A DNA stretch of 54,612 nt from a virus (lineage: Duplodnaviria > Caudoviricetes): positions 1-54,612 of the IMG/VR virus record IMGVR_UViG_3300032233_002766; one strand, given 5' to 3'. A model generated the notes under the pieces. The model saw only the letters and a program-made list of their open reading frames with translations, ran no database searches and was not told where the DNA came from. Made by a program: the position numbers and the translations under genes. The stretch's first letter is position 1; each line of letters opens with the position of its first letter. This document shows, in pieces, positions 1 to 54,612 of the stretch.

Positions 1-299
1 ACGGCTGGATCTGGTGCCTGGGCGTTCTCCCTGCCCAGGCAGGCGAGATACGTGGAACTGGTTGCCGTGGCCGGTGGCGCAGGGGGCGGCAGCGGAAGAC
101 GCGGCGCGGCGGGAACGAACCGAAGTGGCGGTGCCGGGGGCACACCTGGCGGCACGACAATTATCACCAGGCCAGTTACGGGTGGCGAACTGTTGTCTAT
201 TGCTGTCGGGGCCGGGGGCCTAGGCGGTGCAGGTCAAACGACAAATGACACAAACGGGAATGCGGGGAGCACGGGCGGGAACAGTAGCTGCTCATCTTC
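1..299. repeat. Terminal direct repeat/circular overlap with 54314-54612 (imperfect)
   Basis: Aligns without gaps to 54314-54612; about 20 mismatches in 1-216, and 217-299 identical. Confidence 0.95.
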
Positions 300-813
300 G
301 GGCAGGAATTGGCTAAACGCGGCAGGGGGTCAGCCTGGGGCTGGCGGTACTGCAGCCACGTTCACGAATGGCCCATCTGGGCCAGCGTTTTCTATGTGGA
401 GTTCTGGGGGTGGCCAAGGCAATGTTTCCCAAGGCGGTGACGCACCTATCAACGCCGCCATTCCCCTGTCCGCTGGTGGCTCCGGTGGCGGGGGAGTGAA
501 CACCTCCAATGTATTTGGACCTGGCTATAGAGGAGGAGTAAATAGCTCGATACAAGCTGGCGCTTTTGCGAGTAGCGCTACCGTTGAGGGGCAAAACGGG
601 TTCACGCAAACATCAGTAGACACCACCTTCATCTACGGGTTCCCAGGTGGCGGTGGTGGCGCAGGAAACTCCGCTGGCGCTGGCGGGAATGGAGCCAATG
701 GCGCTGGCATTGGTGCCGGTGGTGGCGGTGGTGGTGGGTGCGTGAATGGGTTTACGTCTGGTGCCGGAGGGAACGGCATTGACGGAATCCTCCGAATAAC
801 TTGTTACTACTAA
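1..813 (+). CDS. C-terminal part of glycine-rich tail fibre protein (continues from 53186 across the circular join)
   Basis: Frame open from base 1; 'VELVAVAGGAGGGSG...GGNGIDGILRITCYY' glycine-rich domain typical of phage fibres; same frame as the ORF starting at 53186. Confidence 0.8.
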   Translation, partial: TAGSGAWAFSLPRQARYVELVAVAGGAGGGSGRRGAAGTNRSGGAGGTPGGTTIITRPVTGGELLSIAVGAGGLGGAGQTTNDTNGNAGSTGGNSSCSSSGRNWLNAAGGQPGAGGTAATFTNGPSGPAFSMWSSGGGQGNVSQGGDAPINAAIPLSAGGSGGGGVNTSNVFGPGYRGGVNSSIQAGAFASSATVEGQNGFTQTSVDTTFIYGFPGGGGGAGNSAGAGGNGANGAGIGAGGGGGGGCVNGFTSGAGGNGIDGILRITCYY

Positions 814-814
814 C

Positions 815-1267
815 ATGGCACTTGCACTTGTAAGGGAATCGGATGGAAGAGTTTGCACCTTTCTGCGGGAAGACGGGGCAGAAGACTGGCGACCCCCCGA
901 TGGTTATACCCTCATCCCAGTTGTTGCATTGTCGGACGGATGGCAGTGGGCTGAGAGTGAATCACCTAGAGCCCCACAGTGGGTTGAGTTCGGTGCGGCA
1001 CTTTCCACCGATACTGCTGTAAACGATCTAGTGGCTACAGCCGCTCGGGTCGCTCCGGTGTTGCACCTGATGTTAGGTGTTGGCCTCGGGCAAGCCGCCC
1101 AAGGTGACCCAACGACATTCTCAGTCGCATGGGGCATGGCGCGAGCCAAAGGGCTAATCAACAATAACCTCCTGGCAAACATGAAAGCCCTCGCCGCCAA
1201 CTGCGGGCTGCCCTCCGAGTTTATTGAGGGGTTAACGGCGACCATACCTACCGTTACAACCCCTTAA
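815..1267 (+). CDS. Tail fibre-associated/assembly protein (putative)
   Basis: Starts 1 nt after the fibre stop codon; 150 aa; call is positional. Confidence 0.5.
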   Translation: MALALVRESDGRVCTFLREDGAEDWRPPDGYTLIPVVALSDGWQWAESESPRAPQWVEFGAALSTDTAVNDLVATAARVAPVLHLMLGVGLGQAAQGDPTTFSVAWGMARAKGLINNNLLANMKALAANCGLPSEFIEGLTATIPTVTTP

Positions 1268-1436
1268 CCCATGGCATAGGTCTGTCTCCTCACTACTGCC
1301 CAGGCTGGGGCCTCTTCAAGCCCATTTTCGACGCGGTTGATCCGGGGCTGGCCGCCCAAGTGCTCGTGGTGTCCTGGGCCGATTTCGTCTCCCGGCTGCC
1401 GGTTGCCCAGGACTTCACGTCATGACTCCAGCCCGC

Positions 1437-1447
1437 CGGGAAAACTG
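1437..1447 (+). promoter_or_regulatory. Late promoter-like motif CGGGAAAACTG
   Basis: One of 12 exact copies; 18 nt before ATG 1466. Confidence 0.7.
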
Positions 1448-1465
1448 CACTGACACCCGGCAACC

Positions 1466-1729
1466 ATGGCCCCAGCCCCCGCTCAGCCCCCTTCCTTCTG
1501 GGCGCCTGTCACGCAGCAGTTCCTGGCCGGGCTGCTGCTGGTTGCCGTCACCGGCATCACCGGGGGCGTTTTCTATATCGGCTGGACCGTGCCAACCCTA
1601 CTTAAGGAGATCATCGCTAATCAGGCCGCAACCGAGAAGCGACTGAATCAATTTGATGGCCGGCTGAATAACGTCGAAGGCCAGGTGAAGAAGCTCGATA
1701 ACCGCGTATCAATCGTCGAGATTCGATGA
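1466..1729 (+). CDS. Small membrane protein, holin-like (one TM plus coiled coil)
   Basis: Hydrophobic FLAGLLLVAVTGITGGVFYIGW followed by a heptad-like tail. Confidence 0.5.
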   Translation: MAPAPAQPPSFWAPVTQQFLAGLLLVAVTGITGGVFYIGWTVPTLLKEIIANQAATEKRLNQFDGRLNNVEGQVKKLDNRVSIVEIR

Positions 1730-1989
1730 ACCGCTCTGGCTCCTCCCCCCGTGATCTGGTGATTGTCACCGTGGTGGGCTGCCTCGGCCTGGCTGCGGTG
1801 GGCGGCTTCGGCGGGGCCGTGAGCTGCCAGGTCGCCAACCGCCAGGACTGCGGCGAGGCATGGAAGGCTGGCGTAGCAGGAGCCCTGATGGCGGCCACCA
1901 CGGGCGGCACCCTCCTGGCCCAGCTGGACGGCCGGCGGCGGAACGAGGAGGCTGTCGAGCCCCTGCCGAGGCGCCCTGGCGAGGGCTGA
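1726..1989 (+). CDS. Small two-TM membrane protein, holin/lysis accessory candidate
   Basis: Two hydrophobic segments, charged C-terminus, ATGA overlap with the previous gene. Confidence 0.45.
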   Translation: MNRSGSSPRDLVIVTVVGCLGLAAVGGFGGAVSCQVANRQDCGEAWKAGVAGALMAATTGGTLLAQLDGRRRNEEAVEPLPRRPGEG

Positions 1990-2011
1990 GAACGGCTGCA
2001 GCAACTGCGCT

Positions 2012-2053
2012 GCGCTATCTATCACGTATCGAAGGAAAACATCGAGATAGCGC
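2012..2053. other. Candidate attP site
   Basis: GCGCTATCT-N24-AGATAGCGC inverted repeat in an AT-rich gap directly upstream of the serine integrase. Confidence 0.6.
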
Positions 2054-2086
2054 TACCCTCTGAGGCCGTCCCCGCAGGCTATCGCC

Positions 2087-3388
2087 ATGCGCCTCGGCTA
2101 CGCCCGCTGCAGCACCGACGAACAGGCTGATGCCCTGGCGGCCCAAGTGGCGCGGCTGGATGGGGCCGGCTGTGAGCTGGTGGTGCAGGAGCTTGAAAGC
2201 GGCCGGAACAACGACCGCCCCGGCTTGGCGGAGGTGGTGGCCCTGGTGCGCTCCGGCCGCGTGCGCGAGCTGGTGATCACCCGGGCCGATCGCCTCGGGA
2301 GGGATGCCTCCTTTGCAGATGAGCTGCTGGCCCTCTGCGCCCTTCAGGGCGTCGCGGTGACAGCCCTCGACGGAGGCGCCATCGAAGCGGCCAGCCCGGC
2401 GGGGTTCCTGCAGGCCAGATTGCTCACCACCATGGCCGAAGTCGAATCGCGGATGCTGAGCCAGCGGCTGCGGCGTCAGTTCGATGTCTACCGGGCCCAG
2501 GGGCGCCACCTGCGGCGGAGAAAGCCCTTCGGGTATCGCGGCGGGCCCGATCACAAGCTGGAGCCCCACCCTGAGCACTGGCCCCAGGCGTTGCGGGTGA
2601 TCGAGGAGCTGCGGCGGCTGGGGTCGTTTTCGGCGGTGAGCCGGGGGCTGCCGGACTGGTGCAGCTGGACCCCGGCACCAAACAGCCTGCAGGCGTGGTT
2701 CTGCAATCCGGTGATCCGCGGGCACATCGGTCACCGCCTCGAGAAGGCCTCCGGCCAGGGCTGGAAGCGCCGGTGGGGGGAGATCCACTACGACCAGCAC
2801 CCGCCGCTGATCAGCGAAGCGGACTGGCAGGAGCTGGCGCAGCAGCTGCAGCAGACCCGCAACCTGTTTCGGGGCCCCGGCCAGCCGGCCCAGCATGCGC
2901 TCACCGGCCTACTGCGCTGCGCCACCTGCGGGCACCGGCTGCGGCGGAACACGGCGGCGGGTACGGCCTGGTGGCGGTGCCGGCATCGCCTCTGCAGCGA
3001 GCGGGCAGGGGTGCGTGAGGATCGAGTGCTGCCGGCGGTGATCGAGGCGTGCGTGGCGGCAGCCGATCGCCTGGCGGCAGCGGTGGCGGCCCCGCAGGCC
3101 GAGGATCCGGCGGTGGCGGCCAAACGGCGGGACCTGGAGCAGCTGGAGGCCTTGGCCCGGCGCAATCCGGCGGTGGTGCCGGCATGCGAGGCGCTACGGG
3201 CAGAGATCGCCGCCATGAAAAACCGCCCCCGGGTGGCGCCTGATGTGGAGGCGATCCGAGAGCGGCTGCAGGATCCGCGGCTGTTCAGCCTGGCGAGCCC
3301 GGCGGAACTGCGGGCGGTGCTGGCTGGTGTGCTGCTGGAGGTGCGGGTGGCGCCGGGGGGTGGGCTGGAGGTGGTGGAGAGGGTGTGA
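2087..3388 (+). CDS. Large serine recombinase (integrase)
   Basis: YARCST catalytic motif, ESGR..DRPGL, ADRLGR, recombinase domain, zinc ribbon LLRCATCG...CRHRLC and coiled coil. Confidence 0.93.
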   Translation: MRLGYARCSTDEQADALAAQVARLDGAGCELVVQELESGRNNDRPGLAEVVALVRSGRVRELVITRADRLGRDASFADELLALCALQGVAVTALDGGAIEAASPAGFLQARLLTTMAEVESRMLSQRLRRQFDVYRAQGRHLRRRKPFGYRGGPDHKLEPHPEHWPQALRVIEELRRLGSFSAVSRGLPDWCSWTPAPNSLQAWFCNPVIRGHIGHRLEKASGQGWKRRWGEIHYDQHPPLISEADWQELAQQLQQTRNLFRGPGQPAQHALTGLLRCATCGHRLRRNTAAGTAWWRCRHRLCSERAGVREDRVLPAVIEACVAAADRLAAAVAAPQAEDPAVAAKRRDLEQLEALARRNPAVVPACEALRAEIAAMKNRPRVAPDVEAIRERLQDPRLFSLASPAELRAVLAGVLLEVRVAPGGGLEVVERV

Positions 3389-3821
3389 GGGCGCACCGCT
3401 GCCCCTCCCCCTGCTCATAGGCCGCCTGCACGGCCGCGATCCCTGCAGCAGCGATCTCGCGGGCCGAGGAGGAGCGCCACCACGGCGGCTGCAGGGTGCC
3501 GGCATCTCGAAGCAGCTGCTGGGCGCCATCCATGGCGTGCTGCTGCTTCTTGGTCAGGGCTGGCCGTCCGCGTTCCAGGGTTGCGGCTGCCCGGTCGCTG
3601 ATGGCCTTCTCCATCGCCGCCTGCGCGATCTCGGCTGCCGCCAGGAAGGGGGCGGCGATGGGATCGACGGGGGAGGCGTAGCGGGTCTCGCCATTGCCGG
3701 CGCAATAAACCAGCCGGAACTCTCCGGCTCGCATTACATCGGCGGCGTGCCAATCCTCGGCATTGCCCCAGGGGATGTAGCGCCGGCCTTGCTTGATGTA
3801 GAGCGGGGTGGGGTCAGTCAT
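3285..3821 (-). CDS. Hypothetical phage protein
   Basis: MTDPTPLYIKQGRRY...; last gene of the leftward operon; its 3' end overlaps the integrase convergently. Confidence 0.55.
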   Translation of the reverse strand: MTDPTPLYIKQGRRYIPWGNAEDWHAADVMRAGEFRLVYCAGNGETRYASPVDPIAAPFLAAAEIAQAAMEKAISDRAAATLERGRPALTKKQQHAMDGAQQLLRDAGTLQPPWWRSSSAREIAAAGIAAVQAAYEQGEGQRCALTPSPPPPAHPPAPPAPPAAHQPAPPAVPPGSPG

Positions 3822-4017
3822 TGATCCCCTCCGGTTCGGCGGCGATGGCGTCTGCAATGGTTTCGCATAGGCGTCCGCGCCAATGATGATGAGGGCATGT
3901 CATGGCCACTCGATGAACAGGATCTGGCGTAAAAAACGGCCCGTATCCTTTGGGTAGAGCGGCAACACCACAAACCGGGCAGTGCACCACCTGCGCGGCG
4001 GGGGAGAGATCAGCCAT
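3814..4017 (-). CDS. Small Cys/His (zinc-finger-like) protein
   Basis: CPVCG...CPHHH; overlaps its neighbours in the operon. Confidence 0.5.
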   Translation of the reverse strand: MADLSPAAQVVHCPVCGVAALPKGYGPFFTPDPVHRVAMTCPHHHWRGRLCETIADAIAAEPEGIND

Positions 4018-4444
4018 CAGAGCGGCCCTTCAGTTCGGCGGCGGCGCGGTCGGCCTCTTCACTAAGGTCCTCCGACGAGCCAAACCTGGCCCCCCTGGGG
4101 CCTTCCCCTCGCCGCAGCCAACCCGCCACCAGCCGCACCACTTGAATGGCCGTGGGGGTGGCGCTATCTCCGGGCTGCCCCACAGAGGCGAAGTCGGCGA
4201 TCAGTTCAGCCAGCTGCTGTGCCAACGTGGCCGGCTTTGACGGCGCGGCCCCGGCTTCATCCTCATCCCGATCCAACGCGATCAGCCGGTCGAGCTTGTC
4301 GGGCTGGCCCCCGGCAGCAACCGCCTCCAGGGCCTCGACCCGCCCCAGTAGGTAAAGCAAAGCCTGAGGCTCAGCCTGCCCCAGGGCGGCGGCATGGCGC
4401 AGCCAGGCCAGTTGATCAGGGGAGAGGGGGGTGACGTCCTTCAT
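4010..4444 (-). CDS. Hypothetical protein
   Basis: Probable start MKDVTPLSPDQLAW overlapping the upstream stop codon. Confidence 0.55.
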   Translation of the reverse strand: MKDVTPLSPDQLAWLRHAAALGQAEPQALLYLLGRVEALEAVAAGGQPDKLDRLIALDRDEDEAGAAPSKPATLAQQLAELIADFASVGQPGDSATPTAIQVVRLVAGWLRRGEGPRGARFGSSEDLSEEADRAAAELKGRSDG

Positions 4445-4884
4445 TGGTCGTTGGTGGTGGGGTGGTGTGCTGCTGCAGGGGGCGCGGCCTCCTCGCGGAT
4501 GGCGGTCAGCAGATCGCTGCGCTGGTGGGCGCGTTCGGCCGACCAGGCGGCTGACCATTCGGCTGACCATTCGGCTAACCCGGCGGCTAACCAGGCGGCT
4601 GCCCTGGCGGCTAACCCGGCGGCTACCCTGGCGGCTGCCTCGGCGGCTACCCTGGCGGCTGCCTCGGCGGCAGACCATTCCTGCTCCGTGGGCTCGTCGC
4701 CGTCTAGCCGGCGCCGGTGGAGCTGGGCAACGGCCGCGGGGTGCTCGTTATCAATGCGGCCCAGCATCGGCACCAGAAAACGCGATCTCACGCGTTCCCA
4801 GTCCAGCGGCTCGCTGGGTAGAGCCACGTCGAGGTCAGCCGCCAGGCGCTGCAGATCCGGCGGGGATGGGGTGGTAATGGGCAT
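4441..4884 (-). CDS. Hypothetical protein with Ala/Trp-rich tandem repeats
   Basis: MPITTPSPP...AAEAAARVAAEAAARVAAG...AEWSAEWSAAWSAERAHQ; DNA tandem repeats at about 4545-4680. Confidence 0.6.
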   Translation of the reverse strand: MPITTPSPPDLQRLAADLDVALPSEPLDWERVRSRFLVPMLGRIDNEHPAAVAQLHRRRLDGDEPTEQEWSAAEAAARVAAEAAARVAAGLAARAAAWLAAGLAEWSAEWSAAWSAERAHQRSDLLTAIREEAAPPAAAHHPTTNDQ

Positions 4885-5062
4885 GGGTGGTGGTGTCGTT
4901 CGTCTCAAAACAGCAGAAGGGCTCAACCCAGCCCCCAGCACTCGCGGCGCGGGCTGGGTTCTGTGGGGCAGTTCGATCGGCGGCAGGCCCGTGGCGGCGG
5001 CGTGGCGGTTGAGCATCCGCTGGAGGGCTTCGGAGAGGCCCAGGGGGGTGGCTAGGGAGGGC

Positions 5063-5485
5063 TCAGGCATGAAGCTCCTCCTCTCGCTCGGCTCCGGTCT
5101 CGCCGCGCAGTTCCGCCAGCTCGGCCCGCAACCGCCTGGCCTCCTGCTCCGCCATCGCCCGCAGATCGTGGGGGCTGGCACCGCCGGGGCGCTGCACCGT
5201 GACCAGGATCGGCCCCTTGGTGGAGCCGAAGGTGAGTTGCAGGTAGTTAACGGCCTTGGGGTTGTCCTGGAGTAGGCCCAGGAACATGCCGGCGAGCAGC
5301 TGAGGGCCGGGGCCGGCACCGCCCACGGTTGCATTGTCCTTGTGAATCGCTATCCCGGTGAGCGTCGGGTTGGCGATGGCACCCAAAAGCCACTTGTTCG
5401 TCCGCTCAAGCCGCCGGATGGTGCGCCAAGGGGCCAGCAGGCGAGCCAGCGCACGCAGGAGGGAGGGACTGAGGTTGCCGCTCAC
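5063..5485 (-). CDS. Hypothetical protein
   Basis: GTG start overlapping the RecE-like stop; ...NYLQLTF...VTVQRPGGASPH. Confidence 0.55.
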   Translation of the reverse strand: MSGNLSPSLLRALARLLAPWRTIRRLERTNKWLLGAIANPTLTGIAIHKDNATVGGAGPGPQLLAGMFLGLLQDNPKAVNYLQLTFGSTKGPILVTVQRPGGASPHDLRAMAEQEARRLRAELAELRGETGAEREEELHA

Positions 5486-6651
5486 GCCACCACCTCCACC
5501 AGTCGCTCCATCCGCTGGTAGGCGTAGCCAGGCAGCTCCAGCGGCTGCGCGGCCGAGTCGTAGCCGGGCCACCAGCCGGAAGCGTCGCTCTGCACCACCT
5601 GATCGAGGGCACGGCGGGCCATGCGGCGGCCCAGTTCGGCCTGCTCATCGGAGAGCAGGTAGCGGCCGACGAACTCGGGCCTCGGGTGGGTCTTCTCTGT
5701 GGCGATGAACTCGAACTCGTAGCCGTTGGGGGCCACGATCAGGGCGCCTTCGGGCAGGCCCAGCAGCACCTCAAGCTCCGCCCGGCAGAACTGGGCGGCA
5801 TCGCGATACCAGGCGGCCGAGAGGCAGTAGTCAAAATTGGCGGCGGCGCGGCCGAAGTGGTCGGGGCCGGGGCCGGCATCCATGGCGCTCTTCAGGTCGC
5901 CGATCCAGAGGCGATCGCCCAGGAATCGCACCGCATCAAGGCGGGCTTTGCAGCGGGCCCCGGTGAGGGGGTCGATCCAGGTGAGGGTCAGCTCGTTCCC
6001 GGCCCTGTTCTGAGGGGTGTCGGCAAAACGGAGGCCGAGCGCCGGATGCTTGAGCACCGCGCTGGCGAGGGCGTCGCCGAGCTGCAGATCCTTGCGGCTC
6101 ACGCTCTGGGCGCTGGCGGCGCCGGGGTGCTCGGCCTCGAAGCGATCCCACCAGGCCTGCCGTGCCTTCGCGTCTTGCCAGTTGGTGTAGGTGGCCGTCT
6201 CGGTGTTGACGCTGCCGTCCTTCCGCGGCTTGGGCTTCTCCAGCTGCTTCGCGGTGGGCCGCTTGGGGGCGTCCTCGGGCAACACCAAGTAGCGCTGATA
6301 GAACACCTCGGGCTCAAGGAGGCGACAGTGGAACAGGTTGCCAATCAGGAATTGGCCGGCGTCCTCCGCAATCTCGCGATCGGGATTGATGAACTCGGCC
6401 CAGGCGTGCGCCGGGGTCTTGGAAAGCACCACCTTGAGCAGGCTGGCGTTCCAGCCCGGCAGTTCGTCGTAGGCCTCGCGGGGGAGACCGGAGAACACCT
6501 GCGGGGCACCGGTGAGGGCGTGGCCCCAGGCGGCGCTCCAGGCGGCCTCAGGGGTCAGCAGGGCTTCACCGCCCAAGGCGGGGTCGGGGGTCTGGACAGG
6601 GGCGGCGGCAAGGGTCGGTGTCGTGACAGGGGCGAGAGCAGTCGCGGTCAT
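5482..6651 (-). CDS. RecE/exonuclease VIII-like PD-(D/E)XK nuclease (DUF3799-type)
   Basis: NASLLK...TPAH, GNLFHCRLLEP, CKARLD...IGDLKS, AAWY; RecT in the same operon. Confidence 0.85.
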   Translation of the reverse strand: MTATALAPVTTPTLAAAPVQTPDPALGGEALLTPEAAWSAAWGHALTGAPQVFSGLPREAYDELPGWNASLLKVVLSKTPAHAWAEFINPDREIAEDAGQFLIGNLFHCRLLEPEVFYQRYLVLPEDAPKRPTAKQLEKPKPRKDGSVNTETATYTNWQDAKARQAWWDRFEAEHPGAASAQSVSRKDLQLGDALASAVLKHPALGLRFADTPQNRAGNELTLTWIDPLTGARCKARLDAVRFLGDRLWIGDLKSAMDAGPGPDHFGRAAANFDYCLSAAWYRDAAQFCRAELEVLLGLPEGALIVAPNGYEFEFIATEKTHPRPEFVGRYLLSDEQAELGRRMARRALDQVVQSDASGWWPGYDSAAQPLELPGYAYQRMERLVEVVA

Positions 6652-6794
6652 TGGCGGCAAAGCGATGGATTGCGTTCGGCAGCGGTCAGGGCCTGCCAGC
6701 CCTCTGGCTCCTCCAGGGGTTCGGCCTCGGGATCGGGATCGGGATCGGGCCAGTCGTCGAAGTCGTCCTCCGACGCGAGATAAAAGCGGCTCAC
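6648..6794 (-). CDS. Small acidic protein (48 aa; not in ORF track)
   Basis: VSRFYLASEDDFDDWPDPDPDPEAEPLEEPEGWQALTAAERNPSLCRQ; overlaps both neighbours by 4 nt. Confidence 0.55.
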   Translation of the reverse strand: MSRFYLASEDDFDDWPDPDPDPEAEPLEEPEGWQALTAAERNPSLCRQ

Positions 6795-7021
6795 CCCAGC
6801 CCCCGCAACCGATCCGCGGCGGTTTCCAGCTGACAGGTGATGCGCTGGACCTGCGCGGCGGTGCCGGGCCGCAGCAGTTCGAGCAGTTCGGGGGAAGGCT
6901 CCAGGCGGCTCAGCTCATCGGCGAGCGCTTCGGCCTGGGAGGCGATCAGCTTTAGCTCCTCCAGGAGCTGAACCGGCATCGGCTGCACACGTGGCGGGGC
7001 GGCGGGGAAGGTGGTGGTCAT
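6791..7021 (-). CDS. Hypothetical protein
   Basis: MTTTFPAAPP...; preceded by CAACCAGCGA. Confidence 0.6.
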   Translation of the reverse strand: MTTTFPAAPPRVQPMPVQLLEELKLIASQAEALADELSRLEPSPELLELLRPGTAAQVQRITCQLETAADRLRGLG

Positions 7022-7032
7022 CGGAGAAGGGT

Positions 7033-7042
7033 TCGCTGGTTG
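7033..7042 (-). promoter_or_regulatory. CAACCAGCGA leader motif (putative sRNA target)
   Basis: 11 nt upstream of ATG 7021. Confidence 0.6.
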
Positions 7043-7078
7043 TTGGCCCGTGTCTGGACCCGGGATAAGCATAACCTT

Positions 7079-7462
7079 TTACCGCGTGATCCGCATAGCC
7101 TTTTTCAGCTCGATCAAGGCATCCACCGCCCGAATCAGGAGGTGGTTTTCGATTTGTGGATCGGCCTGATCCAGCAGGGTATTCATGCGGTACTGGAGCG
7201 CAGCCAGGGCCAGATCGATCGCCGTGGCGTTGGGGTCTTGGGAGCCTGGATCGACGGCGCCCTGTTCGGGGTGAATGACCAGGTGATGGTCGCCACCGTC
7301 GTCGCTTTCGAGGGCTGTTGCAACGACCGCAGGCACCGCCAGGCCCGAATAGCGATCAGCGATCAGCAGCAGGCAGGGCTGGTTGCCTGCACCGCGGCGA
7401 GGCCAGCGCCGCAGCAGGTTGGCCAGGGCGGCAATCGTGATCGTCTGCGGAAGGTCAGACAT
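7079..7462 (-). CDS. Hypothetical protein
   Basis: 127 aa ORF in the leftward operon. Confidence 0.55.
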   Translation of the reverse strand: MSDLPQTITIAALANLLRRWPRRGAGNQPCLLLIADRYSGLAVPAVVATALESDDGGDHHLVIHPEQGAVDPGSQDPNATAIDLALAALQYRMNTLLDQADPQIENHLLIRAVDALIELKKAMRITR

Positions 7463-7591
7463 TGAGCGGCAGCTCGTTTATGAGCTGGGGAGCCAGCAAG
7501 GGCCGGGCTCTGGGGTTTTCGGCCAGTTGCCCAGCCCATGTGCAGGCCAGCGCAATGAACACCGAAAGAAGTAGGCCTAAAGAGAAGAACT

Positions 7592-8422
7592 TCATAACGC
7601 AGATTGCAGGGTTTTTCTCAGGCGAACAAGCGCCCGATTTTTGAGGTTGCGCGTGCGCTCGCGGGAGAGCCCGACCTTCTCGCCGATGGCGTCGAGGGTT
7701 GCCGGATCGCAGCCGCCCAGGCCGAACTTGAGCCGCAGCACGGTGCGCTCGGTGGGCGTCAGCTGGAGCAGGCACCGCTGAAGGTGCATGGCATCAAGGC
7801 CCAGTTCCTCGGCGTAGGTCTCCTCGGCCGGCGGGACCGTCACCATGTTCCACAACCCCAGTTCCTCCGCATCGCCGCGGCGGTGATCGAGGCTGGCCAC
7901 TGACCGCACCCGCATGGTCAGGGCCACGGTCTCCACGTTGGTGCGGGCCTCTGTAGCGACCTGGTGCTGATCGATGGGCTCACCCTGGCGCCCCTGTGCC
8001 GCCCGCTCGTACCGCTTGGTGCCTTCGGCGGCGTGGATCGGGATCCTGATCGTGGAGTCCTGTTCGGCCACGGCCCGGCCGATCCAGTGCTCGATCCAGC
8101 GGTGGGAGTAGGTGGAGAACTTGTAACCCCGGCTGGGGTCGAACAGCTCAGTGGCGCGATTCAGGCCAAGGGCGCCCTCCTGGAACAAGTCCTCCATGGT
8201 GAGGGTCCGGCACCTCGGGTAGAACTTCCTGGCGATCCGCACCACCAGGCGCATGTTGGACATGATGAGCCTGTCTTTTGCCTTGCGAGCCAGGCGCTGT
8301 TGCCTGGCCGTGGCCCCTTCGGCGGAGCCCTCGCGGATCTGACGGGCCAGGAGGATTTCCTGTTTGGCGGTCAGCAGGGGGGCGCCGCAGGCCCTGGCCA
8401 TGTAGTCACCAACGCCGCTCAC
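7592..8422 (-). CDS. RNA polymerase sigma-70 factor, RpoD/group 2-like
   Basis: LLTAKQEILLA (region 1.2), SNMRLVVRIARK, DLFQEGALGL, FDPSRGYKFSTY, RIPIH, region 4 TLDAIGEKVGLSRERTR. Confidence 0.92.
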   Translation of the reverse strand: MSGVGDYMARACGAPLLTAKQEILLARQIREGSAEGATARQQRLARKAKDRLIMSNMRLVVRIARKFYPRCRTLTMEDLFQEGALGLNRATELFDPSRGYKFSTYSHRWIEHWIGRAVAEQDSTIRIPIHAAEGTKRYERAAQGRQGEPIDQHQVATEARTNVETVALTMRVRSVASLDHRRGDAEELGLWNMVTVPPAEETYAEELGLDAMHLQRCLLQLTPTERTVLRLKFGLGGCDPATLDAIGEKVGLSRERTRNLKNRALVRLRKTLQSAL

Positions 8423-8667
8423 GGACGGACTCCGTTGCTTGCGGGCTGGCGCAGGCGGCGGACTTGATCCTCGAGGGACCAAACCCGTCCGCGCAGTTGC
8501 GTCACCAACACGCCTTGCTCCCTCTTGGAGTCGTAGACGCCCTTGCAATACTGCCGGTGGAGCATCTGTTCATACTTGCGGCGAACCAAGTAAGCCAGAG
8601 CCTTATTCAGTAGAAAGACAACGCCAATTACTGCGGGGACGGCGATCAGGAGAGTGGCTGAGTTCAT
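8419..8667 (-). CDS. Small membrane-anchored hypothetical protein
   Basis: N-terminal TM segment; overlaps the sigma start. Confidence 0.55.
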   Translation of the reverse strand: MNSATLLIAVPAVIGVVFLLNKALAYLVRRKYEQMLHRQYCKGVYDSKREQGVLVTQLRGRVWSLEDQVRRLRQPASNGVRP

Positions 8668-8836
8668 TGCGGCGAAAGCGATGGGGTGGTGACTTCGGCA
8701 AGGTCGCTGGCGGCCAGCTGGTAGCCCCAGCAGGCGGCCAGCTGAAGCTCTGCGGCGCGGTCGCCGTTGGCCTTGGCTTCAATCTCAGCCAGGGGCAGAG
8801 GCGGCAGGTCGTGGATTTCGAGCAGGGGAAGCGCCA

Positions 8837-10096
8837 TCAGACCAGCTCCGCCTGCAGGGCTTCGGTGGCCTCCTCGGCCGCGGGAGCAGGCGCAGGGGCG
8901 GCCTGCTGGGGCGCAGCGGCAGCGGTGCGGGCGGGCTGCTGACGGGCGGGGCGGGCCGGGGGTCCGGAGGGTTGGGTCTCGGGCTCAGGCTCGGCAGCCT
9001 GGGGCGTCAGGGCGGCCACCTCTTCGGCGGAGAGGATCGGTTCACCGGACTCGGCGCCACAGCCGCGGTTCCAGCGCTCCCGGCTGCCGGCATCGGCCAG
9101 CTTGGCCATCAGGCGGCTGTGATGCTCGGCCGGGATCTGGGCCAGCTCTGGCACCTGGAAGGCGGCGCAGGCATCAGCGCGGAAGGCGGCAACCCCGATC
9201 GGGGTGAGCTGGCGACCCAGGGCGGTGCTCAGGATCTCCTGCTGTTGTTCGGTCAGGGTCGCGACAGGGGCGGCGGCAGCGGCGATCTCGGGGGTCAGGG
9301 CGGCCGGGGCCTCAGCAGGCAACAACAGGTGGTCGATGTCCGTGTCCTGCCGGTGGCCCTGCTCGCCCCGTTCATCGAGGCTGGCGGCCTTGGCAATCTC
9401 CACCGATACCGGCAGATACTTGAACATCCGCCGAATCACCGTCTTGCGGCACATCTCATCAAAAGAAGAGATCCAGGGCGTATCCTTGTTGTACTTGATG
9501 GCGGTTTGGTAGCCCTGGCTGCCATCGCGCACGGCTTCCAGTTCGTAAACGTCCATCACTTCAAACTGGAAGCCGCCATCCATCAGACGGGCGACCGCAT
9601 AGGCGTGGGTCAGCTCACCACGCTCACCAGTGGCGGGGCGATGAATCAGGTCTTCCTGCAGGCCGAAGCGGTAATCAAATTGATCGTTGGCGTAGACGCA
9701 TCGTGCGCTGATGCTTTGGATCTGGCCGCTGCGGCGAGCCAGTTCGATCATGCCTTTGTAGCCAATCTGGAACTGACACTCATCCCGGTAAGGGATCAGG
9801 AAGGCGTGACCCAGGGCGCCGCCGGGCTCCAGGCCCAGCTGGGCACACGTGAAGATTGCGCCCAGCAGGCTGGCGGCGCTGCATTTCGCGAGCTTGGGAT
9901 TGCGGCGCACCTCAGAGAGCGCAATCCGCAGCAGCCGCTCAGGTGTTACGTGCTTCGGGAGCGCGAGCGCAATTTCGGGGCCATGCTTTTTCAGCATGGA
10001 TTCAATGGTGGTCACAGAGCCTGTGGCCACAGCTCCACCTGGCTGCTGGCGTTGCATCGGCCCTGCGCCATTGCGGCGGGCGATCGTGCTGGTCAT
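8837..10096 (-). CDS. recT: RecT ssDNA-annealing recombinase with C-terminal extension
   Basis: ALPKHVTPERLLRIAL, AQLGLEPG..LGHAFLIPY, QFQIGYKGMIELARRSGQI, W...FDEMCRKTVIRRMFKYLPVS. Confidence 0.95.
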   Translation of the reverse strand: MTSTIARRNGAGPMQRQQPGGAVATGSVTTIESMLKKHGPEIALALPKHVTPERLLRIALSEVRRNPKLAKCSAASLLGAIFTCAQLGLEPGGALGHAFLIPYRDECQFQIGYKGMIELARRSGQIQSISARCVYANDQFDYRFGLQEDLIHRPATGERGELTHAYAVARLMDGGFQFEVMDVYELEAVRDGSQGYQTAIKYNKDTPWISSFDEMCRKTVIRRMFKYLPVSVEIAKAASLDERGEQGHRQDTDIDHLLLPAEAPAALTPEIAAAAAPVATLTEQQQEILSTALGRQLTPIGVAAFRADACAAFQVPELAQIPAEHHSRLMAKLADAGSRERWNRGCGAESGEPILSAEEVAALTPQAAEPEPETQPSGPPARPARQQPARTAAAAPQQAAPAPAPAAEEATEALQAELV

Positions 10097-10103
10097 AGGT
10101 CTA

Positions 10104-10113
10104 TCGCTGGTTG
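10104..10113 (-). promoter_or_regulatory. CAACCAGCGA leader motif (putative sRNA target)
   Basis: 7 nt upstream of the recT ATG. Confidence 0.6.
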
Positions 10114-10260
10114 ATTGCCCCTAAGGGCCACCTAACCTTATCCAGACACGGACTGGATTGCGAATAGCCCTGTCACATTCCGTAACCTAAGTAAAGTCGG
10201 TCCTGATACGGCATGGCTGTCGCCCTGTTGTCCTAGGCTGCGGGTTCGATTCAAGTCGCG

Positions 10261-10482
10261 ATGCGAATCACGATTGAAAACGCCGCCGAGCTGGCGGTTG
10301 TACGCAGCCGCCTGCCGGCATTGGCCTACCAGCTGGGCCCGACCGTTGAACTCACCCTGGCCCTCCCCTGCGGGCGGCTGATCCGGCACCACCGCGGTGG
10401 CCTGGAGCCTGCAGCGCGAGTGGCCTCGATGAACGAGCGGCTGGAAGCGATCCTCGATCAGGACTCCTTCGGCAGCCGGTAG
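10261..10482 (+). CDS. Small hypothetical protein, divergent from recT
   Basis: 73 aa ORF after an AT-rich intergenic region. Confidence 0.45.
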   Translation: MRITIENAAELAVVRSRLPALAYQLGPTVELTLALPCGRLIRHHRGGLEPAARVASMNERLEAILDQDSFGSR

Positions 10483-11216
10483 AGCCGTTCCCGCACGTCG
10501 CCGGCCTCGATGCAGTCTGCAGCATCCACCACGCCCAGCACCTCCCCCAGGGCCGGCAGCTCCTCCACCAGGGCCTCACCGGTGAACACCTCGAAGCCCA
10601 CGGCCACCATGCGCAGCCGCTGGCGGCGGGTTTCCTCGGTGGTGGGGTAGACCTCCATCAGCTTGTCCATCGCCTGAGAGATCGTCAGGCGGCGATCCCT
10701 GGCCCAGCCCTGGATGATGCGGCTGATGTTCCCCGAAAGGCGCCGCGCCTCCATATCGCTGATCGCGCCATCATCCAAGCCCTCGGGCGTGATCCTCCCC
10801 AGCCAGGCCAGGTAGAGGCCACCGGCATCGAGGGGGTGGCGGGTCTGGGGGTGCCGCAGGAAGAACGGCTCGGGCGGCAGGACCAGGCCAGCGGGGATCG
10901 GCCCGAAGCTGGGCAGATCATCCACCTCGGGGCTGCTCACGCCCGCCGCCTGCGCCAGCCGCAGATTGACCTGACCGAGGGCGTCGATTGTCCGTGGACC
11001 GGCCTTCACCAGGGTGCCAGTGCGCAGGTAACTGATCTGACTGGTGCTCAGCCATGTCAGCCCCCAAGGGTTGGCCCACTGGCTCAGCTTCACCAGCTGT
11101 TCATGGGTCAGGTTGTTGCGGGAGAGGAGCATCCGCACACCCTTGGACATGACCTGAACGCCCCGAGCCAGGCGGTCTAACCCATGTTCCGATCCAATGA
11201 AGTCTTCTCTGGACAT
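10458..11216 (-). CDS. Putative repressor/regulator with XRE-like HTH
   Basis: LLSRNNLTHEQLVKLS...LSTSQISYLRTG resembles an XRE HTH with an insertion; no peptidase motif seen. Confidence 0.5.
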   Translation of the reverse strand: MSREDFIGSEHGLDRLARGVQVMSKGVRMLLSRNNLTHEQLVKLSQWANPWGLTWLSTSQISYLRTGTLVKAGPRTIDALGQVNLRLAQAAGVSSPEVDDLPSFGPIPAGLVLPPEPFFLRHPQTRHPLDAGGLYLAWLGRITPEGLDDGAISDMEARRLSGNISRIIQGWARDRRLTISQAMDKLMEVYPTTEETRRQRLRMVAVGFEVFTGEALVEELPALGEVLGVVDAADCIEAGDVRERLYRLPKES

Positions 11217-11282
11217 AACAGCCCCTGTTCCGACCCCACGTTGAGGGAAAGACTATACCGAAGCGGGGTTTAGGTGCAATTT

Positions 11283-11347
11283 TGCAGCAGAAAGCCCCAG
11301 ACCAACCAGCGACGGAAAATCCGGGGCTTCCTGGGCGGCGAACCGCC
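11283..11347 (-). ncRNA. Predicted small RNA: UUCG hairpin plus 16-bp hairpin displaying UCGCUGGUU
   Basis: On the minus strand: GGCGG-UUCG-CCGCC, then a 16-bp stem with four G-U pairs that form only on this strand; TAGGCT -10-like box at 11354-11359. Confidence 0.6.
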
Positions 11348-11371
11348 GGAACTAGCCTAAGGTCAACACAG

Positions 11372-11400
11372 AAAAAAAGGGGGACATTTCAGCCCCCCCC
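11372..11400 (-). terminator. Intrinsic terminator after the AbrB-like gene
   Basis: G-run/C-run stem followed by T7 on the minus strand. Confidence 0.7.
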
Positions 11401-11433
11401 CGCAAATGGGCTTTGTGCTGATCTTGATAAGGA

Positions 11434-11859
11434 TCAATCCTCGGCGGCTTCACCAGCTGGCACCAGGCGGATTTGTTTCCGGCCCAACTTGATCTCGAAC
11501 TCATCGCCGGGCTTCAGGCCAAGCATGGCGGTGTAGGCCTTGCCGACCATCAGGTTTCCGTTGAATTGCACCTTCGTTTGGAAACTCAGCTTCCGCCCCG
11601 GGCGGCCCGGCTCATCACCGGCGGTGCCGCCGCCCAGGTTCACGCCCTTGGCGTTCAGCAGGGCTTCATAAAAGGCGGTGAAGTTCAGGCGCTCGGTGCC
11701 GTCCTTCCTGGTGCTCACGTAGCCGCAGGCCCGCACCAGATCGGATTTGGAGGCATCGCCCATCTCCTTCACCTTGGCCTGCAGTTCGGCGCCGGTCAGG
11801 GGGCCAGAGGGAGCGGTCGCCTGCGCCGCGGCGGGAGGCTCAAGAGTGCATGCAGTCAC
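11434..11859 (-). CDS. Cyanobacterial AbrB-like transcriptional regulator (cyAbrB)
   Basis: LTGAELQAKVKEMGDASKSDLVRACGYVS...RLNFTAFYEALLNAKG...GRKLSFQTKVQFNGNLMVGKAYTAMLGLKPGDEFEIKLGRKQIRL. Confidence 0.92.
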   Translation of the reverse strand: MTACTLEPPAAAQATAPSGPLTGAELQAKVKEMGDASKSDLVRACGYVSTRKDGTERLNFTAFYEALLNAKGVNLGGGTAGDEPGRPGRKLSFQTKVQFNGNLMVGKAYTAMLGLKPGDEFEIKLGRKQIRLVPAGEAAED

Positions 11860-12161
11860 GATTGAAAAGCAGAAGCAATAGCAATCCTAGTCAAGACAGG
11901 CAGGATTGGCCATTCATCGCGCAGACTTGCCGCCTTTTTTAGGCTTGGGGCTCGGTGCGGTGGCCCTCTTCTTCGCCATCGGTGGTGTGCTCATCCGCCT
12001 CGGCTTCACCTGCCGCGACGGCCTCGATGCGGTCGATCTCCTCCAGGAGGGGCAGCAGGGGCTCGATGATGCCCCAGAAATCCATCTCGATCTCCACCAG
12101 GGGCCATCGCAGGGCTCCCATCGTGTGGGCAACGGCCGAGGGGAGGGGCCGCAGCGGCGAA

Positions 12162-12461
12162 TCAGGGGCGCGGGTGCTTCTTTTCCTCTTTGGGCCCGAC
12201 CCGGAAGATCAGGTAACCGGGGGTGCCGGATGTTCCTGGCTCGAAGTCAACCAGACCGCAGCGCTTCAGCTCCTGCAGGATGGCGCTGACGCCACCGCGA
12301 TTGCCGTGCTGAAATATCAGCATGAGTTGCTGGACCATAACCCGATCGGCAGGGCCGGGGTTCAGGCGGGCCAGGGCCAGGCAGTTGATGATGGCCCTGT
12401 TGGGGATGCGGTGGCGGTTGGCCAGGAGGTGGGCGATCAAAGCGGTCTCAGCCATCACCAT
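12162..12461 (-). CDS. Winged-HTH-like hypothetical protein
   Basis: VSAILQELKRCGLVDF pattern. Confidence 0.45.
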   Translation of the reverse strand: MVMAETALIAHLLANRHRIPNRAIINCLALARLNPGPADRVMVQQLMLIFQHGNRGGVSAILQELKRCGLVDFEPGTSGTPGYLIFRVGPKEEKKHPRP

Positions 12462-12712
12462 TCCCCCTGCTGGGTGCAGCGGCGCACCTTCGCGCCAGGG
12501 CCGGCCAGTTCGATCGCGGTGAGCACCGCATCAGCAGCGTCGGCAGCGAACAGGCGAAGCGTGATCGGCTTGCTGTTGTCCGGTCGATCGAGCAGCACCC
12601 GATAGGAGCGGGGTGGCGTCACTGGGCCAATTCGGCAGCAGGGGGCGGCGGGGGTGGGCACGGTGGGCGAGGGGAGGCGCGGGGGAATGGGTGTGGCCTG
12701 CTCAGGCATCAA
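12455..12712 (-). CDS. Hypothetical protein
   Basis: Overlapping member of the leftward operon. Confidence 0.5.
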   Translation of the reverse strand: MMPEQATPIPPRLPSPTVPTPAAPCCRIGPVTPPRSYRVLLDRPDNSKPITLRLFAADAADAVLTAIELAGPGAKVRRCTQQGEW

Positions 12713-13310
12713 CCCGCCAGGCCTGCGCGGCCCCTTGCGCCGTCAACCGGCTGGGGTGAAGGTCCGTGGCTTCGATCGGGCCGGGCTGCCCGAAGCCTTT
12801 GTGGGCCTCCTCTGTGGCGGCGCGGTGATGAGCACGCTTCAGGGTTGCCGGGTCTTCGTGCCAGTACACGCAGGCGCCGCGGCGGAAGTAGGAGTAGTTC
12901 ATGGGGAGGAGAGAAAGGGGTGATGGCCCAGGCGTGGTACGCCTCAAGGACGGCCAGGGGCCTGGGCTCTATCGGGTTCAGTCTGCCGGGGCTGGCTCCG
13001 GCGGGCCGTGGCGATGGGTCAGCCTTCGCTTTTGCTTTGATCTTCAGCGGCTGCGTTGATCCTGTCCTGCAGGTCTGTGAACTGCTCCGGCGGCCGTGAG
13101 TGATCACCACCACTCGCTCAGCTCGGCTCTGGCGTCGGCCATGCCGGCGTCGATGGTGGCGGCCAGCTGGCGCCCCTCCGCGGCCAGCGCCAGGCCCCGA
13201 TCAATCGAGGCGGAGTACGCCGCCATCGCGGTGTCGATTTCCGCCAGGAGGGCGGCGGTTTCGGCGGGGGTGGCGTGTTCCATGGCGCTGGCGTGTGGCG
13301 GGGAAGAGGG

Positions 13311-13688
13311 TCAGGCAGCCGCCTTGCGGCGGGCGGCTGTTTGGCTGTGGCGGCCGGGGGCCGCCTTGCGCTTCCGTGGAGCGTTGGCCACCGCCGGCAG
13401 GGCCACCGGAGCGACCGGGGCAGGAGCAGCAGGGGTAACCTCGGCCGCAACCACCACCGGAGCCGGTGCAGCAGCAGGCGTCAGGCCCAGCACGCCAACC
13501 CACAGGGCGGCGAGCTGATCGTTGCGCTCCTCGATCACCAAGCGCAGCTGGCGGCCCAGGTCGTAGGCGGCCTCACCGGCCAGCCAGGCCCAGGTGATCA
13601 GCAGGGCGACCACCGCACCGACCACCCGAGCTGAGCGGTGGAGGGCGGGGCCGTGATCGGTCAGCAGGAAAGAGGAAAGGGATTTCAT
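13311..13688 (-). CDS. Hypothetical membrane protein, first gene of a leftward operon
   Basis: TM segment and basic C-terminus; preceded by CAACCAGCGA. Confidence 0.6.
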   Translation of the reverse strand: MKSLSSFLLTDHGPALHRSARVVGAVVALLITWAWLAGEAAYDLGRQLRLVIEERNDQLAALWVGVLGLTPAAAPAPVVVAAEVTPAAPAPVAPVALPAVANAPRKRKAAPGRHSQTAARRKAAA

Positions 13689-13695
13689 GGGGGTT

Positions 13696-13705
13696 TCGCT
13701 GGTTG
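13696..13705 (-). promoter_or_regulatory. CAACCAGCGA leader motif (putative sRNA target)
   Basis: 7 nt upstream of ATG 13688. Confidence 0.6.
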
Positions 13706-13955
13706 AGCCCCGGGGCCTCTCAGGGCCTCACCGGGAGTGGATTGGTTCGTGGTGATCTCGATTGGCATCGCCCACCTCCACACAGTAACACCTGAAAGGC
13801 ATAACTGAGCGCCCTGCCCCCTCCATCAGCCCAGAACCCGCTCACCGTAAAGGGTTTGGGATTATGTTGCTTTGTTACTTAGGGCAATCTGGGCCCCCCG
13901 CGCATAGCCCTTCCAGGTCTGGACAGCCATAATGAAGGGGACCAGCCAGCACACC

Positions 13956-14309
13956 ATGACTGCCTTTCCCCCCTTGGCCGAGCGGCCCGATTTCGATGCG
14001 GATCCCGACGCGGTTGCGGCCTTTCCGCCCGAGCCTTCCGAGAAGGTGGCCGAACTGCTCGACGTGATCGATGCGGCCGAGATCGGCCTGGACGAGCTGC
14101 TGCAGCTGACCCTATGCAACATCCAGGAGCTGGCCAGCATCTACGGCGACGCCGGCGACAACTCGCAAGACCTCGACACGGTGGCCTTCACCACCGCTGC
14201 TGTGACCCGGCTGCAGGTTGCCTCCAATGTGCTGGCGGAATTGCTGCCGGACGACAGCGAAGACGAGGAGGAAGGCGAGGGCCTGGAGGAGGAGGGCGAG
14301 GCTGCCTAA
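13956..14309 (+). CDS. Very acidic small protein
   Basis: D/E-rich with only three K/R residues; stand-alone orientation with a CATAAT box at 13928-13933. Confidence 0.7.
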   Translation: MTAFPPLAERPDFDADPDAVAAFPPEPSEKVAELLDVIDAAEIGLDELLQLTLCNIQELASIYGDAGDNSQDLDTVAFTTAAVTRLQVASNVLAELLPDDSEDEEEGEGLEEEGEAA

Positions 14310-14343
14310 ACGGTTGGCGTACCTGTCGGAATGGCAGGTACGC

Positions 14344-14895
14344 CTATTCATTTGCCAACGGAATCACCGTGATCAGCGCCCCGGGTCGCTCACCGCCGAC
14401 CGTGTAGCGCTTCTCCCAGGTGCCGCCGACGATCCGAGCGTCATCCTCGAAAACCAGCCCGCTTAGAGCGTCTTCCGTGCTTCGCAGGAGCTTCGAGCCG
14501 TCCGGTTTGACCGCGTGATAGGCGGGCGCCGAGGGCTTCAGGGTGCCGTCTCGGCGGAAGTGACCGGCGGGCCTGGTGAACAGGAACACCACCGACAGCC
14601 GCACCGGGCCGCGCAGCAGCGGCACCCTGGCTGCCACCGCCGACTGAGCCACCAGGACTCGCCAGGGCTTGACGTTGGCGCAGGACTCGATCATCACCCC
14701 CCTGCCCACGTGCCGTTTCGACCCCTGCGGTGCCGGCGCCATCCCCTCCACCAGGAAGGTGACCGCTCCAGGCGCCCCAGAGGGGCCCGGAAGCCCCTCC
14801 CTGCGCCCATCGCCATCCCCGGCACCCTCTGAGCCCGTTCCCGGGCCGTCTGGCGGTTGCTGGTGGCGATCCAGACACTGATCAGGCCGGGCCAT
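14344..14895 (-). CDS. rusA: RusA-like Holliday junction resolvase
   Basis: PAPQGSKRH, VKPWR, GPVRLSVVF, KPDGSKLLRSTEDALSGLVFEDDARIV. Confidence 0.88.
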   Translation of the reverse strand: MARPDQCLDRHQQPPDGPGTGSEGAGDGDGRREGLPGPSGAPGAVTFLVEGMAPAPQGSKRHVGRGVMIESCANVKPWRVLVAQSAVAARVPLLRGPVRLSVVFLFTRPAGHFRRDGTLKPSAPAYHAVKPDGSKLLRSTEDALSGLVFEDDARIVGGTWEKRYTVGGERPGALITVIPLANE

Positions 14896-15556
14896 GGTTC
14901 ACCCCCGGCAGGTATCGCCTCTGGCTGCGCTCCAGGTCGAGGGCATCGACCCACAACCCCAGGGCCTGATCGCCCGGGCGGGCTTCGAGGCGCACCTTCG
15001 GGGCGTCGCCTGGCCCCTCAACCCACGCCACCACCGCCTTGGCCACCGGGATCCCCGAATCAGCCATGGCGGCCACCGCCGCGCCAAGCTCCGCCCACGC
15101 CAGCTCCGGCCGCATCAGTGGGGCCACGCCGCCCCAGATCGCCAGCAGGCCCAGTTCGCCATCAGCGAACCGCACCGCCAGATCGATCGTGGTGGCCGCG
15201 TCCCGCTTCGGTAGGGCCAGGTGTACCAAGGCGCCGATCACCTCGACCCGCTCCCAGAAGGCATGGCCCACCAGGGCCTCGACGTGCGATCGCACCGGAT
15301 TGAAGGCGGCAGCAGTGGGCGCCCAGGGCTCACCGGTTGCCCCGGGGCCCCAGCGGCTGCGGGCCAGGCTGATCGCCGCCGAGCGGCACAGCTTGCACCG
15401 CTGCGGGGCATCGAGCTGCCGGCCGGCGAACACCGCCGAGGCGATCTGCCAGGCCGGCATCAGCACCCGGCCGCCGGGGCTCGGGTGCCAGTACAGACCC
15501 TCCGCCGGTTCAGGCACCGCATCGCCCACCAGCCAGCCGTTTTCGGTGCTCACCAT
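14882..15556 (-). CDS. Hypothetical protein, possibly a degenerate PD-(D/E)XK nuclease fold
   Basis: ATTIDLAVRFADGELGLLAIW resembles the motif II/III region but lacks the D-x-K residues. Confidence 0.4.
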   Translation of the reverse strand: MVSTENGWLVGDAVPEPAEGLYWHPSPGGRVLMPAWQIASAVFAGRQLDAPQRCKLCRSAAISLARSRWGPGATGEPWAPTAAAFNPVRSHVEALVGHAFWERVEVIGALVHLALPKRDAATTIDLAVRFADGELGLLAIWGGVAPLMRPELAWAELGAAVAAMADSGIPVAKAVVAWVEGPGDAPKVRLEARPGDQALGLWVDALDLERSQRRYLPGVNHGPA

Positions 15557-16287
15557 GACCCGTCCTCCTCGCTGCTGGTGAAGCCGGCGACGATCGCCGC
15601 AACGGGCACCGCATCAACCGGAGGCAGCGCCGGTGCCGCACCGCTGAGGGCATCAGCCACCAGCTGCCGCGCCAGCGATTCATTCCGCACCGCCCACGCT
15701 GCAGCCAGGCCGACGTCATCGCACTGCAGCGGCCAGAAGCCCTGCAGGCAGCGCCGGAACCAGTCGGCACCCTGGGCCAGGTGCGCGGCGCTCCACGGCC
15801 GGCCATCCCGCCCTCGCGCCAGTACGTGCTCAAGCTCAGCGCCGACGCCCTGGACATGCCGCCGCCGCGCTTCGGGGGTGAGCTGGCTGGGATGCCAGAA
15901 CCCATTGCCCCTGCCCGGCAGCTGCGGCCTGGCTGGTGGTGCGGCCTGTTCGTGACGCACCGGGGAGGGATCGTGGAAGCGATCGGGGAAGGCCATCCGC
16001 TCGCGCAGATCAGCCCGCAGGCCGCGATCGGTGATCGGCCGGTCGTTTTCGAGCGGGTAGGCGTAGCGCAGCAGGGCCAGATGAGGCGCCAGCTCCTTCG
16101 GTGGCGCTGGATCCATCAGCCGCTGCCCCACGCAGAAGCCCAGCACCTCGCCGCTCAGGTCGCGCTTTGCGCTGGCCGGGAAGGTATCCCAGGCGAGCAC
16201 CAGGGCCGGCGCGGTCAGGGGGCGCTGCATCGGCAGCAGCTGCAGCAGGCTGGTCACTGAGGCCTGGAACTCTTCGAGGCTGATCAC
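15550..16287 (-). CDS. Hypothetical protein downstream of the initiator (helicase-loader position)
   Basis: Overlaps the initiator stop codon; call is positional only. Confidence 0.45.
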   Translation of the reverse strand: MISLEEFQASVTSLLQLLPMQRPLTAPALVLAWDTFPASAKRDLSGEVLGFCVGQRLMDPAPPKELAPHLALLRYAYPLENDRPITDRGLRADLRERMAFPDRFHDPSPVRHEQAAPPARPQLPGRGNGFWHPSQLTPEARRRHVQGVGAELEHVLARGRDGRPWSAAHLAQGADWFRRCLQGFWPLQCDDVGLAAAWAVRNESLARQLVADALSGAAPALPPVDAVPVAAIVAGFTSSEEDGSW

Positions 16288-17420
16288 GCCGCCACCCCCA
16301 CCAGCAGGGCCGGCTGAGCGTTGTTGGCCGCAGCAGCCCTGGCATCACGGGCCCGGATGTAGGCGACGGCCTCGGCAGCGGATTCTTCGGGGGTCTGGCG
16401 GCGGCTGAACCCGGTGCCCATCACGGGCGTGGTGGCCTTGTCGCCGTAGCGCAGCCAGTTGGTGAAGCTCAGGCCCTGCCAGCCGGCCCCGGTGACGCTT
16501 GCCGCGGTGCCCTGCTCCAGCTGCTGCCGCAGGATCTCGGTTCCGCCCTGCTGGTGATCCTGGATTTTCTGGGCATCGGTGAGCATCGCCCCCCAGGCCC
16601 GCTGCGTGCGCTTGCCCTTCGGGTTCCTGGCCGGCCAGAACGCCAGCAGCTCACGTTGAACCGGCAGCAGCGCCGCGGGCACGTCGTCCACCGTTGGCGT
16701 GAACCCCGCCTCTCGCCTCTGGGCCTTCGGCTTGACCGGAGCGATCGCTTCGGGGTCTGGCGGGTTCGGCAGTGGCCTGGGCGGGTTCGGCTGCTGTGGC
16801 TGTGGCTGCACCTCGGCCCGTGGCCGGGAGGGGGGTTCCGTGGCGACCGGGGGCTGCGCGGTGGCTTCGGGTTGCGGTTCGGGATCAGCGATCAGGAATC
16901 CATCCCGATCTCGACACGGGCGGGCGGCGACGGCCGGAGGCCGGATCTCCCCCCGCGAAGCGGGGGGTAAGGGGGGTTCTAAGGCTGTTGGTTTAGTTTT
17001 TATTTTTAGATTTATCTTGTTTGTGTCCCGCTCCGGGACAACCCCCCCTCCGCTCTGGGACAAGTTGTCCCGCTCTGGGACAATGGCTGAGGGCGGTTCA
17101 ATGGCCCAGATCAGCAGGTGGTAGGAGGTCGAATTGTTCGCCCCGCCATCCGCCACCCGGCGCTCTGTCCGCAGCCATCCGCGCTCCTTCAGGCCAGCCA
17201 GGATCCGGCAGACCGTGCTTTTCCCCAGCCCCGACACCCGCGCCAACGTGGCCAGGCTCGGGTGAATGTTCGGGGCGTGGTGCTGCAGCGCCAGAAGCAC
17301 CACCAGCTCCTGCGCCGTGGCCTGGCCAAACAGCCAGTTCGGAAGGCACGTGAACCCTGTGACCCTGTTGCTGGCCGCTTCGCTGCAGCACCTCGGCTGC
17401 TTGTCATGAGGTTTGCTCAT
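16284..17420 (-). CDS. Replication initiator with N-terminal HTH
   Basis: FTCLPNWL...IHPSLATLARVSGLGKSTVCRILAGLKERGWL...NNSTSYHL; internal iterons. Confidence 0.8.
   Translation of the reverse strand: MSKPHDKQPRCCSEAASNRVTGFTCLPNWLFGQATAQELVVLLALQHHAPNIHPSLATLARVSGLGKSTVCRILAGLKERGWLRTERRVADGGANNSTSYHLLIWAIEPPSAIVPERDNLSQSGGGVVPERDTNKINLKIKTKPTALEPPLPPASRGEIRPPAVAARPCRDRDGFLIADPEPQPEATAQPPVATEPPSRPRAEVQPQPQQPNPPRPLPNPPDPEAIAPVKPKAQRREAGFTPTVDDVPAALLPVQRELLAFWPARNPKGKRTQRAWGAMLTDAQKIQDHQQGGTEILRQQLEQGTAASVTGAGWQGLSFTNWLRYGDKATTPVMGTGFSRRQTPEESAAEAVAYIRARDARAAAANNAQPALLVGVAA
16988..17083. other. Replication origin: AT-rich tract plus palindromic iterons
   Basis: T-rich 16988-17023, then TGTCCC-GCTCY-GGGACA at 17024-17040 and 17066-17082, with a partial copy at 17050-17063. 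Confidence 0.75.
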
Positions 17421-17430
17421 CGTCACCACC

Positions 17431-17757
17431 TCAACCCAGGTGAGCGCCGATGCGCTCGAAGAAAACCCGGAACTGACTGGAAGCGCCAGGCCGCTCGATC
17501 CGCTGGATCCAGCCCTCAGCCTCCAGCCATTGCAGCGACCGCCGGACGCCATCCGGCGCCATTCCGCAGACCGTGGCCAGGTTGCTGATCGTCGGGGCCT
17601 CGAACAGCTGCAGCGCCAGGTAGACGAACAGGGCGCCCTTTCTGCCAACGCAATAAGCCATCAGATCCACCGGGGCCGATGCGTTGCCCCACAACCTGGG
17701 GCGCCGGTGCTGCGGAGACTCCGTGGAGCCGGGATGCCTGTTTGGTGATGCTTCCAT
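17431..17757 (-). CDS. Winged-HTH DNA-binding protein
   Basis: PTISNLATVCGMAPDGVRRSLQWLEAEGWIQR. Confidence 0.7.
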   Translation of the reverse strand: MEASPNRHPGSTESPQHRRPRLWGNASAPVDLMAYCVGRKGALFVYLALQLFEAPTISNLATVCGMAPDGVRRSLQWLEAEGWIQRIERPGASSQFRVFFERIGAHLG

Positions 17758-17770
17758 GTAGAATCATGGG

Positions 17771-17862
17771 GTAGGAGAGACAGATCACCGCTCCTTTCGC
17801 CCGGAAAGCTCGGGAGAGGTGATCACGGAGGGCCCGGCCGAAAGGTCGGGCTTTCTGCTGCA
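17771..17862 (+). ncRNA. Predicted counter-transcribed two-hairpin RNA upstream of the replication genes
   Basis: TAGAAT at 17759-17764; stem GATCACC...GGTGATC; GCCCGGCC-GAAA-GGTCGGGC followed by TTTCT. Confidence 0.45.
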
Positions 17863-18004
17863 GGGCCTCCGTCAGCCCACCTTACCCCCTCCTGCCCGTG
17901 TCTGGATTGGGGTGGGGGTGAGGGACTTGTGGTCCCCTTGTGCTCGACCTTGTGTCGGGCTTGCGTGGGCCGCCTACAGTGCCTGTCAGGATGCGGGTTC
18001 CTTG

Positions 18005-18739
18005 GTGGCAGTCTGGGACCAAGGGCAGGGGATCAAGGGCGGCAGCGAAAGCCCGGAGTCCTACGACCGCTTCGTGCAGTTCTTGGAGCTGGGCTCAGAT
18101 CGCACGCTGACGGCACTGGCTAAGGTCCTCGGCGTTTCCTATCAGGCGCTCCAGCAAACTGCCAAGCGCTTCAGTTGGCGCGAGCGGGCTGCCGCCTGGG
18201 ATCGCTCCCGCACCGGCACCAGGAAGACCACGCCACCAAAGGGAAAGGGCCCAACCAAGGCCCCACCAGCCCCCGCCGCTCCCCCGCCGCCACCGCCTCC
18301 TCCCCCCTCGCCTCCACCGGCCAGCACCGCCCAGCCCATTGATCCCGAGGTGCTTGGCCTGGAGCTTGGCGGCGAGGTTGTGGGAACCCACCTGCAGGCT
18401 ATGGCTCGCTACCAGCGGGTCTATGACGCGATCGGCTACGGGATGGCGATGCAGGCCTACAGCCTGTTCCCTGTGGTGCAGTCGCTTCAGAACGAGCTGG
18501 CGCAATCCATCGAGCTGCGGAAGCGCCTGCGCGAGCAAACGGCGCTACAGGAGGCCGCACTGGTGGGAACCACGATCCGTGACCTGATCCCCCAGTACGC
18601 GAAGCTCTGCGACGCCCTGCACACCCTCGCCAACGGTGGCCGCACCCACTGGGGCGACGCGATCGGGGTTCACCGGATCCTGGAGGAGGCCTTTGGGGCC
18701 ACCAAGAACGCCCGTGGGCAGGGGGGTGGTCGTGGTTGA
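18005..18739 (+). CDS. HTH protein, putative terminase small subunit
   Basis: ESPESYDRFVQFLELGSDRTLTALAKVLGVS...W.ERAAAWD; Pro-rich linker and helical C-terminus. Confidence 0.5.
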   Translation: MAVWDQGQGIKGGSESPESYDRFVQFLELGSDRTLTALAKVLGVSYQALQQTAKRFSWRERAAAWDRSRTGTRKTTPPKGKGPTKAPPAPAAPPPPPPPPPSPPPASTAQPIDPEVLGLELGGEVVGTHLQAMARYQRVYDAIGYGMAMQAYSLFPVVQSLQNELAQSIELRKRLREQTALQEAALVGTTIRDLIPQYAKLCDALHTLANGGRTHWGDAIGVHRILEEAFGATKNARGQGGGRG

Positions 18740-19727
18740 GGTGACAAAGGCCCTGGCTGCCCCCTTTCCCTACTTCGGCGGCAAGCGCCGCGCCGCGCCA
18801 CGGATCTGGCAGGCGCTCGGCGATCCAGCCGGGTATGTGGAGCCGTTCGCTGGATCGGCGGCTGTGCTGTTGGCTCGGCCGCCATTCAAGGGCCGCAGGG
18901 TTGAAACCCTGAACGATGCTGATGGGTGGCTGGTCAACACCTGGCGTGCAATCCAGCTCAACCCTGACGCGGTGGCTGCTGCTGCCTGGGGGCCGGTCGC
19001 TGAGATCGACTATCACGCCCGCCTGGCATGGCTGCAGCAGCGCCGCACGCCCGACCTAGTGGCATGGCTGGAGGGCGATCCTGAGGCCCACGACGCGAAG
19101 GCAGCAGGCTGGTGGCTGTATGTGCTGGCCTGTGGCATCGGCGATCCATTTGGGCCGGGGCCATGGCGCGTGGTGGATGGCCACCTCCGCAAGCTGCCCC
19201 ATCTCGGGAATGCGGGGCGGGGGGTGAACCGTGAGCTGCCCCATCTCGGGAATGCGGGGCAGGGGGCGCTGGCGGCCTACATGCAGCAGCTCGCCGATCG
19301 ACTCCGGCGGGTCCGAATCACCTGCGGATCGTGGGAACGGGTGGTGAAACGGCGCATCATCTGCGGCAACTATCAGTGGAAAGACTGCGCCGTCTTCCTC
19401 GATCCGCCCTATGCCACCTCCGGTGATCTCTACGCCGAATCATCCGAGGGGGTGGCCATCGCCGTGCGGGAGTGGTGCGCCACTGCGCCGGCTGATCTGC
19501 GGATTATCCTTTGCGGCTACGACAGCGAACACGATGCCCTCCTGCGGCGCGGCTGGTCCGTGGCTGAGGGCAAGGCAGGTGGAGGGGCGGGCTATAGCAC
19601 CAACGGCCTGAACGGTCGCCGCGAGCGGCTGTGGCTGTCGCCGGCCTGCATTGGAGTTGCCCAGCTCGGCCTCAGCCTCGAAATCCCAACCCCTACCCCA
19701 ACCCCTGTCCCGATCCGCACCGATTAG
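18732..19727 (+). CDS. DNA adenine methyltransferase (D12 class)
   Basis: PFPYFGGK, YVEPFAGS, ETLND, FLDPPY. Confidence 0.9.
   Translation: MVEVTKALAAPFPYFGGKRRAAPRIWQALGDPAGYVEPFAGSAAVLLARPPFKGRRVETLNDADGWLVNTWRAIQLNPDAVAAAAWGPVAEIDYHARLAWLQQRRTPDLVAWLEGDPEAHDAKAAGWWLYVLACGIGDPFGPGPWRVVDGHLRKLPHLGNAGRGVNRELPHLGNAGQGALAAYMQQLADRLRRVRITCGSWERVVKRRIICGNYQWKDCAVFLDPPYATSGDLYAESSEGVAIAVREWCATAPADLRIILCGYDSEHDALLRRGWSVAEGKAGGGAGYSTNGLNGRRERLWLSPACIGVAQLGLSLEIPTPTPTPVPIRTD
19192..19260 (+). repeat. 27-bp direct repeat, period 42 nt, inside the MTase
   Basis: AGCTGCCCCATCTCGGGAATGCGGGGC at 19192 and 19234 (LPHLGNAG twice). Confidence 0.9.
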
Positions 19728-19746
19728 CTATGCTCTATGCGGATAC

Positions 19747-19756
19747 CAACCAGCGA
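19747..19756 (+). promoter_or_regulatory. CAACCAGCGA leader motif (putative sRNA target)
   Basis: 4 nt upstream of GTG 19761. Confidence 0.55.
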
Positions 19757-19760
19757 CCCC

Positions 19761-19910
19761 GTGCCCACCTCATCCCCGGCCCCGCCGGTGCCCGCCTCCC
19801 TGGCTGATCCGGGGGCCCGCGCCGCCGCCGTCCGCCAGCTCAGCCACCTGCCCTGGGGCCACCCGCACGCTGTCGAGCTGCGGCGGTTGTTCCGTGGGGA
19901 GGGGGCGTGA
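19761..19910 (+). CDS. Small protein (49 aa; not in ORF track)
   Basis: First of a chain of overlapping ORFs (19761-19910, 19910-20038, 20038-20376). Confidence 0.5.
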   Translation: MPTSSPAPPVPASLADPGARAAAVRQLSHLPWGHPHAVELRRLFRGEGA

Positions 19911-20037
19911 TGAAGCTGATCGAACGCATCTCCTTTGCCGCCCTGGTCCTGGCCCTGTTCATCACCTCAGCCCGCCTGATCGGCGGCAAGCAGCAGGGGC
20001 ACCGTGAGCCCCCTTCCTGTGCGCAGTTGGAGTTGTG

Positions 20038-20376
20038 ATGCTCAGCTCCACTCCGGCCCCCAACCCCTCCACCCTCCTCCCCCACCGCCGCGGCATCGGC
20101 GACCAGGCCATCTGCGACTGGCTCGATGTGCTGCGGCTGGCTCAGCCGATGGACCTCGGCCGGCCCGGTCATTGCGTGAGCACCCGGCAGCTGATGGCCG
20201 CCTGGGGTGTTGCTCAATGCTCCGTGTCTCGCCGCCTCGCCGCGATCAACCGCGCCAGCCTGGTGCTCTCTGCTCTGGGCGATCACGCAGACGGCGCCCA
20301 GATCGGGCGGATCGTCCGCGTGCATCGTGCGCCGGGGTGGTGGCGGGTTGTTGGTTCTGCTGCGGGGAGGCCATGA
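20038..20376 (+). CDS. Winged-HTH-like protein
   Basis: STRQLMAAWGVAQCSVSRRLAAINRASLV. Confidence 0.55.
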   Translation: MLSSTPAPNPSTLLPHRRGIGDQAICDWLDVLRLAQPMDLGRPGHCVSTRQLMAAWGVAQCSVSRRLAAINRASLVLSALGDHADGAQIGRIVRVHRAPGWWRVVGSAAGRP

Positions 20377-21101
20377 CCTCTCCTCCAGGCACCATCCACG
20401 CCACCGCCCTAGCCCAGCCGGTGGCGGAGGGGCCTACGGATGAGGCCCTGGACAAGGTAATTTTTCAAGCTCTCAGGGAATACCGGGAGCAAGAAAGTCC
20501 ATTCGGTGGTCCTACCGATGAGCGGCAACTTGACCGCGTAAAGGCCCGCGCCATCCTCGCCCGCTGGGGCCACCCCACCCCGCCAGCGCCGGAGCCGGGG
20601 GAGGCGCCAGCAGCGTGGCTCTACAAAGGTGAACCTGACTTTGATGGCGCCACATGGCGGGAGAACTGGCGCGCAACCACAGACGAGCAAGTGGCACGGT
20701 TCAAAGCTGAGCCTGGCTGCCCTGTCCCATTGTTCCGCCGCTCCGTCGCCCTGGTGGCCGCCCCGGTGGTGGCGCCGGTGGCGGTGAGCGAGAGGCTACG
20801 CCAGTGCCCAACCCACGACCAGCAACCTCCCAACGCATGGGGGTGCCCCGAGTGCGTCCGTGAACTGCGTGAATCATTGGAAAATCTGCGACATATTGCA
20901 GCTAGGCATGTAGACGAGCTGGACGATTTAAGGGGCAGATCCGAAGGCGTATATGGCCTGCATCACAACGGCGATGAGGCGCCATGGATTGATGTATTCC
21001 CCGGCGGATATTACGAGCAGTTGTCGGCTCTTGGAGAGTTGCGCGATGCGATTGTTTCACACGAGATTGCCACCTTGACCGCCGAGGAGGTGCAGCCGTG
21101 A
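20373..21101 (+). CDS. Hypothetical mosaic phage protein
   Basis: MTSPPGTIH...; ATGA overlap; patchy GC content. Confidence 0.6.
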   Translation: MTSPPGTIHATALAQPVAEGPTDEALDKVIFQALREYREQESPFGGPTDERQLDRVKARAILARWGHPTPPAPEPGEAPAAWLYKGEPDFDGATWRENWRATTDEQVARFKAEPGCPVPLFRRSVALVAAPVVAPVAVSERLRQCPTHDQQPPNAWGCPECVRELRESLENLRHIAARHVDELDDLRGRSEGVYGLHHNGDEAPWIDVFPGGYYEQLSALGELRDAIVSHEIATLTAEEVQP

Positions 21102-21349
21102 GCACCGGCAGCTACTGGCGCGACCGTGCCGCTCCGATCATCGCGGAAGTAATCGCCCGCGTCGGCCGCGACGATGAGCGGGCCTTACGAAAGGCGCTGC
21201 ACGATGCCTACCCCTTCGGAGAGCGGCGCATGCACCCCTACAGGATCTGGTGCGATGAAGTCCGCCGCCAGCTGGAGGGCAGGCAGCATCGCCGGCCGGC
21301 TTCACCTGATCCCGTCTCCCCGGGCCAGCTCGGGTTGTTTCAGCCATGA
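21098..21349 (+). CDS. Hypothetical phage protein
   Basis: WRDRAAPII...AYPFGERRMHPYRIWCDEV. Confidence 0.65.
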   Translation: MSTGSYWRDRAAPIIAEVIARVGRDDERALRKALHDAYPFGERRMHPYRIWCDEVRRQLEGRQHRRPASPDPVSPGQLGLFQP

Positions 21350-21876
21350 CCACCCCTCCCCTCCTGGCATCAGGAGCGGCCTTCCTGGCTGGCGCTGCGG
21401 TGCTGGCCGGTGGCAGGCCGCCGACGCTGGCCGTGCCGCTGCCACCGCCGGCCTTCGCTGCCACGGTGCTTTCCGTGGGTGACGGCGACACCTTGCGCGT
21501 GGCTGATGCTAGTGGCCAGCGGGTCACGATCCGCCTGGCCTGCATCGACGCCCCCGAGCGCCGCCAAGCCCCCCATGGCGCCATTGCCGCCGCCGCCCTG
21601 CGCGTGCTGGCCCCGGTTGGCGCGAGTGTCCGGGTCAGGCCCCACGCCACCGACCGATACGGGCGGACCGTGGCGGAGGTGTTCTATCAGCGCAGATCGA
21701 CCGGGCTGGCGATGGTGGCCACCGGCCAGGCCTTCGCCTATCGGAAGTATCTGAGCGGCTGCAGCAGCAGCTACCTGCGGGCCGAGGGCATCGCCAAGCG
21801 CGAGCGCCTGGGGGTGTGGATCGTGCCCGGTGGCATCACCAGGCCCTGGGATTGGCGTGCGGCGCAGAGGCGCTGA
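21346..21876 (+). CDS. Thermonuclease (SNase family) with signal peptide
   Basis: SVGDGDTL, IRLACIDAPE, DRYGRTVAEV, AEGIAKRERLGVW, PWDWR. Confidence 0.92.
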   Translation: MTTPPLLASGAAFLAGAAVLAGGRPPTLAVPLPPPAFAATVLSVGDGDTLRVADASGQRVTIRLACIDAPERRQAPHGAIAAAALRVLAPVGASVRVRPHATDRYGRTVAEVFYQRRSTGLAMVATGQAFAYRKYLSGCSSSYLRAEGIAKRERLGVWIVPGGITRPWDWRAAQRR

Positions 21877-21878
21877 GG

Positions 21879-22229
21879 ATGCCCGCAAGCCGCCGCACAC
21901 CCGAGCAGGTCCGCAAGATCCTCACCAGCCGGGAGACGATCACCACCCTGGCGAAGCGCTATGGCTGCAGCAAGCAGGCCATCAGCCTGATTCGCACCGG
22001 CAGGGCCTACGCCAATCTCTGGCCCGAGATCCCACGCCGCGGCGCCCCCGCACCCGTCACCCCCGTCACCCCCACCACCCCCGGCGCCCTCAGCTGCCTC
22101 GACTGCCTCCACTGGCGCGGCGGTGACAGGCCCTGCCGCGAGGGGCTGCCTGATGCCAGCGAAAGCGATCTGGGGTTCGCCAATTACTGCGACTTTTACG
22201 CTTGCGGTGGACAATCCCTGTCAGAATAG
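21879..22229 (+). CDS. HTH plus Cys-cluster protein
   Basis: TLAKRYGCSKQAISLIRTG; CLDCLHW...C...C. Confidence 0.65.
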   Translation: MPASRRTPEQVRKILTSRETITTLAKRYGCSKQAISLIRTGRAYANLWPEIPRRGAPAPVTPVTPTTPGALSCLDCLHWRGGDRPCREGLPDASESDLGFANYCDFYACGGQSLSE

Positions 22230-22248
22230 GCACAGCCTATCTGGAGCC

Positions 22249-22521
22249 ATGGCGATCACGCGAGCAGGTGAAACCTTCGACGGCTACAACCAGCCGAAGG
22301 CCACACCGAAGCATCCGACCAAGAGCCATGCCGTCCTGGCCAAGGAAGGGGATCAGGTGCGACTGATTCGCTTCGGCCAGCAGGGTGTGAAAGGTGCGGG
22401 GAAGAACCCCAAAACCGAAGCCCAGAAGGAACGCCGCGCCAGCTTTAAGGCTCGCCATGCCTCCAACATCGCCAAAGGGAGGCTCAGCGCGGCTTACTGG
22501 GCGGATCGCGTGAAGTGGTGA
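22249..22521 (+). CDS. Small basic viral protein of unknown function
   Basis: VRLIRFGQQG...RRASFKARH...SAAYWADRVKW, a motif pattern recalled from diverse viruses; GGAG RBS. Confidence 0.7.
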   Translation: MAITRAGETFDGYNQPKATPKHPTKSHAVLAKEGDQVRLIRFGQQGVKGAGKNPKTEAQKERRASFKARHASNIAKGRLSAAYWADRVKW

Positions 22522-22539
22522 TGAATCCAAGTAGCAAAT

Positions 22540-22549
22540 CAACCAGCGA
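22540..22549 (+). promoter_or_regulatory. CAACCAGCGA leader motif (putative sRNA target)
   Basis: 7 nt upstream of ATG 22557 (MQATAPPR..., 22557-22712). Confidence 0.6.
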
Positions 22550-22708
22550 AAATCTCATGCAGGCAACCGCTCCACCTCGCATCATTCGCAGGCCTGCAGC
22601 CGATGGTCAGCCCGCCCGCTTTGAGGCCGCCTGGGCGCCCGACGCCCCCGCAACCCCCCGCCAGCGCCTGATGGCTGCTCAGCAGAAGCGCCGCCAGCGG
22701 GGTGGGAG

Positions 22709-23341
22709 ATGAGCGGCGACGACATTAGAAGCCCCGGCTCCCAGTTCGGCGGCCCCATCCCCGACTGGCGCATCCGTCAGCTCGCCGAGGCTGGGATGAT
22801 CAGCCCGTTTGAGCCGAGGAAGGTGCGGCAAGTGGATCTTCCCGGCAGCTTCCGGCGCCCCGTTATCAGCTACGGCTGTTCCTCCTATGGCTACGACCTC
22901 ACCCTGTCACCAAACGACTTCCGCGTGTTCCGCCACGTGCCGGGCCTGATCGTTAACCCGAAGGCCTTCGATGATCGCTGCCTGGCACCGGCAGAGCTGC
23001 AACGGGACCAGTGGGGGCAGTTCTTCATCCTCCCGGCCCACACCTACGCTCTCGGCGTGGTGATCGAGCGCCTGAAGCTCCCCGCCAACATCACCGCCCA
23101 GTTCATCGGCAAGAGCACCTACGCCCGCTGCGGGATCATCGTGAACCTCACCCCCGGCGAAGCCGGCTGGGAAGGTCACCTGACCCTGGAGATCAGCAAC
23201 AGCAGCGGCGCCGACTGCCGCATCTACGCCAACGAAGGCATCTGCCAAGCCCTCTTCTACGAGGGGGCGCCCTGTGACCAGCCCTACGGGGATGGGAAGT
23301 ATCAGGGGCAAGCGGATGGTGTCACTTTGGCGAGGGTTTGA
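22709..23341 (+). CDS. dcd: dCTP deaminase
   Basis: GMISPFEP, ISYGCSSYGYDL, GKSTYARCGIIVNLTPGEAGWEGHLTLEISN, YANEGICQ, GKYQGQ. Confidence 0.95.
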   Translation: MSGDDIRSPGSQFGGPIPDWRIRQLAEAGMISPFEPRKVRQVDLPGSFRRPVISYGCSSYGYDLTLSPNDFRVFRHVPGLIVNPKAFDDRCLAPAELQRDQWGQFFILPAHTYALGVVIERLKLPANITAQFIGKSTYARCGIIVNLTPGEAGWEGHLTLEISNSSGADCRIYANEGICQALFYEGAPCDQPYGDGKYQGQADGVTLARV

Positions 23342-23343
23342 TC

Positions 23344-23748
23344 ATGGGAGAAGCGAAACGGCGTAAAGCGGTCCTCGGTGATGTTTATGGCACGCCGGAG
23401 GGTAGCAAAGGCAAGGCGGAAGTCGAGCTGGGCTTCCGGTATATGACTACGGAAGAAGTTGATAGCGCGGATTTCCGCCTTCCGCCTGACTATTCCTACT
23501 CCTTTCTTGTTTGCTCATTTTGGGGCTTTGAGTTTCCAGTGGCGGTTAGGTGTGTTCGAGATGCAGTCGGTCAGTTCAATTCTTATGTTTACGGGAAAAT
23601 CGATCTCAGGCAGATACCTGGCCTTCCGTTTCAGGGCACAAGGAAAAACAGGGATCACCGCAGCCTGAACAGGTTTCTCTTGGAAGCCTCTGACGTGATC
23701 CTTGTAAGAGAGTCCGACCAAGAAAAGGCGTACACAAGGAGCACTTGA
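23344..23748 (+). CDS. Hypothetical protein (low GC, MGEAKRRK start)
   Basis: ORF with distinctly lower GC than its flanks. Confidence 0.6.
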   Translation: MGEAKRRKAVLGDVYGTPEGSKGKAEVELGFRYMTTEEVDSADFRLPPDYSYSFLVCSFWGFEFPVAVRCVRDAVGQFNSYVYGKIDLRQIPGLPFQGTRKNRDHRSLNRFLLEASDVILVRESDQEKAYTRST

Positions 23749-23751
23749 CCG

Positions 23752-24057
23752 ATGCCAATGATCTCCGCCGCTGACCCCACCTTCCGCGAGCAATACCCCA
23801 ACGGCTGCATGGTCTACGACCGCCTGGGGCGCCAACTCCACAACGTGGTGGCCTGCAACCTGGAAACCGGTGAGGTGGTCCGCCAGGGCGAGAGCCGAAT
23901 CGTGGGCGCAGTCTTGCGAATGGCCAGGGGCCGCGAGCGGAACTGGGATCTTCCGGCCGAGTTTCGCCGCCACGGCTTCTGGCCTGCCCCTCTCAAGATC
24001 GTGCCGTGGCCGGTGGCGCATATCAGCTTTGAGGCCGAGGAGGAACCTGCCGCCTGA
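23752..24057 (+). CDS. Hypothetical protein
   Basis: TGATG-coupled to the terminase gene. Confidence 0.55.
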   Translation: MPMISAADPTFREQYPNGCMVYDRLGRQLHNVVACNLETGEVVRQGESRIVGAVLRMARGRERNWDLPAEFRRHGFWPAPLKIVPWPVAHISFEAEEEPAA

Positions 24058-25631
24058 TGCCACCCCTCAACCTCCTCCACCACGCTGCCGCCCGCGCCTA
24101 CGACGGGTTCCCGGTGCTGGCAGCGATCGAGGAGGCCAGGGCGGCTGAGCTGGCGGAGCCGGTGGAGGCCTACAAGGCCAGTTTTGGCGACTACGTGGCA
24201 GCAATCGCACCGGCTGATTTTAAGTTCACCAGGCATACCGAAAGGCTGATTGAGATCGGTCAACGGATCGTGGATGGCAAACTGCCGCGGGTGATGATCG
24301 AGCTGCCGCCGCGGCATTACAAGAGCACGATCTTCAGCCGGTTCCTGCCGGGCTGGTTTCTGCGGCGGTTTCCAGAGCGCACCTTTGGCTTGGGGGCCCA
24401 CACCCAAACACTGGCCGCTGAGTTCGGCGAGGCCGCCCGCGGCTACTTTGAGGCTTCCGGTGGTGCCCTGTGCCCCAGCAGCAGCGGCAAGGATCGATGG
24501 AAGACCAGCGGCGGCCTCGGTGGGATGTGGGTTGCAGGCGTCGGCAAGGGCACCGGCCTGCCAGCTCATTTTTTGGGGGTGGATGATCCCATTAAGGGCA
24601 GGGAGGAGGCCGAAAGCGTCGCCTACAGGCGCCGGCTGTGCAACTGGTATTCGACGGTCCTCAACACCAGGGAAGAACCCGGCTGCCTCAAGCTGATCAC
24701 CCACACCCGATGGCTTCATGACGCGGACCTGATCGGCTGGCTGCTTGCCAAGGTTGATGAGCTGGACAGGGAGGGGCACGGGGCCATGGCGGAGCGGTGG
24801 CACGTGATCTCTATGCCGCTGATCGCTGAGCCGATCGTGAAGCCGCTGCCAGCCCTGTGCACCAGGGAGCCAGATCACCGCAAGCCAGGCGAGGCGCTCG
24901 ATCCCACCCGATATGACGAGGAGTGGGCGGAGGCCAAAAAACGCAACACCCCTACCCGCGACTGGGAGGCGCTGTATCAGCAGAACCCCTCCGCCGGGGA
25001 AGGAACCGTGTTCTTCCTGGATCGGATGCGGTTCTACGGCAAGCCCGCATGGCCAGGCCTACCTGATGATCCCCAACTGCCGGATCGGTTCATCCGCACG
25101 ATCCTCTCGGTGGACTGCACCTTTGACGACACCGCCGGCAGCGACATGGTGGCCATGACCCTGTGGGGTCAGAACCCTCAGGGCGCCTGGCTGCTGGACC
25201 TGGTGAATGAGCGCCTGGACTTCCCTGCCACCGTGGCGATGATCCGCTCAATGCACACCCGCCACCGCTTCGGGGAGCTGCTGATCGAGAAGAAGGCCAA
25301 TGGCGCCGCTGTGATCAAGACCCTCACGCAGGGTGCCCATGGCTACCATGTGGTTGCTGCCGGAGTTGGCGATATGGGCGGCAAGGAAAGCCGCGCCAAT
25401 GCCGCCTCTGTCGAGTTCAACAACGGCCGCGTGTTCCTGCCGCGCAATGCCCCGTGGAGCAACGTGGTTCGTGATCAGTTGCTGCAGTTCCCTGCTGCAA
25501 CCTTCGATGACATCGTGGACAGCACCAGCCAGTTGTTGATCTACATCGCCGGCACCGGCCCGATCAGCTTCAGCACCGTCAGCTATGGCCACGCCGCGCC
25601 AGGAGCGATAGCCCCCACGGTGCAGTGGTAA
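24057..25631 (+). CDS. terL: Terminase large subunit
   Basis: Walker A LPPRHYKST, Walker B GVDDPIK, THTRW, ALYQQNP, nuclease SVD...IEKKANG...DDIVDS. Confidence 0.95.
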   Translation: MPPLNLLHHAAARAYDGFPVLAAIEEARAAELAEPVEAYKASFGDYVAAIAPADFKFTRHTERLIEIGQRIVDGKLPRVMIELPPRHYKSTIFSRFLPGWFLRRFPERTFGLGAHTQTLAAEFGEAARGYFEASGGALCPSSSGKDRWKTSGGLGGMWVAGVGKGTGLPAHFLGVDDPIKGREEAESVAYRRRLCNWYSTVLNTREEPGCLKLITHTRWLHDADLIGWLLAKVDELDREGHGAMAERWHVISMPLIAEPIVKPLPALCTREPDHRKPGEALDPTRYDEEWAEAKKRNTPTRDWEALYQQNPSAGEGTVFFLDRMRFYGKPAWPGLPDDPQLPDRFIRTILSVDCTFDDTAGSDMVAMTLWGQNPQGAWLLDLVNERLDFPATVAMIRSMHTRHRFGELLIEKKANGAAVIKTLTQGAHGYHVVAAGVGDMGGKESRANAASVEFNNGRVFLPRNAPWSNVVRDQLLQFPAATFDDIVDSTSQLLIYIAGTGPISFSTVSYGHAAPGAIAPTVQW

Positions 25632-25680
25632 CAAGATTGAAAGAGAATACAATAATGGAACTACAGAATGGGTTGATCCA

Positions 25681-26787
25681 ATGAGCACCCGGAGCCTCAG
25701 GGCTGCCCGCAGCACCAGGCCCCGGCCGCCCGTCGATCCCTGTCCCGATCAGGGCCAGCCCATCCGCCGCTTTCCGGCCCCGACCGAGCACTCTGAGGAG
25801 CTGGCGGTGGCCAACCTGCAGCTGGCCCGGGACATGGCGCAGCGGATGGCCTCGGCGACTCGGATGCCTTGGGATGATCTGTTCCTGGTGGCCTCAATGG
25901 GCCTCCTGAAGGCGTGTCGCCTCTACGACCCCAGCCGGATTTGCCCCAGCACCGGCCGGCCCTACGCCATCTCAACCCTGTGCGTGCCATTCATCCGGGG
26001 CGCGATGGCTCAGTACCTGCGCGATCGGGGGCACACCTCTGGCGTGCGCTTCCCTGATCGCTGGCGAGACAAGGCGCCCACGGTGCGGCGCCTTGCGGCC
26101 GATGGGCTCACCCCTGCGGCCATCGCGCAGGCCACCGGGCTGGGCCTTGAGGACGTGGAAGGGATTTTGACGGGCCAGAGCGCCCCGCAGGCCCTAGACC
26201 CTGACGCAATGGGGTTCGCCAGCTGGGACCCTGATCCCTGGGATGAAGCCGAAGCCTGCGGGGAGCTTCAGGCCGTGCTGGCGGTGGCTGATGCGGCCCA
26301 TGCGGCGCTGGGGTGGGCAGATCGCGCCATGATCGAGGCCGCCTGGAACCAGGAGCCGACCCGGTTCCGCCGCCGCCTGGCCCGGCTCCCTCATGGCCAG
26401 TTCATGCGGCAGGCGGGCGGGATCATCCGCAAGGGCAAGGTGATGCCGCTGGAGGGGCAACAGGATCTGGCCGTCGAGGTGCCGATCCACCTGGGCTCCA
26501 CCGCACCGCGTCGGCGCATCAGCAAGCCTGCCGAAATCCTGCAAGCAGCCGAGCAGCTGGGCCTTTTCGGCCCCTGTCTGGATCTGGAAGGCGGGAAAAC
26601 TGCGACAGCAGGTATGAACGTGGCAGGTGAGGCAGTCGATCAGCCATCCAACGGGCGACGGCAAGCTGCCGAGCTTCCAGCACCCAAAGCTCGCCGAGGT
26701 GATCGGGGATCTGGATCTGGTTGCGGACTGCTGGGATCTGTTGCCCGGGGAGGCGAAGCGCAGGCACCTGCCGAAGGAATCGGGTGA
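25681..26787 (+). CDS. Alternative sigma factor (SigF/SigB-like), candidate late sigma
   Basis: ANLQLARDMA, DDLFLVASMGLLKACRLYDP, STLCVPFIRGAMAQYLRD...VRFP; degenerate region 4. Confidence 0.8.
   Translation: MSTRSLRAARSTRPRPPVDPCPDQGQPIRRFPAPTEHSEELAVANLQLARDMAQRMASATRMPWDDLFLVASMGLLKACRLYDPSRICPSTGRPYAISTLCVPFIRGAMAQYLRDRGHTSGVRFPDRWRDKAPTVRRLAADGLTPAAIAQATGLGLEDVEGILTGQSAPQALDPDAMGFASWDPDPWDEAEACGELQAVLAVADAAHAALGWADRAMIEAAWNQEPTRFRRRLARLPHGQFMRQAGGIIRKGKVMPLEGQQDLAVEVPIHLGSTAPRRRISKPAEILQAAEQLGLFGPCLDLEGGKTATAGMNVAGEAVDQPSNGRRQAAELPAPKARRGDRGSGSGCGLLGSVARGGEAQAPAEGIG
26592..26602 (+). promoter_or_regulatory. Late promoter-like motif CGGGAAAACTG
   Basis: 24 nt before the portal GTG, inside the sigma gene. 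Confidence 0.7.
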
Positions 26788-28165
26788 GCCCAAGCCCGCC
26801 TACGAAAACCGCCTTCGCCGCTCCTCCTACCCCAGCTTCTACCGCGACGGCATCGCGGCCTTCGCAGGGGTTCTGAGCCGCTACGAACTGCGTGGGGCCC
26901 CTCAGGGGCTGGTGCAGGCCGCGCAGGACATCGACGGGGAGGGCAACAGCCTGAAGAAGTGGGGCCTGTCGGCTGACGCCCTGGTGCTGCGTGATGGCGG
27001 CTGCCTGCTGATGGCGGACATGCCCGCCGATCAGGTATCCGACCGAGCTGTTGAGCGGGCCCAGGGCCGGCGGCCCACCTTCTCGGTGGCGGAGCGCCGC
27101 AACCTCCTGAACTGGCGGGTGCAGCGGGTCGGGCGGCGGATGGTGCCTACGGCGCTGACGGTCCTGGAGTGGCACGAGGAGGAAGACGACGACTACGGGA
27201 TGAAGCTGGTCCCCCGCTATCGGGTGATGAAGGGCGGGCAGTGGCGCCTATTGAAGATCGAAGGCGACGGCGGCCGGGGCAAGACCGCCAGTTATCAGGC
27301 GGAGGTGGTGCTTGGTGAAGACGGCAAGCCGATGGAGGGCACCTTCACCGGCGCCAATGGCCAGCCTCTGGCCTACCCCCCGGTGGTTTGGTATTCGGGC
27401 GGCGGTGAGCCCTTCGGGGAAGGAGCGATCCCCCTGCTCAGCCTCGCCAACCTCACCCTGGACTGGTTCCGCGAATATTCCGACCTGAAGGAACTCCTGC
27501 ACCGCTGCGCCCTGCCGGTGGCCGTGGTGAAGGGGCGCCGGATGACCGGGCCCAATGGTGAGGTCCTGCCGCTGACCCTGGGCCCCAACAGCCTCCTGGA
27601 GTTCCCAGACGGCAATGGTGATCTGGCCTTCGCTGAGCCCTCCGGCAGCAGCCTCGACAAGCATTTGAGCCACCTGGAGGGCATCGAGAAGCTGATCGAT
27701 CGCAGCACGCTTTCTTTCCTGTTCAGCGGCAACGGCAGCGGCCAGCGCACCGCCACCCAAGCGGAGCTGGAAGGCGCCCAGCTGCAGGCCACGATCACCT
27801 CAATGGCCGAGGCCAAAAGCTCCTGCTGGGAGAGCCTGTTTCAGCTCTGGGGCCAGTTCACCGGTGATCTGCCCGAGCCCGGCGCCGGCCTGGATCTACT
27901 GCCTGGTGTGACTGACAAGCCCGTGGACGATGCGCTGATCACCCTCGCCGGCACGCTCTACGACAAGGGTCTGCTGATGCGCGAGACCGTGACCCACCTG
28001 GCGCAGAAGCGGGGGATGCTCCGGCCTGGGGTGGATGCCGCCAAGGAAGCCAAGGATCTGGCCGCCGAGGATGCCCGCCAGCAGGAGCTGATGAACCCGC
28101 CACCGCCAGGGCCGAACGACCTGGCCGGGGATGGGCTGGATGCGCAGGGGTTGCCGTTGAGCTGA
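26627..28165 (+). CDS. Portal protein (DUF4055-type)
   Basis: HLPKESGEPKPAYENRL, DIDGEGNSL, IPLLSLANL, AEPSGSS, TATQA; 512 aa, follows the terminase. Confidence 0.88.
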   Translation: MRQSISHPTGDGKLPSFQHPKLAEVIGDLDLVADCWDLLPGEAKRRHLPKESGEPKPAYENRLRRSSYPSFYRDGIAAFAGVLSRYELRGAPQGLVQAAQDIDGEGNSLKKWGLSADALVLRDGGCLLMADMPADQVSDRAVERAQGRRPTFSVAERRNLLNWRVQRVGRRMVPTALTVLEWHEEEDDDYGMKLVPRYRVMKGGQWRLLKIEGDGGRGKTASYQAEVVLGEDGKPMEGTFTGANGQPLAYPPVVWYSGGGEPFGEGAIPLLSLANLTLDWFREYSDLKELLHRCALPVAVVKGRRMTGPNGEVLPLTLGPNSLLEFPDGNGDLAFAEPSGSSLDKHLSHLEGIEKLIDRSTLSFLFSGNGSGQRTATQAELEGAQLQATITSMAEAKSSCWESLFQLWGQFTGDLPEPGAGLDLLPGVTDKPVDDALITLAGTLYDKGLLMRETVTHLAQKRGMLRPGVDAAKEAKDLAAEDARQQELMNPPPPGPNDLAGDGLDAQGLPLS

Positions 28166-28166
28166 G

Positions 28167-29243
28167 ATGGCCCGCACCACCACCATCGGCGACCAACAGC
28201 TGCAGCTTGCCGACGACTACGCCGCCGCCCTTGACACCCTGGGCAACCGCGCCACCGTCAACACCCAGGCCTCCCTCCGCCGCGCCCTGGTGCGCACCCT
28301 GCGTGATCTGCGCCGGTACTACGGGCAGTTCGTAGACCCCAGCCTCCCCGATCAGCAGAGCGCCGATGGGGTGGCCCGCCGGCCGGGCTCCTACTCGATC
28401 GCTGATGGCTCCGCCAAGCTCCGCAAGCTGATCGAACTGGCCCAGGGCTTCCTCAGCGATCGGGAGCTTCAGTGGCTGCAGAACCGCTACCGGGAGGACT
28501 TCGCCGAGGCGGTGAACCTCGGCGGTGAGCTGGGCCAGCAGCTGGCGCAGACGGCCAACCCTGACGCCCCCGCCCAGGGCGCTTTTGTCGGCGCCTCTCG
28601 GGCTGCCGTGGAAGCCGCCGTGAACACCGCCAGCGCCTACATCCGCGGCGAGGTGGAAAGCTTCAGGGACAGCATCGCCCGCATCGTCACCGATGGCGTG
28701 GGCAGGGGCAAGGGGCCCCGGGTGCTGGAGCGGGAGATAAGGACCGCCCTCGAAGGCGCCCGCGACCCGCAGGGCCTGAACAACCGCATGGGCCTGGCGC
28801 AACGCGCCGAGCTGATCGCCCGCTCCGAGCTGGCCAATGCCTACGTGGGGGCGCAGAAGGCGGCAGCGGCCCGCAATGGCTACGGCTACGTTCGCTGGAT
28901 CGCCACCAAGGATGAGCGGACCTGTCCGGTGTGCGCCAGCCGCCATGGCCGGGTCTACCGAATCGGTGAGGTGGTGGCCCCGGGGCATCCTCGTTGCAGG
29001 TGCAGCCTGTCTCCCGTGGCTACAGAAGCCATCGAAGAAAAAGACCCCGAACTGAGGGCCACCCTGCTGCGCGAAGGCTTCTGGCAGCGCGAGCGCGAGG
29101 GGATCGCCGCCGAGTTTGGCGAGGCGAAGAAATGGCCTCCGGAGCGGGCCGGGAAGGTGCTGGAGGATGCCGTGCTCAAGCCGTCCCCCAGTGAGCGCAG
29201 GCAGTATCCGGGCATTGAGCGGGCTCCGGAGCCGGTGGCATGA
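28167..29243 (+). CDS. Minor head protein (MuF/SPP1 gp7-like)
   Basis: RAELIARSE, W.ATKDERTCPVC...HG, PGHPRCRCS. Confidence 0.88.
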   Translation: MARTTTIGDQQLQLADDYAAALDTLGNRATVNTQASLRRALVRTLRDLRRYYGQFVDPSLPDQQSADGVARRPGSYSIADGSAKLRKLIELAQGFLSDRELQWLQNRYREDFAEAVNLGGELGQQLAQTANPDAPAQGAFVGASRAAVEAAVNTASAYIRGEVESFRDSIARIVTDGVGRGKGPRVLEREIRTALEGARDPQGLNNRMGLAQRAELIARSELANAYVGAQKAAAARNGYGYVRWIATKDERTCPVCASRHGRVYRIGEVVAPGHPRCRCSLSPVATEAIEEKDPELRATLLREGFWQREREGIAAEFGEAKKWPPERAGKVLEDAVLKPSPSERRQYPGIERAPEPVA

Positions 29244-29398
29244 GGGAAGCCGAGGTGCGCGAACTGATCCGCCAGGCGATCCGCGAGCACGAGGCCCGGG
29301 TCGCTGCGGTGTGGGCGGTTGCGGCGGCGGTGGTGCTGGTGGGCACCTGGCAGGCGCTGCTGGTGCTGTTGCGGGGGCTGGTGCTGGAGGCGAGGTGA
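29240..29398 (+). CDS. Small membrane protein (52 aa; not in ORF track)
   Basis: MREAEVRELIRQAIREHEARVAAVWAVAAAVVLVGTWQALLVLL; ATGA overlap. Confidence 0.55.
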   Translation: MREAEVRELIRQAIREHEARVAAVWAVAAAVVLVGTWQALLVLLRGLVLEAR

Positions 29399-29409
29399 GG
29401 TGGCCGGGG

Positions 29410-29420
29410 CGGGAAAACTG
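29410..29420 (+). promoter_or_regulatory. Late promoter-like motif CGGGAAAACTG
   Basis: 20 nt before GTG 29441. Confidence 0.7.
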
Positions 29421-29440
29421 CTGTAGTAGCAGGGGTTCCC

Positions 29441-30058
29441 GTGGCTGGCGGTGGTAGAGGCAGGCGTACCTACACGAGGGACGGCCGAGGCCGCTTCGCC
29501 TCGACTGGAACCACCACGGCAAAGGCCAAGCCCGCCGCCCGGCGAGCGCAGCGCGGCACCAACCGCCTCACCAGGGACAACAGCGGCAGGATCACAGGTG
29601 CCGGGAAGAACGGAGCAACCGCCAGGGGCGGCCGGCTGCGGACTGCTGCAGGGAATCAGCGGGGGGCGGTGCTGGATCGGATGAAGCGGGCGCCGATGGC
29701 GGGGACTGTGGGCAAGAAAAGAGGTAAGCTATCGACGAGTAAAATGAAAAAAATGAGTTCTTACAGCAGGGTTGCAGCGTCGGGGCAGGATCTGGCCCGG
29801 AGGTGGGCAAGAGCAGGCGGGGCCGCACGTAGACGCGGAATAGAGAGCTATGCGGGCCCGCCGAGTCGAAAGAAGGCGGAGCGGGCCGCAGTGGTTGACG
29901 CGGCTGCGCGTGGATTCAGGGGAGCCATGGCGGGCGCCCCGGGGCTGAGGTATGCAAACGCAATGAAGCAGCAGGATACTCAGCAAAAAGCAGAGGCTTC
30001 TTTCAGGGCGCGGCCAGTATTTAGTACGAAGCAGAAAACAAGGAAGAACTGGATTTAA
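29441..30058 (+). CDS. Highly basic protein with RDxxGRF motif
   Basis: RRTYTRDGRGRFASTG; R/K/A/G-rich. Confidence 0.75.
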   Translation: MAGGGRGRRTYTRDGRGRFASTGTTTAKAKPAARRAQRGTNRLTRDNSGRITGAGKNGATARGGRLRTAAGNQRGAVLDRMKRAPMAGTVGKKRGKLSTSKMKKMSSYSRVAASGQDLARRWARAGGAARRRGIESYAGPPSRKKAERAAVVDAAARGFRGAMAGAPGLRYANAMKQQDTQQKAEASFRARPVFSTKQKTRKNWI

Positions 30059-30061
30059 CCC

Positions 30062-30289
30062 ATGACCACCACCCCCACCCGCCCCCCAAGCCTCCGCCTG
30101 ATCCAGGGCATCGCTGTCGCCTGCCTTCAGCGCAACGCCATCGCCGCCCAGCAGGGCCTGCGGGTGATGACCGAAGCCTTGGAGCCCGAGGAGGCGCAGC
30201 AGGCGTTGCACCTGTTGGTGGGCGCCCTGGACCCTGCCCAGCGCTATTGGCTCGGAACACTTGATGGGCCGCGAGTGGGGCGGCCGTGA
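30062..30289 (+). CDS. Hypothetical protein
   Basis: 75 aa helical ORF. Confidence 0.55.
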   Translation: MTTTPTRPPSLRLIQGIAVACLQRNAIAAQQGLRVMTEALEPEEAQQALHLLVGALDPAQRYWLGTLDGPRVGRP

Positions 30290-30300
30290 TGAGGAAACAG

Positions 30301-30334
30301 CGGGAAAACTGCGGCTGTCACCATCAACCAGCGA
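30301..30334 (+). promoter_or_regulatory. CGGGAAAACTG (30301-30311) plus CAACCAGCGA (30325-30334)
   Basis: Both motifs precede ATG 30340. Confidence 0.65.
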
Positions 30335-30339
30335 GCACC

Positions 30340-30648
30340 ATGGCCGGCAATCCCGGGGCAGGAAAGCAGCAGCGCAAGCAGGCGCAGCCGCAGCAGAAGA
30401 AACCCGCCGGCCCCAGGCCGGAACCCGGCCGCCCCGGCTGCTACCGCGATCCCAGTACCGGCAAGTTCGTCTGCCCCCCAGGCGCCAAGCCAGGCGCTCG
30501 CCCAGCCGCCAAGCCTTCCCGCAAGCCTGCTGCCGCCCCAGCGCCAACCCGCAAGCCGCCAAAGGGCTGGTTCCCGATGCCCGACCAACGCGAGCTGCTG
30601 AACCGCTCGAACATTGCCCGCCGGGGCCGCTCCCCTCGCACCGCCTGA
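30340..30648 (+). CDS. Basic Pro-rich protein with YRDPSTGKF motif
   Basis: Variant of the RDxxGRF motif. Confidence 0.65.
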   Translation: MAGNPGAGKQQRKQAQPQQKKPAGPRPEPGRPGCYRDPSTGKFVCPPGAKPGARPAAKPSRKPAAAPAPTRKPPKGWFPMPDQRELLNRSNIARRGRSPRTA

Positions 30649-30652
30649 GCCG

Positions 30653-31168
30653 ATGGCCATCCTTCCCACGCTCGATCCCCTCTGGCGGCCTACGGGCACC
30701 GACACCACCAACGACCTGGTGCTGATCCGCACCTGGATCGGCTGGCCTGCCACCGATGCAAGCCTGACCGAGCTGATCCAGCAGATGAACGCCCTGGCCG
30801 GCCTCTCAACGGCTGATGTGGCCCAGGTTCAGACCTGGATCGATGAAGTGATCACCCTGGAGGCCACCCAAGCCGGCGCTGTCGCCGATGGCACCGCCCA
30901 CCTGGGCAACGCCACCGAATACGAAGGCCCGATCCCCGGTACCACGCCAACCCGTGAGCAGCAGCTTTCCCAAGCTGACGTGCTGCAGTGGGATACCAGC
31001 CTGCTCAAGGCCCGCTACGGCTTCTCTGGCGGCGGCCCCGGCGCCACAGCCCAGGGGCAGCGCGAGCAGCGGATGCAGACGCTGATCACCCGCATCGCGC
31101 AAACCCTGAACGTGGCCCGGCTGGCCCCGCAAGGCGCGAGCGGCGGCGGGATGCTGCTGCGGAGCTGA
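30653..31168 (+). CDS. Putative head-tail adaptor
   Basis: Size, position and ADVLQW motif. Confidence 0.5.
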   Translation: MAILPTLDPLWRPTGTDTTNDLVLIRTWIGWPATDASLTELIQQMNALAGLSTADVAQVQTWIDEVITLEATQAGAVADGTAHLGNATEYEGPIPGTTPTREQQLSQADVLQWDTSLLKARYGFSGGGPGATAQGQREQRMQTLITRIAQTLNVARLAPQGASGGGMLLRS

Positions 31169-31177
31169 GGGCGAAGG

Positions 31178-31188
31178 CGGGAAAACTG
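31178..31188 (+). promoter_or_regulatory. Late promoter-like motif CGGGAAAACTG
   Basis: 19 nt before ATG 31208. Confidence 0.7.
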
Positions 31189-31207
31189 CGGCAGAGGATC
31201 CGCCCTG

Positions 31208-32482
31208 ATGGCCCGCCGCAGCAGCTACGTCCGAGACAGCTCGGGCCGCTTTAGCTCCACCCCCGGTGGAGGCCCAGCCCGCAGCTCCCCGGGCACTCGC
31301 CGCGCCAAAGCCAAGGCGAAGGCAACCGGTGGCACCCTCGCCGCCAGGAGCCAGCTGCGGGCCGCTCGCGCCAAGCTCACGCCAGGCGCCAGCCGTCAGC
31401 AGCGGGGTGCCGTGACCCGCGCCAGCAACCGCCTGAAGGCAACCGGTGCCGCCGGCCGGATGAAGCGGCCCGGGGCGGCCGTGGCTGGCCGGATCGCCAA
31501 GCCGAAGGGCCTGCAGCGTGACCCGCAGGCTGCCGCCAAGCTCGCCGCCGGCCGGAAGGGGCCTGCAGCAGCAGGGGCCACCACCAGGGGCCGCCAGCCC
31601 AACCTCAAGGCCCAGCGGGCCAAGGAAATGGCCAATCGCACCAGGGTGGTGCCGGGGCGAATGTTCAACGATGGGCAGGACGTTCGCACACTGTCGCTCG
31701 CGCAGATGAGAGCCGCCGTGCGCCAGCGGCTGCGCTCGGGCGGCATCGAAACCCGAAAGCAGTATCAGGTTTTCTACGGCAAGCCGCCCACCACCCGCAG
31801 CGGCTGGGAGGAGATGTACCGACAGGTTGTGACCTCCCCCCAGTCCGATCGGAACCTGAAGCCCCGGCGCGGGGTCGTAAACGGGATGGACGTTCAAAAG
31901 AGCTTCAGGCCCTGGCAGGTGTTTGGCCTCAACCCCAAGACCGCCACCCGGGCGGACGTGGAGCAGGCTTACCGGCGCGTGGCCAAGCAGGTTCACCCGG
32001 ACGCCGGGGGGCGCCGGAGGGATTTCGAGCGGGTGAAGACGATGCGAGATTCGGTGCTGGCACTGATGCCGCAACCCAAGGCCCCCAAGGGTCGCGGGAA
32101 GGGAGCCGCAAAGGCGAAGGCCAGCGCCCCGGCCGCCCCGGCCGCTCCCCAGGGGCCGAAGCTGCTGCCGCCGGCACGGGGGACGGGGGCGAGGAACGCC
32201 GTCACCGCCTCCCCTCGCCGGCTGAACAGCCAGGAGCGAGCCGTGGCCAGCGTGATGGCAAACAGCAAGTTCAAATCCGATGCAGCCAAGCGAAGGGAGC
32301 TGACGCGGCTTGGCTTCTCGATGAACCAGGAGCAGCTGCTGCAGGCCAGCAATCAGGTGCGCCGCAAGATCAGCCTGTCCCCGATGGCTGATCGCAACAC
32401 CGCCCGCCAGGCGCTGGACCGGGCCACGGGCGCAACCCCTCCAGCCCGCAAACCCCGCCGCAAGCCGAAGCCGAAGCCCTGA
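31208..32482 (+). CDS. Highly basic protein with RDxxGRF motif and internal J-domain
   Basis: YVRDSSGRFSS; PWQVFGL...DVEQAYRRVAKQVHPDAGG...FERVK. Confidence 0.85.
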   Translation: MARRSSYVRDSSGRFSSTPGGGPARSSPGTRRAKAKAKATGGTLAARSQLRAARAKLTPGASRQQRGAVTRASNRLKATGAAGRMKRPGAAVAGRIAKPKGLQRDPQAAAKLAAGRKGPAAAGATTRGRQPNLKAQRAKEMANRTRVVPGRMFNDGQDVRTLSLAQMRAAVRQRLRSGGIETRKQYQVFYGKPPTTRSGWEEMYRQVVTSPQSDRNLKPRRGVVNGMDVQKSFRPWQVFGLNPKTATRADVEQAYRRVAKQVHPDAGGRRRDFERVKTMRDSVLALMPQPKAPKGRGKGAAKAKASAPAAPAAPQGPKLLPPARGTGARNAVTASPRRLNSQERAVASVMANSKFKSDAAKRRELTRLGFSMNQEQLLQASNQVRRKISLSPMADRNTARQALDRATGATPPARKPRRKPKPKP

Positions 32483-32485
32483 GCC

Positions 32486-32956
32486 ATGGCCAGCCCCTTC
32501 GCCCCGTACACCAACACCCGCATGCTCTGGCACCGCCCTGGGGCGCCTCAGCTCAGCCTGCGCGAAGGGATCCGGCCTGCTGCTGATCAGGTGGTGCTGG
32601 AGGGCTTCGCCAAGCTCCAGGGGCCCAGCGGTGAGCAGCCTTCCGGCGGGCGCAACATCGGCGCCGCCAGCGCCACCGTCTACGTGACCCGCTGGGCTGT
32701 GGTCAACACCGGCGCCAGCTGGCTTGATGCCGGCGAGGGATGGGAATGGGTGGCCACCGGCCTGCGGCCCACGGGCCTGCCCCGGGGGGAGAAGCTGGAA
32801 GCCTTCATCGGTGGCCTCTCGGCCCTGCCGGTGCTGGGCGATGGCGAGCGGGGCTGGCTGACGATCGCCACCATGACCGGCGAAGGCGGCATCGATGCCT
32901 TGGTGCGGTCTGCTGCAGGCGACAAGCTCACCGGCACCTTTGCGGCGGGGCGGTGA
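32486..32956 (+). CDS. Putative head closure protein
   Basis: Beta-rich 156 aa protein; position. Confidence 0.45.
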   Translation: MASPFAPYTNTRMLWHRPGAPQLSLREGIRPAADQVVLEGFAKLQGPSGEQPSGGRNIGAASATVYVTRWAVVNTGASWLDAGEGWEWVATGLRPTGLPRGEKLEAFIGGLSALPVLGDGERGWLTIATMTGEGGIDALVRSAAGDKLTGTFAAGR

Positions 32957-33450
32957 AGGTCACGGTCAAGGCCTCGGCCAGGCTGAACCTGAACATCGCC
33001 GCCAAGGCGACCCGAGCGGCTGAGGCGGCCACCCGCGTGGTGGGGCCGGAGCTGAACAGCGCCTTCCAGGCGGCGATCGGGGCGAAGGTGTGGAGCTGGC
33101 CGCGGGTGACGTATCGGGGCTCCACCTACCGCAAGGACGGCAGCCGCACCAAGGGCTACCAGGTGGGCAGCCCTCGAAACATCGTCGATAAGGGCATCCT
33201 GAAGGCCAGCAACAGCCTCACGATCAGCGGCAACCTGGTCACCTTCCGCTGGGCTGTGGGCTATGCCACCGCCGTGCACGATGGCGCGAGGATCTACCCC
33301 TTTGGGGATCGCACGAAAAAGCAGGTTCTGTTGCCCGCGAGGCCCTGGACTTCAGCGGTACTCGGTAGACTGATCATCCCTGGAATCGAGCCGTTTGATT
33401 ACGGCTCGGCGTACAAGGCAGCCTTTATCAGTGCATACAGGAACCTATGA
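32953..33450 (+). CDS. Tail completion/neck protein (HK97 gp10-like)
   Basis: PRNIVDKGILKAS, YATAVHDG, PARPW. Confidence 0.65.
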   Translation: MKVTVKASARLNLNIAAKATRAAEAATRVVGPELNSAFQAAIGAKVWSWPRVTYRGSTYRKDGSRTKGYQVGSPRNIVDKGILKASNSLTISGNLVTFRWAVGYATAVHDGARIYPFGDRTKKQVLLPARPWTSAVLGRLIIPGIEPFDYGSAYKAAFISAYRNL

Positions 33451-34202
33451 CCCTCGCCGCCCTCCCTTGGAAAACGCTGCCGCGGCAGGAGCAGCGGGTG
33501 CAGGAGGTGAGCTTCCAAGGCGGGACGCTCGAAATCCCCCTGCTGGGCCACGTGACCGTCGATGAGCTGGCCCTGGCGGGGGAGATCGACCCGCAGAACC
33601 AGGTCTACCGGCTGACCAGTGACGCGGCGGTGAAGATCGCGGCGGCCGACGCGGACGGCATGCCCGCCCATGTGGTGTTTGGCATCCTGTCGAGGATTCA
33701 GGCGGCCGGCACCGGTATCGGCGTGGCGTTCGACAAGGCGGAGGATGAGCTGTGCGCCCGCCATGGCGCAATCCTGGCCCCGTACCTGAAAGCTTGCGCA
33801 GCGATCAACCGCGAGCTGCAGAACCGCCAGGCCCTGGTGATGCTGCAGCGGCTGGAGGCCTGCGCGAGTTGGGGGGACGAGGAGGTGCGGGCCCTCCCGG
33901 GTGCCCTGGTGGCCCAGTTGGCGGCCCTGTTCGCAAGCGAGCAGTGGGCGATGGGTGGCGGGCCGTCGCCTGAAGAGGCCCTGCGGAACCTGGAGGCCGA
34001 TCTGGGAAAGTTGCGGCCGGACGTGAGCTGGCCTGCGATCGACCCGACTGGGGAGCCTGCTACTGGGAGCTACGCCGCCTCTTCCCCGGCGCTGCCGAGT
34101 TCACCCCCGAGCGGTTCGGTTCGCTCCCGGGCCGCTATGCGCTCGAAGCCCTCGAAGCGGGCCACCGCCAAGAACGCCGAGGGCTTCACCAGCGAGAGCT
34201 GA
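33447..34202 (+). CDS. Tail assembly chaperone (gpG-like)
   Basis: In-frame G GGA AAG slippery site at 34004-34010. Confidence 0.7.
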   Translation: MTLAALPWKTLPRQEQRVQEVSFQGGTLEIPLLGHVTVDELALAGEIDPQNQVYRLTSDAAVKIAAADADGMPAHVVFGILSRIQAAGTGIGVAFDKAEDELCARHGAILAPYLKACAAINRELQNRQALVMLQRLEACASWGDEEVRALPGALVAQLAALFASEQWAMGGGPSPEEALRNLEADLGKLRPDVSWPAIDPTGEPATGSYAASSPALPSSPPSGSVRSRAAMRSKPSKRATAKNAEGFTSES

Positions 34203-34696
34203 ACCTGGCGCGGCTGGCGCAGCTGCAGGCCGAGGCCAACCGCATTGCCCTGATGGCCGCCGGGGGCACACCAGAGGGCGATCCGCCCAGCCTGTTGGAC
34301 TTCTGCTTCTGGGCAGAGGTGACTGAGAAGCCAAGGCCCCCCGAGCAGGCCGGCGCAGCGATGCTGGCCCTGCTGGAACGCGATCTGCTGCCGTCGTTCG
34401 TGCTTGATGGCCCGTGGCTGGCAGAACTGGAGGCCCAGGGGCGCGGGGTCACCCCACCGCGGCGCCTGTGCTGGGCGGCCGAGGATGCGATCCTGCTGGC
34501 CCCCTACCGGGCCGACGGTGAGCACTGGGGCGGGTTCCTGGTGACCCGGGCCAGCGCCGCGGGTCAGGTGCGGCTGTTCGCCTCAGAGGAGGGCGAGGAG
34601 GTGACCCTGAGGGTGCCGGCTGACGTGGTGCCGCCCAAGGCGTTCTCGGGCTGCCGCGCCAATGCTCTGGTGCCTATCTGGACCCGGGAAAACTGA
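34004..34696 (+). CDS. -1 frameshift extension (gpT-like)
   Basis: The -1 frame opens after TGA 33971 and runs to 34696; its first ATG is at 34253. Confidence 0.7.
   Translation, partial: GKVAAGRELACDRPDWGACYWELRRLFPGAAEFTPERFGSLPGRYALEALEAGHRQERRGLHQRELNLARLAQLQAEANRIALMAAGGTPEGDPPSLLDFCFWAEVTEKPRPPEQAGAAMLALLERDLLPSFVLDGPWLAELEAQGRGVTPPRRLCWAAEDAILLAPYRADGEHWGGFLVTRASAAGQVRLFASEEGEEVTLRVPADVVPPKAFSGCRANALVPIWTREN
34685..34695 (+). promoter_or_regulatory. Late promoter-like motif CGGGAAAACTG
   Basis: 20 nt before ATG 34716. Confidence 0.7.
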
Positions 34697-34715
34697 GGGC
34701 AGAGAACCCCCTGCC

Positions 34716-35582
34716 ATGACCACCAACGTCGGATACACGGCCGCTCTCAACATCCAGCACTACATCGTGCTGATGCTGATGACCGCGGTGAACCTGGAAG
34801 ACGCCGCCACCGCCGCCGAAAACAACGGCGCCAGCCTCTCGACCTGGCTCAACACCGCCAACGCCCTCTCGGGTCAGCTGCCGGTGAGCACCAGCGGCGA
34901 GGGCTCCACCTTCCGGCTGCTGGTGGGCGGGGCGGTTCGCACCGTGACCAATGCCGCCCTGGCTACCAACGTGGCCACCTTGACCCTGAGCGCTGCAGCC
35001 GGCGCCCTGGTGGGTGAGTCGATCGTGGTAGCGGGCCTGCCGGCACCCTTCGCCAGCCTGAACGGAACCCGGACGATCACCGCGGTCACCACCGCCAGCC
35101 CCTTCACCGTGAGTTTTGCGCTCACCGGCACGAACATCACCTCGGCCAGTGTTGCCGCCGGCACTGTGACCACGGGCGTTTACCCCCTCGATGGCACCGG
35201 CAAGCCGATCCAGCTGAGCAACGTGACCGGGGCGCCGCTGAGCACCAGCACCAACGATGAGAGCGTGATCACTCACGACCAAATCACCCGCGGCTCGGCA
35301 ATCGCCATCGGCATCTCGGACACGCACAGCTTCGCCTTTAAGGGCATGACGGTCCACAAGGGCGTGGATCACAAGGTGATGGAGGTGATGCGCCAGTTCT
35401 CGGTATCGGAAGGCCTGGCCGTGAAGTACCTGCGCGTAGGCCCCGGTGGCACCACTGAAAAAAAGCTCTGCTACGGGCAGATCAAGAGCAAGCAGGAGGA
35501 GGGCGATGCCGGCGCTCTGGTGAAGTACGGGGCCACCCTGTCGGCACTGGGCCAGGTGTTCACGATCTTTGATAACACCTGA
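34716..35582 (+). CDS. Major tail (tube) protein with inserted beta domain
   Basis: Thr/Ala-rich; C-terminal tube-like GQIKSKQEEGDAGALVKYGATLSALG. Confidence 0.7.
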   Translation: MTTNVGYTAALNIQHYIVLMLMTAVNLEDAATAAENNGASLSTWLNTANALSGQLPVSTSGEGSTFRLLVGGAVRTVTNAALATNVATLTLSAAAGALVGESIVVAGLPAPFASLNGTRTITAVTTASPFTVSFALTGTNITSASVAAGTVTTGVYPLDGTGKPIQLSNVTGAPLSTSTNDESVITHDQITRGSAIAIGISDTHSFAFKGMTVHKGVDHKVMEVMRQFSVSEGLAVKYLRVGPGGTTEKKLCYGQIKSKQEEGDAGALVKYGATLSALGQVFTIFDNT

Positions 35583-35586
35583 TCTT

Positions 35587-35757
35587 GTGACAGTTGACGG
35601 GCAGGTTCATGTAGTCGAGTGCGACGAAAGACCGGGGCAGAAGCTATGGCGCATCTGCTCCGGTGGCTCCTGCCTGGTGAATCGCAACCTGGTGGTGCTG
35701 ATCGAGGCCTACCGCGACCTGCTGATCAGTCAGGGGCGGATGGTTGGGGATGAGTAG
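35587..35757 (+). CDS. Small hypothetical protein
   Basis: VTVDGQVHVVEC...LWRICSGGSC. Confidence 0.45.
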   Translation: MTVDGQVHVVECDERPGQKLWRICSGGSCLVNRNLVVLIEAYRDLLISQGRMVGDE

Positions 35758-36412
35758 GCGAGGCCTGCGCTAGCTGGCGCAGGCGCCTTGCTTCCGCCTG
35801 TTCGCTATTCAGGATCTTGTCAATCCAATCAGGGCGGATAGAGGCATCTTTTGCCCAGTTCCTAAAATCCTTGGCCGAGTTGAATCGCGTACGCTCCATC
35901 AAGGCGTCTACCTGATCCTTGCCTAGGATCTCTATAAGCTTGCGCATCATGGCCTTTCTCTTGAAATACTCGCGCTTGCCCTGGACGAAGTCGAAGTCAA
36001 CAGGTCCCGTGCGTTGCTTGACCGGAGGGCTTAACTGGTTGAGTGCTCGGCGGGCATCCTTGATAAAGCGCTTGGTCTTCTGAATCGACATATTTAACGA
36101 CGCCATTGCTTTTACGCTTCTTTTAGACTCAAGCAGAGAGTTGCCGTCGCACAGGTTTAGCCTTGCCTGCTCAACCTCTAGCGCCCTTTGCAGGCCTTCC
36201 CGCCTGACTTCCATGTCATCAATCAGTGCATAGAGTTGATCTGGCTGAAGGCTTGGCACTTCACTGATGAATAGCATCCTTCCTTCACGATCCCAGTCCA
36301 CATAGGGCTCATTGCGCTTGCGGGCTTCATTGTGTTCAAGGCTGCTAGAGCGAACGTCATTACGCCGCCAGATCGAAACTGCCATGTAAGTGTTGATTGG
36401 AGCCGCTTGCAA
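35726..36412 (-). CDS. Low-GC helical hypothetical protein (moron-like)
   Basis: Long ORF with clearly lower GC; start uncertain (36412 or 36386). Confidence 0.65.
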   Translation of the reverse strand: MQAAPINTYMAVSIWRRNDVRSSSLEHNEARKRNEPYVDWDREGRMLFISEVPSLQPDQLYALIDDMEVRREGLQRALEVEQARLNLCDGNSLLESKRSVKAMASLNMSIQKTKRFIKDARRALNQLSPPVKQRTGPVDFDFVQGKREYFKRKAMMRKLIEILGKDQVDALMERTRFNSAKDFRNWAKDASIRPDWIDKILNSEQAEARRLRQLAQASPTHPQPSAPD

Positions 36413-36823
36413 CGGCTTACCTATGCAATATAGATCCAGACAAGGGCGCAGGCGACCCCGAGGCCAACGGGCTGATTCGGGGCGTCGCTCAGCACCTGCT
36501 GCTCTCCTGCGATCCCCTGCCGGCAGTGGCCGCCCTGGAAGGCGAGGTGCGCGACTGGATCAGAGCGCTCGATTGCCGCACCGGGCAACCCCTGCTCGGC
36601 CGCTGAGGCGATGGAGGGGCGCCCTCAGGCCTGCCCCCTCTGAAACCCCCGCACCGCCTGCTCGCTCACCAGGTCATGGCGGCCGGAGCGCACCGCCACA
36701 AGGAACACGTGGCCAGGCACCGGGGCCGGCTTGACCACGTAGAGGAGCCCATCAGGCCCGCGCCAGAACTCGCCAGCACGGAACCGATCGGCCCGCAGGG
36801 CGACTGGGGCACCGGTGAACGGA

Positions 36824-37198
36824 TCAGCCATCAGCCTGGCCCTCCGTCGCCAGCGGGTCGCGGGCGTAGGCCTCGCAGGAACGGGCCCAGTTGATGTTTT
36901 GCTCCGCCTCGGGGTAGCCGAGGGAGCAGGCCCCGTAGCAGCGCTGCCCCCCGTCGAAGCGGCTGGGATCGTGGTCAAACAGGCGGCAGGTGCGGCAGGT
37001 GCGGGTGACCCGCTCGGTATCAAGCCGCGGTAGGTCCGTGGCTACCCCGGCCCACATCAGGCCCACCCGAACCCGGCGGACGGCTTCGGGGCTCAGGCCC
37101 AGCTGCCGGCTCAGGGCGACATGGGGCACGCCAGGCGACGCGGCGAGCAGGACGCGGGTGAGGGTTTCCCGCTGTGCGGGGCTGTAGTGCCGGCTCAT
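36824..37198 (-). CDS. HTH plus Cys-cluster protein
   Basis: VALSRQLGLSPEAVRRVRVG; CRTCRLF...C...C; same architecture as 21879-22229. Confidence 0.65.
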   Translation of the reverse strand: MSRHYSPAQRETLTRVLLAASPGVPHVALSRQLGLSPEAVRRVRVGLMWAGVATDLPRLDTERVTRTCRTCRLFDHDPSRFDGGQRCYGACSLGYPEAEQNINWARSCEAYARDPLATEGQADG

Positions 37199-38256
37199 GC
37201 CGCCTCCTGCAGCACCGAGATCCAGACCGTCCCCAGATCGAGCAGGGGCAGGATCCGATCGCGCAGATCCTGGTTGTGGAGCCGGATGCACCCAAGGGTC
37301 GAGTGCAGCTCCTGCCGCGGCGCCCAGGCCCCGGGCCAACCACAGGCACTGCCGCCACCGTGAAGCATGATCCCATCGCGGTATGGCTTGCTGGTGGGCC
37401 CCTCCTGCCCTTCCAGCCCCTCCAGATCGAAGGAATACCAGCCGTAAGCGCGGCGGTCGGGGGTGAAGTTGGCGGCCGGGTCGTTCTCGTAGTCGCGGTA
37501 GACCCCCTTCGGGTTGATCCGGTAGAGCCCCGGCGGGGTGTCGGTGCCGGTGCGGTTCCATTCCGCCTCTCTGCCCTGCCCGCGGCACAGGCAGGGGATG
37601 CGCCACAGCCGGCGCCCATCGTGGGTCCAGGCCGTCAGGGTCTCGTCCACATCGTTGGCGATCAGGTGGTGATCACCGGGCTTGAGCGGGGGCCGCATCT
37701 TCGGGCCCACCATCCCCTCAGGCCACTTGGGCGGGCCGTCAGCAGGGCCCCCAGGCGGGCGCGGCGGCGTGGCTGTCGAGACAGGGGCCACGCCTGGCGT
37801 GCGGAACAGGGCCACCTCGGCGGCGCGGCGGCGCACCAGGCCCTCCATCACGCCACTGCCGCCCTTGTTCCAGCGGGGGAGATCCTGGGGGATCACCAGT
37901 GATGGAGGCTCGCCGGCCAGCAACCGCCGCCGCAGGGTGCTCCCCTCCAGGGCCCCGCGGCCCACGTTGAAAACGAAGCTGATCAGCGCGGCCTGTTGGT
38001 TGGGCCCCCAGCCGGCGCTCATCGGCAACAGGTCCTGAACCGCATCGGCGGCCCGCTCCAGATCGACCTGTAGGAACCCTTCGGCGGTGGCCCGGTTGAT
38101 CACCATCCCCGGCGTCACGCCCGGCCCGGTGTGCCCGTAGCCGATGGTCCAGGGATCGCCGCCGGTGCCGGGGTCTGGGTAGGCGACAAGCTCGCATCCC
38201 TCGAAACGGGACACGATCTGGCGGGCAGGGGCCAGCCAGGCGGGATCGGGGCTCAT
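37195..38256 (-). CDS. Endolysin: GH24 lysozyme fused to an L,D-transpeptidase (YkuD)-like domain
   Basis: FEGCELVAYPDPG..WTIGYGHT, ALISFVFNVG, GLVRRRAAE; TPPGLY...GIMLHGGG...TLGCIRL. Confidence 0.9.
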   Translation of the reverse strand: MSPDPAWLAPARQIVSRFEGCELVAYPDPGTGGDPWTIGYGHTGPGVTPGMVINRATAEGFLQVDLERAADAVQDLLPMSAGWGPNQQAALISFVFNVGRGALEGSTLRRRLLAGEPPSLVIPQDLPRWNKGGSGVMEGLVRRRAAEVALFRTPGVAPVSTATPPRPPGGPADGPPKWPEGMVGPKMRPPLKPGDHHLIANDVDETLTAWTHDGRRLWRIPCLCRGQGREAEWNRTGTDTPPGLYRINPKGVYRDYENDPAANFTPDRRAYGWYSFDLEGLEGQEGPTSKPYRDGIMLHGGGSACGWPGAWAPRQELHSTLGCIRLHNQDLRDRILPLLDLGTVWISVLQEAA

Positions 38257-38417
38257 AGGGGCCATTCAGAAACGACACGCCAGCCCTCGGCCTGCAGCCG
38301 GGCCACCTCAGCGACCACCTGATGGGGCTCCACATCGACCACCAGGGGCTTGCCGTCCTGGCCGGCGGGGGGAGCGGAAGGCTCCTCGCAGATCAGGCGG
38401 ATCAGCCCGCAGCTCAT
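38253..38417 (-). CDS. Small protein coupling nblA to the lysin (54 aa; not in ORF track)
   Basis: MSCGLIRLICEE...LQAEGWRVVSEWPL; ATGA overlaps at both ends. Confidence 0.55.
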   Translation of the reverse strand: MSCGLIRLICEEPSAPPAGQDGKPLVVDVEPHQVVAEVARLQAEGWRVVSEWPL

Positions 38418-38626
38418 CGCCGCATCCCCTGCCGCATCACCCAGGCGGTGGCGGCCTTCTGGGCAAACCAGGACTGCAGGAGCAGCTTGGCCAGGTTGCG
38501 AAGGGTTGGTGCATCCTCGATTTCGTCGAGGAGTCGGCTGTGGCGCTCCAGCTCAAACTGCTGCGCGGTGGACAACTCCATGCCCAAAGGGGTAGGGGCG
38601 TCGGCTGCAGGGCGAGGGTCTGGCAT
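38414..38626 (-). CDS. nblA: NblA-like phycobilisome degradation adaptor
   Basis: MELSTAQQFELERHSRLLD...LAKLLLQSWFAQKAATAWVMRQ resembles the NblA LSLEQQF helix-loop-helix pattern and size. Confidence 0.6.
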   Translation of the reverse strand: MPDPRPAADAPTPLGMELSTAQQFELERHSRLLDEIEDAPTLRNLAKLLLQSWFAQKAATAWVMRQGMRR

Positions 38627-38698
38627 GCAGGAAGGTTAGCTATGCCTATCCCGATCAGCACAGCTTCAGCGCCGCCAATCTGAACCCGGGCGGTCTCG

Positions 38699-38709
38699 CG
38701 GGAAAACTG
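38699..38709 (+). promoter_or_regulatory. Late promoter-like motif CGGGAAAACTG
   Basis: 34 nt before ATG 38744. Confidence 0.7.
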
Positions 38710-38743
38710 CAGGCAGAACCCCCGCCTGCCCCCCCGTATCGCC

Positions 38744-40024
38744 ATGGCCCGAGGATCCGGTCGCCGCACCTACACCCGCGACAGTAACGGCCGCTTCGCC
38801 TCGACTGGAACCACCACCGCCAAGGCCAGGCCGGCAGCGCGGCGGGCGGCCACCAGGGCAGGCAACCGGCTGAACCGCGACAACACGGGCCGGATCAGCG
38901 GGATCGGCCGCAATGGGGCCACGATCCGCGGCGGGAGACTGAAGACCGCCAAGGGCAATGCCAGGGCCACGCAGACCGCCTCGATGCGCGGGGCAGGGTT
39001 CAGGGCTAGCACGATCGCCAAGGGCGGGCGGGGTGTCAGCGGGAAGGTGGCGCGGAGCATGGCGGCGGTGCGCAAGGAGAGGGCTGGGGCGCAGACGGCT
39101 CAGGCCACCCCGATGCCGCGTCGCGTTCCTGCTGCGCAGCGGCCGGGGTCGCTCACCTCCACCCTGCGGGGCACACTGCGGGCCCTGGCCAAGGCTGATG
39201 CCGCCCGCATCCGCGAGCTAGAGGCGATCACCGGGCAGAAGGTGCGGCCCACCCCTGCAGGCGCCAGGGCCGGCGCCGAGGCCGGGGCCAGGGTGCGAGG
39301 CACCGCCAAGGGCGGGAAGGTGGCGGGCACCCTGCGGGCAGGCCTGCGGGAGTTGGCGCAGAGCGATGCCAGAACCGCTCGGGAGATGGCCGCGATCGTG
39401 CGCGATGCCACGCCGAAGGTGGCCGGCGGGAAGGGTGGGAAGGCGATGAAGGGGGCGGTGGCGGCGGGGGCTAAGCCTGCGGCTGCCAAGCAGCAACCGC
39501 AGCGGCCATCCAAGAAGCCCGCGAACAAAGCTCAGCAGGCCTACCTCAACGCCAGGAGCAACGCACGCGACCGCAACCGGGATCTCCGAGGGGCTGATGC
39601 AGGTTCAAGGCGCATGGCCAACTCGGCAGCAGCCGTGCTCAGAAACATGGAGCGCAGGCGCTCCGCCGCAGTTCCTAAGGCGCCGGCTGATTCGCCTCGC
39701 GCCAAGCAGCAGCAGAGGCAGCTTGCAAGAAGCCAGCGAGCAATCCGCAATGAACGGGCCGCGTGGGCTCGGATAGCGGATGGCCCCGGCAGCAAGGCCA
39801 GCCGCAGTGCAACGGTCGCCAGGCGTGCCCAGCAGATTTACGACGGGAAGGTTGATCCCAAGGTCAAGACGAAATCGAGGCTGACCAGGACCAACGACCC
39901 TGAGGTACTTCGCAAACGGATCGCCAAGATCAAGGACAACACGGCGAGGGCCGCCGCCAAGCCCACCCCCCGCAAACCCGCCCCTCAAGGCCCCGGCCCC
40001 CGCACCAAAGCCCCCCGCCGCTGA
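38744..40024 (+). CDS. Highly basic protein with RDxxGRF motif
   Basis: RRTYTRDSNGRFASTG; first ~90 aa paralogous to the 29441 protein; internal GTLRxxLRxLAxxDA repeat. Confidence 0.75.
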   Translation: MARGSGRRTYTRDSNGRFASTGTTTAKARPAARRAATRAGNRLNRDNTGRISGIGRNGATIRGGRLKTAKGNARATQTASMRGAGFRASTIAKGGRGVSGKVARSMAAVRKERAGAQTAQATPMPRRVPAAQRPGSLTSTLRGTLRALAKADAARIRELEAITGQKVRPTPAGARAGAEAGARVRGTAKGGKVAGTLRAGLRELAQSDARTAREMAAIVRDATPKVAGGKGGKAMKGAVAAGAKPAAAKQQPQRPSKKPANKAQQAYLNARSNARDRNRDLRGADAGSRRMANSAAAVLRNMERRRSAAVPKAPADSPRAKQQQRQLARSQRAIRNERAAWARIADGPGSKASRSATVARRAQQIYDGKVDPKVKTKSRLTRTNDPEVLRKRIAKIKDNTARAAAKPTPRKPAPQGPGPRTKAPRR

Positions 40025-40467
40025 TGCCCCTCCCCGCCACCACCCTCGCCCTCTACGACCTGTTGGAGGCCGATACCGTCCTGCAGGACCTGTTGGGCGT
40101 TCACGTGCTGGCCACTGGCGGCTCTCGCCCCGCCCTGGCTCACTTCTGGCCCCGGGAGGCGATTGAGCCCAGCACCAGGCCCTTGGGGGTCGAGGTGGTG
40201 GTCTGGCGCGGGCCGCAGGGCACCGCAGCAGCCCCGGCGCAGACCGGTGAGGTGGACACCCGGCCCACCTTCCGGCTCTCGGTGACGCAGTGGGAGCCCA
40301 AGCCGGGGCCAACTCGGGAGTACCACCAGCAGGCGGTGATCGAGCGGCTGCAACAGCTGTTGCCGGGGGCGAACGCCTCAGATGTGACCATCGACGGATT
40401 GACCAGCGGCCTGCAGCAGCACACGGTTACGTGGGTGTGCCCGGTGGCCGTGTTGCAGCCGATCTGA
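40024..40467 (+). CDS. Putative tail terminator protein
   Basis: LYDLLEADTVLQDLLG N-terminus, size and position. Confidence 0.55.
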   Translation: MPLPATTLALYDLLEADTVLQDLLGVHVLATGGSRPALAHFWPREAIEPSTRPLGVEVVVWRGPQGTAAAPAQTGEVDTRPTFRLSVTQWEPKPGPTREYHQQAVIERLQQLLPGANASDVTIDGLTSGLQQHTVTWVCPVAVLQPI

Positions 40468-40478
40468 CGGGAAAACTG
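40468..40478 (+). promoter_or_regulatory. Late promoter-like motif CGGGAAAACTG
   Basis: 24 nt before the tape measure GTG. Confidence 0.7.
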
Positions 40479-40502
40479 CAGCAGTAGAACGACGCGGGCA
40501 GG

Positions 40503-43500
40503 GTGGCAGACCTTCAGGTATCGCTGGCCTTTCTGCTGGAGAACGAGGCCGAGGTGGCCCGTGCTCTGGAGGCGGCTGGGGGGAAGGCGGGGAAGGATTT
40601 CGGCGACCGGCTGAGCGAGCAGGCGCGGAAGGCGTTCAATGACATTTCGGCCGCTGCAGAGGGCGCCGCCAAGAAGGTTGGCGTCATCTTCAACCGGGAA
40701 ACCCTTCAGTTTCAGACCGTCAAAGGCGACCTGATCCCGCCTCAGACGCTCGATCAACTCGCCAAGGCCGATAAGGGGTTCGCCCAGGCCCGCCAGGCAG
40801 TGGATGCGTTCCGCAGCTCGGTCACCACGATGAGCCGCGAGGCGGTGCCCAGCGTGAGCCTGCTGGAGGCCGCTGTCTCTGGCCTCGCCTTCTCGCTGGC
40901 CAACAGCCTCACCAACGCCGCCGGCTCTGCCCTGGGCTCCGTAAAAGGCCTGGTGAATGGCTTCCTGGAGCTTGACGGTGAGCTGCGCCTGGCATCGGCA
41001 GCAGCGGGCGAGCAGGGCGGTTACGAGCGCCTGGCGGGGATCGTGAACAAGGTCGGCGTGGAGGCCGCCGGCACCACCAAACAGGTGGCCGAGCTGAGCA
41101 CCTCCCTGATCAGGGCGGGCTTCTCGGTTTCCGAGGTGGAGGGGGCCCTGCCCGGGGTGGTGAGAGGCGCTGAGGCCACGGGGACCAGCTTCGAGGCGTT
41201 CGGCAACATCGTCGGCAACACCCTGCGCGGCTTCGGCCTGGAGGTGGCTGAGACCAGCCGGGTGGTGGATGTGTTGACCAACACGGCGAACAGCTCAAAC
41301 GCCAGCGTCGAGGGCCTGGGCTACACCTTCGAGTACACGGCGCCGATCGCCAAGGCCCTGGGCGTGAGCCTGGAAGACGTGGCTGCCGCGGCGGGCCTGA
41401 TGGCCAACGCAGGCATCCAAGGCAGCGTGGCCGGCACCGGCCTGCGCACCGGCCTGCAGAAGCTGCAGCAGGCGGCCGGGGGCGCCTCGCCCGAGGTGCT
41501 GGGGCTGGCCCGGGGGCAGGAGCGATTGCAGAAGGCCATGGCTCAGCTGGGGGCCACCGTGAGCGATGCCAGCGGCAAGCTCCTGCCGATGGAGGAGGTG
41601 TTCCTGCGCCTCAAGGCCGCCATGGAGAAGCTGAGCCAGGCCGATCAGGTGCAGCTGGCCAGCGTGCTGTTTGGCGATGAAGCCGGCTCGAAGTTCCTGG
41701 CGATCATCAACCAGTCGAGCGCCGCGATCTCGAAGATGTTCGGCGACATTCGCAACTCCACCGGCGCCACCGACACCGCCCGCAACGCGATGCAGGGCAT
41801 GGGGATGGACCTCAAGCGGTTGGAGGGCACGGTGGACTCCCTCGCCAATCAGCTCGGTGGCCTGATCGCTGCCGGCCTGAAGCCCATGCTCGATGCCGCC
41901 AATGCCGTGGCGGATCTGGTATCAGGCCTGCCGGCACCGGTGCGCAATTCCGCCGGGGCCCTGATCGCCCTGGCTGGTGCGGCCACGGCCGCCAGCGTGG
42001 GCATGGCGGCGCTGAATCTGGCGGTGGCGCAGCTCGGGGGGTGGGCGGCGCTCAAGAGTGCCGTGACCGTTGCCGCGGCGACCATCACCGGCCCCTTCGG
42101 CGCTGGCGTGGTGATCATCGCGGGCATGGCAGCAGCAGCCGGGGCCCTGGCCGGCAGTTTCAAGGGGGCCAGCTCCGAGGCGCGAACCCTGGTGCAGACC
42201 GCTGCAGGCCTCGGGGCGATGGTCGGCACCATGACCCTAGTGGCCACAGCGACCACGGCCGGCGCGGGCGCCATGACCCTGTTCGGCAATGCCACCAAGG
42301 CCGCTGCCGCTGCTGCTGCCGTCCTGCAGGGCGTGACCAAGGGGGGCGTGATCGGCCTGGTGGCGGGACTGGCGGCCGGCGCTGCCACCTATGTGGCCAT
42401 CGGCAAGGCGATGGAGGGCGCTGCCGACCAGAGCCAGAAGCTCAGCGAGCGCCAGCGCGAACTGAAGGATGAAATCTCACAGGTTCAGGAGCGAATTGCC
42501 AAGCAGAAAGAACTGAAGATTGATACCACCATCAGTGAGGCCAAGCTGGCAAAGCTGACGCTTGAGCTGCAGGCTATAGAGGAGCCGCTGGAGATTCAGT
42601 TAGACATAAAGAAAGCCGAGGCTGAGATCAAGGCCCTGGAAGAAAGGCTGAACAAGCTCCAGTCCAGCGACAAGAAAAAATCTACCGCCGGAGTGGTGGC
42701 GCAGCTTGATGCCGCCAAGGCGTACAAGGAGTTCCTGGAGCAGATGGACTCTGGCGGGTCGATGGATGCCTTTGCCGGGCCGATCAAGCAAGCCGGCGTA
42801 GAGCTGACTTTCCTGCGCTCGCGTCTGACTGAGTTGGCCGAGAGGAAGGTTGCGCTGCCGTTTGATGCCAAGGCCGATCGGGAGCAGATCGACCGAGAGA
42901 TTGCCGTCACGCAGCAGAGCGTCGAAGGCCGCCAGCTGCTGATCAAACTCGGCTTTGACGAGGCGAGCACTCAAGAGCAGTTGCTCCGACTGCGAACGGC
43001 AATCGCTGCCGGCTTTGTCAATGGGCCCAAGCTCCAGTTCCTGCGTGACGAAGAGGAGGTCTTATTCATCCGCTTGCTTGAGATTCAGAAGCAAGCTCGC
43101 ACCGTGGCCGAGGGCATGAACAGCGCTGCCAGTGTGCGGGTAGACCTCGCCAAGCAAGCCGTTGACAGCCAGATCACGCAGCTCAATGCCGCCCAGGGCC
43201 AGATAGAACTGGAGCAGCAGGCGCTGGGGCTCACGCAGCAAGGGCTGGAGCGCGATCGCCAGCGGCTGCAGCTAGTGCAATCAACCGCTGATGCCCTGCT
43301 GAACCTGGCCAACTCACAGGCCGCATATCAGCAATCTGGGTATGACGTAGAGCGCAGTCGCAACAGCCTTGCCTTGTCATCGGCTGAGAAGTGGTTGCAG
43401 ATCATGCGAGATCGGGGGGCTAATGCCGAGGAAATCGCTGTCCAAGAGCGCTACATAGCAGGCATCAAAAAAGAACAAGAGGGAATTGAGTACAGGGCTA

Positions 43501-44630
43501 TGCAGGCCAACATCGATGCCACCACGCAACGGATCGCCATGGAGCGGCAGATCCTGGGCATCAAGCAGGCCGGCCAGTTGGTGGAAGCCCAGGCTGCAGA
43601 AGCCCAGGCTCGAAGCGACGTGCTGTCGCAGGAGATGAAGTTAAAAGAACTTCAAATTAAATACATGGATCCCGATCTTAAACCGGAGAAAAAAGCGCAA
43701 GTGCAGCAGCTGATTGATCTTCAGGGACAGGCTATTGAACAGGAAAGAAAGAAACTGCAGTTTGCGCAGGGACGCTACGCGCAGCTAGGCCTCCTGTTTG
43801 GCCTGGAGCAGCAAAGCCTTCAAACCCAAGGGCAGACCACAGCCAATCAACTGCGGGCAAGCGCTGCGGCCAAGGGGTGGGAAGGGAGCCTGTCTAAGGC
43901 ACTGGAGAAATTGGATCAGATGGCTTTCGGGTATGAGCGGGTCGAATCCGAGTCCAAGAAACTGACCGGCTCCATCAGCACGGGTCGCGGACAAACGGAG
44001 CTGATCTACGAGTACATTCGCAAGCTTCCTGCGGTCACCAATGACGCAGGGTCAGCCGCAGAGAAGCTGGCTGGCGCCCTTAATTCAGCCAGAATCAATG
44101 CCAGCGATTTGCTGCTCAAGCTTCAGGGGATAGCCAGGTTCCAAGCCACTGGCAAGATCCCCGGCGGCGATGGCATCACCCAGGGACAGGCCCTACCGGC
44201 CATCCCCGCCGCTCGCTGGGCCGGCGGCCCCGTCACCCCTGGGGCCAAGTACCAGGTGAACGAGATGGGCACCGAGAGCTTCCTTTCCGCCGGTGGCGCC
44301 CTCTCCCTGATCACTGCGCCGGCCTACGGCACCTGGAGCCCGCCTGTGCGCGGCACGGTCCTGCCGGCTGGCGTGACCGCTCGCCTGCAGGATGCCGGGG
44401 CCCTGCCGGGTGGCTCGGGTCGTGCGATGGCGGGCATGCGGGGCGCTGCTGGCGCTCCTGGTTCCCCCGGTGCTCCCGGTGCGGTAGTGGCGACCGATGG
44501 CTTGGCCCTGACCAAGCTGCAGGGCTCGATCGATCGGCTGCAGAGCACGATCGCCGCCTACGACCCCTCGCTGCAGGTTCACCTCCCCGGAAACGCCGGG
44601 CTCCTCGCCACCCTTCAGGCCTTCCGATGA
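40503..44630 (+). CDS. Tail tape measure protein (TP901-family core)
   Basis: 1375 aa; DVLTNTANSSNA..LG..F.YTAPIA..LG.S.ED.AA..G.MANAGI.GS.AGT.LR; ARWAGGPV...VNE.G.E. Confidence 0.93.
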   Translation: MADLQVSLAFLLENEAEVARALEAAGGKAGKDFGDRLSEQARKAFNDISAAAEGAAKKVGVIFNRETLQFQTVKGDLIPPQTLDQLAKADKGFAQARQAVDAFRSSVTTMSREAVPSVSLLEAAVSGLAFSLANSLTNAAGSALGSVKGLVNGFLELDGELRLASAAAGEQGGYERLAGIVNKVGVEAAGTTKQVAELSTSLIRAGFSVSEVEGALPGVVRGAEATGTSFEAFGNIVGNTLRGFGLEVAETSRVVDVLTNTANSSNASVEGLGYTFEYTAPIAKALGVSLEDVAAAAGLMANAGIQGSVAGTGLRTGLQKLQQAAGGASPEVLGLARGQERLQKAMAQLGATVSDASGKLLPMEEVFLRLKAAMEKLSQADQVQLASVLFGDEAGSKFLAIINQSSAAISKMFGDIRNSTGATDTARNAMQGMGMDLKRLEGTVDSLANQLGGLIAAGLKPMLDAANAVADLVSGLPAPVRNSAGALIALAGAATAASVGMAALNLAVAQLGGWAALKSAVTVAAATITGPFGAGVVIIAGMAAAAGALAGSFKGASSEARTLVQTAAGLGAMVGTMTLVATATTAGAGAMTLFGNATKAAAAAAAVLQGVTKGGVIGLVAGLAAGAATYVAIGKAMEGAADQSQKLSERQRELKDEISQVQERIAKQKELKIDTTISEAKLAKLTLELQAIEEPLEIQLDIKKAEAEIKALEERLNKLQSSDKKKSTAGVVAQLDAAKAYKEFLEQMDSGGSMDAFAGPIKQAGVELTFLRSRLTELAERKVALPFDAKADREQIDREIAVTQQSVEGRQLLIKLGFDEASTQEQLLRLRTAIAAGFVNGPKLQFLRDEEEVLFIRLLEIQKQARTVAEGMNSAASVRVDLAKQAVDSQITQLNAAQGQIELEQQALGLTQQGLERDRQRLQLVQSTADALLNLANSQAAYQQSGYDVERSRNSLALSSAEKWLQIMRDRGANAEEIAVQERYIAGIKKEQEGIEYRAMQANIDATTQRIAMERQILGIKQAGQLVEAQAAEAQARSDVLSQEMKLKELQIKYMDPDLKPEKKAQVQQLIDLQGQAIEQERKKLQFAQGRYAQLGLLFGLEQQSLQTQGQTTANQLRASAAAKGWEGSLSKALEKLDQMAFGYERVESESKKLTGSISTGRGQTELIYEYIRKLPAVTNDAGSAAEKLAGALNSARINASDLLLKLQGIARFQATGKIPGGDGITQGQALPAIPAARWAGGPVTPGAKYQVNEMGTESFLSAGGALSLITAPAYGTWSPPVRGTVLPAGVTARLQDAGALPGGSGRAMAGMRGAAGAPGSPGAPGAVVATDGLALTKLQGSIDRLQSTIAAYDPSLQVHLPGNAGLLATLQAFR

Positions 44631-45382
44631 TCACTCTTTCTCGCGGCGCCGCCGCCTACACCTTCGCCAACCTCACCGAGCACCCCTACGGCTACGACGA
44701 GTCGGACGTGCGCCGGGGCCGCAGCGCCCGCCGCTGGGCGATCACGGGCATCGTGTCCCGGGGGGATGCCCCGGTGATCACTGGCCTTTATGACGCCTGG
44801 CAGGCGGCCCGGATCCTTGAGGACGATCCAGCCCGCACGGGCGTGGTGGGCGCCACGGTCAGCTTCACCGGCGAGGCCCCGGGATACAACTGGGCCACGG
44901 CCGTGCCCTGCTGGTTCACCGGAGCGCCGCAGATCGCCATGGCGGGGGCGTTCTGCCGAGTGAGCCTGACGCTCACCGATGCAGCCCAGGCGCTGGCGGT
45001 GATCCTGCGGCAGGGGGAGGAGGAGGCCGAGCAGGCCGCACAGCTCAACCTGGGCACCCTGACCTTTGGATCGGCCACGGTGAACCTGACGGCCCGGCCC
45101 ACCGCCTACGCCGATCTGCCGCAGCTCACCCTGAACCCCGCCGGCCGGCACGTGATCACCGGGCCCCTCCAGGCCACCGAGCAGCGGCAGGTGCAGGGCT
45201 GGGTCGATGCCACCAACCTGGCCGCCCTGGAAACCTGGCTCACCACCACCGTGGCCACCACGCCCGCCAGCGGGGCATGGTTCCCCACCAGTTGGAGCCC
45301 CCCGGTGGCCCGGCGCCGCGCTGATGGCAACACCATCGGCACCTACTTCGACGTGTCCTTCACCGTGGCCCGCATCCGATGA
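44627..45382 (+). CDS. Distal tail-type protein (internally duplicated)
   Basis: Follows the tape measure gene; two similar halves. Confidence 0.55.
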   Translation: MITLSRGAAAYTFANLTEHPYGYDESDVRRGRSARRWAITGIVSRGDAPVITGLYDAWQAARILEDDPARTGVVGATVSFTGEAPGYNWATAVPCWFTGAPQIAMAGAFCRVSLTLTDAAQALAVILRQGEEEAEQAAQLNLGTLTFGSATVNLTARPTAYADLPQLTLNPAGRHVITGPLQATEQRQVQGWVDATNLAALETWLTTTVATTPASGAWFPTSWSPPVARRRADGNTIGTYFDVSFTVARIR

Positions 45383-48360
45383 CCACCGACACTCGCGCTT
45401 ACGGCTGGTGCAACCTGGGCCCCCTCGCCCCGGGGGAGAGTTCCATTGGCGATGACCACGTGCAAGGCACCGGCCTGGCGCAGACGAAAGGGACCCTCCG
45501 GCTACTGGGGGTGGTGCGGCCTGCTGCTGGCACCGTGGTCGAGCTGGCGTACTCCGATGGCCAGAACTGGCTGGCCCGGGTGCCGCGGCGGCTGCGGGTG
45601 CTTAGCAGCTTCACTAACCCCCTGGGAACCCCGATCACCACGGTTTCGGTGGGCTGCGACCTGGCCTACGCCGAATCGCGCAAGCCGGTGGCGGCCAACC
45701 CCACCAACACCGATGCCAACCCTTCGGTGCCGGAGGCGGCCAGGCGTGCCGCATCACCGCCGATCCCTGCCGCCTGGCTGGTGGGCAACATCCTCCAGTC
45801 CATCGGCATCACCGCTGCCGGCGCCTGCCCGCTGACCAATCGCTACAACCTCGATGAGTTCAATATGAGCGAGGGGTATGTGCAGGAGCTGGGGAAGTTA
45901 TTGGCAAGCGAGGGATACTTTGCCCGCATGAATGAAGCGGGGTTGCTGGAGTACATCAGCAAGGATCAGGGATTGCAGCCCAGTATCGTGCTGCTGGAGG
46001 ACAACCTGATCGAGATCAACCCGATCAACTCCGGCGAGCTGCCTGGTGATGGGGTGTTTGCGCGGTACACCACCACCAGGCTTAAGCCGCCCGGCAACCT
46101 GAGCGATGAGGAGCGGTCAAAGCGGAACTGGGAAGGGGAGGAGACTATCAGCGGACTCCAGCTGCACATCCAACGATGGACAAGCTACGCAAGGGTGCCG
46201 GTGCTCGATGCGAACGGCAGCCCAACCTTTAAGCAAAAAAGAGACAGGGACGGGAATCCACTTGTCAGCGTGGTTAGCGAGAGCTGGGCGAACGCTGATG
46301 GCAGCACTACAACCAAGACCACCGAGACTCCAATTATGGAGCAGGTCTACGAAACAAAAGCAAGTGAAAACGAGGAGCGAATCAAGTACATAACCATCAC
46401 CCGATCAAGAACGGAATATGACTCATGGGATCGGGTAAGAACGCGAACGACCCAGACAACCGGGCTATGGGGCACAGAGACAAGTCAAACCAGTTACATA
46501 TACAAGCAACCGGTTATGGGCTCCGAAAAGCCAAGCGACTACAGCGATATTGAGGTTGAGCGAACGGTTGCCTACACCCCCGAAGGCGGGATGCTGATGC
46601 AGCTTGGCGCCAATGACCACTTTTTTTCAGTCCAGGGCCCGCGTCTCTATGTGTCGTCAATCAGGGAAACCCGGTTTTACAAAAACCAGATTGAGGGCAT
46701 CAGCAGGACCGTAAACATCAACTGGGTTCCGTATGTCAGTACAACGGACGGCGGGGAAACAATCAGCCGGATGCGTGATGCCGGGGTGTCCTTGGAGGGG
46801 CTTTACCAGCAAGCCGTCCGCCTTGTCGAAGGCGGCTCTGGTGAAACGATCCGCACCGAGCGCGAGTACGGGCTGCAGCGCCGCCCCCCAGAGGCCGCCC
46901 GCCTGGCCGATGCGAACCGCAAAACGCCCGAGCTGGAGGAGGTGGCCAGCATGACCTGGCAGATGGGTTCCCCGGCCTCGCTTACGGCCGTGGAGCTGTC
47001 GCCGCCTTACGTGCCAGACGATCGCCTCGACTGGACCGGCAACATGTGGGTGCTCACTGCCAGTGATGCCCCGCAGAAGGCCTTGGCCTACGCCCGCATC
47101 GAGAACCGCCTGCGACTGGGGCACCGCAACGGCCTCAGCCTGCAGCTCCTGCCCGAACAGGTGCCGCCGGCTCCCTTTGGGCTGGTGTTCATCCGCCTGG
47201 GCGGTTGCACCGGGGCTTATCGCCTGAACGGCACCACCTACACCATCGGCCCTGATGGCTGCGTGGCCACCACCGATGCCCTGTTCTGGGGGGCGATCGA
47301 TGCCACCGCTGGCGCCTCCCCCTGGTTCCCCCTGCCGCCCGACAGCAGTGCCTTGCCCGCCCCTGTCGCGATCACCACGGACCCGAACCCCCGCCCAGCA
47401 AACGCCATCGGCATCCCTCAGGGCTTCAACCCACAGGCGCCGAACCTGACCAGCCTGTTCGCCTCGCTGCCGACCGGTCAGGCGCCGACCTGGGGCCGCA
47501 GCATCAACCCTTCGGTGCTGGTGCGCCCCTACCGGGAGGCGGTGGATCTGGATCTGGGCCTCGGGGCCGGCATCGAGATCGAGCAGCAGCCATGGGTGGC
47601 GGCCGATCCGGTGGATCTGCTGGTGGGCATCGGCGCAGGCGTGGACATGGCGATCGATCTGGCGGTGGGCATCGGCGCGGGGATCCTGATCGAGGTGGAG
47701 GGCCAGTCGGTGAACATGACCCCGCTGCTCACCGCGATCCCCTCCGGGGCGAACATCCTCGACAGCAGCAACCTGGATCCGGCGCCGGGGAGCGGGCTGC
47801 CCTACTCCTGGGCCACCAACCCCGTGGCCGAGCCCATGGTGATCTTCACCCGCTTCACCCTGGCGCAGGTGATCACGATCGTGGGCGTGGGGATTTACGA
47901 CCACGGGCAGAACGGACTGAGCCAAGCGCACGGCTTCTCTCTGTGGGTCGAGGCCACCGGCCAGGCGGTCTCGCTCAACTACGGCAACGGCGTGCAGCAG
48001 GTGACCATCCCATCAGGAACTGCCGCCACCCTGGTGGGCCCCTATCGCGTTGTGGCGCTGGCCTCACCGCAGACCCTGCAGGCCGGCACCTACTGGATGG
48101 GCACCACGATGCCCACCACCGGGGCCGATGCGATTGCGGCCATCCCCGAGGGCAGCGGCACCTGGAACGCAGCGGTCAACAACACCAGCAACAGCCCCAC
48201 AACCAGCTCCCTTGTATTCCAGTACGCCCCGCAGTCAAATCCTCAGGTGAGCTTCGATATCATCAATGACCCAGACGCGCACACCGATGATTGGCGCTTT
48301 GCCATCAGCGGAAACAACAAGCGAGTGCCGATCGGGCCGATGCTGTTTGTAGCTGCCTGA
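45379..48360 (+). CDS. Large tail tip/hub protein
   Basis: 993 aa; C-terminal beta domain (GVGIYD...LASPQTLQAGTYW). Confidence 0.65.
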   Translation: MTTDTRAYGWCNLGPLAPGESSIGDDHVQGTGLAQTKGTLRLLGVVRPAAGTVVELAYSDGQNWLARVPRRLRVLSSFTNPLGTPITTVSVGCDLAYAESRKPVAANPTNTDANPSVPEAARRAASPPIPAAWLVGNILQSIGITAAGACPLTNRYNLDEFNMSEGYVQELGKLLASEGYFARMNEAGLLEYISKDQGLQPSIVLLEDNLIEINPINSGELPGDGVFARYTTTRLKPPGNLSDEERSKRNWEGEETISGLQLHIQRWTSYARVPVLDANGSPTFKQKRDRDGNPLVSVVSESWANADGSTTTKTTETPIMEQVYETKASENEERIKYITITRSRTEYDSWDRVRTRTTQTTGLWGTETSQTSYIYKQPVMGSEKPSDYSDIEVERTVAYTPEGGMLMQLGANDHFFSVQGPRLYVSSIRETRFYKNQIEGISRTVNINWVPYVSTTDGGETISRMRDAGVSLEGLYQQAVRLVEGGSGETIRTEREYGLQRRPPEAARLADANRKTPELEEVASMTWQMGSPASLTAVELSPPYVPDDRLDWTGNMWVLTASDAPQKALAYARIENRLRLGHRNGLSLQLLPEQVPPAPFGLVFIRLGGCTGAYRLNGTTYTIGPDGCVATTDALFWGAIDATAGASPWFPLPPDSSALPAPVAITTDPNPRPANAIGIPQGFNPQAPNLTSLFASLPTGQAPTWGRSINPSVLVRPYREAVDLDLGLGAGIEIEQQPWVAADPVDLLVGIGAGVDMAIDLAVGIGAGILIEVEGQSVNMTPLLTAIPSGANILDSSNLDPAPGSGLPYSWATNPVAEPMVIFTRFTLAQVITIVGVGIYDHGQNGLSQAHGFSLWVEATGQAVSLNYGNGVQQVTIPSGTAATLVGPYRVVALASPQTLQAGTYWMGTTMPTTGADAIAAIPEGSGTWNAAVNNTSNSPTTSSLVFQYAPQSNPQVSFDIINDPDAHTDDWRFAISGNNKRVPIGPMLFVAA

Positions 48361-48365
48361 CCCCC

Positions 48366-48376
48366 CGGGAAAACTG
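48366..48376 (+). promoter_or_regulatory. Late promoter-like motif CGGGAAAACTG
   Basis: 20 nt before ATG 48397. Confidence 0.7.
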
Positions 48377-48396
48377 CCGCAGAGACTGGCTGCGGT

Positions 48397-48843
48397 ATGG
48401 CTGCTTCGATGATCGTCACCCCCTATGCGCAGGGGGCGATGTGGGCGGCCTGGGCCCAAGGCAAGGCGGCGCGGTTGTGTTTGGCGCAGAACGCCGGCAG
48501 CCTCACGCAGGCCAGCACCACCGCGCAATGGGATGCGGCCGAGATCAGCGGGAACGGCTACAGCCGCTTTACCTGGACCCTGCCGGCAGGGAGCTACGAC
48601 GGCACCGCAGGCCGCTTCCAGGCGCCCGTGCAGCAGGCGACCTTCACGGCATCAAGCGCAGGGGTTGGCCTGAGCTTCAACGCCCTGTACCTGGTGCTGG
48701 GCAGCGGCACCGGCCAAAACATCACCTGGGATACGGGCATCACGGCGATTTTCGCCGAAAGCCCCTCGGTGGCCCTGGCCCCGGGTGAGCCCCGGGCCTA
48801 CAACGTGCGCCTGTTCACTGACAACATCATCGCCACCAGCTGA
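48397..48843 (+). CDS. Virion structural/tail protein
   Basis: EISGNGYSR motif typical of small tail proteins. Confidence 0.65.
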   Translation: MAASMIVTPYAQGAMWAAWAQGKAARLCLAQNAGSLTQASTTAQWDAAEISGNGYSRFTWTLPAGSYDGTAGRFQAPVQQATFTASSAGVGLSFNALYLVLGSGTGQNITWDTGITAIFAESPSVALAPGEPRAYNVRLFTDNIIATS

Positions 48844-50030
48844 TGCCAACCCGCGTCGGGCTGGTTCTGCCGCCGCAGCTGCTCGAATCGGCACGGGCGG
48901 CGCAGCTGGCCAACCGGCAGCGGCTGCTTGCGCGTGAGGCGAGGGAGCGCCTGCGGGATCGAGCGCAGCTGCAGGCCGAGAAGGCGAGGGCGGCCACGGG
49001 GCTGCCGCTGTGGCCCGGGGCTGTGCCCGAGGTGCGGACGGAACAGCGCGGCCGGCTCTGGACGCGGCGCCAGCGACTGATGCGGGGGGTGATCACCCAT
49101 GGCTTTTATCAGGTGTATGGCCAGGACATAAACAGCTTCACCGTAAACAGGATTATTCGGATCTATAGCCTCAGCGGCAGCAGTTACAGCGAATACGGCT
49201 ATACCTATCAGAACCTTGGCGCCCTGCTCGGCGCCTTGCGCCATCCCGCTTCTGTGGGCAGCGCAATCACCGACAGCGATGCCAAGCTGGCAACTTATCC
49301 AGTATCTGAATCATCCTTTGTGATGGTTGAGATAAACGCCAAAACCACTACACCAATTATCAATACTGGGGTGGAGACCATCGTGGGCGGGATTGGCCCG
49401 GCTGCGGCTGCAATCATTGACGCCAACCCATACCGTAATTTTCTGCTTTACACTCGCACAGAGCAGAATTGGGCCATATTCGCCGTTTACCTACTTGGAC
49501 AAGATGCCTACGAACTGGGCTATCGCGCTTGGCTGGTGCATCAATCTGGGGTCAAGGAGATCACCGTGCCGCAGCAGTTCATCCAGCAGGCGACAGCTGC
49601 CACAATGCAAACCACTCAGGGCGACTACTACACCGGGCCGGTCATTCCAGGCTCCGGCACTTCGGGCAGGCCGGATGAGCCGCCGAGGGCCGTGCTGCGC
49701 ACCACTGGCAACAGGCTGGCCTTCACCAAAGCGGCGCAGCGCTTCACGGCAGGCACCTATGGGCTCGTGCAGGTGCCGCCAATCGTGAGCGTTACACCGC
49801 CGACCGATCCGATCTTCAGTTACGCCACCGATGGCGCCTTGTTCAACGACTACGAGGAGCCGATCATTCCGCAGGACTTGGCTGGCATCCTGGCCAATCC
49901 GCCGTTTGGAACCTCCCTGGCGTTCCCGTACCGCTTCTCAACCACGATGCCCAACAGTCAGGCCCTGCCGCGGGCGCCGATCGCTTACCTGCAGGATTTG
50001 GGCTTCTCCACCGCTGACCTCACCCCATGA
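48843..50030 (+). CDS. Putative tail/receptor-binding protein
   Basis: Helical N-terminus and lower-GC middle region. Confidence 0.5.
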   Translation: MPTRVGLVLPPQLLESARAAQLANRQRLLAREARERLRDRAQLQAEKARAATGLPLWPGAVPEVRTEQRGRLWTRRQRLMRGVITHGFYQVYGQDINSFTVNRIIRIYSLSGSSYSEYGYTYQNLGALLGALRHPASVGSAITDSDAKLATYPVSESSFVMVEINAKTTTPIINTGVETIVGGIGPAAAAIIDANPYRNFLLYTRTEQNWAIFAVYLLGQDAYELGYRAWLVHQSGVKEITVPQQFIQQATAATMQTTQGDYYTGPVIPGSGTSGRPDEPPRAVLRTTGNRLAFTKAAQRFTAGTYGLVQVPPIVSVTPPTDPIFSYATDGALFNDYEEPIIPQDLAGILANPPFGTSLAFPYRFSTTMPNSQALPRAPIAYLQDLGFSTADLTP

Positions 50031-50164
50031 CCCCTCCGCCCCTGCCGCTGAGCCTGCTGGAGACCTCCCGCCTGGTGGCCATCGCCAACCGCCAGCGGCT
50101 GCTCAATGAGGAAGCTGATCGGCGGGTGATCGCTGCAGCGGTCGCGCAAGCCCTGAAGGGATAG
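50027..50164 (+). CDS. Small protein paralogous to the N-terminus of the 48843 protein (45 aa; not in ORF track)
   Basis: LPLSLLETSRLVAIANRQRLL versus LPPQLLESARAAQLANRQRLL. Confidence 0.6.
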   Translation: MTPPPLPLSLLETSRLVAIANRQRLLNEEADRRVIAAAVAQALKG

Positions 50165-50176
50165 CGCTAATCGGGC

Positions 50177-50187
50177 CGGGAAAACTG
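50177..50187 (+). promoter_or_regulatory. Late promoter-like motif CGGGAAAACTG
   Basis: Upstream of the scaffold gene. Confidence 0.7.
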
Positions 50188-50227
50188 CTGGGCAACTTGC
50201 ACCGGCGGCGCGATGCCCCGGCAACGC

Positions 50228-51040
50228 ATGAACATCTCTCAGTTTGATCGGCTCACCGGAATGGCCGATGAATGGCTGCGGCCGTGGGCTATGACCGTGG
50301 ACACCAGCCCCGAGGGTGAGGGCGAAGGTGGTGGCGGTGGCGATGAGATGGATGCCGATGATCCCTCCCTCGGTGAGGCCGGCCAGAAGGCACTGAAGTC
50401 GGAGCGCGAGGCACGCAAGGCCCTGGAGCGGCAGATGGCGCAGCTGCAGCAGCAGCTGGCCGCCGTCAAGGATCTCAACCCCGAGGCGTACCGGGCCGCC
50501 CAGGAGAAGGCCAACGAGCTTGAGCGCCGGCTGGCGGAGCGGGAACAGCTCACCGCAGCGGAGCGCCAGCGGCTGGAGGCCAAATCACAGCAGCAGGTGG
50601 CTGCCGCCAAGAAGGAGGCCGACACCGAGCGGGCCAAGCGAATCGACCTGCAGACCCGCACCCTGGCCCGCGGGGTGTTTTCCGCCGCCGAAGGCCGCGA
50701 TGGCGCCGACTCGGGCGGGCTGACGTTCTTCGATGCCTACTTCGAGTTCCAGGGCCGGCGCCACTTCCGGGTCGATGAGGCCACCGGGAAGCTGTTTGTG
50801 GTCGATGCCGATGGCGATCGGATCAAGACCGCAGACGGACAGGACGTGGATCCTGTGACCTGGTTGAACCAGCAGGCCGACACCAGCGCCGTGATCGGCA
50901 GCTTCTTCAAGCCCAAGGGCGGCGTGGGCTCTGGTGGTCTGAGCGGTGCCCGCGGGGTGCGGGGGGTGCAGGGTCGCTCGGTGGAGGACGCCCGGCGACA
51001 GAGCGCCAGCAGCCTCCTCGAGGAGCACTACGCCGGCTGA
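50228..51040 (+). CDS. Capsid scaffolding protein
   Basis: LGEAGQKALKSEREARK coiled coil, FFKPKGGVGSGG; precedes the capsid gene; start could be 50213. Confidence 0.8.
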   Translation: MNISQFDRLTGMADEWLRPWAMTVDTSPEGEGEGGGGGDEMDADDPSLGEAGQKALKSEREARKALERQMAQLQQQLAAVKDLNPEAYRAAQEKANELERRLAEREQLTAAERQRLEAKSQQQVAAAKKEADTERAKRIDLQTRTLARGVFSAAEGRDGADSGGLTFFDAYFEFQGRRHFRVDEATGKLFVVDADGDRIKTADGQDVDPVTWLNQQADTSAVIGSFFKPKGGVGSGGLSGARGVRGVQGRSVEDARRQSASSLLEEHYAG

Positions 51041-51059
51041 TCCGGCAGTAACGGCGAGC

Positions 51060-51070
51060 CGGGAAAACTG
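51060..51070 (+). promoter_or_regulatory. Late promoter-like motif CGGGAAAACTG
   Basis: Begins a 164-nt structured leader of the capsid gene. Confidence 0.7.
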
Positions 51071-51234
51071 CGGGTGATCCAGAGCGCGATGCCGCGGGTC
51101 ACCCGCACCGGGCGCGATGCCGGGGGCGCCACAACCAATGACCACTGCCGACACGGGCACCAGGCGGCGCGATGCCGCACAACGGCCGCCCTTGTCGAGA
51201 TCCCCACTGCTATCCCTCATCCCCTTTTTCACCC

Positions 51235-52209
51235 GTGGCATCCACAACCCTTTGGGAGCATTTCGCGACCCGCACCACCGCCCAAGCCCCCGCCCTGGAG
51301 CTGGCCGTTCTGCAGGTGCTGAACACCGGCGAACTGGCTCCCGTGATCCCCTGGGTCACCGCCAACTCCGGCGCCGCTCACGTCTACTCGATGGACGATG
51401 AGCTCCCTTCCGCTGACCCCCGCCTTTTTGATGAGGCGAACGACGACAGCCAGGGATCCGTCAAGACCGAAACCGAGATCCTGAAGATTTACGGGAAGGA
51501 CGTGAAGACCGACAGCTCCAAGGTGGCGCTGCTCGGCATCAGTGCCCACGCCCGCCAGATCGAAGCCAGCTCCCGTGCGCTGCGCATGAACATCGAGCGC
51601 GATTTCGTCAGGGGCCAGGGCGGGCAGAGCAATGGCCGCCAGATGGATGGTCTTCGCACGAAGATCAACATCGGCTCCTCCCAGGCCATCGCCAACCACG
51701 CCACCGGCGCAGGCCTTTCCTTCGCTGCCCTCGACAACCTGATCGATGCGGTCGATGGCCCCAACGATCAGAAGCGTCTGGTCATGCCAAAGACCATTGC
51801 GGTTCGGTTCGCTGCTGCCGCTCGCGCTGTCGGCATCGCTGGCACCGTGAACTTCGACATGAACGGCATCGGCCGGCGGGCGATGTTCTACGGCGACGTG
51901 GAGATCCTGCGCACTGATGTGGACGCTCGCAACGCCCCCATCCAGGGCTTCGATGATCCCGGCGCCGGCAGCAACACCGCCAGCATCTATTGCGTGGCGA
52001 TGGGCGAAGGCCTGACCTCCGGCATCCAGGGCCCGTCCCTCGATGCTGACGGGGGCCTGAATAACGGCCTGACGGTGTACGACGTGGGCGAGGGCTTCCA
52101 GACCCCTCACCGCCTGACCCGTATCTCCTGGCACGCCGCCATGGTGATCGAGAACAAGCGCTCGGCCGCTCGCCTCTACAACATCAACAACGCCGCGATC
52201 ACCGCCTGA
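51235..52209 (+). CDS. Major capsid protein (HK97 fold)
   Basis: 324 aa; LPSADPR.FDE, KIYGKDVKTD, MDGLRTKI, LDNLIDAV, AARLYNI. Confidence 0.85.
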   Translation: MASTTLWEHFATRTTAQAPALELAVLQVLNTGELAPVIPWVTANSGAAHVYSMDDELPSADPRLFDEANDDSQGSVKTETEILKIYGKDVKTDSSKVALLGISAHARQIEASSRALRMNIERDFVRGQGGQSNGRQMDGLRTKINIGSSQAIANHATGAGLSFAALDNLIDAVDGPNDQKRLVMPKTIAVRFAAAARAVGIAGTVNFDMNGIGRRAMFYGDVEILRTDVDARNAPIQGFDDPGAGSNTASIYCVAMGEGLTSGIQGPSLDADGGLNNGLTVYDVGEGFQTPHRLTRISWHAAMVIENKRSAARLYNINNAAITA

Positions 52210-52250
52210 TCCTGATCCAGATCCACACGTCCTTCATTCCCCTCTAAGCC

Positions 52251-52727
52251 ATGCCCCAAGCAACAGGACTGGCGCCCCGGCGCTCCTACCTCATCGATCG
52301 TGAATCCGTCCTTCTGGGCGCGGTTCGCGCCGGTGATGGCGCCGCCGCCGAAACCCGCACCGGTGCCGCCCGCATCGTGCCTTTTACCCTCAACTCCTGC
52401 GAAACCTTCCGGGTGATCGCGGTTGGTGGCCAGGCCGCCTCGGCCGGCGGCTACAGGGTCCAGGTGGCGCACGTGCCCATCGGCGGCGCTGTCGGCGATG
52501 CCAACCCCTCCGCCTACGTGGAGATCGGCACCATCAGTTTCAACGGCCTCAACCAGGTGGAGATTGGCCGCTCTGGCGCTGAGATCGAGGCCGCCATCCG
52601 GGCAGCCGCAAGCCCCGCCATCGTCGGCGACGTGCGAGCTGTGGCCGTGCGCCTGGTCGCCGGCACCGGCACCGGCGGCCTGAACGCTCCCGCCGGCACC
52701 GGCAACACCATCCACGTCCAGCGCTGA
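52251..52727 (+). CDS. Putative capsid decoration protein
   Basis: Beta-rich 158 aa protein between the capsid gene and a terminator. Confidence 0.55.
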   Translation: MPQATGLAPRRSYLIDRESVLLGAVRAGDGAAAETRTGAARIVPFTLNSCETFRVIAVGGQAASAGGYRVQVAHVPIGGAVGDANPSAYVEIGTISFNGLNQVEIGRSGAEIEAAIRAAASPAIVGDVRAVAVRLVAGTGTGGLNAPAGTGNTIHVQR

Positions 52728-52751
52728 TCGCCCAGCGACCAGAGAACAGCA

Positions 52752-52777
52752 GGGGAGGCTTCGGCCTCCCCCTTTTT
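52752..52777 (+). terminator. Intrinsic terminator
   Basis: GGGGAGGC-TTCG-GCCTCCCC followed by CTTTTT. Confidence 0.9.
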
Positions 52778-52795
52778 GTGGCTGCCGATCTGAGC

Positions 52796-52806
52796 CGGGA
52801 AAACTG
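52796..52806 (+). promoter_or_regulatory. Late promoter-like motif CGGGAAAACTG
   Basis: 20 nt before ATG 52827. Confidence 0.7.
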
Positions 52807-52826
52807 CCAGCAGGAGGCACTACCGC

Positions 52827-53189
52827 ATGGCCTGGATTGAGGACTACGCCTGGACCCTGGAGCAGGGTATCGCCGCCCGGCTGGAACTGCGGATGTTTGC
52901 CGATACCCTGAAAACTGAGCCATGGGTATTCACTAACTGGATCATTTACGGGTTCGTCAGTAATAAGAACCGCTCAGAGATTTACCAGCTGGACATGAGC
53001 CAGTCCAATCCGGCCACCGGCTCCCTGGTGGCGATCCTGCCCGAGGCCTCGGTGAATGTCCTGGTGGTGGGCCGGGAGTATTTCTTCGACCTGCTCGGCA
53101 TCGCCCCCGGCACCGAACCGGCCGACGATCATCACATCGCCTTTGGGCAGGCCGTGCCCGTGTTCCGCCCCGCCAGGAGGCCCGTATGA
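52827..53189 (+). CDS. Tail fibre attachment/baseplate-upper-like small protein
   Basis: TLEQG...TGSLVAILP...YFFDL pattern; ATGA-coupled to the fibre gene. Confidence 0.5.
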   Translation: MAWIEDYAWTLEQGIAARLELRMFADTLKTEPWVFTNWIIYGFVSNKNRSEIYQLDMSQSNPATGSLVAILPEASVNVLVVGREYFFDLLGIAPGTEPADDHHIAFGQAVPVFRPARRPV

Positions 53190-54612
53190 GCTGCCCTGCG
53201 GTCATTCACGTTTACGCCAACCTGGGCCTACCCAAGGCCGTGGTGGTCACCACACCGGGACCGGTCGGCCCGATCGGCTCGCGCTGGCTGGGTGGCACCG
53301 CAGCGCCCGCAGCAAACCTCGGCGTGGTGGGCGATTGGTACCTTCGCTCGACTGGCGCCGTCTATGGCCCCAAGACCGAGGCCGGCTGGGGCTCGGTGGT
53401 GTTCACCCTTCAGGTGCCGCTGAGCACTGCATCAGCGCAGCCCCTGGCCGCCCAGGCCGCAGCAGGCTCCACGGGCCTGGCTGCTGACGCTGGCCACCAG
53501 CACCCATTCCCCACGGCTTCCCAGGTGGGCGCCGATCCACAGGGCACCGCATCGTCTGCCGTGACGGGGCACCTCCAGGCCGTCGATCCCCACCCTCAGT
53601 ACCTGACAGCCGCCGAGGGCGATGCGGCCTACGCCACGGCCGCTCAGGGTGCTCTGGCCGCCTCGGCGGTGCAATCGACTGACTCCCGCCTTTCCGACTC
53701 CCGCGAGTGGTCGGCGGCGACCGTTGATCAGGTTGAGGCCGAGGCTGGCACCGCAACGACCCGCCGGGCTTGGACCGCGCAGCGAGTGCATCAGGCTGCG
53801 GCAGCGTGGTGGGCGGCGACCGGCTCGGTGTTTGGCCGCAACTGGTTTGCGCTGACTGATGCGGCTGCCGGGCGAGCAGCGCTGGGAATTGCAAACGCCT
53901 CCTCCTCAGTCCCCGGCCTTGTGTCGCTGCCGGGATCATCGAGTCCCACAATATCCGCAGCCGGAAACACCAACATTTCTCTGGGCGCGGTGCAGCCAGA
54001 CACGGTTGCCGCGCTGACCGTAAACGCAGGCTCCGGCCCGTACACGGCGACAGTCACGCTGACGAATACAAACGCTTACACAGGAGCGTTTCTTACCCTT
54101 ATCCTTGATCTCCCAGCATCCCGCAACCCCAGAATTGAGATACGCAACCTAATTTCATCGGGCACCGTGCTCGATGAGCAGGTCTGCAATGGAACTGCGT
54201 TCAAATCGGTAGTGCGCTGCGTGTTCAACGCAGCCGGGAACTGGGAAGTCGTAACTCGGACACCGGAAGTTCAAGTTTTCGATTTCACCCGAACTACCGC
54301 CCCTGCGGGAGCAACGGGTGGATCTGGTGCCTGGGCGTTCTCCCTGCCGAGACAGGCGAGATACGTGGAACTGGTTGCCGTGGCCGGTGGAGGAGGGGGC
54401 GGCAGCGGAAGACGCGGAGCAGCGGGAACGAACCGATCCGGCGGCGCGGGAGGTGGCCCTGGCGGCACGACAATTATCACCAGGCCAGTTGCGGGTGGCG
54501 AACTGTTGTCTATTGCTGTTGGGGCCGGCGGCCTAGGCGGTGCAGGTCAAACGACAAATGACACAAACGGGAATGCGGGGAGCACGGGCGGGAACAGTAG
54601 CTGCTCATCTTC
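53186..54612 (+). CDS. Tail fibre protein, N-terminal part (runs off the window; about 646 aa when circularised)
   Basis: MSCPAVIHVY...GVVGDWYL..TGAVYGPK...DPHPQY...DSRLSDSREW; in frame with 1-813. Confidence 0.8.
   Translation, partial: MSCPAVIHVYANLGLPKAVVVTTPGPVGPIGSRWLGGTAAPAANLGVVGDWYLRSTGAVYGPKTEAGWGSVVFTLQVPLSTASAQPLAAQAAAGSTGLAADAGHQHPFPTASQVGADPQGTASSAVTGHLQAVDPHPQYLTAAEGDAAYATAAQGALAASAVQSTDSRLSDSREWSAATVDQVEAEAGTATTRRAWTAQRVHQAAAAWWAATGSVFGRNWFALTDAAAGRAALGIANASSSVPGLVSLPGSSSPTISAAGNTNISLGAVQPDTVAALTVNAGSGPYTATVTLTNTNAYTGAFLTLILDLPASRNPRIEIRNLISSGTVLDEQVCNGTAFKSVVRCVFNAAGNWEVVTRTPEVQVFDFTRTTAPAGATGGSGAWAFSLPRQARYVELVAVAGGGGGGSGRRGAAGTNRSGGAGGGPGGTTIITRPVAGGELLSIAVGAGGLGGAGQTTNDTNGNAGSTGGNSSCSS
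54314..54612. repeat. Terminal direct repeat/circular overlap with 1-299
   Basis: See 1-299. Confidence 0.95.

What the first reader, a model, noticed from the sequence alone, without database searches (positions are those of the whole stretch)
11283..11359. Candidate phage sRNA whose loop is antisense to a 10-mer at the start of six phage genes (multi-target RNA repressor)
Seen: on the minus strand, between the AbrB terminator and the XRE-like gene, a TAGGCT -10-like box (11354-11359) is followed 6 nt later by GGCGG-UUCG-CCGCC. Next comes the 16-bp stem CAGGAAGCCCCGGAUU/GGUCUGGGGCUUUCUG with the 14-nt loop UUCCGUCGCUGGUU. The UUCG loop and four G-U pairs work only on this strand. The loop is the complement of CAACCAGCGA. 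I found that 10-mer six more times, always in sense orientation and 4-11 nt before a start codon: 7033(-), 10104(-, recT), 13696(-), 19747(+), 22540(+) and 30325(+). At 19744-19757 the match extends to 13 nt. A rough estimate at this GC gives well under one copy by chance. Known precedents for RNA-based phage control are P1/P7 C4 RNA and P4 CI RNA. Inference: a trans-acting sRNA blocks translation initiation at the heads of several lytic operons, acting as an RNA layer of lysogeny/immunity in a cyanophage. I know of no description of this motif.
Basis: partly seen in the sequence, partly recalled or inferred. Interest (0 to 1): 0.85.

Follow-up and report, generated by a model that had tools for sequence, protein, structure and literature searches.

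The report
Phage small RNA targeting gene-start tags
A group of uncultured, cyanophage-like viruses carries a small RNA gene whose exposed loop mirrors a ten-letter tag placed just before the start of about six of the phage's own genes; in a distant relative the loop and all the tags have changed together, so one RNA probably controls a whole set of phage genes.

Summary
CAACCAGCGA occurs 7 times (0.14 expected). Six copies are sense and lie 4-11 nt before start codons. The seventh is antisense, in the 14-nt loop of a two-hairpin element on the minus strand (11283-11347).

Homologues occur in 9 related viral contigs and 11 metagenome fragments. Across 14 distinct sequences, 257 of 258 stem cells pair and 8 of 19 pairs show compensatory changes. 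The 13 G-U cells (counted from that table) fit only this strand. A TAnnnT box always lies 6-7 nt upstream.

Decisive new result: in relative G011 the loop reads ...GGGUG instead of ...GGUUG. All six leader tags there read CACCCAGCGA and none reads CAACCAGCGA.

Best reading (about 0.6): a trans-acting antisense sRNA that masks a start-proximal leader tag at several operon heads. Not shown: a transcript, repression, or any lysogeny/immunity role. A DNA-binding protein with seven sites is not excluded.

There is no Rfam match, and my searches found no published description. The kind is known (P1 c4, P4 CI, GcvB), but this multi-operon form is new. Earlier unchecked notes of this scan describe similar "anti-leader hairpins" in crAss-like and Bacteroidota phages. 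I also found an anti-SAS hairpin loop in Cluster K1 mycobacteriophages.

The parts
11354..11359 (-). -10-like box TAGGCT of the predicted sRNA gene
   Evidence: In alignments A3/A5 the T, A and final T of a TAnnnT hexamer are invariant in 14 of 14 homologues. Forms seen: TAGGCT, TAGAGT, TAGAAT, TAGGGT, TAAGGT, TATCCT, TAAACT, TACTAT. The box always lies 6-7 nt before hairpin 1. No -35 element was found.
11283..11347 (-). Predicted sRNA body of about 65 nt: 5' hairpin, anti-tag hairpin, invariant 3' tail UUUCUGCUG
   Evidence: Fold. Covariation. Covariance model R1 finds one strong copy in the window (88.9 bits). No Rfam family matches. The 5' and 3' ends are inferred, not mapped.
11334..11347 (-). 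Hairpin 1, GGCGG-UUCG-CCGCC
   Evidence: All 5 pairs are standard in 14 of 14 sequences, and 3 pairs show compensatory changes. The loop is UUCG or CUUG in 11 of 14 (read). That these are stable RNA tetraloop classes is recalled knowledge.
11288..11333 (-). Hairpin 2: 16-bp stem with a 14-nt loop; a possible terminator-like 3' structure
   Evidence: 14 pairs, 99.5% of cells paired, 5 pairs with compensatory changes. There are 13 G-U or U-G cells (my count from that table); 12 were counted on the 13-row alignment. On that alignment the opposite strand pairs only 226 of 239 cells. The simple terminator scan did not call it.
11303..11312 (-). Loop core UCGCUGGUUG, exact antisense of the leader tag
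   Evidence: The central 8 nt CGCUGGUU are invariant in the 13 homologues of A3 and are kept in L191, while the rest of the loop varies. The 15th homologue, L182, has one change (U to G) that is matched by all six of its targets.
7033..7042 (-). Target tag 1, 11 nt before the ATG at 7021 (76-aa ORF, followed by an exonuclease VIII-like gene at 5482-6660)
   Evidence: An orthologous tag is present in the relatives.
10104..10113 (-). Target tag 2, 7 nt before the recT ATG at 10096. This operon continues into a sigma-70-family gene at 7592-8548.
   Evidence: The RecT leader carries the tag in every relative whose RecT start is held.
13696..13705 (-). Target tag 3, 7 nt before the ATG at 13688 (125-aa ORF, at the head of the run of small genes ending in the AbrB-like gene)
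19747..19756 (+). Target tag 4, 4 nt before the GTG at 19761 (49-aa ORF). Complementarity to the sRNA extends to 13 nt (19745-19757).
22540..22549 (+). Target tag 5, 7 nt before the ATG at 22557 (51-aa ORF whose stop overlaps the start of the dCTP deaminase gene, ATGA at 22709)
30325..30334 (+). Target tag 6, 5 nt before the ATG at 30340 (102-aa basic protein). It is also preceded by the late motif CGGGAAAACTG at 30301-30311.
11376..11401 (-). Intrinsic terminator of the upstream AbrB-like gene (11434-11859), which separates that gene from the sRNA
   Evidence: An equivalent GC hairpin with a T-run is present in most relatives.
11250..11279 (-). Promoter-like TTGCAC-N16-TATAGT for the downstream 252-aa gene (10458-11216), so the sRNA is a separate unit between a terminator and a promoter
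   Evidence: Read. The letters TAG.CTT are invariant in alignment A1. This is an inference; the consensus scan did not call it.

Best explanation
The window is a complete 54.6-kb temperate phage genome, cyanosiphovirus-like. Between the terminator of its AbrB-like gene and the promoter of the next gene lies a small gene for a non-coding RNA of about 65 nt.

The RNA starts about 7 nt after a TAnnnT box. It has a 5' tetraloop hairpin, then a long hairpin whose 14-nt loop displays UCGCUGGUUG, and it ends in the invariant tail UUUCUGCUG.

The leaders of about six transcription units carry the complementary tag CAACCAGCGA. The units are recT-sigma factor, the exonuclease operon, the small-gene/AbrB operon, the dCTP-deaminase unit, a 49-aa ORF and one late basic protein. 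Each leader is built the same way: a -10-like box, a small 5' hairpin, the tag, 3-11 nt, then the start codon.

I infer that the loop pairs with the tag through a loop-to-single-strand 'kissing' contact of 8-11 bp. Because the tag lies inside the ribosome's footprint at the start codon, pairing would block or reduce translation initiation of the first gene of each unit, and of downstream genes through coupling or mRNA decay. One RNA would thus co-regulate a phage regulon.

Shown: the structure, the strand, conservation, the complementarity, the positions of the tags, and concerted change of loop and tags. Inferred: transcription, pairing in vivo, the sign of the effect, and its timing (immunity, early shut-off or dampening).

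The tag probably also has a role of its own, such as a C/A-rich initiation enhancer or a protein site. Its end positions stay conserved even where the loop cannot pair with them.
For: 1. The motif is far above chance and is all-or-none: 7 exact copies against 0.14 expected, and only one 1-mismatch copy.

2. Position. In whole-record searches of the window and 8 relatives with the same loop, 37 non-loop exact copies were found, and 33 have ATG/GTG starting 3-11 nt downstream. Of the other 4:
- one has an ATG overlapping the tag;
- one has ACG at the orthologous place;
- two are one orthologous site with no evident start.
 Every record has exactly one antisense copy, always in the hairpin loop.

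3. RNA structure (14 distinct homologues):
- 257 of 258 cells paired.
- 8 of 19 pairs have changes on both sides.
- 0 of 500 shuffles reach these values; slid controls pair only 44-62%.
- On the 13-row alignment there are 12 G-U cells, so the other strand pairs only 226 of 239.
- Gaps of 1-2 columns within the element argue against coding.

4. A TAnnnT box is invariant in its key letters 6-7 nt upstream, and the upstream gene has its own terminator.

5. Concerted change. In G011 (65 kb, complete; neighbouring protein 60% identical) the loop is UCGCUGGGUG. All 7 hits to CAMCCAGCGA there read CACCCAGCGA: one loop copy plus six copies 3-8 nt before an ATG, RecT included. None reads CAACCAGCGA. 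Conversely CACCCAGCGA occurs 0 times in the window and 0, 2, 0, 0 and 0 times in G003, G005, G007, G004 and G006.

6. A second new homologue, G012, has different compensated stems (GCCUCC/GGAGGC), the same loop, and 5 of 5 tags before starts.

7. The same leader cassette precedes unrelated genes in G002, G003, G004 and G007. The tag therefore belongs to the leader, not to the gene.

8. One target variant (G006, CAACCAGCGG) would keep pairing through a G-U wobble.
Against: - No transcript evidence of any kind is available.
- No -35 element and no canonical U-tract terminator were called by the simple scans.
- Concerted change of loop and tags is equally predicted if a sequence-specific DNA-binding protein recognises the same 10 bp at all seven places.
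- Where the loop's end positions drifted, the tags did not follow. In L043/L044 the loop complement is TAACCAGCGT but the tags read CAACCAGCGA and AAACCAGCGA. In L045 it is AAACCAGCGA but 3 of 3 tags read CAACCAGCGA. Something other than this RNA therefore also constrains the tag.
- Covariation at the flanking +1 position is inconclusive.
- A 10-bp duplex is short, and an RNAduplex scan of the GC-rich genome does not rank the six sites above background.
- Predicted accessibility of the tags is only average (unpaired probability 0.46-0.78).
- In the analogous Cluster K mycobacteriophage system, three phages keep 10 or more exact start-associated sequences although the hairpin loop has diverged. 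Such tags can therefore work without an antisense loop.
Confidence: 0.6

Rival explanations
1. The RNA is real and pairs with the tags, but the outcome is not translational repression. Pairing could protect or stabilise the leaders, direct processing, cause premature termination (as with P4 CI RNA), or activate translation by remodelling the leader next to the 5' hairpin.
For: This shares all the structural and covariation evidence. The leaders carry a conserved 5' hairpin only 2-4 nt before the tag, so pairing would abut a structured element. The sRNA and several target leaders have similar TAGnnT or TAnnnT -10 boxes. That suggests co-expression rather than opposite regulation.
Against: The tag ends 3-11 nt before the start codon, which is the classic place for occlusion of the 30S subunit (established sRNA knowledge). 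Folding gives no sign that the tag is sequestered and needs opening: it is mostly unpaired in the MFE structures.
Confidence: 0.15
2. The 10-bp sequence is a DNA site for a phage-encoded, sequence-specific DNA-binding regulator, for example the 252-aa protein next door, the AbrB-like protein or the sigma factor. The seventh site happens to lie between the arms of a terminator-like hairpin. No RNA-RNA pairing is involved.
For: A duplex site reads the same in either orientation, so this model also predicts the concerted switch of all seven copies in G011. The all-or-none conservation of the full 10 bp in the tags fits a protein site, including positions the loop cannot pair with in L043-L045. 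Regulator genes flank the locus.
Against: - 39 of 43 non-loop copies across 10 records are in sense orientation at a fixed short distance (3-11 nt) from a start codon. Their distance to the -10-like boxes is variable, roughly 20-35 nt.
- The odd copy is always antisense and always centred in the loop of a hairpin with RNA-type covariation, G-U pairs and an adjacent UUCG/CUUG tetraloop hairpin.
- In the loop copy only the ends drift while the central 8 nt are kept. That is how a helix behaves, not a protein site shared with six fully conserved copies.
Confidence: 0.12
3. The tag is an autonomous 'start-associated sequence', read by the host ribosome or by a host or phage RNA-binding factor as an initiation signal in a host that rarely uses Shine-Dalgarno sequences. 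The hairpin is merely a cis element (a second terminator or insulator, or part of the next gene's leader). Its loop complementarity then has no trans function.
For: Most genes of this phage lack a Shine-Dalgarno sequence. The tag is C/A-rich (8 of 10 letters), like known translation enhancers (PMC3879156, abstract read). In Cluster K phages SAS persist without a complementary loop in 3 of 11 phages examined. The tag's end positions are conserved independently of the loop.
Against: A host-read signal gives no reason for the loop to change in step with six tags. It also gives no reason for the loop's central 8 nt to be invariant in 14 of 15 homologues while stems and other loop positions vary. 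No complement of 7 nt or more to the tag exists in the 16S rRNA of the one cyanobacterial genome I could test; that genome is not the host, and 23S was not tested.
Confidence: 0.08

Closest known systems
c4 antisense RNA of phages P1/P7 (immI) and the related CI RNA of satellite phage P4
   Same: A phage-encoded, small, structured, trans-acting RNA whose exposed loop sequences pair with short sites in phage leader RNAs to control a regulatory operon. [quoted passage not shown]
   Different: There is no sequence or structure match to any Rfam family at gathering scores or at E<=10 in the region. Here a single loop faces 5-7 dispersed leaders in different operons on both strands. From recall, c4 uses two loops against two sites in one transcript. 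This RNA has its own -10-like box rather than being processed from the target operon's leader (processing of c4/CI is also recalled). The host is cyanobacterial-type, not enterobacterial.
Start-Associated Sequences (SAS) of Cluster K mycobacteriophages and Cluster EF Microbacterium phages
   Same: An asymmetric, highly conserved short motif a few bp (3-7) before start codons of many genes, in one orientation, often after larger intergenic gaps, and absent from the host (PMC3203893 passages; PMC7302621 passages). [quoted passage not shown] I find that this odd copy lies in a hairpin loop on the gene strand, just as here.
   Different: SAS contain the Shine-Dalgarno core AGGAG; the cyanophage tag does not. 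SAS number 11-19 per genome and are 13 bp long; here there are 5-7 tags of 10 nt. Their function is stated to be unknown in both papers. In Amgine, Amohnition and SirPhilip the hairpin loop has diverged while SAS are intact. In the cyanophage clade the loop core always matches the tags.
GcvB sRNA silencing of C/A-rich (ACA) translation enhancers in enterobacteria
   Same: A G/U-rich exposed region of one sRNA pairs with C/A-rich elements just upstream of many start sites. Those elements themselves stimulate initiation, so the sRNA works by masking an enhancer (PMC3879156, abstract read). Here the loop core is 8 of 10 G/U and the tag 8 of 10 C/A.
   Different: GcvB is chromosomal and Hfq-dependent (recalled), and its targets are degenerate C/A-rich stretches. 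Here the tag is an exact 10-mer, the RNA is phage-encoded, and the seed sits in a hairpin loop. No homology was found.
sar RNA of P22, OOP RNA of lambda and other phage antisense RNAs listed in the 2025 review PMC12197685
   Same: Small phage RNAs that reduce translation of phage regulatory genes by pairing at or near the start region (passages read).
   Different: Those RNAs are cis-encoded or single-target. In the passages and table rows I saw, none has a multi-operon regulon defined by an identical tag. The only cyanophage RNA listed there is CfrI, a cis-antisense to psbA.
'Anti-leader hairpin RNAs' noted earlier by this scan in crAss-like, Flavobacteria-type and Bacteroidota phages (e1-5348569, e1-5997994, e1-5908337 and others)
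   Same: One conserved hairpin whose invariant loop mirrors a short motif just before the start codons of several phage genes. One note reports mirror and addresses changing together in about 60 relatives.
   Different: Those are unpublished AI notes that I did not check. They concern other phage groups, other motifs and other positions (mostly the 3' ends of late operons). Here the element is a separate unit in the early region with its own -10 box.

Membership tests
Rfam C4 antisense RNA family (P1/P7 c4, P4 CI) | Match to the family's covariance model | tested here: not met
   No family reached its gathering score anywhere in the window. With E<=10 on 11230-11400, C4 is not among the 13 weak matches, all of which score <=13.7 bits.
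Rfam C4 antisense RNA family (P1/P7 c4, P4 CI) | Loop sequences complementary to short sites in phage leader RNA | tested here: met
   The loop core is the exact complement of the 10-mer in six leaders, with concerted change in G011.
Rfam C4 antisense RNA family (P1/P7 c4, P4 CI) | Processed out of the leader of the very operon it controls (recalled feature) | not testable with these tools
   Here a terminator lies upstream and a conserved TAnnnT box lies 6-7 nt before hairpin 1, which suggests a separate gene. No RNA data are available.
Start-Associated Sequences (SAS) | Conserved asymmetric motif a few bp upstream of many start codons, in one orientation | tested here: met
   6 of 6 in the window at 4-11 nt. 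39 of 43 across 10 records at 3-11 nt.
Start-Associated Sequences (SAS) | Contains the Shine-Dalgarno core and can pair with the 3' end of 16S rRNA (PMC3203893) | tested here: not met
   CAACCAGCGA has no GGAG or AGGA. No complement of 7 nt or more exists in a cyanobacterial 16S rRNA; that genome is not the host.
Start-Associated Sequences (SAS) | A single reverse-oriented copy not linked to a gene start (K1 phages; PMC3203893) | tested here: met
   Each of the 10 viral records holds exactly one antisense copy, in the hairpin loop. The same holds for Anaya, Adephagia, Angelica and CrimD.
GcvB-type sRNA masking C/A-rich enhancers | G/U-rich single-stranded seed against C/A-rich sites upstream of starts | tested here: met
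   This is a match of composition only: the loop core is 8 of 10 G/U and the tag 8 of 10 C/A. Enhancer activity of the tag was not tested.
GcvB-type sRNA masking C/A-rich enhancers | Homology to GcvB; Hfq dependence | tested here: not met
   No Rfam match. Hfq dependence cannot be tested here.
Plain intrinsic terminator | GC-rich stem, loop of 3-8 nt, then a run of at least 5 T | tested here: not met
   The scan calls only the upstream AbrB terminator. Hairpin 2 has a 14-nt loop and is followed by UUUCUGCUG. The loop's central 8 nt are invariant, which a terminator does not need.

The most novel reading that the evidence does not exclude
'Address tag plus one master antisense RNA' may be a general, convergently evolved way for phages to put a whole set of operon heads under one post-transcriptional switch. 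It would be favoured where Shine-Dalgarno pairing is weak (cyanobacteria, Bacteroidota) but also present in actinobacteriophages. On this reading the cyanophage RNA is a clean case, with loop and six tags co-varying. The unexplained Start-Associated Sequences of Cluster K mycobacteriophages, an open question since 2011, would be the same system. Their single reverse SAS copy would be the loop of an anti-SAS RNA, which some lineages have since lost or retargeted.
Probability: 0.3. Interest if true: 0.9.

Novelty: new variant of a known kind. Interest (0 to 1): 0.8.

Why it matters
Phage gene timing is usually explained by promoters, sigma factors, repressors and antiterminators. Known phage antisense RNAs act on one gene or one operon. 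Here a single 65-nt RNA appears to address 5-7 transcription units through an identical 10-nt tag at the translation start. The units cover recombination, a phage sigma factor, nucleotide metabolism and a virion protein.

The evidence is unusually clean for a purely computational case, because the loop and all tags switched one base pair together in a diverged relative. If confirmed, this would have four consequences:

- It would be the first trans-acting regulatory sRNA regulon in a cyanophage.
- It would give a portable 'tag plus RNA' module for synthetic control of translation in cyanobacteria.
- It would offer a testable mechanism for start-associated sequences in actinobacteriophages, whose role has been described as unknown since 2011 (PMC3203893) and again in 2020 (PMC7302621).
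- It shows that short exact repeats at start codons, together with one inverted copy in a hairpin loop, form a searchable signature for such regulons.

Tried and rejected
- RNA evidence: the look-up of sequencing runs on 9000-14000 listed no RNA holder.
- Rfam: no match at gathering scores or at E<=10.
- Close DNA relatives among isolated phages: none by megablast or blastn.
- P-SS2: it has a 25%-identical homologue of the 252-aa protein next to its RecT, but no intergenic space for an sRNA. I dropped this line.
- Prophage or host search in genome contigs: the protein scan found none. A loose DNA pattern gave 97 stretches. The 80 that were returned as loci were scored with model R1, and 0 matched at E<=0.01. 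The other 17 were not examined. The host remains unidentified.
- A pattern for homologues with any loop added only L064, which reads as a chance match in coding sequence.
- A duplex-energy scan of the genome with the loop is not discriminative in this GC-rich DNA. I did not use it as evidence.
- Leader accessibility was uninformative.
- The structure of the 252-aa neighbour came out at mean pLDDT 55.6, too poor for a fold search, so none was run. The label 'XRE-like' stays unverified.
- 16S rRNA pairing of the tag: a Rivularia MAG 16S holds only two 6-mers, about what chance gives. That genome is not the host, and 23S was not tested.
- Flank (+1) covariation between loop and tags is inconclusive, because A is common at +1 everywhere.
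- Model R1 gave a second weak hit (21.1 bits) at 2779-2870(-), antisense inside the integrase gene, with non-standard pairs. I judged it chance.
- The second sRNA-like element (17766-17862) has no multi-copy complement in the genome.
- Our-findings look-up by sequence returned nothing.
- Literature: searches (too loose to be useful), and the passages read, showed no description of this motif or RNA, nor of an anti-SAS RNA. The ZoeJ RNA-seq paper is not in the library. The supplements of PMC3203893 (Fig. S3, sites in Adephagia, Angelica and CrimD) were not seen; I located those sites myself.
Full report
WHAT THE WINDOW IS. The window is the whole record: G000 has one contig of 54,612 bp, with 66.6% GC. 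Its ends repeat over 299 nt at 93% identity. It encodes:
- a serine integrase (2087-3388 +);
- an exonuclease VIII-like protein (5482-6660 -);
- a sigma-70-family factor (7592-8548 -);
- RecT (8837-10096 -);
- an AbrB-like regulator (11434-11859 -, PF14250);
- RusA, an O-like replication initiator, a DNA methyltransferase and a dCTP deaminase.

Its large terminase is closest, at about 35% identity, to the cyanosiphoviruses P-SS2, S-CBS2 and S-CRES1-3. 'Temperate cyanophage-like siphovirus' is a fair label. The host was not identified.

The minus strand folds into GGCGG-UUCG-CCGCC followed by a 16-bp stem with a 14-nt loop. The energy is -44.4 kcal/mol (z = -3.4), against -35.1 (z = -2.0) for the plus strand.

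CAACCAGCGA occurs 7 times where 0.14 are expected, and 0 of 100 shuffles reach 7. There is a single 1-mismatch copy, inside a gene. Six copies are sense and lie 11, 7, 7, 4, 7 and 5 nt before the start codons of RecT and five small ORFs with coding-type GC3. The seventh is the loop, in antisense.

Lack of a Shine-Dalgarno sequence is not special to these genes, because most genes here have none.

RELATIVES. I used the 252-aa protein encoded just downstream of the hairpin as a handle. It led to nine related viral contigs (G001-G007, G011, G012) and eleven metagenome fragments.

All of them carry the element at the same place. It lies after the terminator of the upstream gene and before the promoter-like region of the 252-aa gene.

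In an alignment of 14 distinct sequences, my two-hairpin structure gives the following:
- 257 of 258 cells are paired.
- 8 of 19 pairs have changes on both sides.
- 0 of 500 shuffles reach the observed values.
- Only 44-62% of cells pair when the partners are slid.

G-U or U-G cells are tolerated throughout: 12 on the 13-row alignment and 13 by my count from the table. Because of them the opposite strand would pair only 226 of 239 cells. The RNA strand is therefore the window's minus strand.

Hairpin 1 has a UUCG or CUUG loop in 11 of 14 sequences. A TAnnnT hexamer with invariant T, A and final T always lies 6-7 nt before hairpin 1. The tail TTTCTGCTG is invariant. Gaps of one or two columns in the element exclude a coding reading.

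The central eight loop letters CGCUGGUU are invariant in the 13 homologues of alignment A3 and are kept in L191, while the other loop positions vary. No Rfam family matches.

THE TAGS ARE A LEADER FEATURE. I searched whole records: the window and the eight relatives with the same loop. They hold 37 non-loop exact copies.
- 33 have ATG or GTG starting 3-11 nt downstream.
- One has an ATG overlapping the tag.
- One has ACG at the orthologous position.
- Two are the same orthologous site without an evident start.

The flanks are diverged, but the layout is constant: a -10-like box, a small GC hairpin (mostly with a GNRA-type loop), 2-4 nt, the tag, then the start codon. The same leader cassette precedes unrelated genes in G002, G003, G004 and G007. 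Each record has exactly one antisense copy, and it is always the loop.

CONCERTED CHANGE. The most diverged relative is G011 (65 kb, complete; neighbouring protein 60% identical). Its homologue scores 54.6 bits with model R1, and its loop core is UCGCUGGGUG, a U-to-G change.

A search for CAMCCAGCGA in that genome gives seven hits. All read CACCCAGCGA and none reads CAACCAGCGA. One is the loop. The other six lie 3-8 nt before an ATG, including the RecT orthologue.

Conversely, CACCCAGCGA is absent from the window. It is also absent from four of five relatives tested; G005 has two copies, which is near the background seen in the controls.

Loop and six tags therefore changed one base pair together. 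This rules out chance. It also argues strongly against a tag that is read only by host machinery, with the loop as a bystander.

WHAT REMAINS OPEN. Concerted change is also what a DNA-binding protein with seven identical duplex sites would produce. I rank that rival lower for three reasons.
- The tags keep a fixed distance to start codons, not to promoters.
- They are always in sense orientation.
- The odd copy is always antisense and centred in the loop of a hairpin with RNA-type covariation.

The loop copy also behaves like a helix. Only its end positions drift (L043/L044 and L045), while the six tags stay intact. The same observation cuts the other way too. The tags keep their end letters even where the loop cannot pair with them, so the tag probably has a function of its own.

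A useful model is GcvB. Its G/U-rich seed masks C/A-rich elements that are themselves translation enhancers (PMC3879156, abstract). Here the tag is 8 of 10 C/A and the loop core 8 of 10 G/U.

I found no complement to the tag in a cyanobacterial 16S rRNA, although that genome is not the host. No transcript data could be obtained. Nothing links the RNA to lysogeny specifically. One target is a late gene that also carries the late motif.

A PARALLEL IN MYCOBACTERIOPHAGES. The 2011 Cluster K paper describes 13-bp Start-Associated Sequences 3-7 bp before many start codons. Their function was unknown. [quoted passage not shown] A 2020 paper still calls the role unclear (PMC7302621, passages).

I fetched Anaya. 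It has 16 forward copies and one reverse copy at 2 mismatches or fewer, against 0.52 expected. The reverse copy lies in a 385-bp intergenic region. On the gene strand it forms the 10-nt loop CCUCCUAUCC of a strong hairpin (151 nt, -76.6 kcal/mol, z = -4.5). The same holds in Adephagia, Angelica and CrimD. The region is conserved in 137 phage records.

The parallel is not complete. Of 11 aligned phages, Amgine, Amohnition and SirPhilip have a diverged loop yet keep 10 or more exact SAS each. In that group, therefore, the tags do not depend on the loop. This supports the idea of an antisense RNA as an accessory regulator of an autonomous start tag. It is also a caution for the cyanophage reading.

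EARLIER NOTES OF THIS SCAN.
- The tag at the Shine-Dalgarno position, which I confirm.
- Twelve copies of a late motif, which I confirm.
- A second sRNA-like element at 17766-17862(+) with the same 3' end. I confirm the shared GGGCTTTCTGCTGCA and a two-hairpin fold (-52.1 kcal/mol, z = -2.9). I found no multi-copy complement for it.

On other genomes the scan has several unchecked notes of 'anti-leader hairpin RNAs' in crAss-like, Flavobacteria-type and Bacteroidota phages. I did not test them and do not count them as evidence.

VERDICT. The conserved structured element and its specific relation to the leader tags are well supported by comparative data. Its transcription, trans-acting repression and any role in immunity are inferences.

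It is not a member of any described RNA family. It works most like P1 c4 or P4 CI RNA and like GcvB, but with a multi-operon, exact-tag architecture that I did not find in print. I class it as a new variant of a known kind, with interest 0.8.

Noticed in passing
window 17766-17862 (+): A second sRNA-like element in the divergent intergenic region next to the replication-initiator gene. It has a TAGAAT box, two hairpins (-52.1 kcal/mol, z = -2.9) and the same 3' end GGGCTTTCTGCTGCA as the first RNA. The stem below the GC hairpin again uses G-U pairs valid only on the given strand. No repeated complement to it exists in the genome.
   Followed up: partly
L065:31850-31900 (Mycobacterium phage Anaya, record 59849-59899); also L066, L067, L068: In Cluster K1 mycobacteriophages the single reverse-oriented Start-Associated Sequence lies in the 10-nt loop (CCUCCUAUCC) of a conserved hairpin on the gene strand, in an intergenic region near the right end. 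It is present in 8 of 11 aligned phages. Amgine, Amohnition and SirPhilip have other loops but intact SAS.
   Followed up: partly
window 1437, 26592, 29410, 30301, 31178, 34685, 38699, 40468, 48366, 50177, 51060, 52796 (+): Twelve exact copies of CGGGAAAACTG, all on the + strand (0.02 expected), mostly 20-35 nt before late genes. This looks like a late promoter or activator motif. The phage encodes its own sigma-70-family factor (7592-8548 -), which lies in the operon headed by the recT tag.
   Followed up: partly
leaders in L007, L010, L028, L057 (G002, G004, G003, G007): One nearly identical leader cassette (box, GGGGAGGG...CCCTCTCC hairpin, tag) precedes four unrelated first genes. The leader behaves as a portable module.
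   Followed up: no
G003:C1:48997-49006 (-) and G006:C1:25204-25213 (+) (full 10-mer; one search lists its 8-nt core at 25205-25212): A conserved exact copy of the tag with no evident start codon after it. It may be an internal or non-canonical target.
   Followed up: no
G004:C1:49670-49679 (-): The orthologue of target 1 has ACG where its relatives have the ATG start, 11 nt after the tag.
   Followed up: no
window 22557-22712 (+) and 22709-23341 (+): Tag 5 heads a 51-aa ORF whose stop overlaps the start of the dCTP deaminase gene (ATGA). Control of the small ORF would pass to the enzyme by translational coupling.
   Followed up: no
window 1-299 and 54314-54612: A 299-nt direct terminal repeat that is only 93% identical. 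This is unusual for an assembly overlap or a true terminal repeat.
   Followed up: no
window 7055-7067 (-) and 10141-10153 (-): A 13-nt stretch near the -10-like box of the recT leader (GTCCGTGTCTGGA) is the reverse complement, in 12 of 13 letters, of a stretch in the target-1 leader (TCCAGACACGGGC). These could be operator half-sites (read; coordinates derived from it).
   Followed up: no
G005:C1:56278-56287 (+) and 59656-59665 (-): Two copies of the variant tag CACCCAGCGA occur in a genome whose loop matches the CAACCAGCGA form. Their context was not examined.
   Followed up: no
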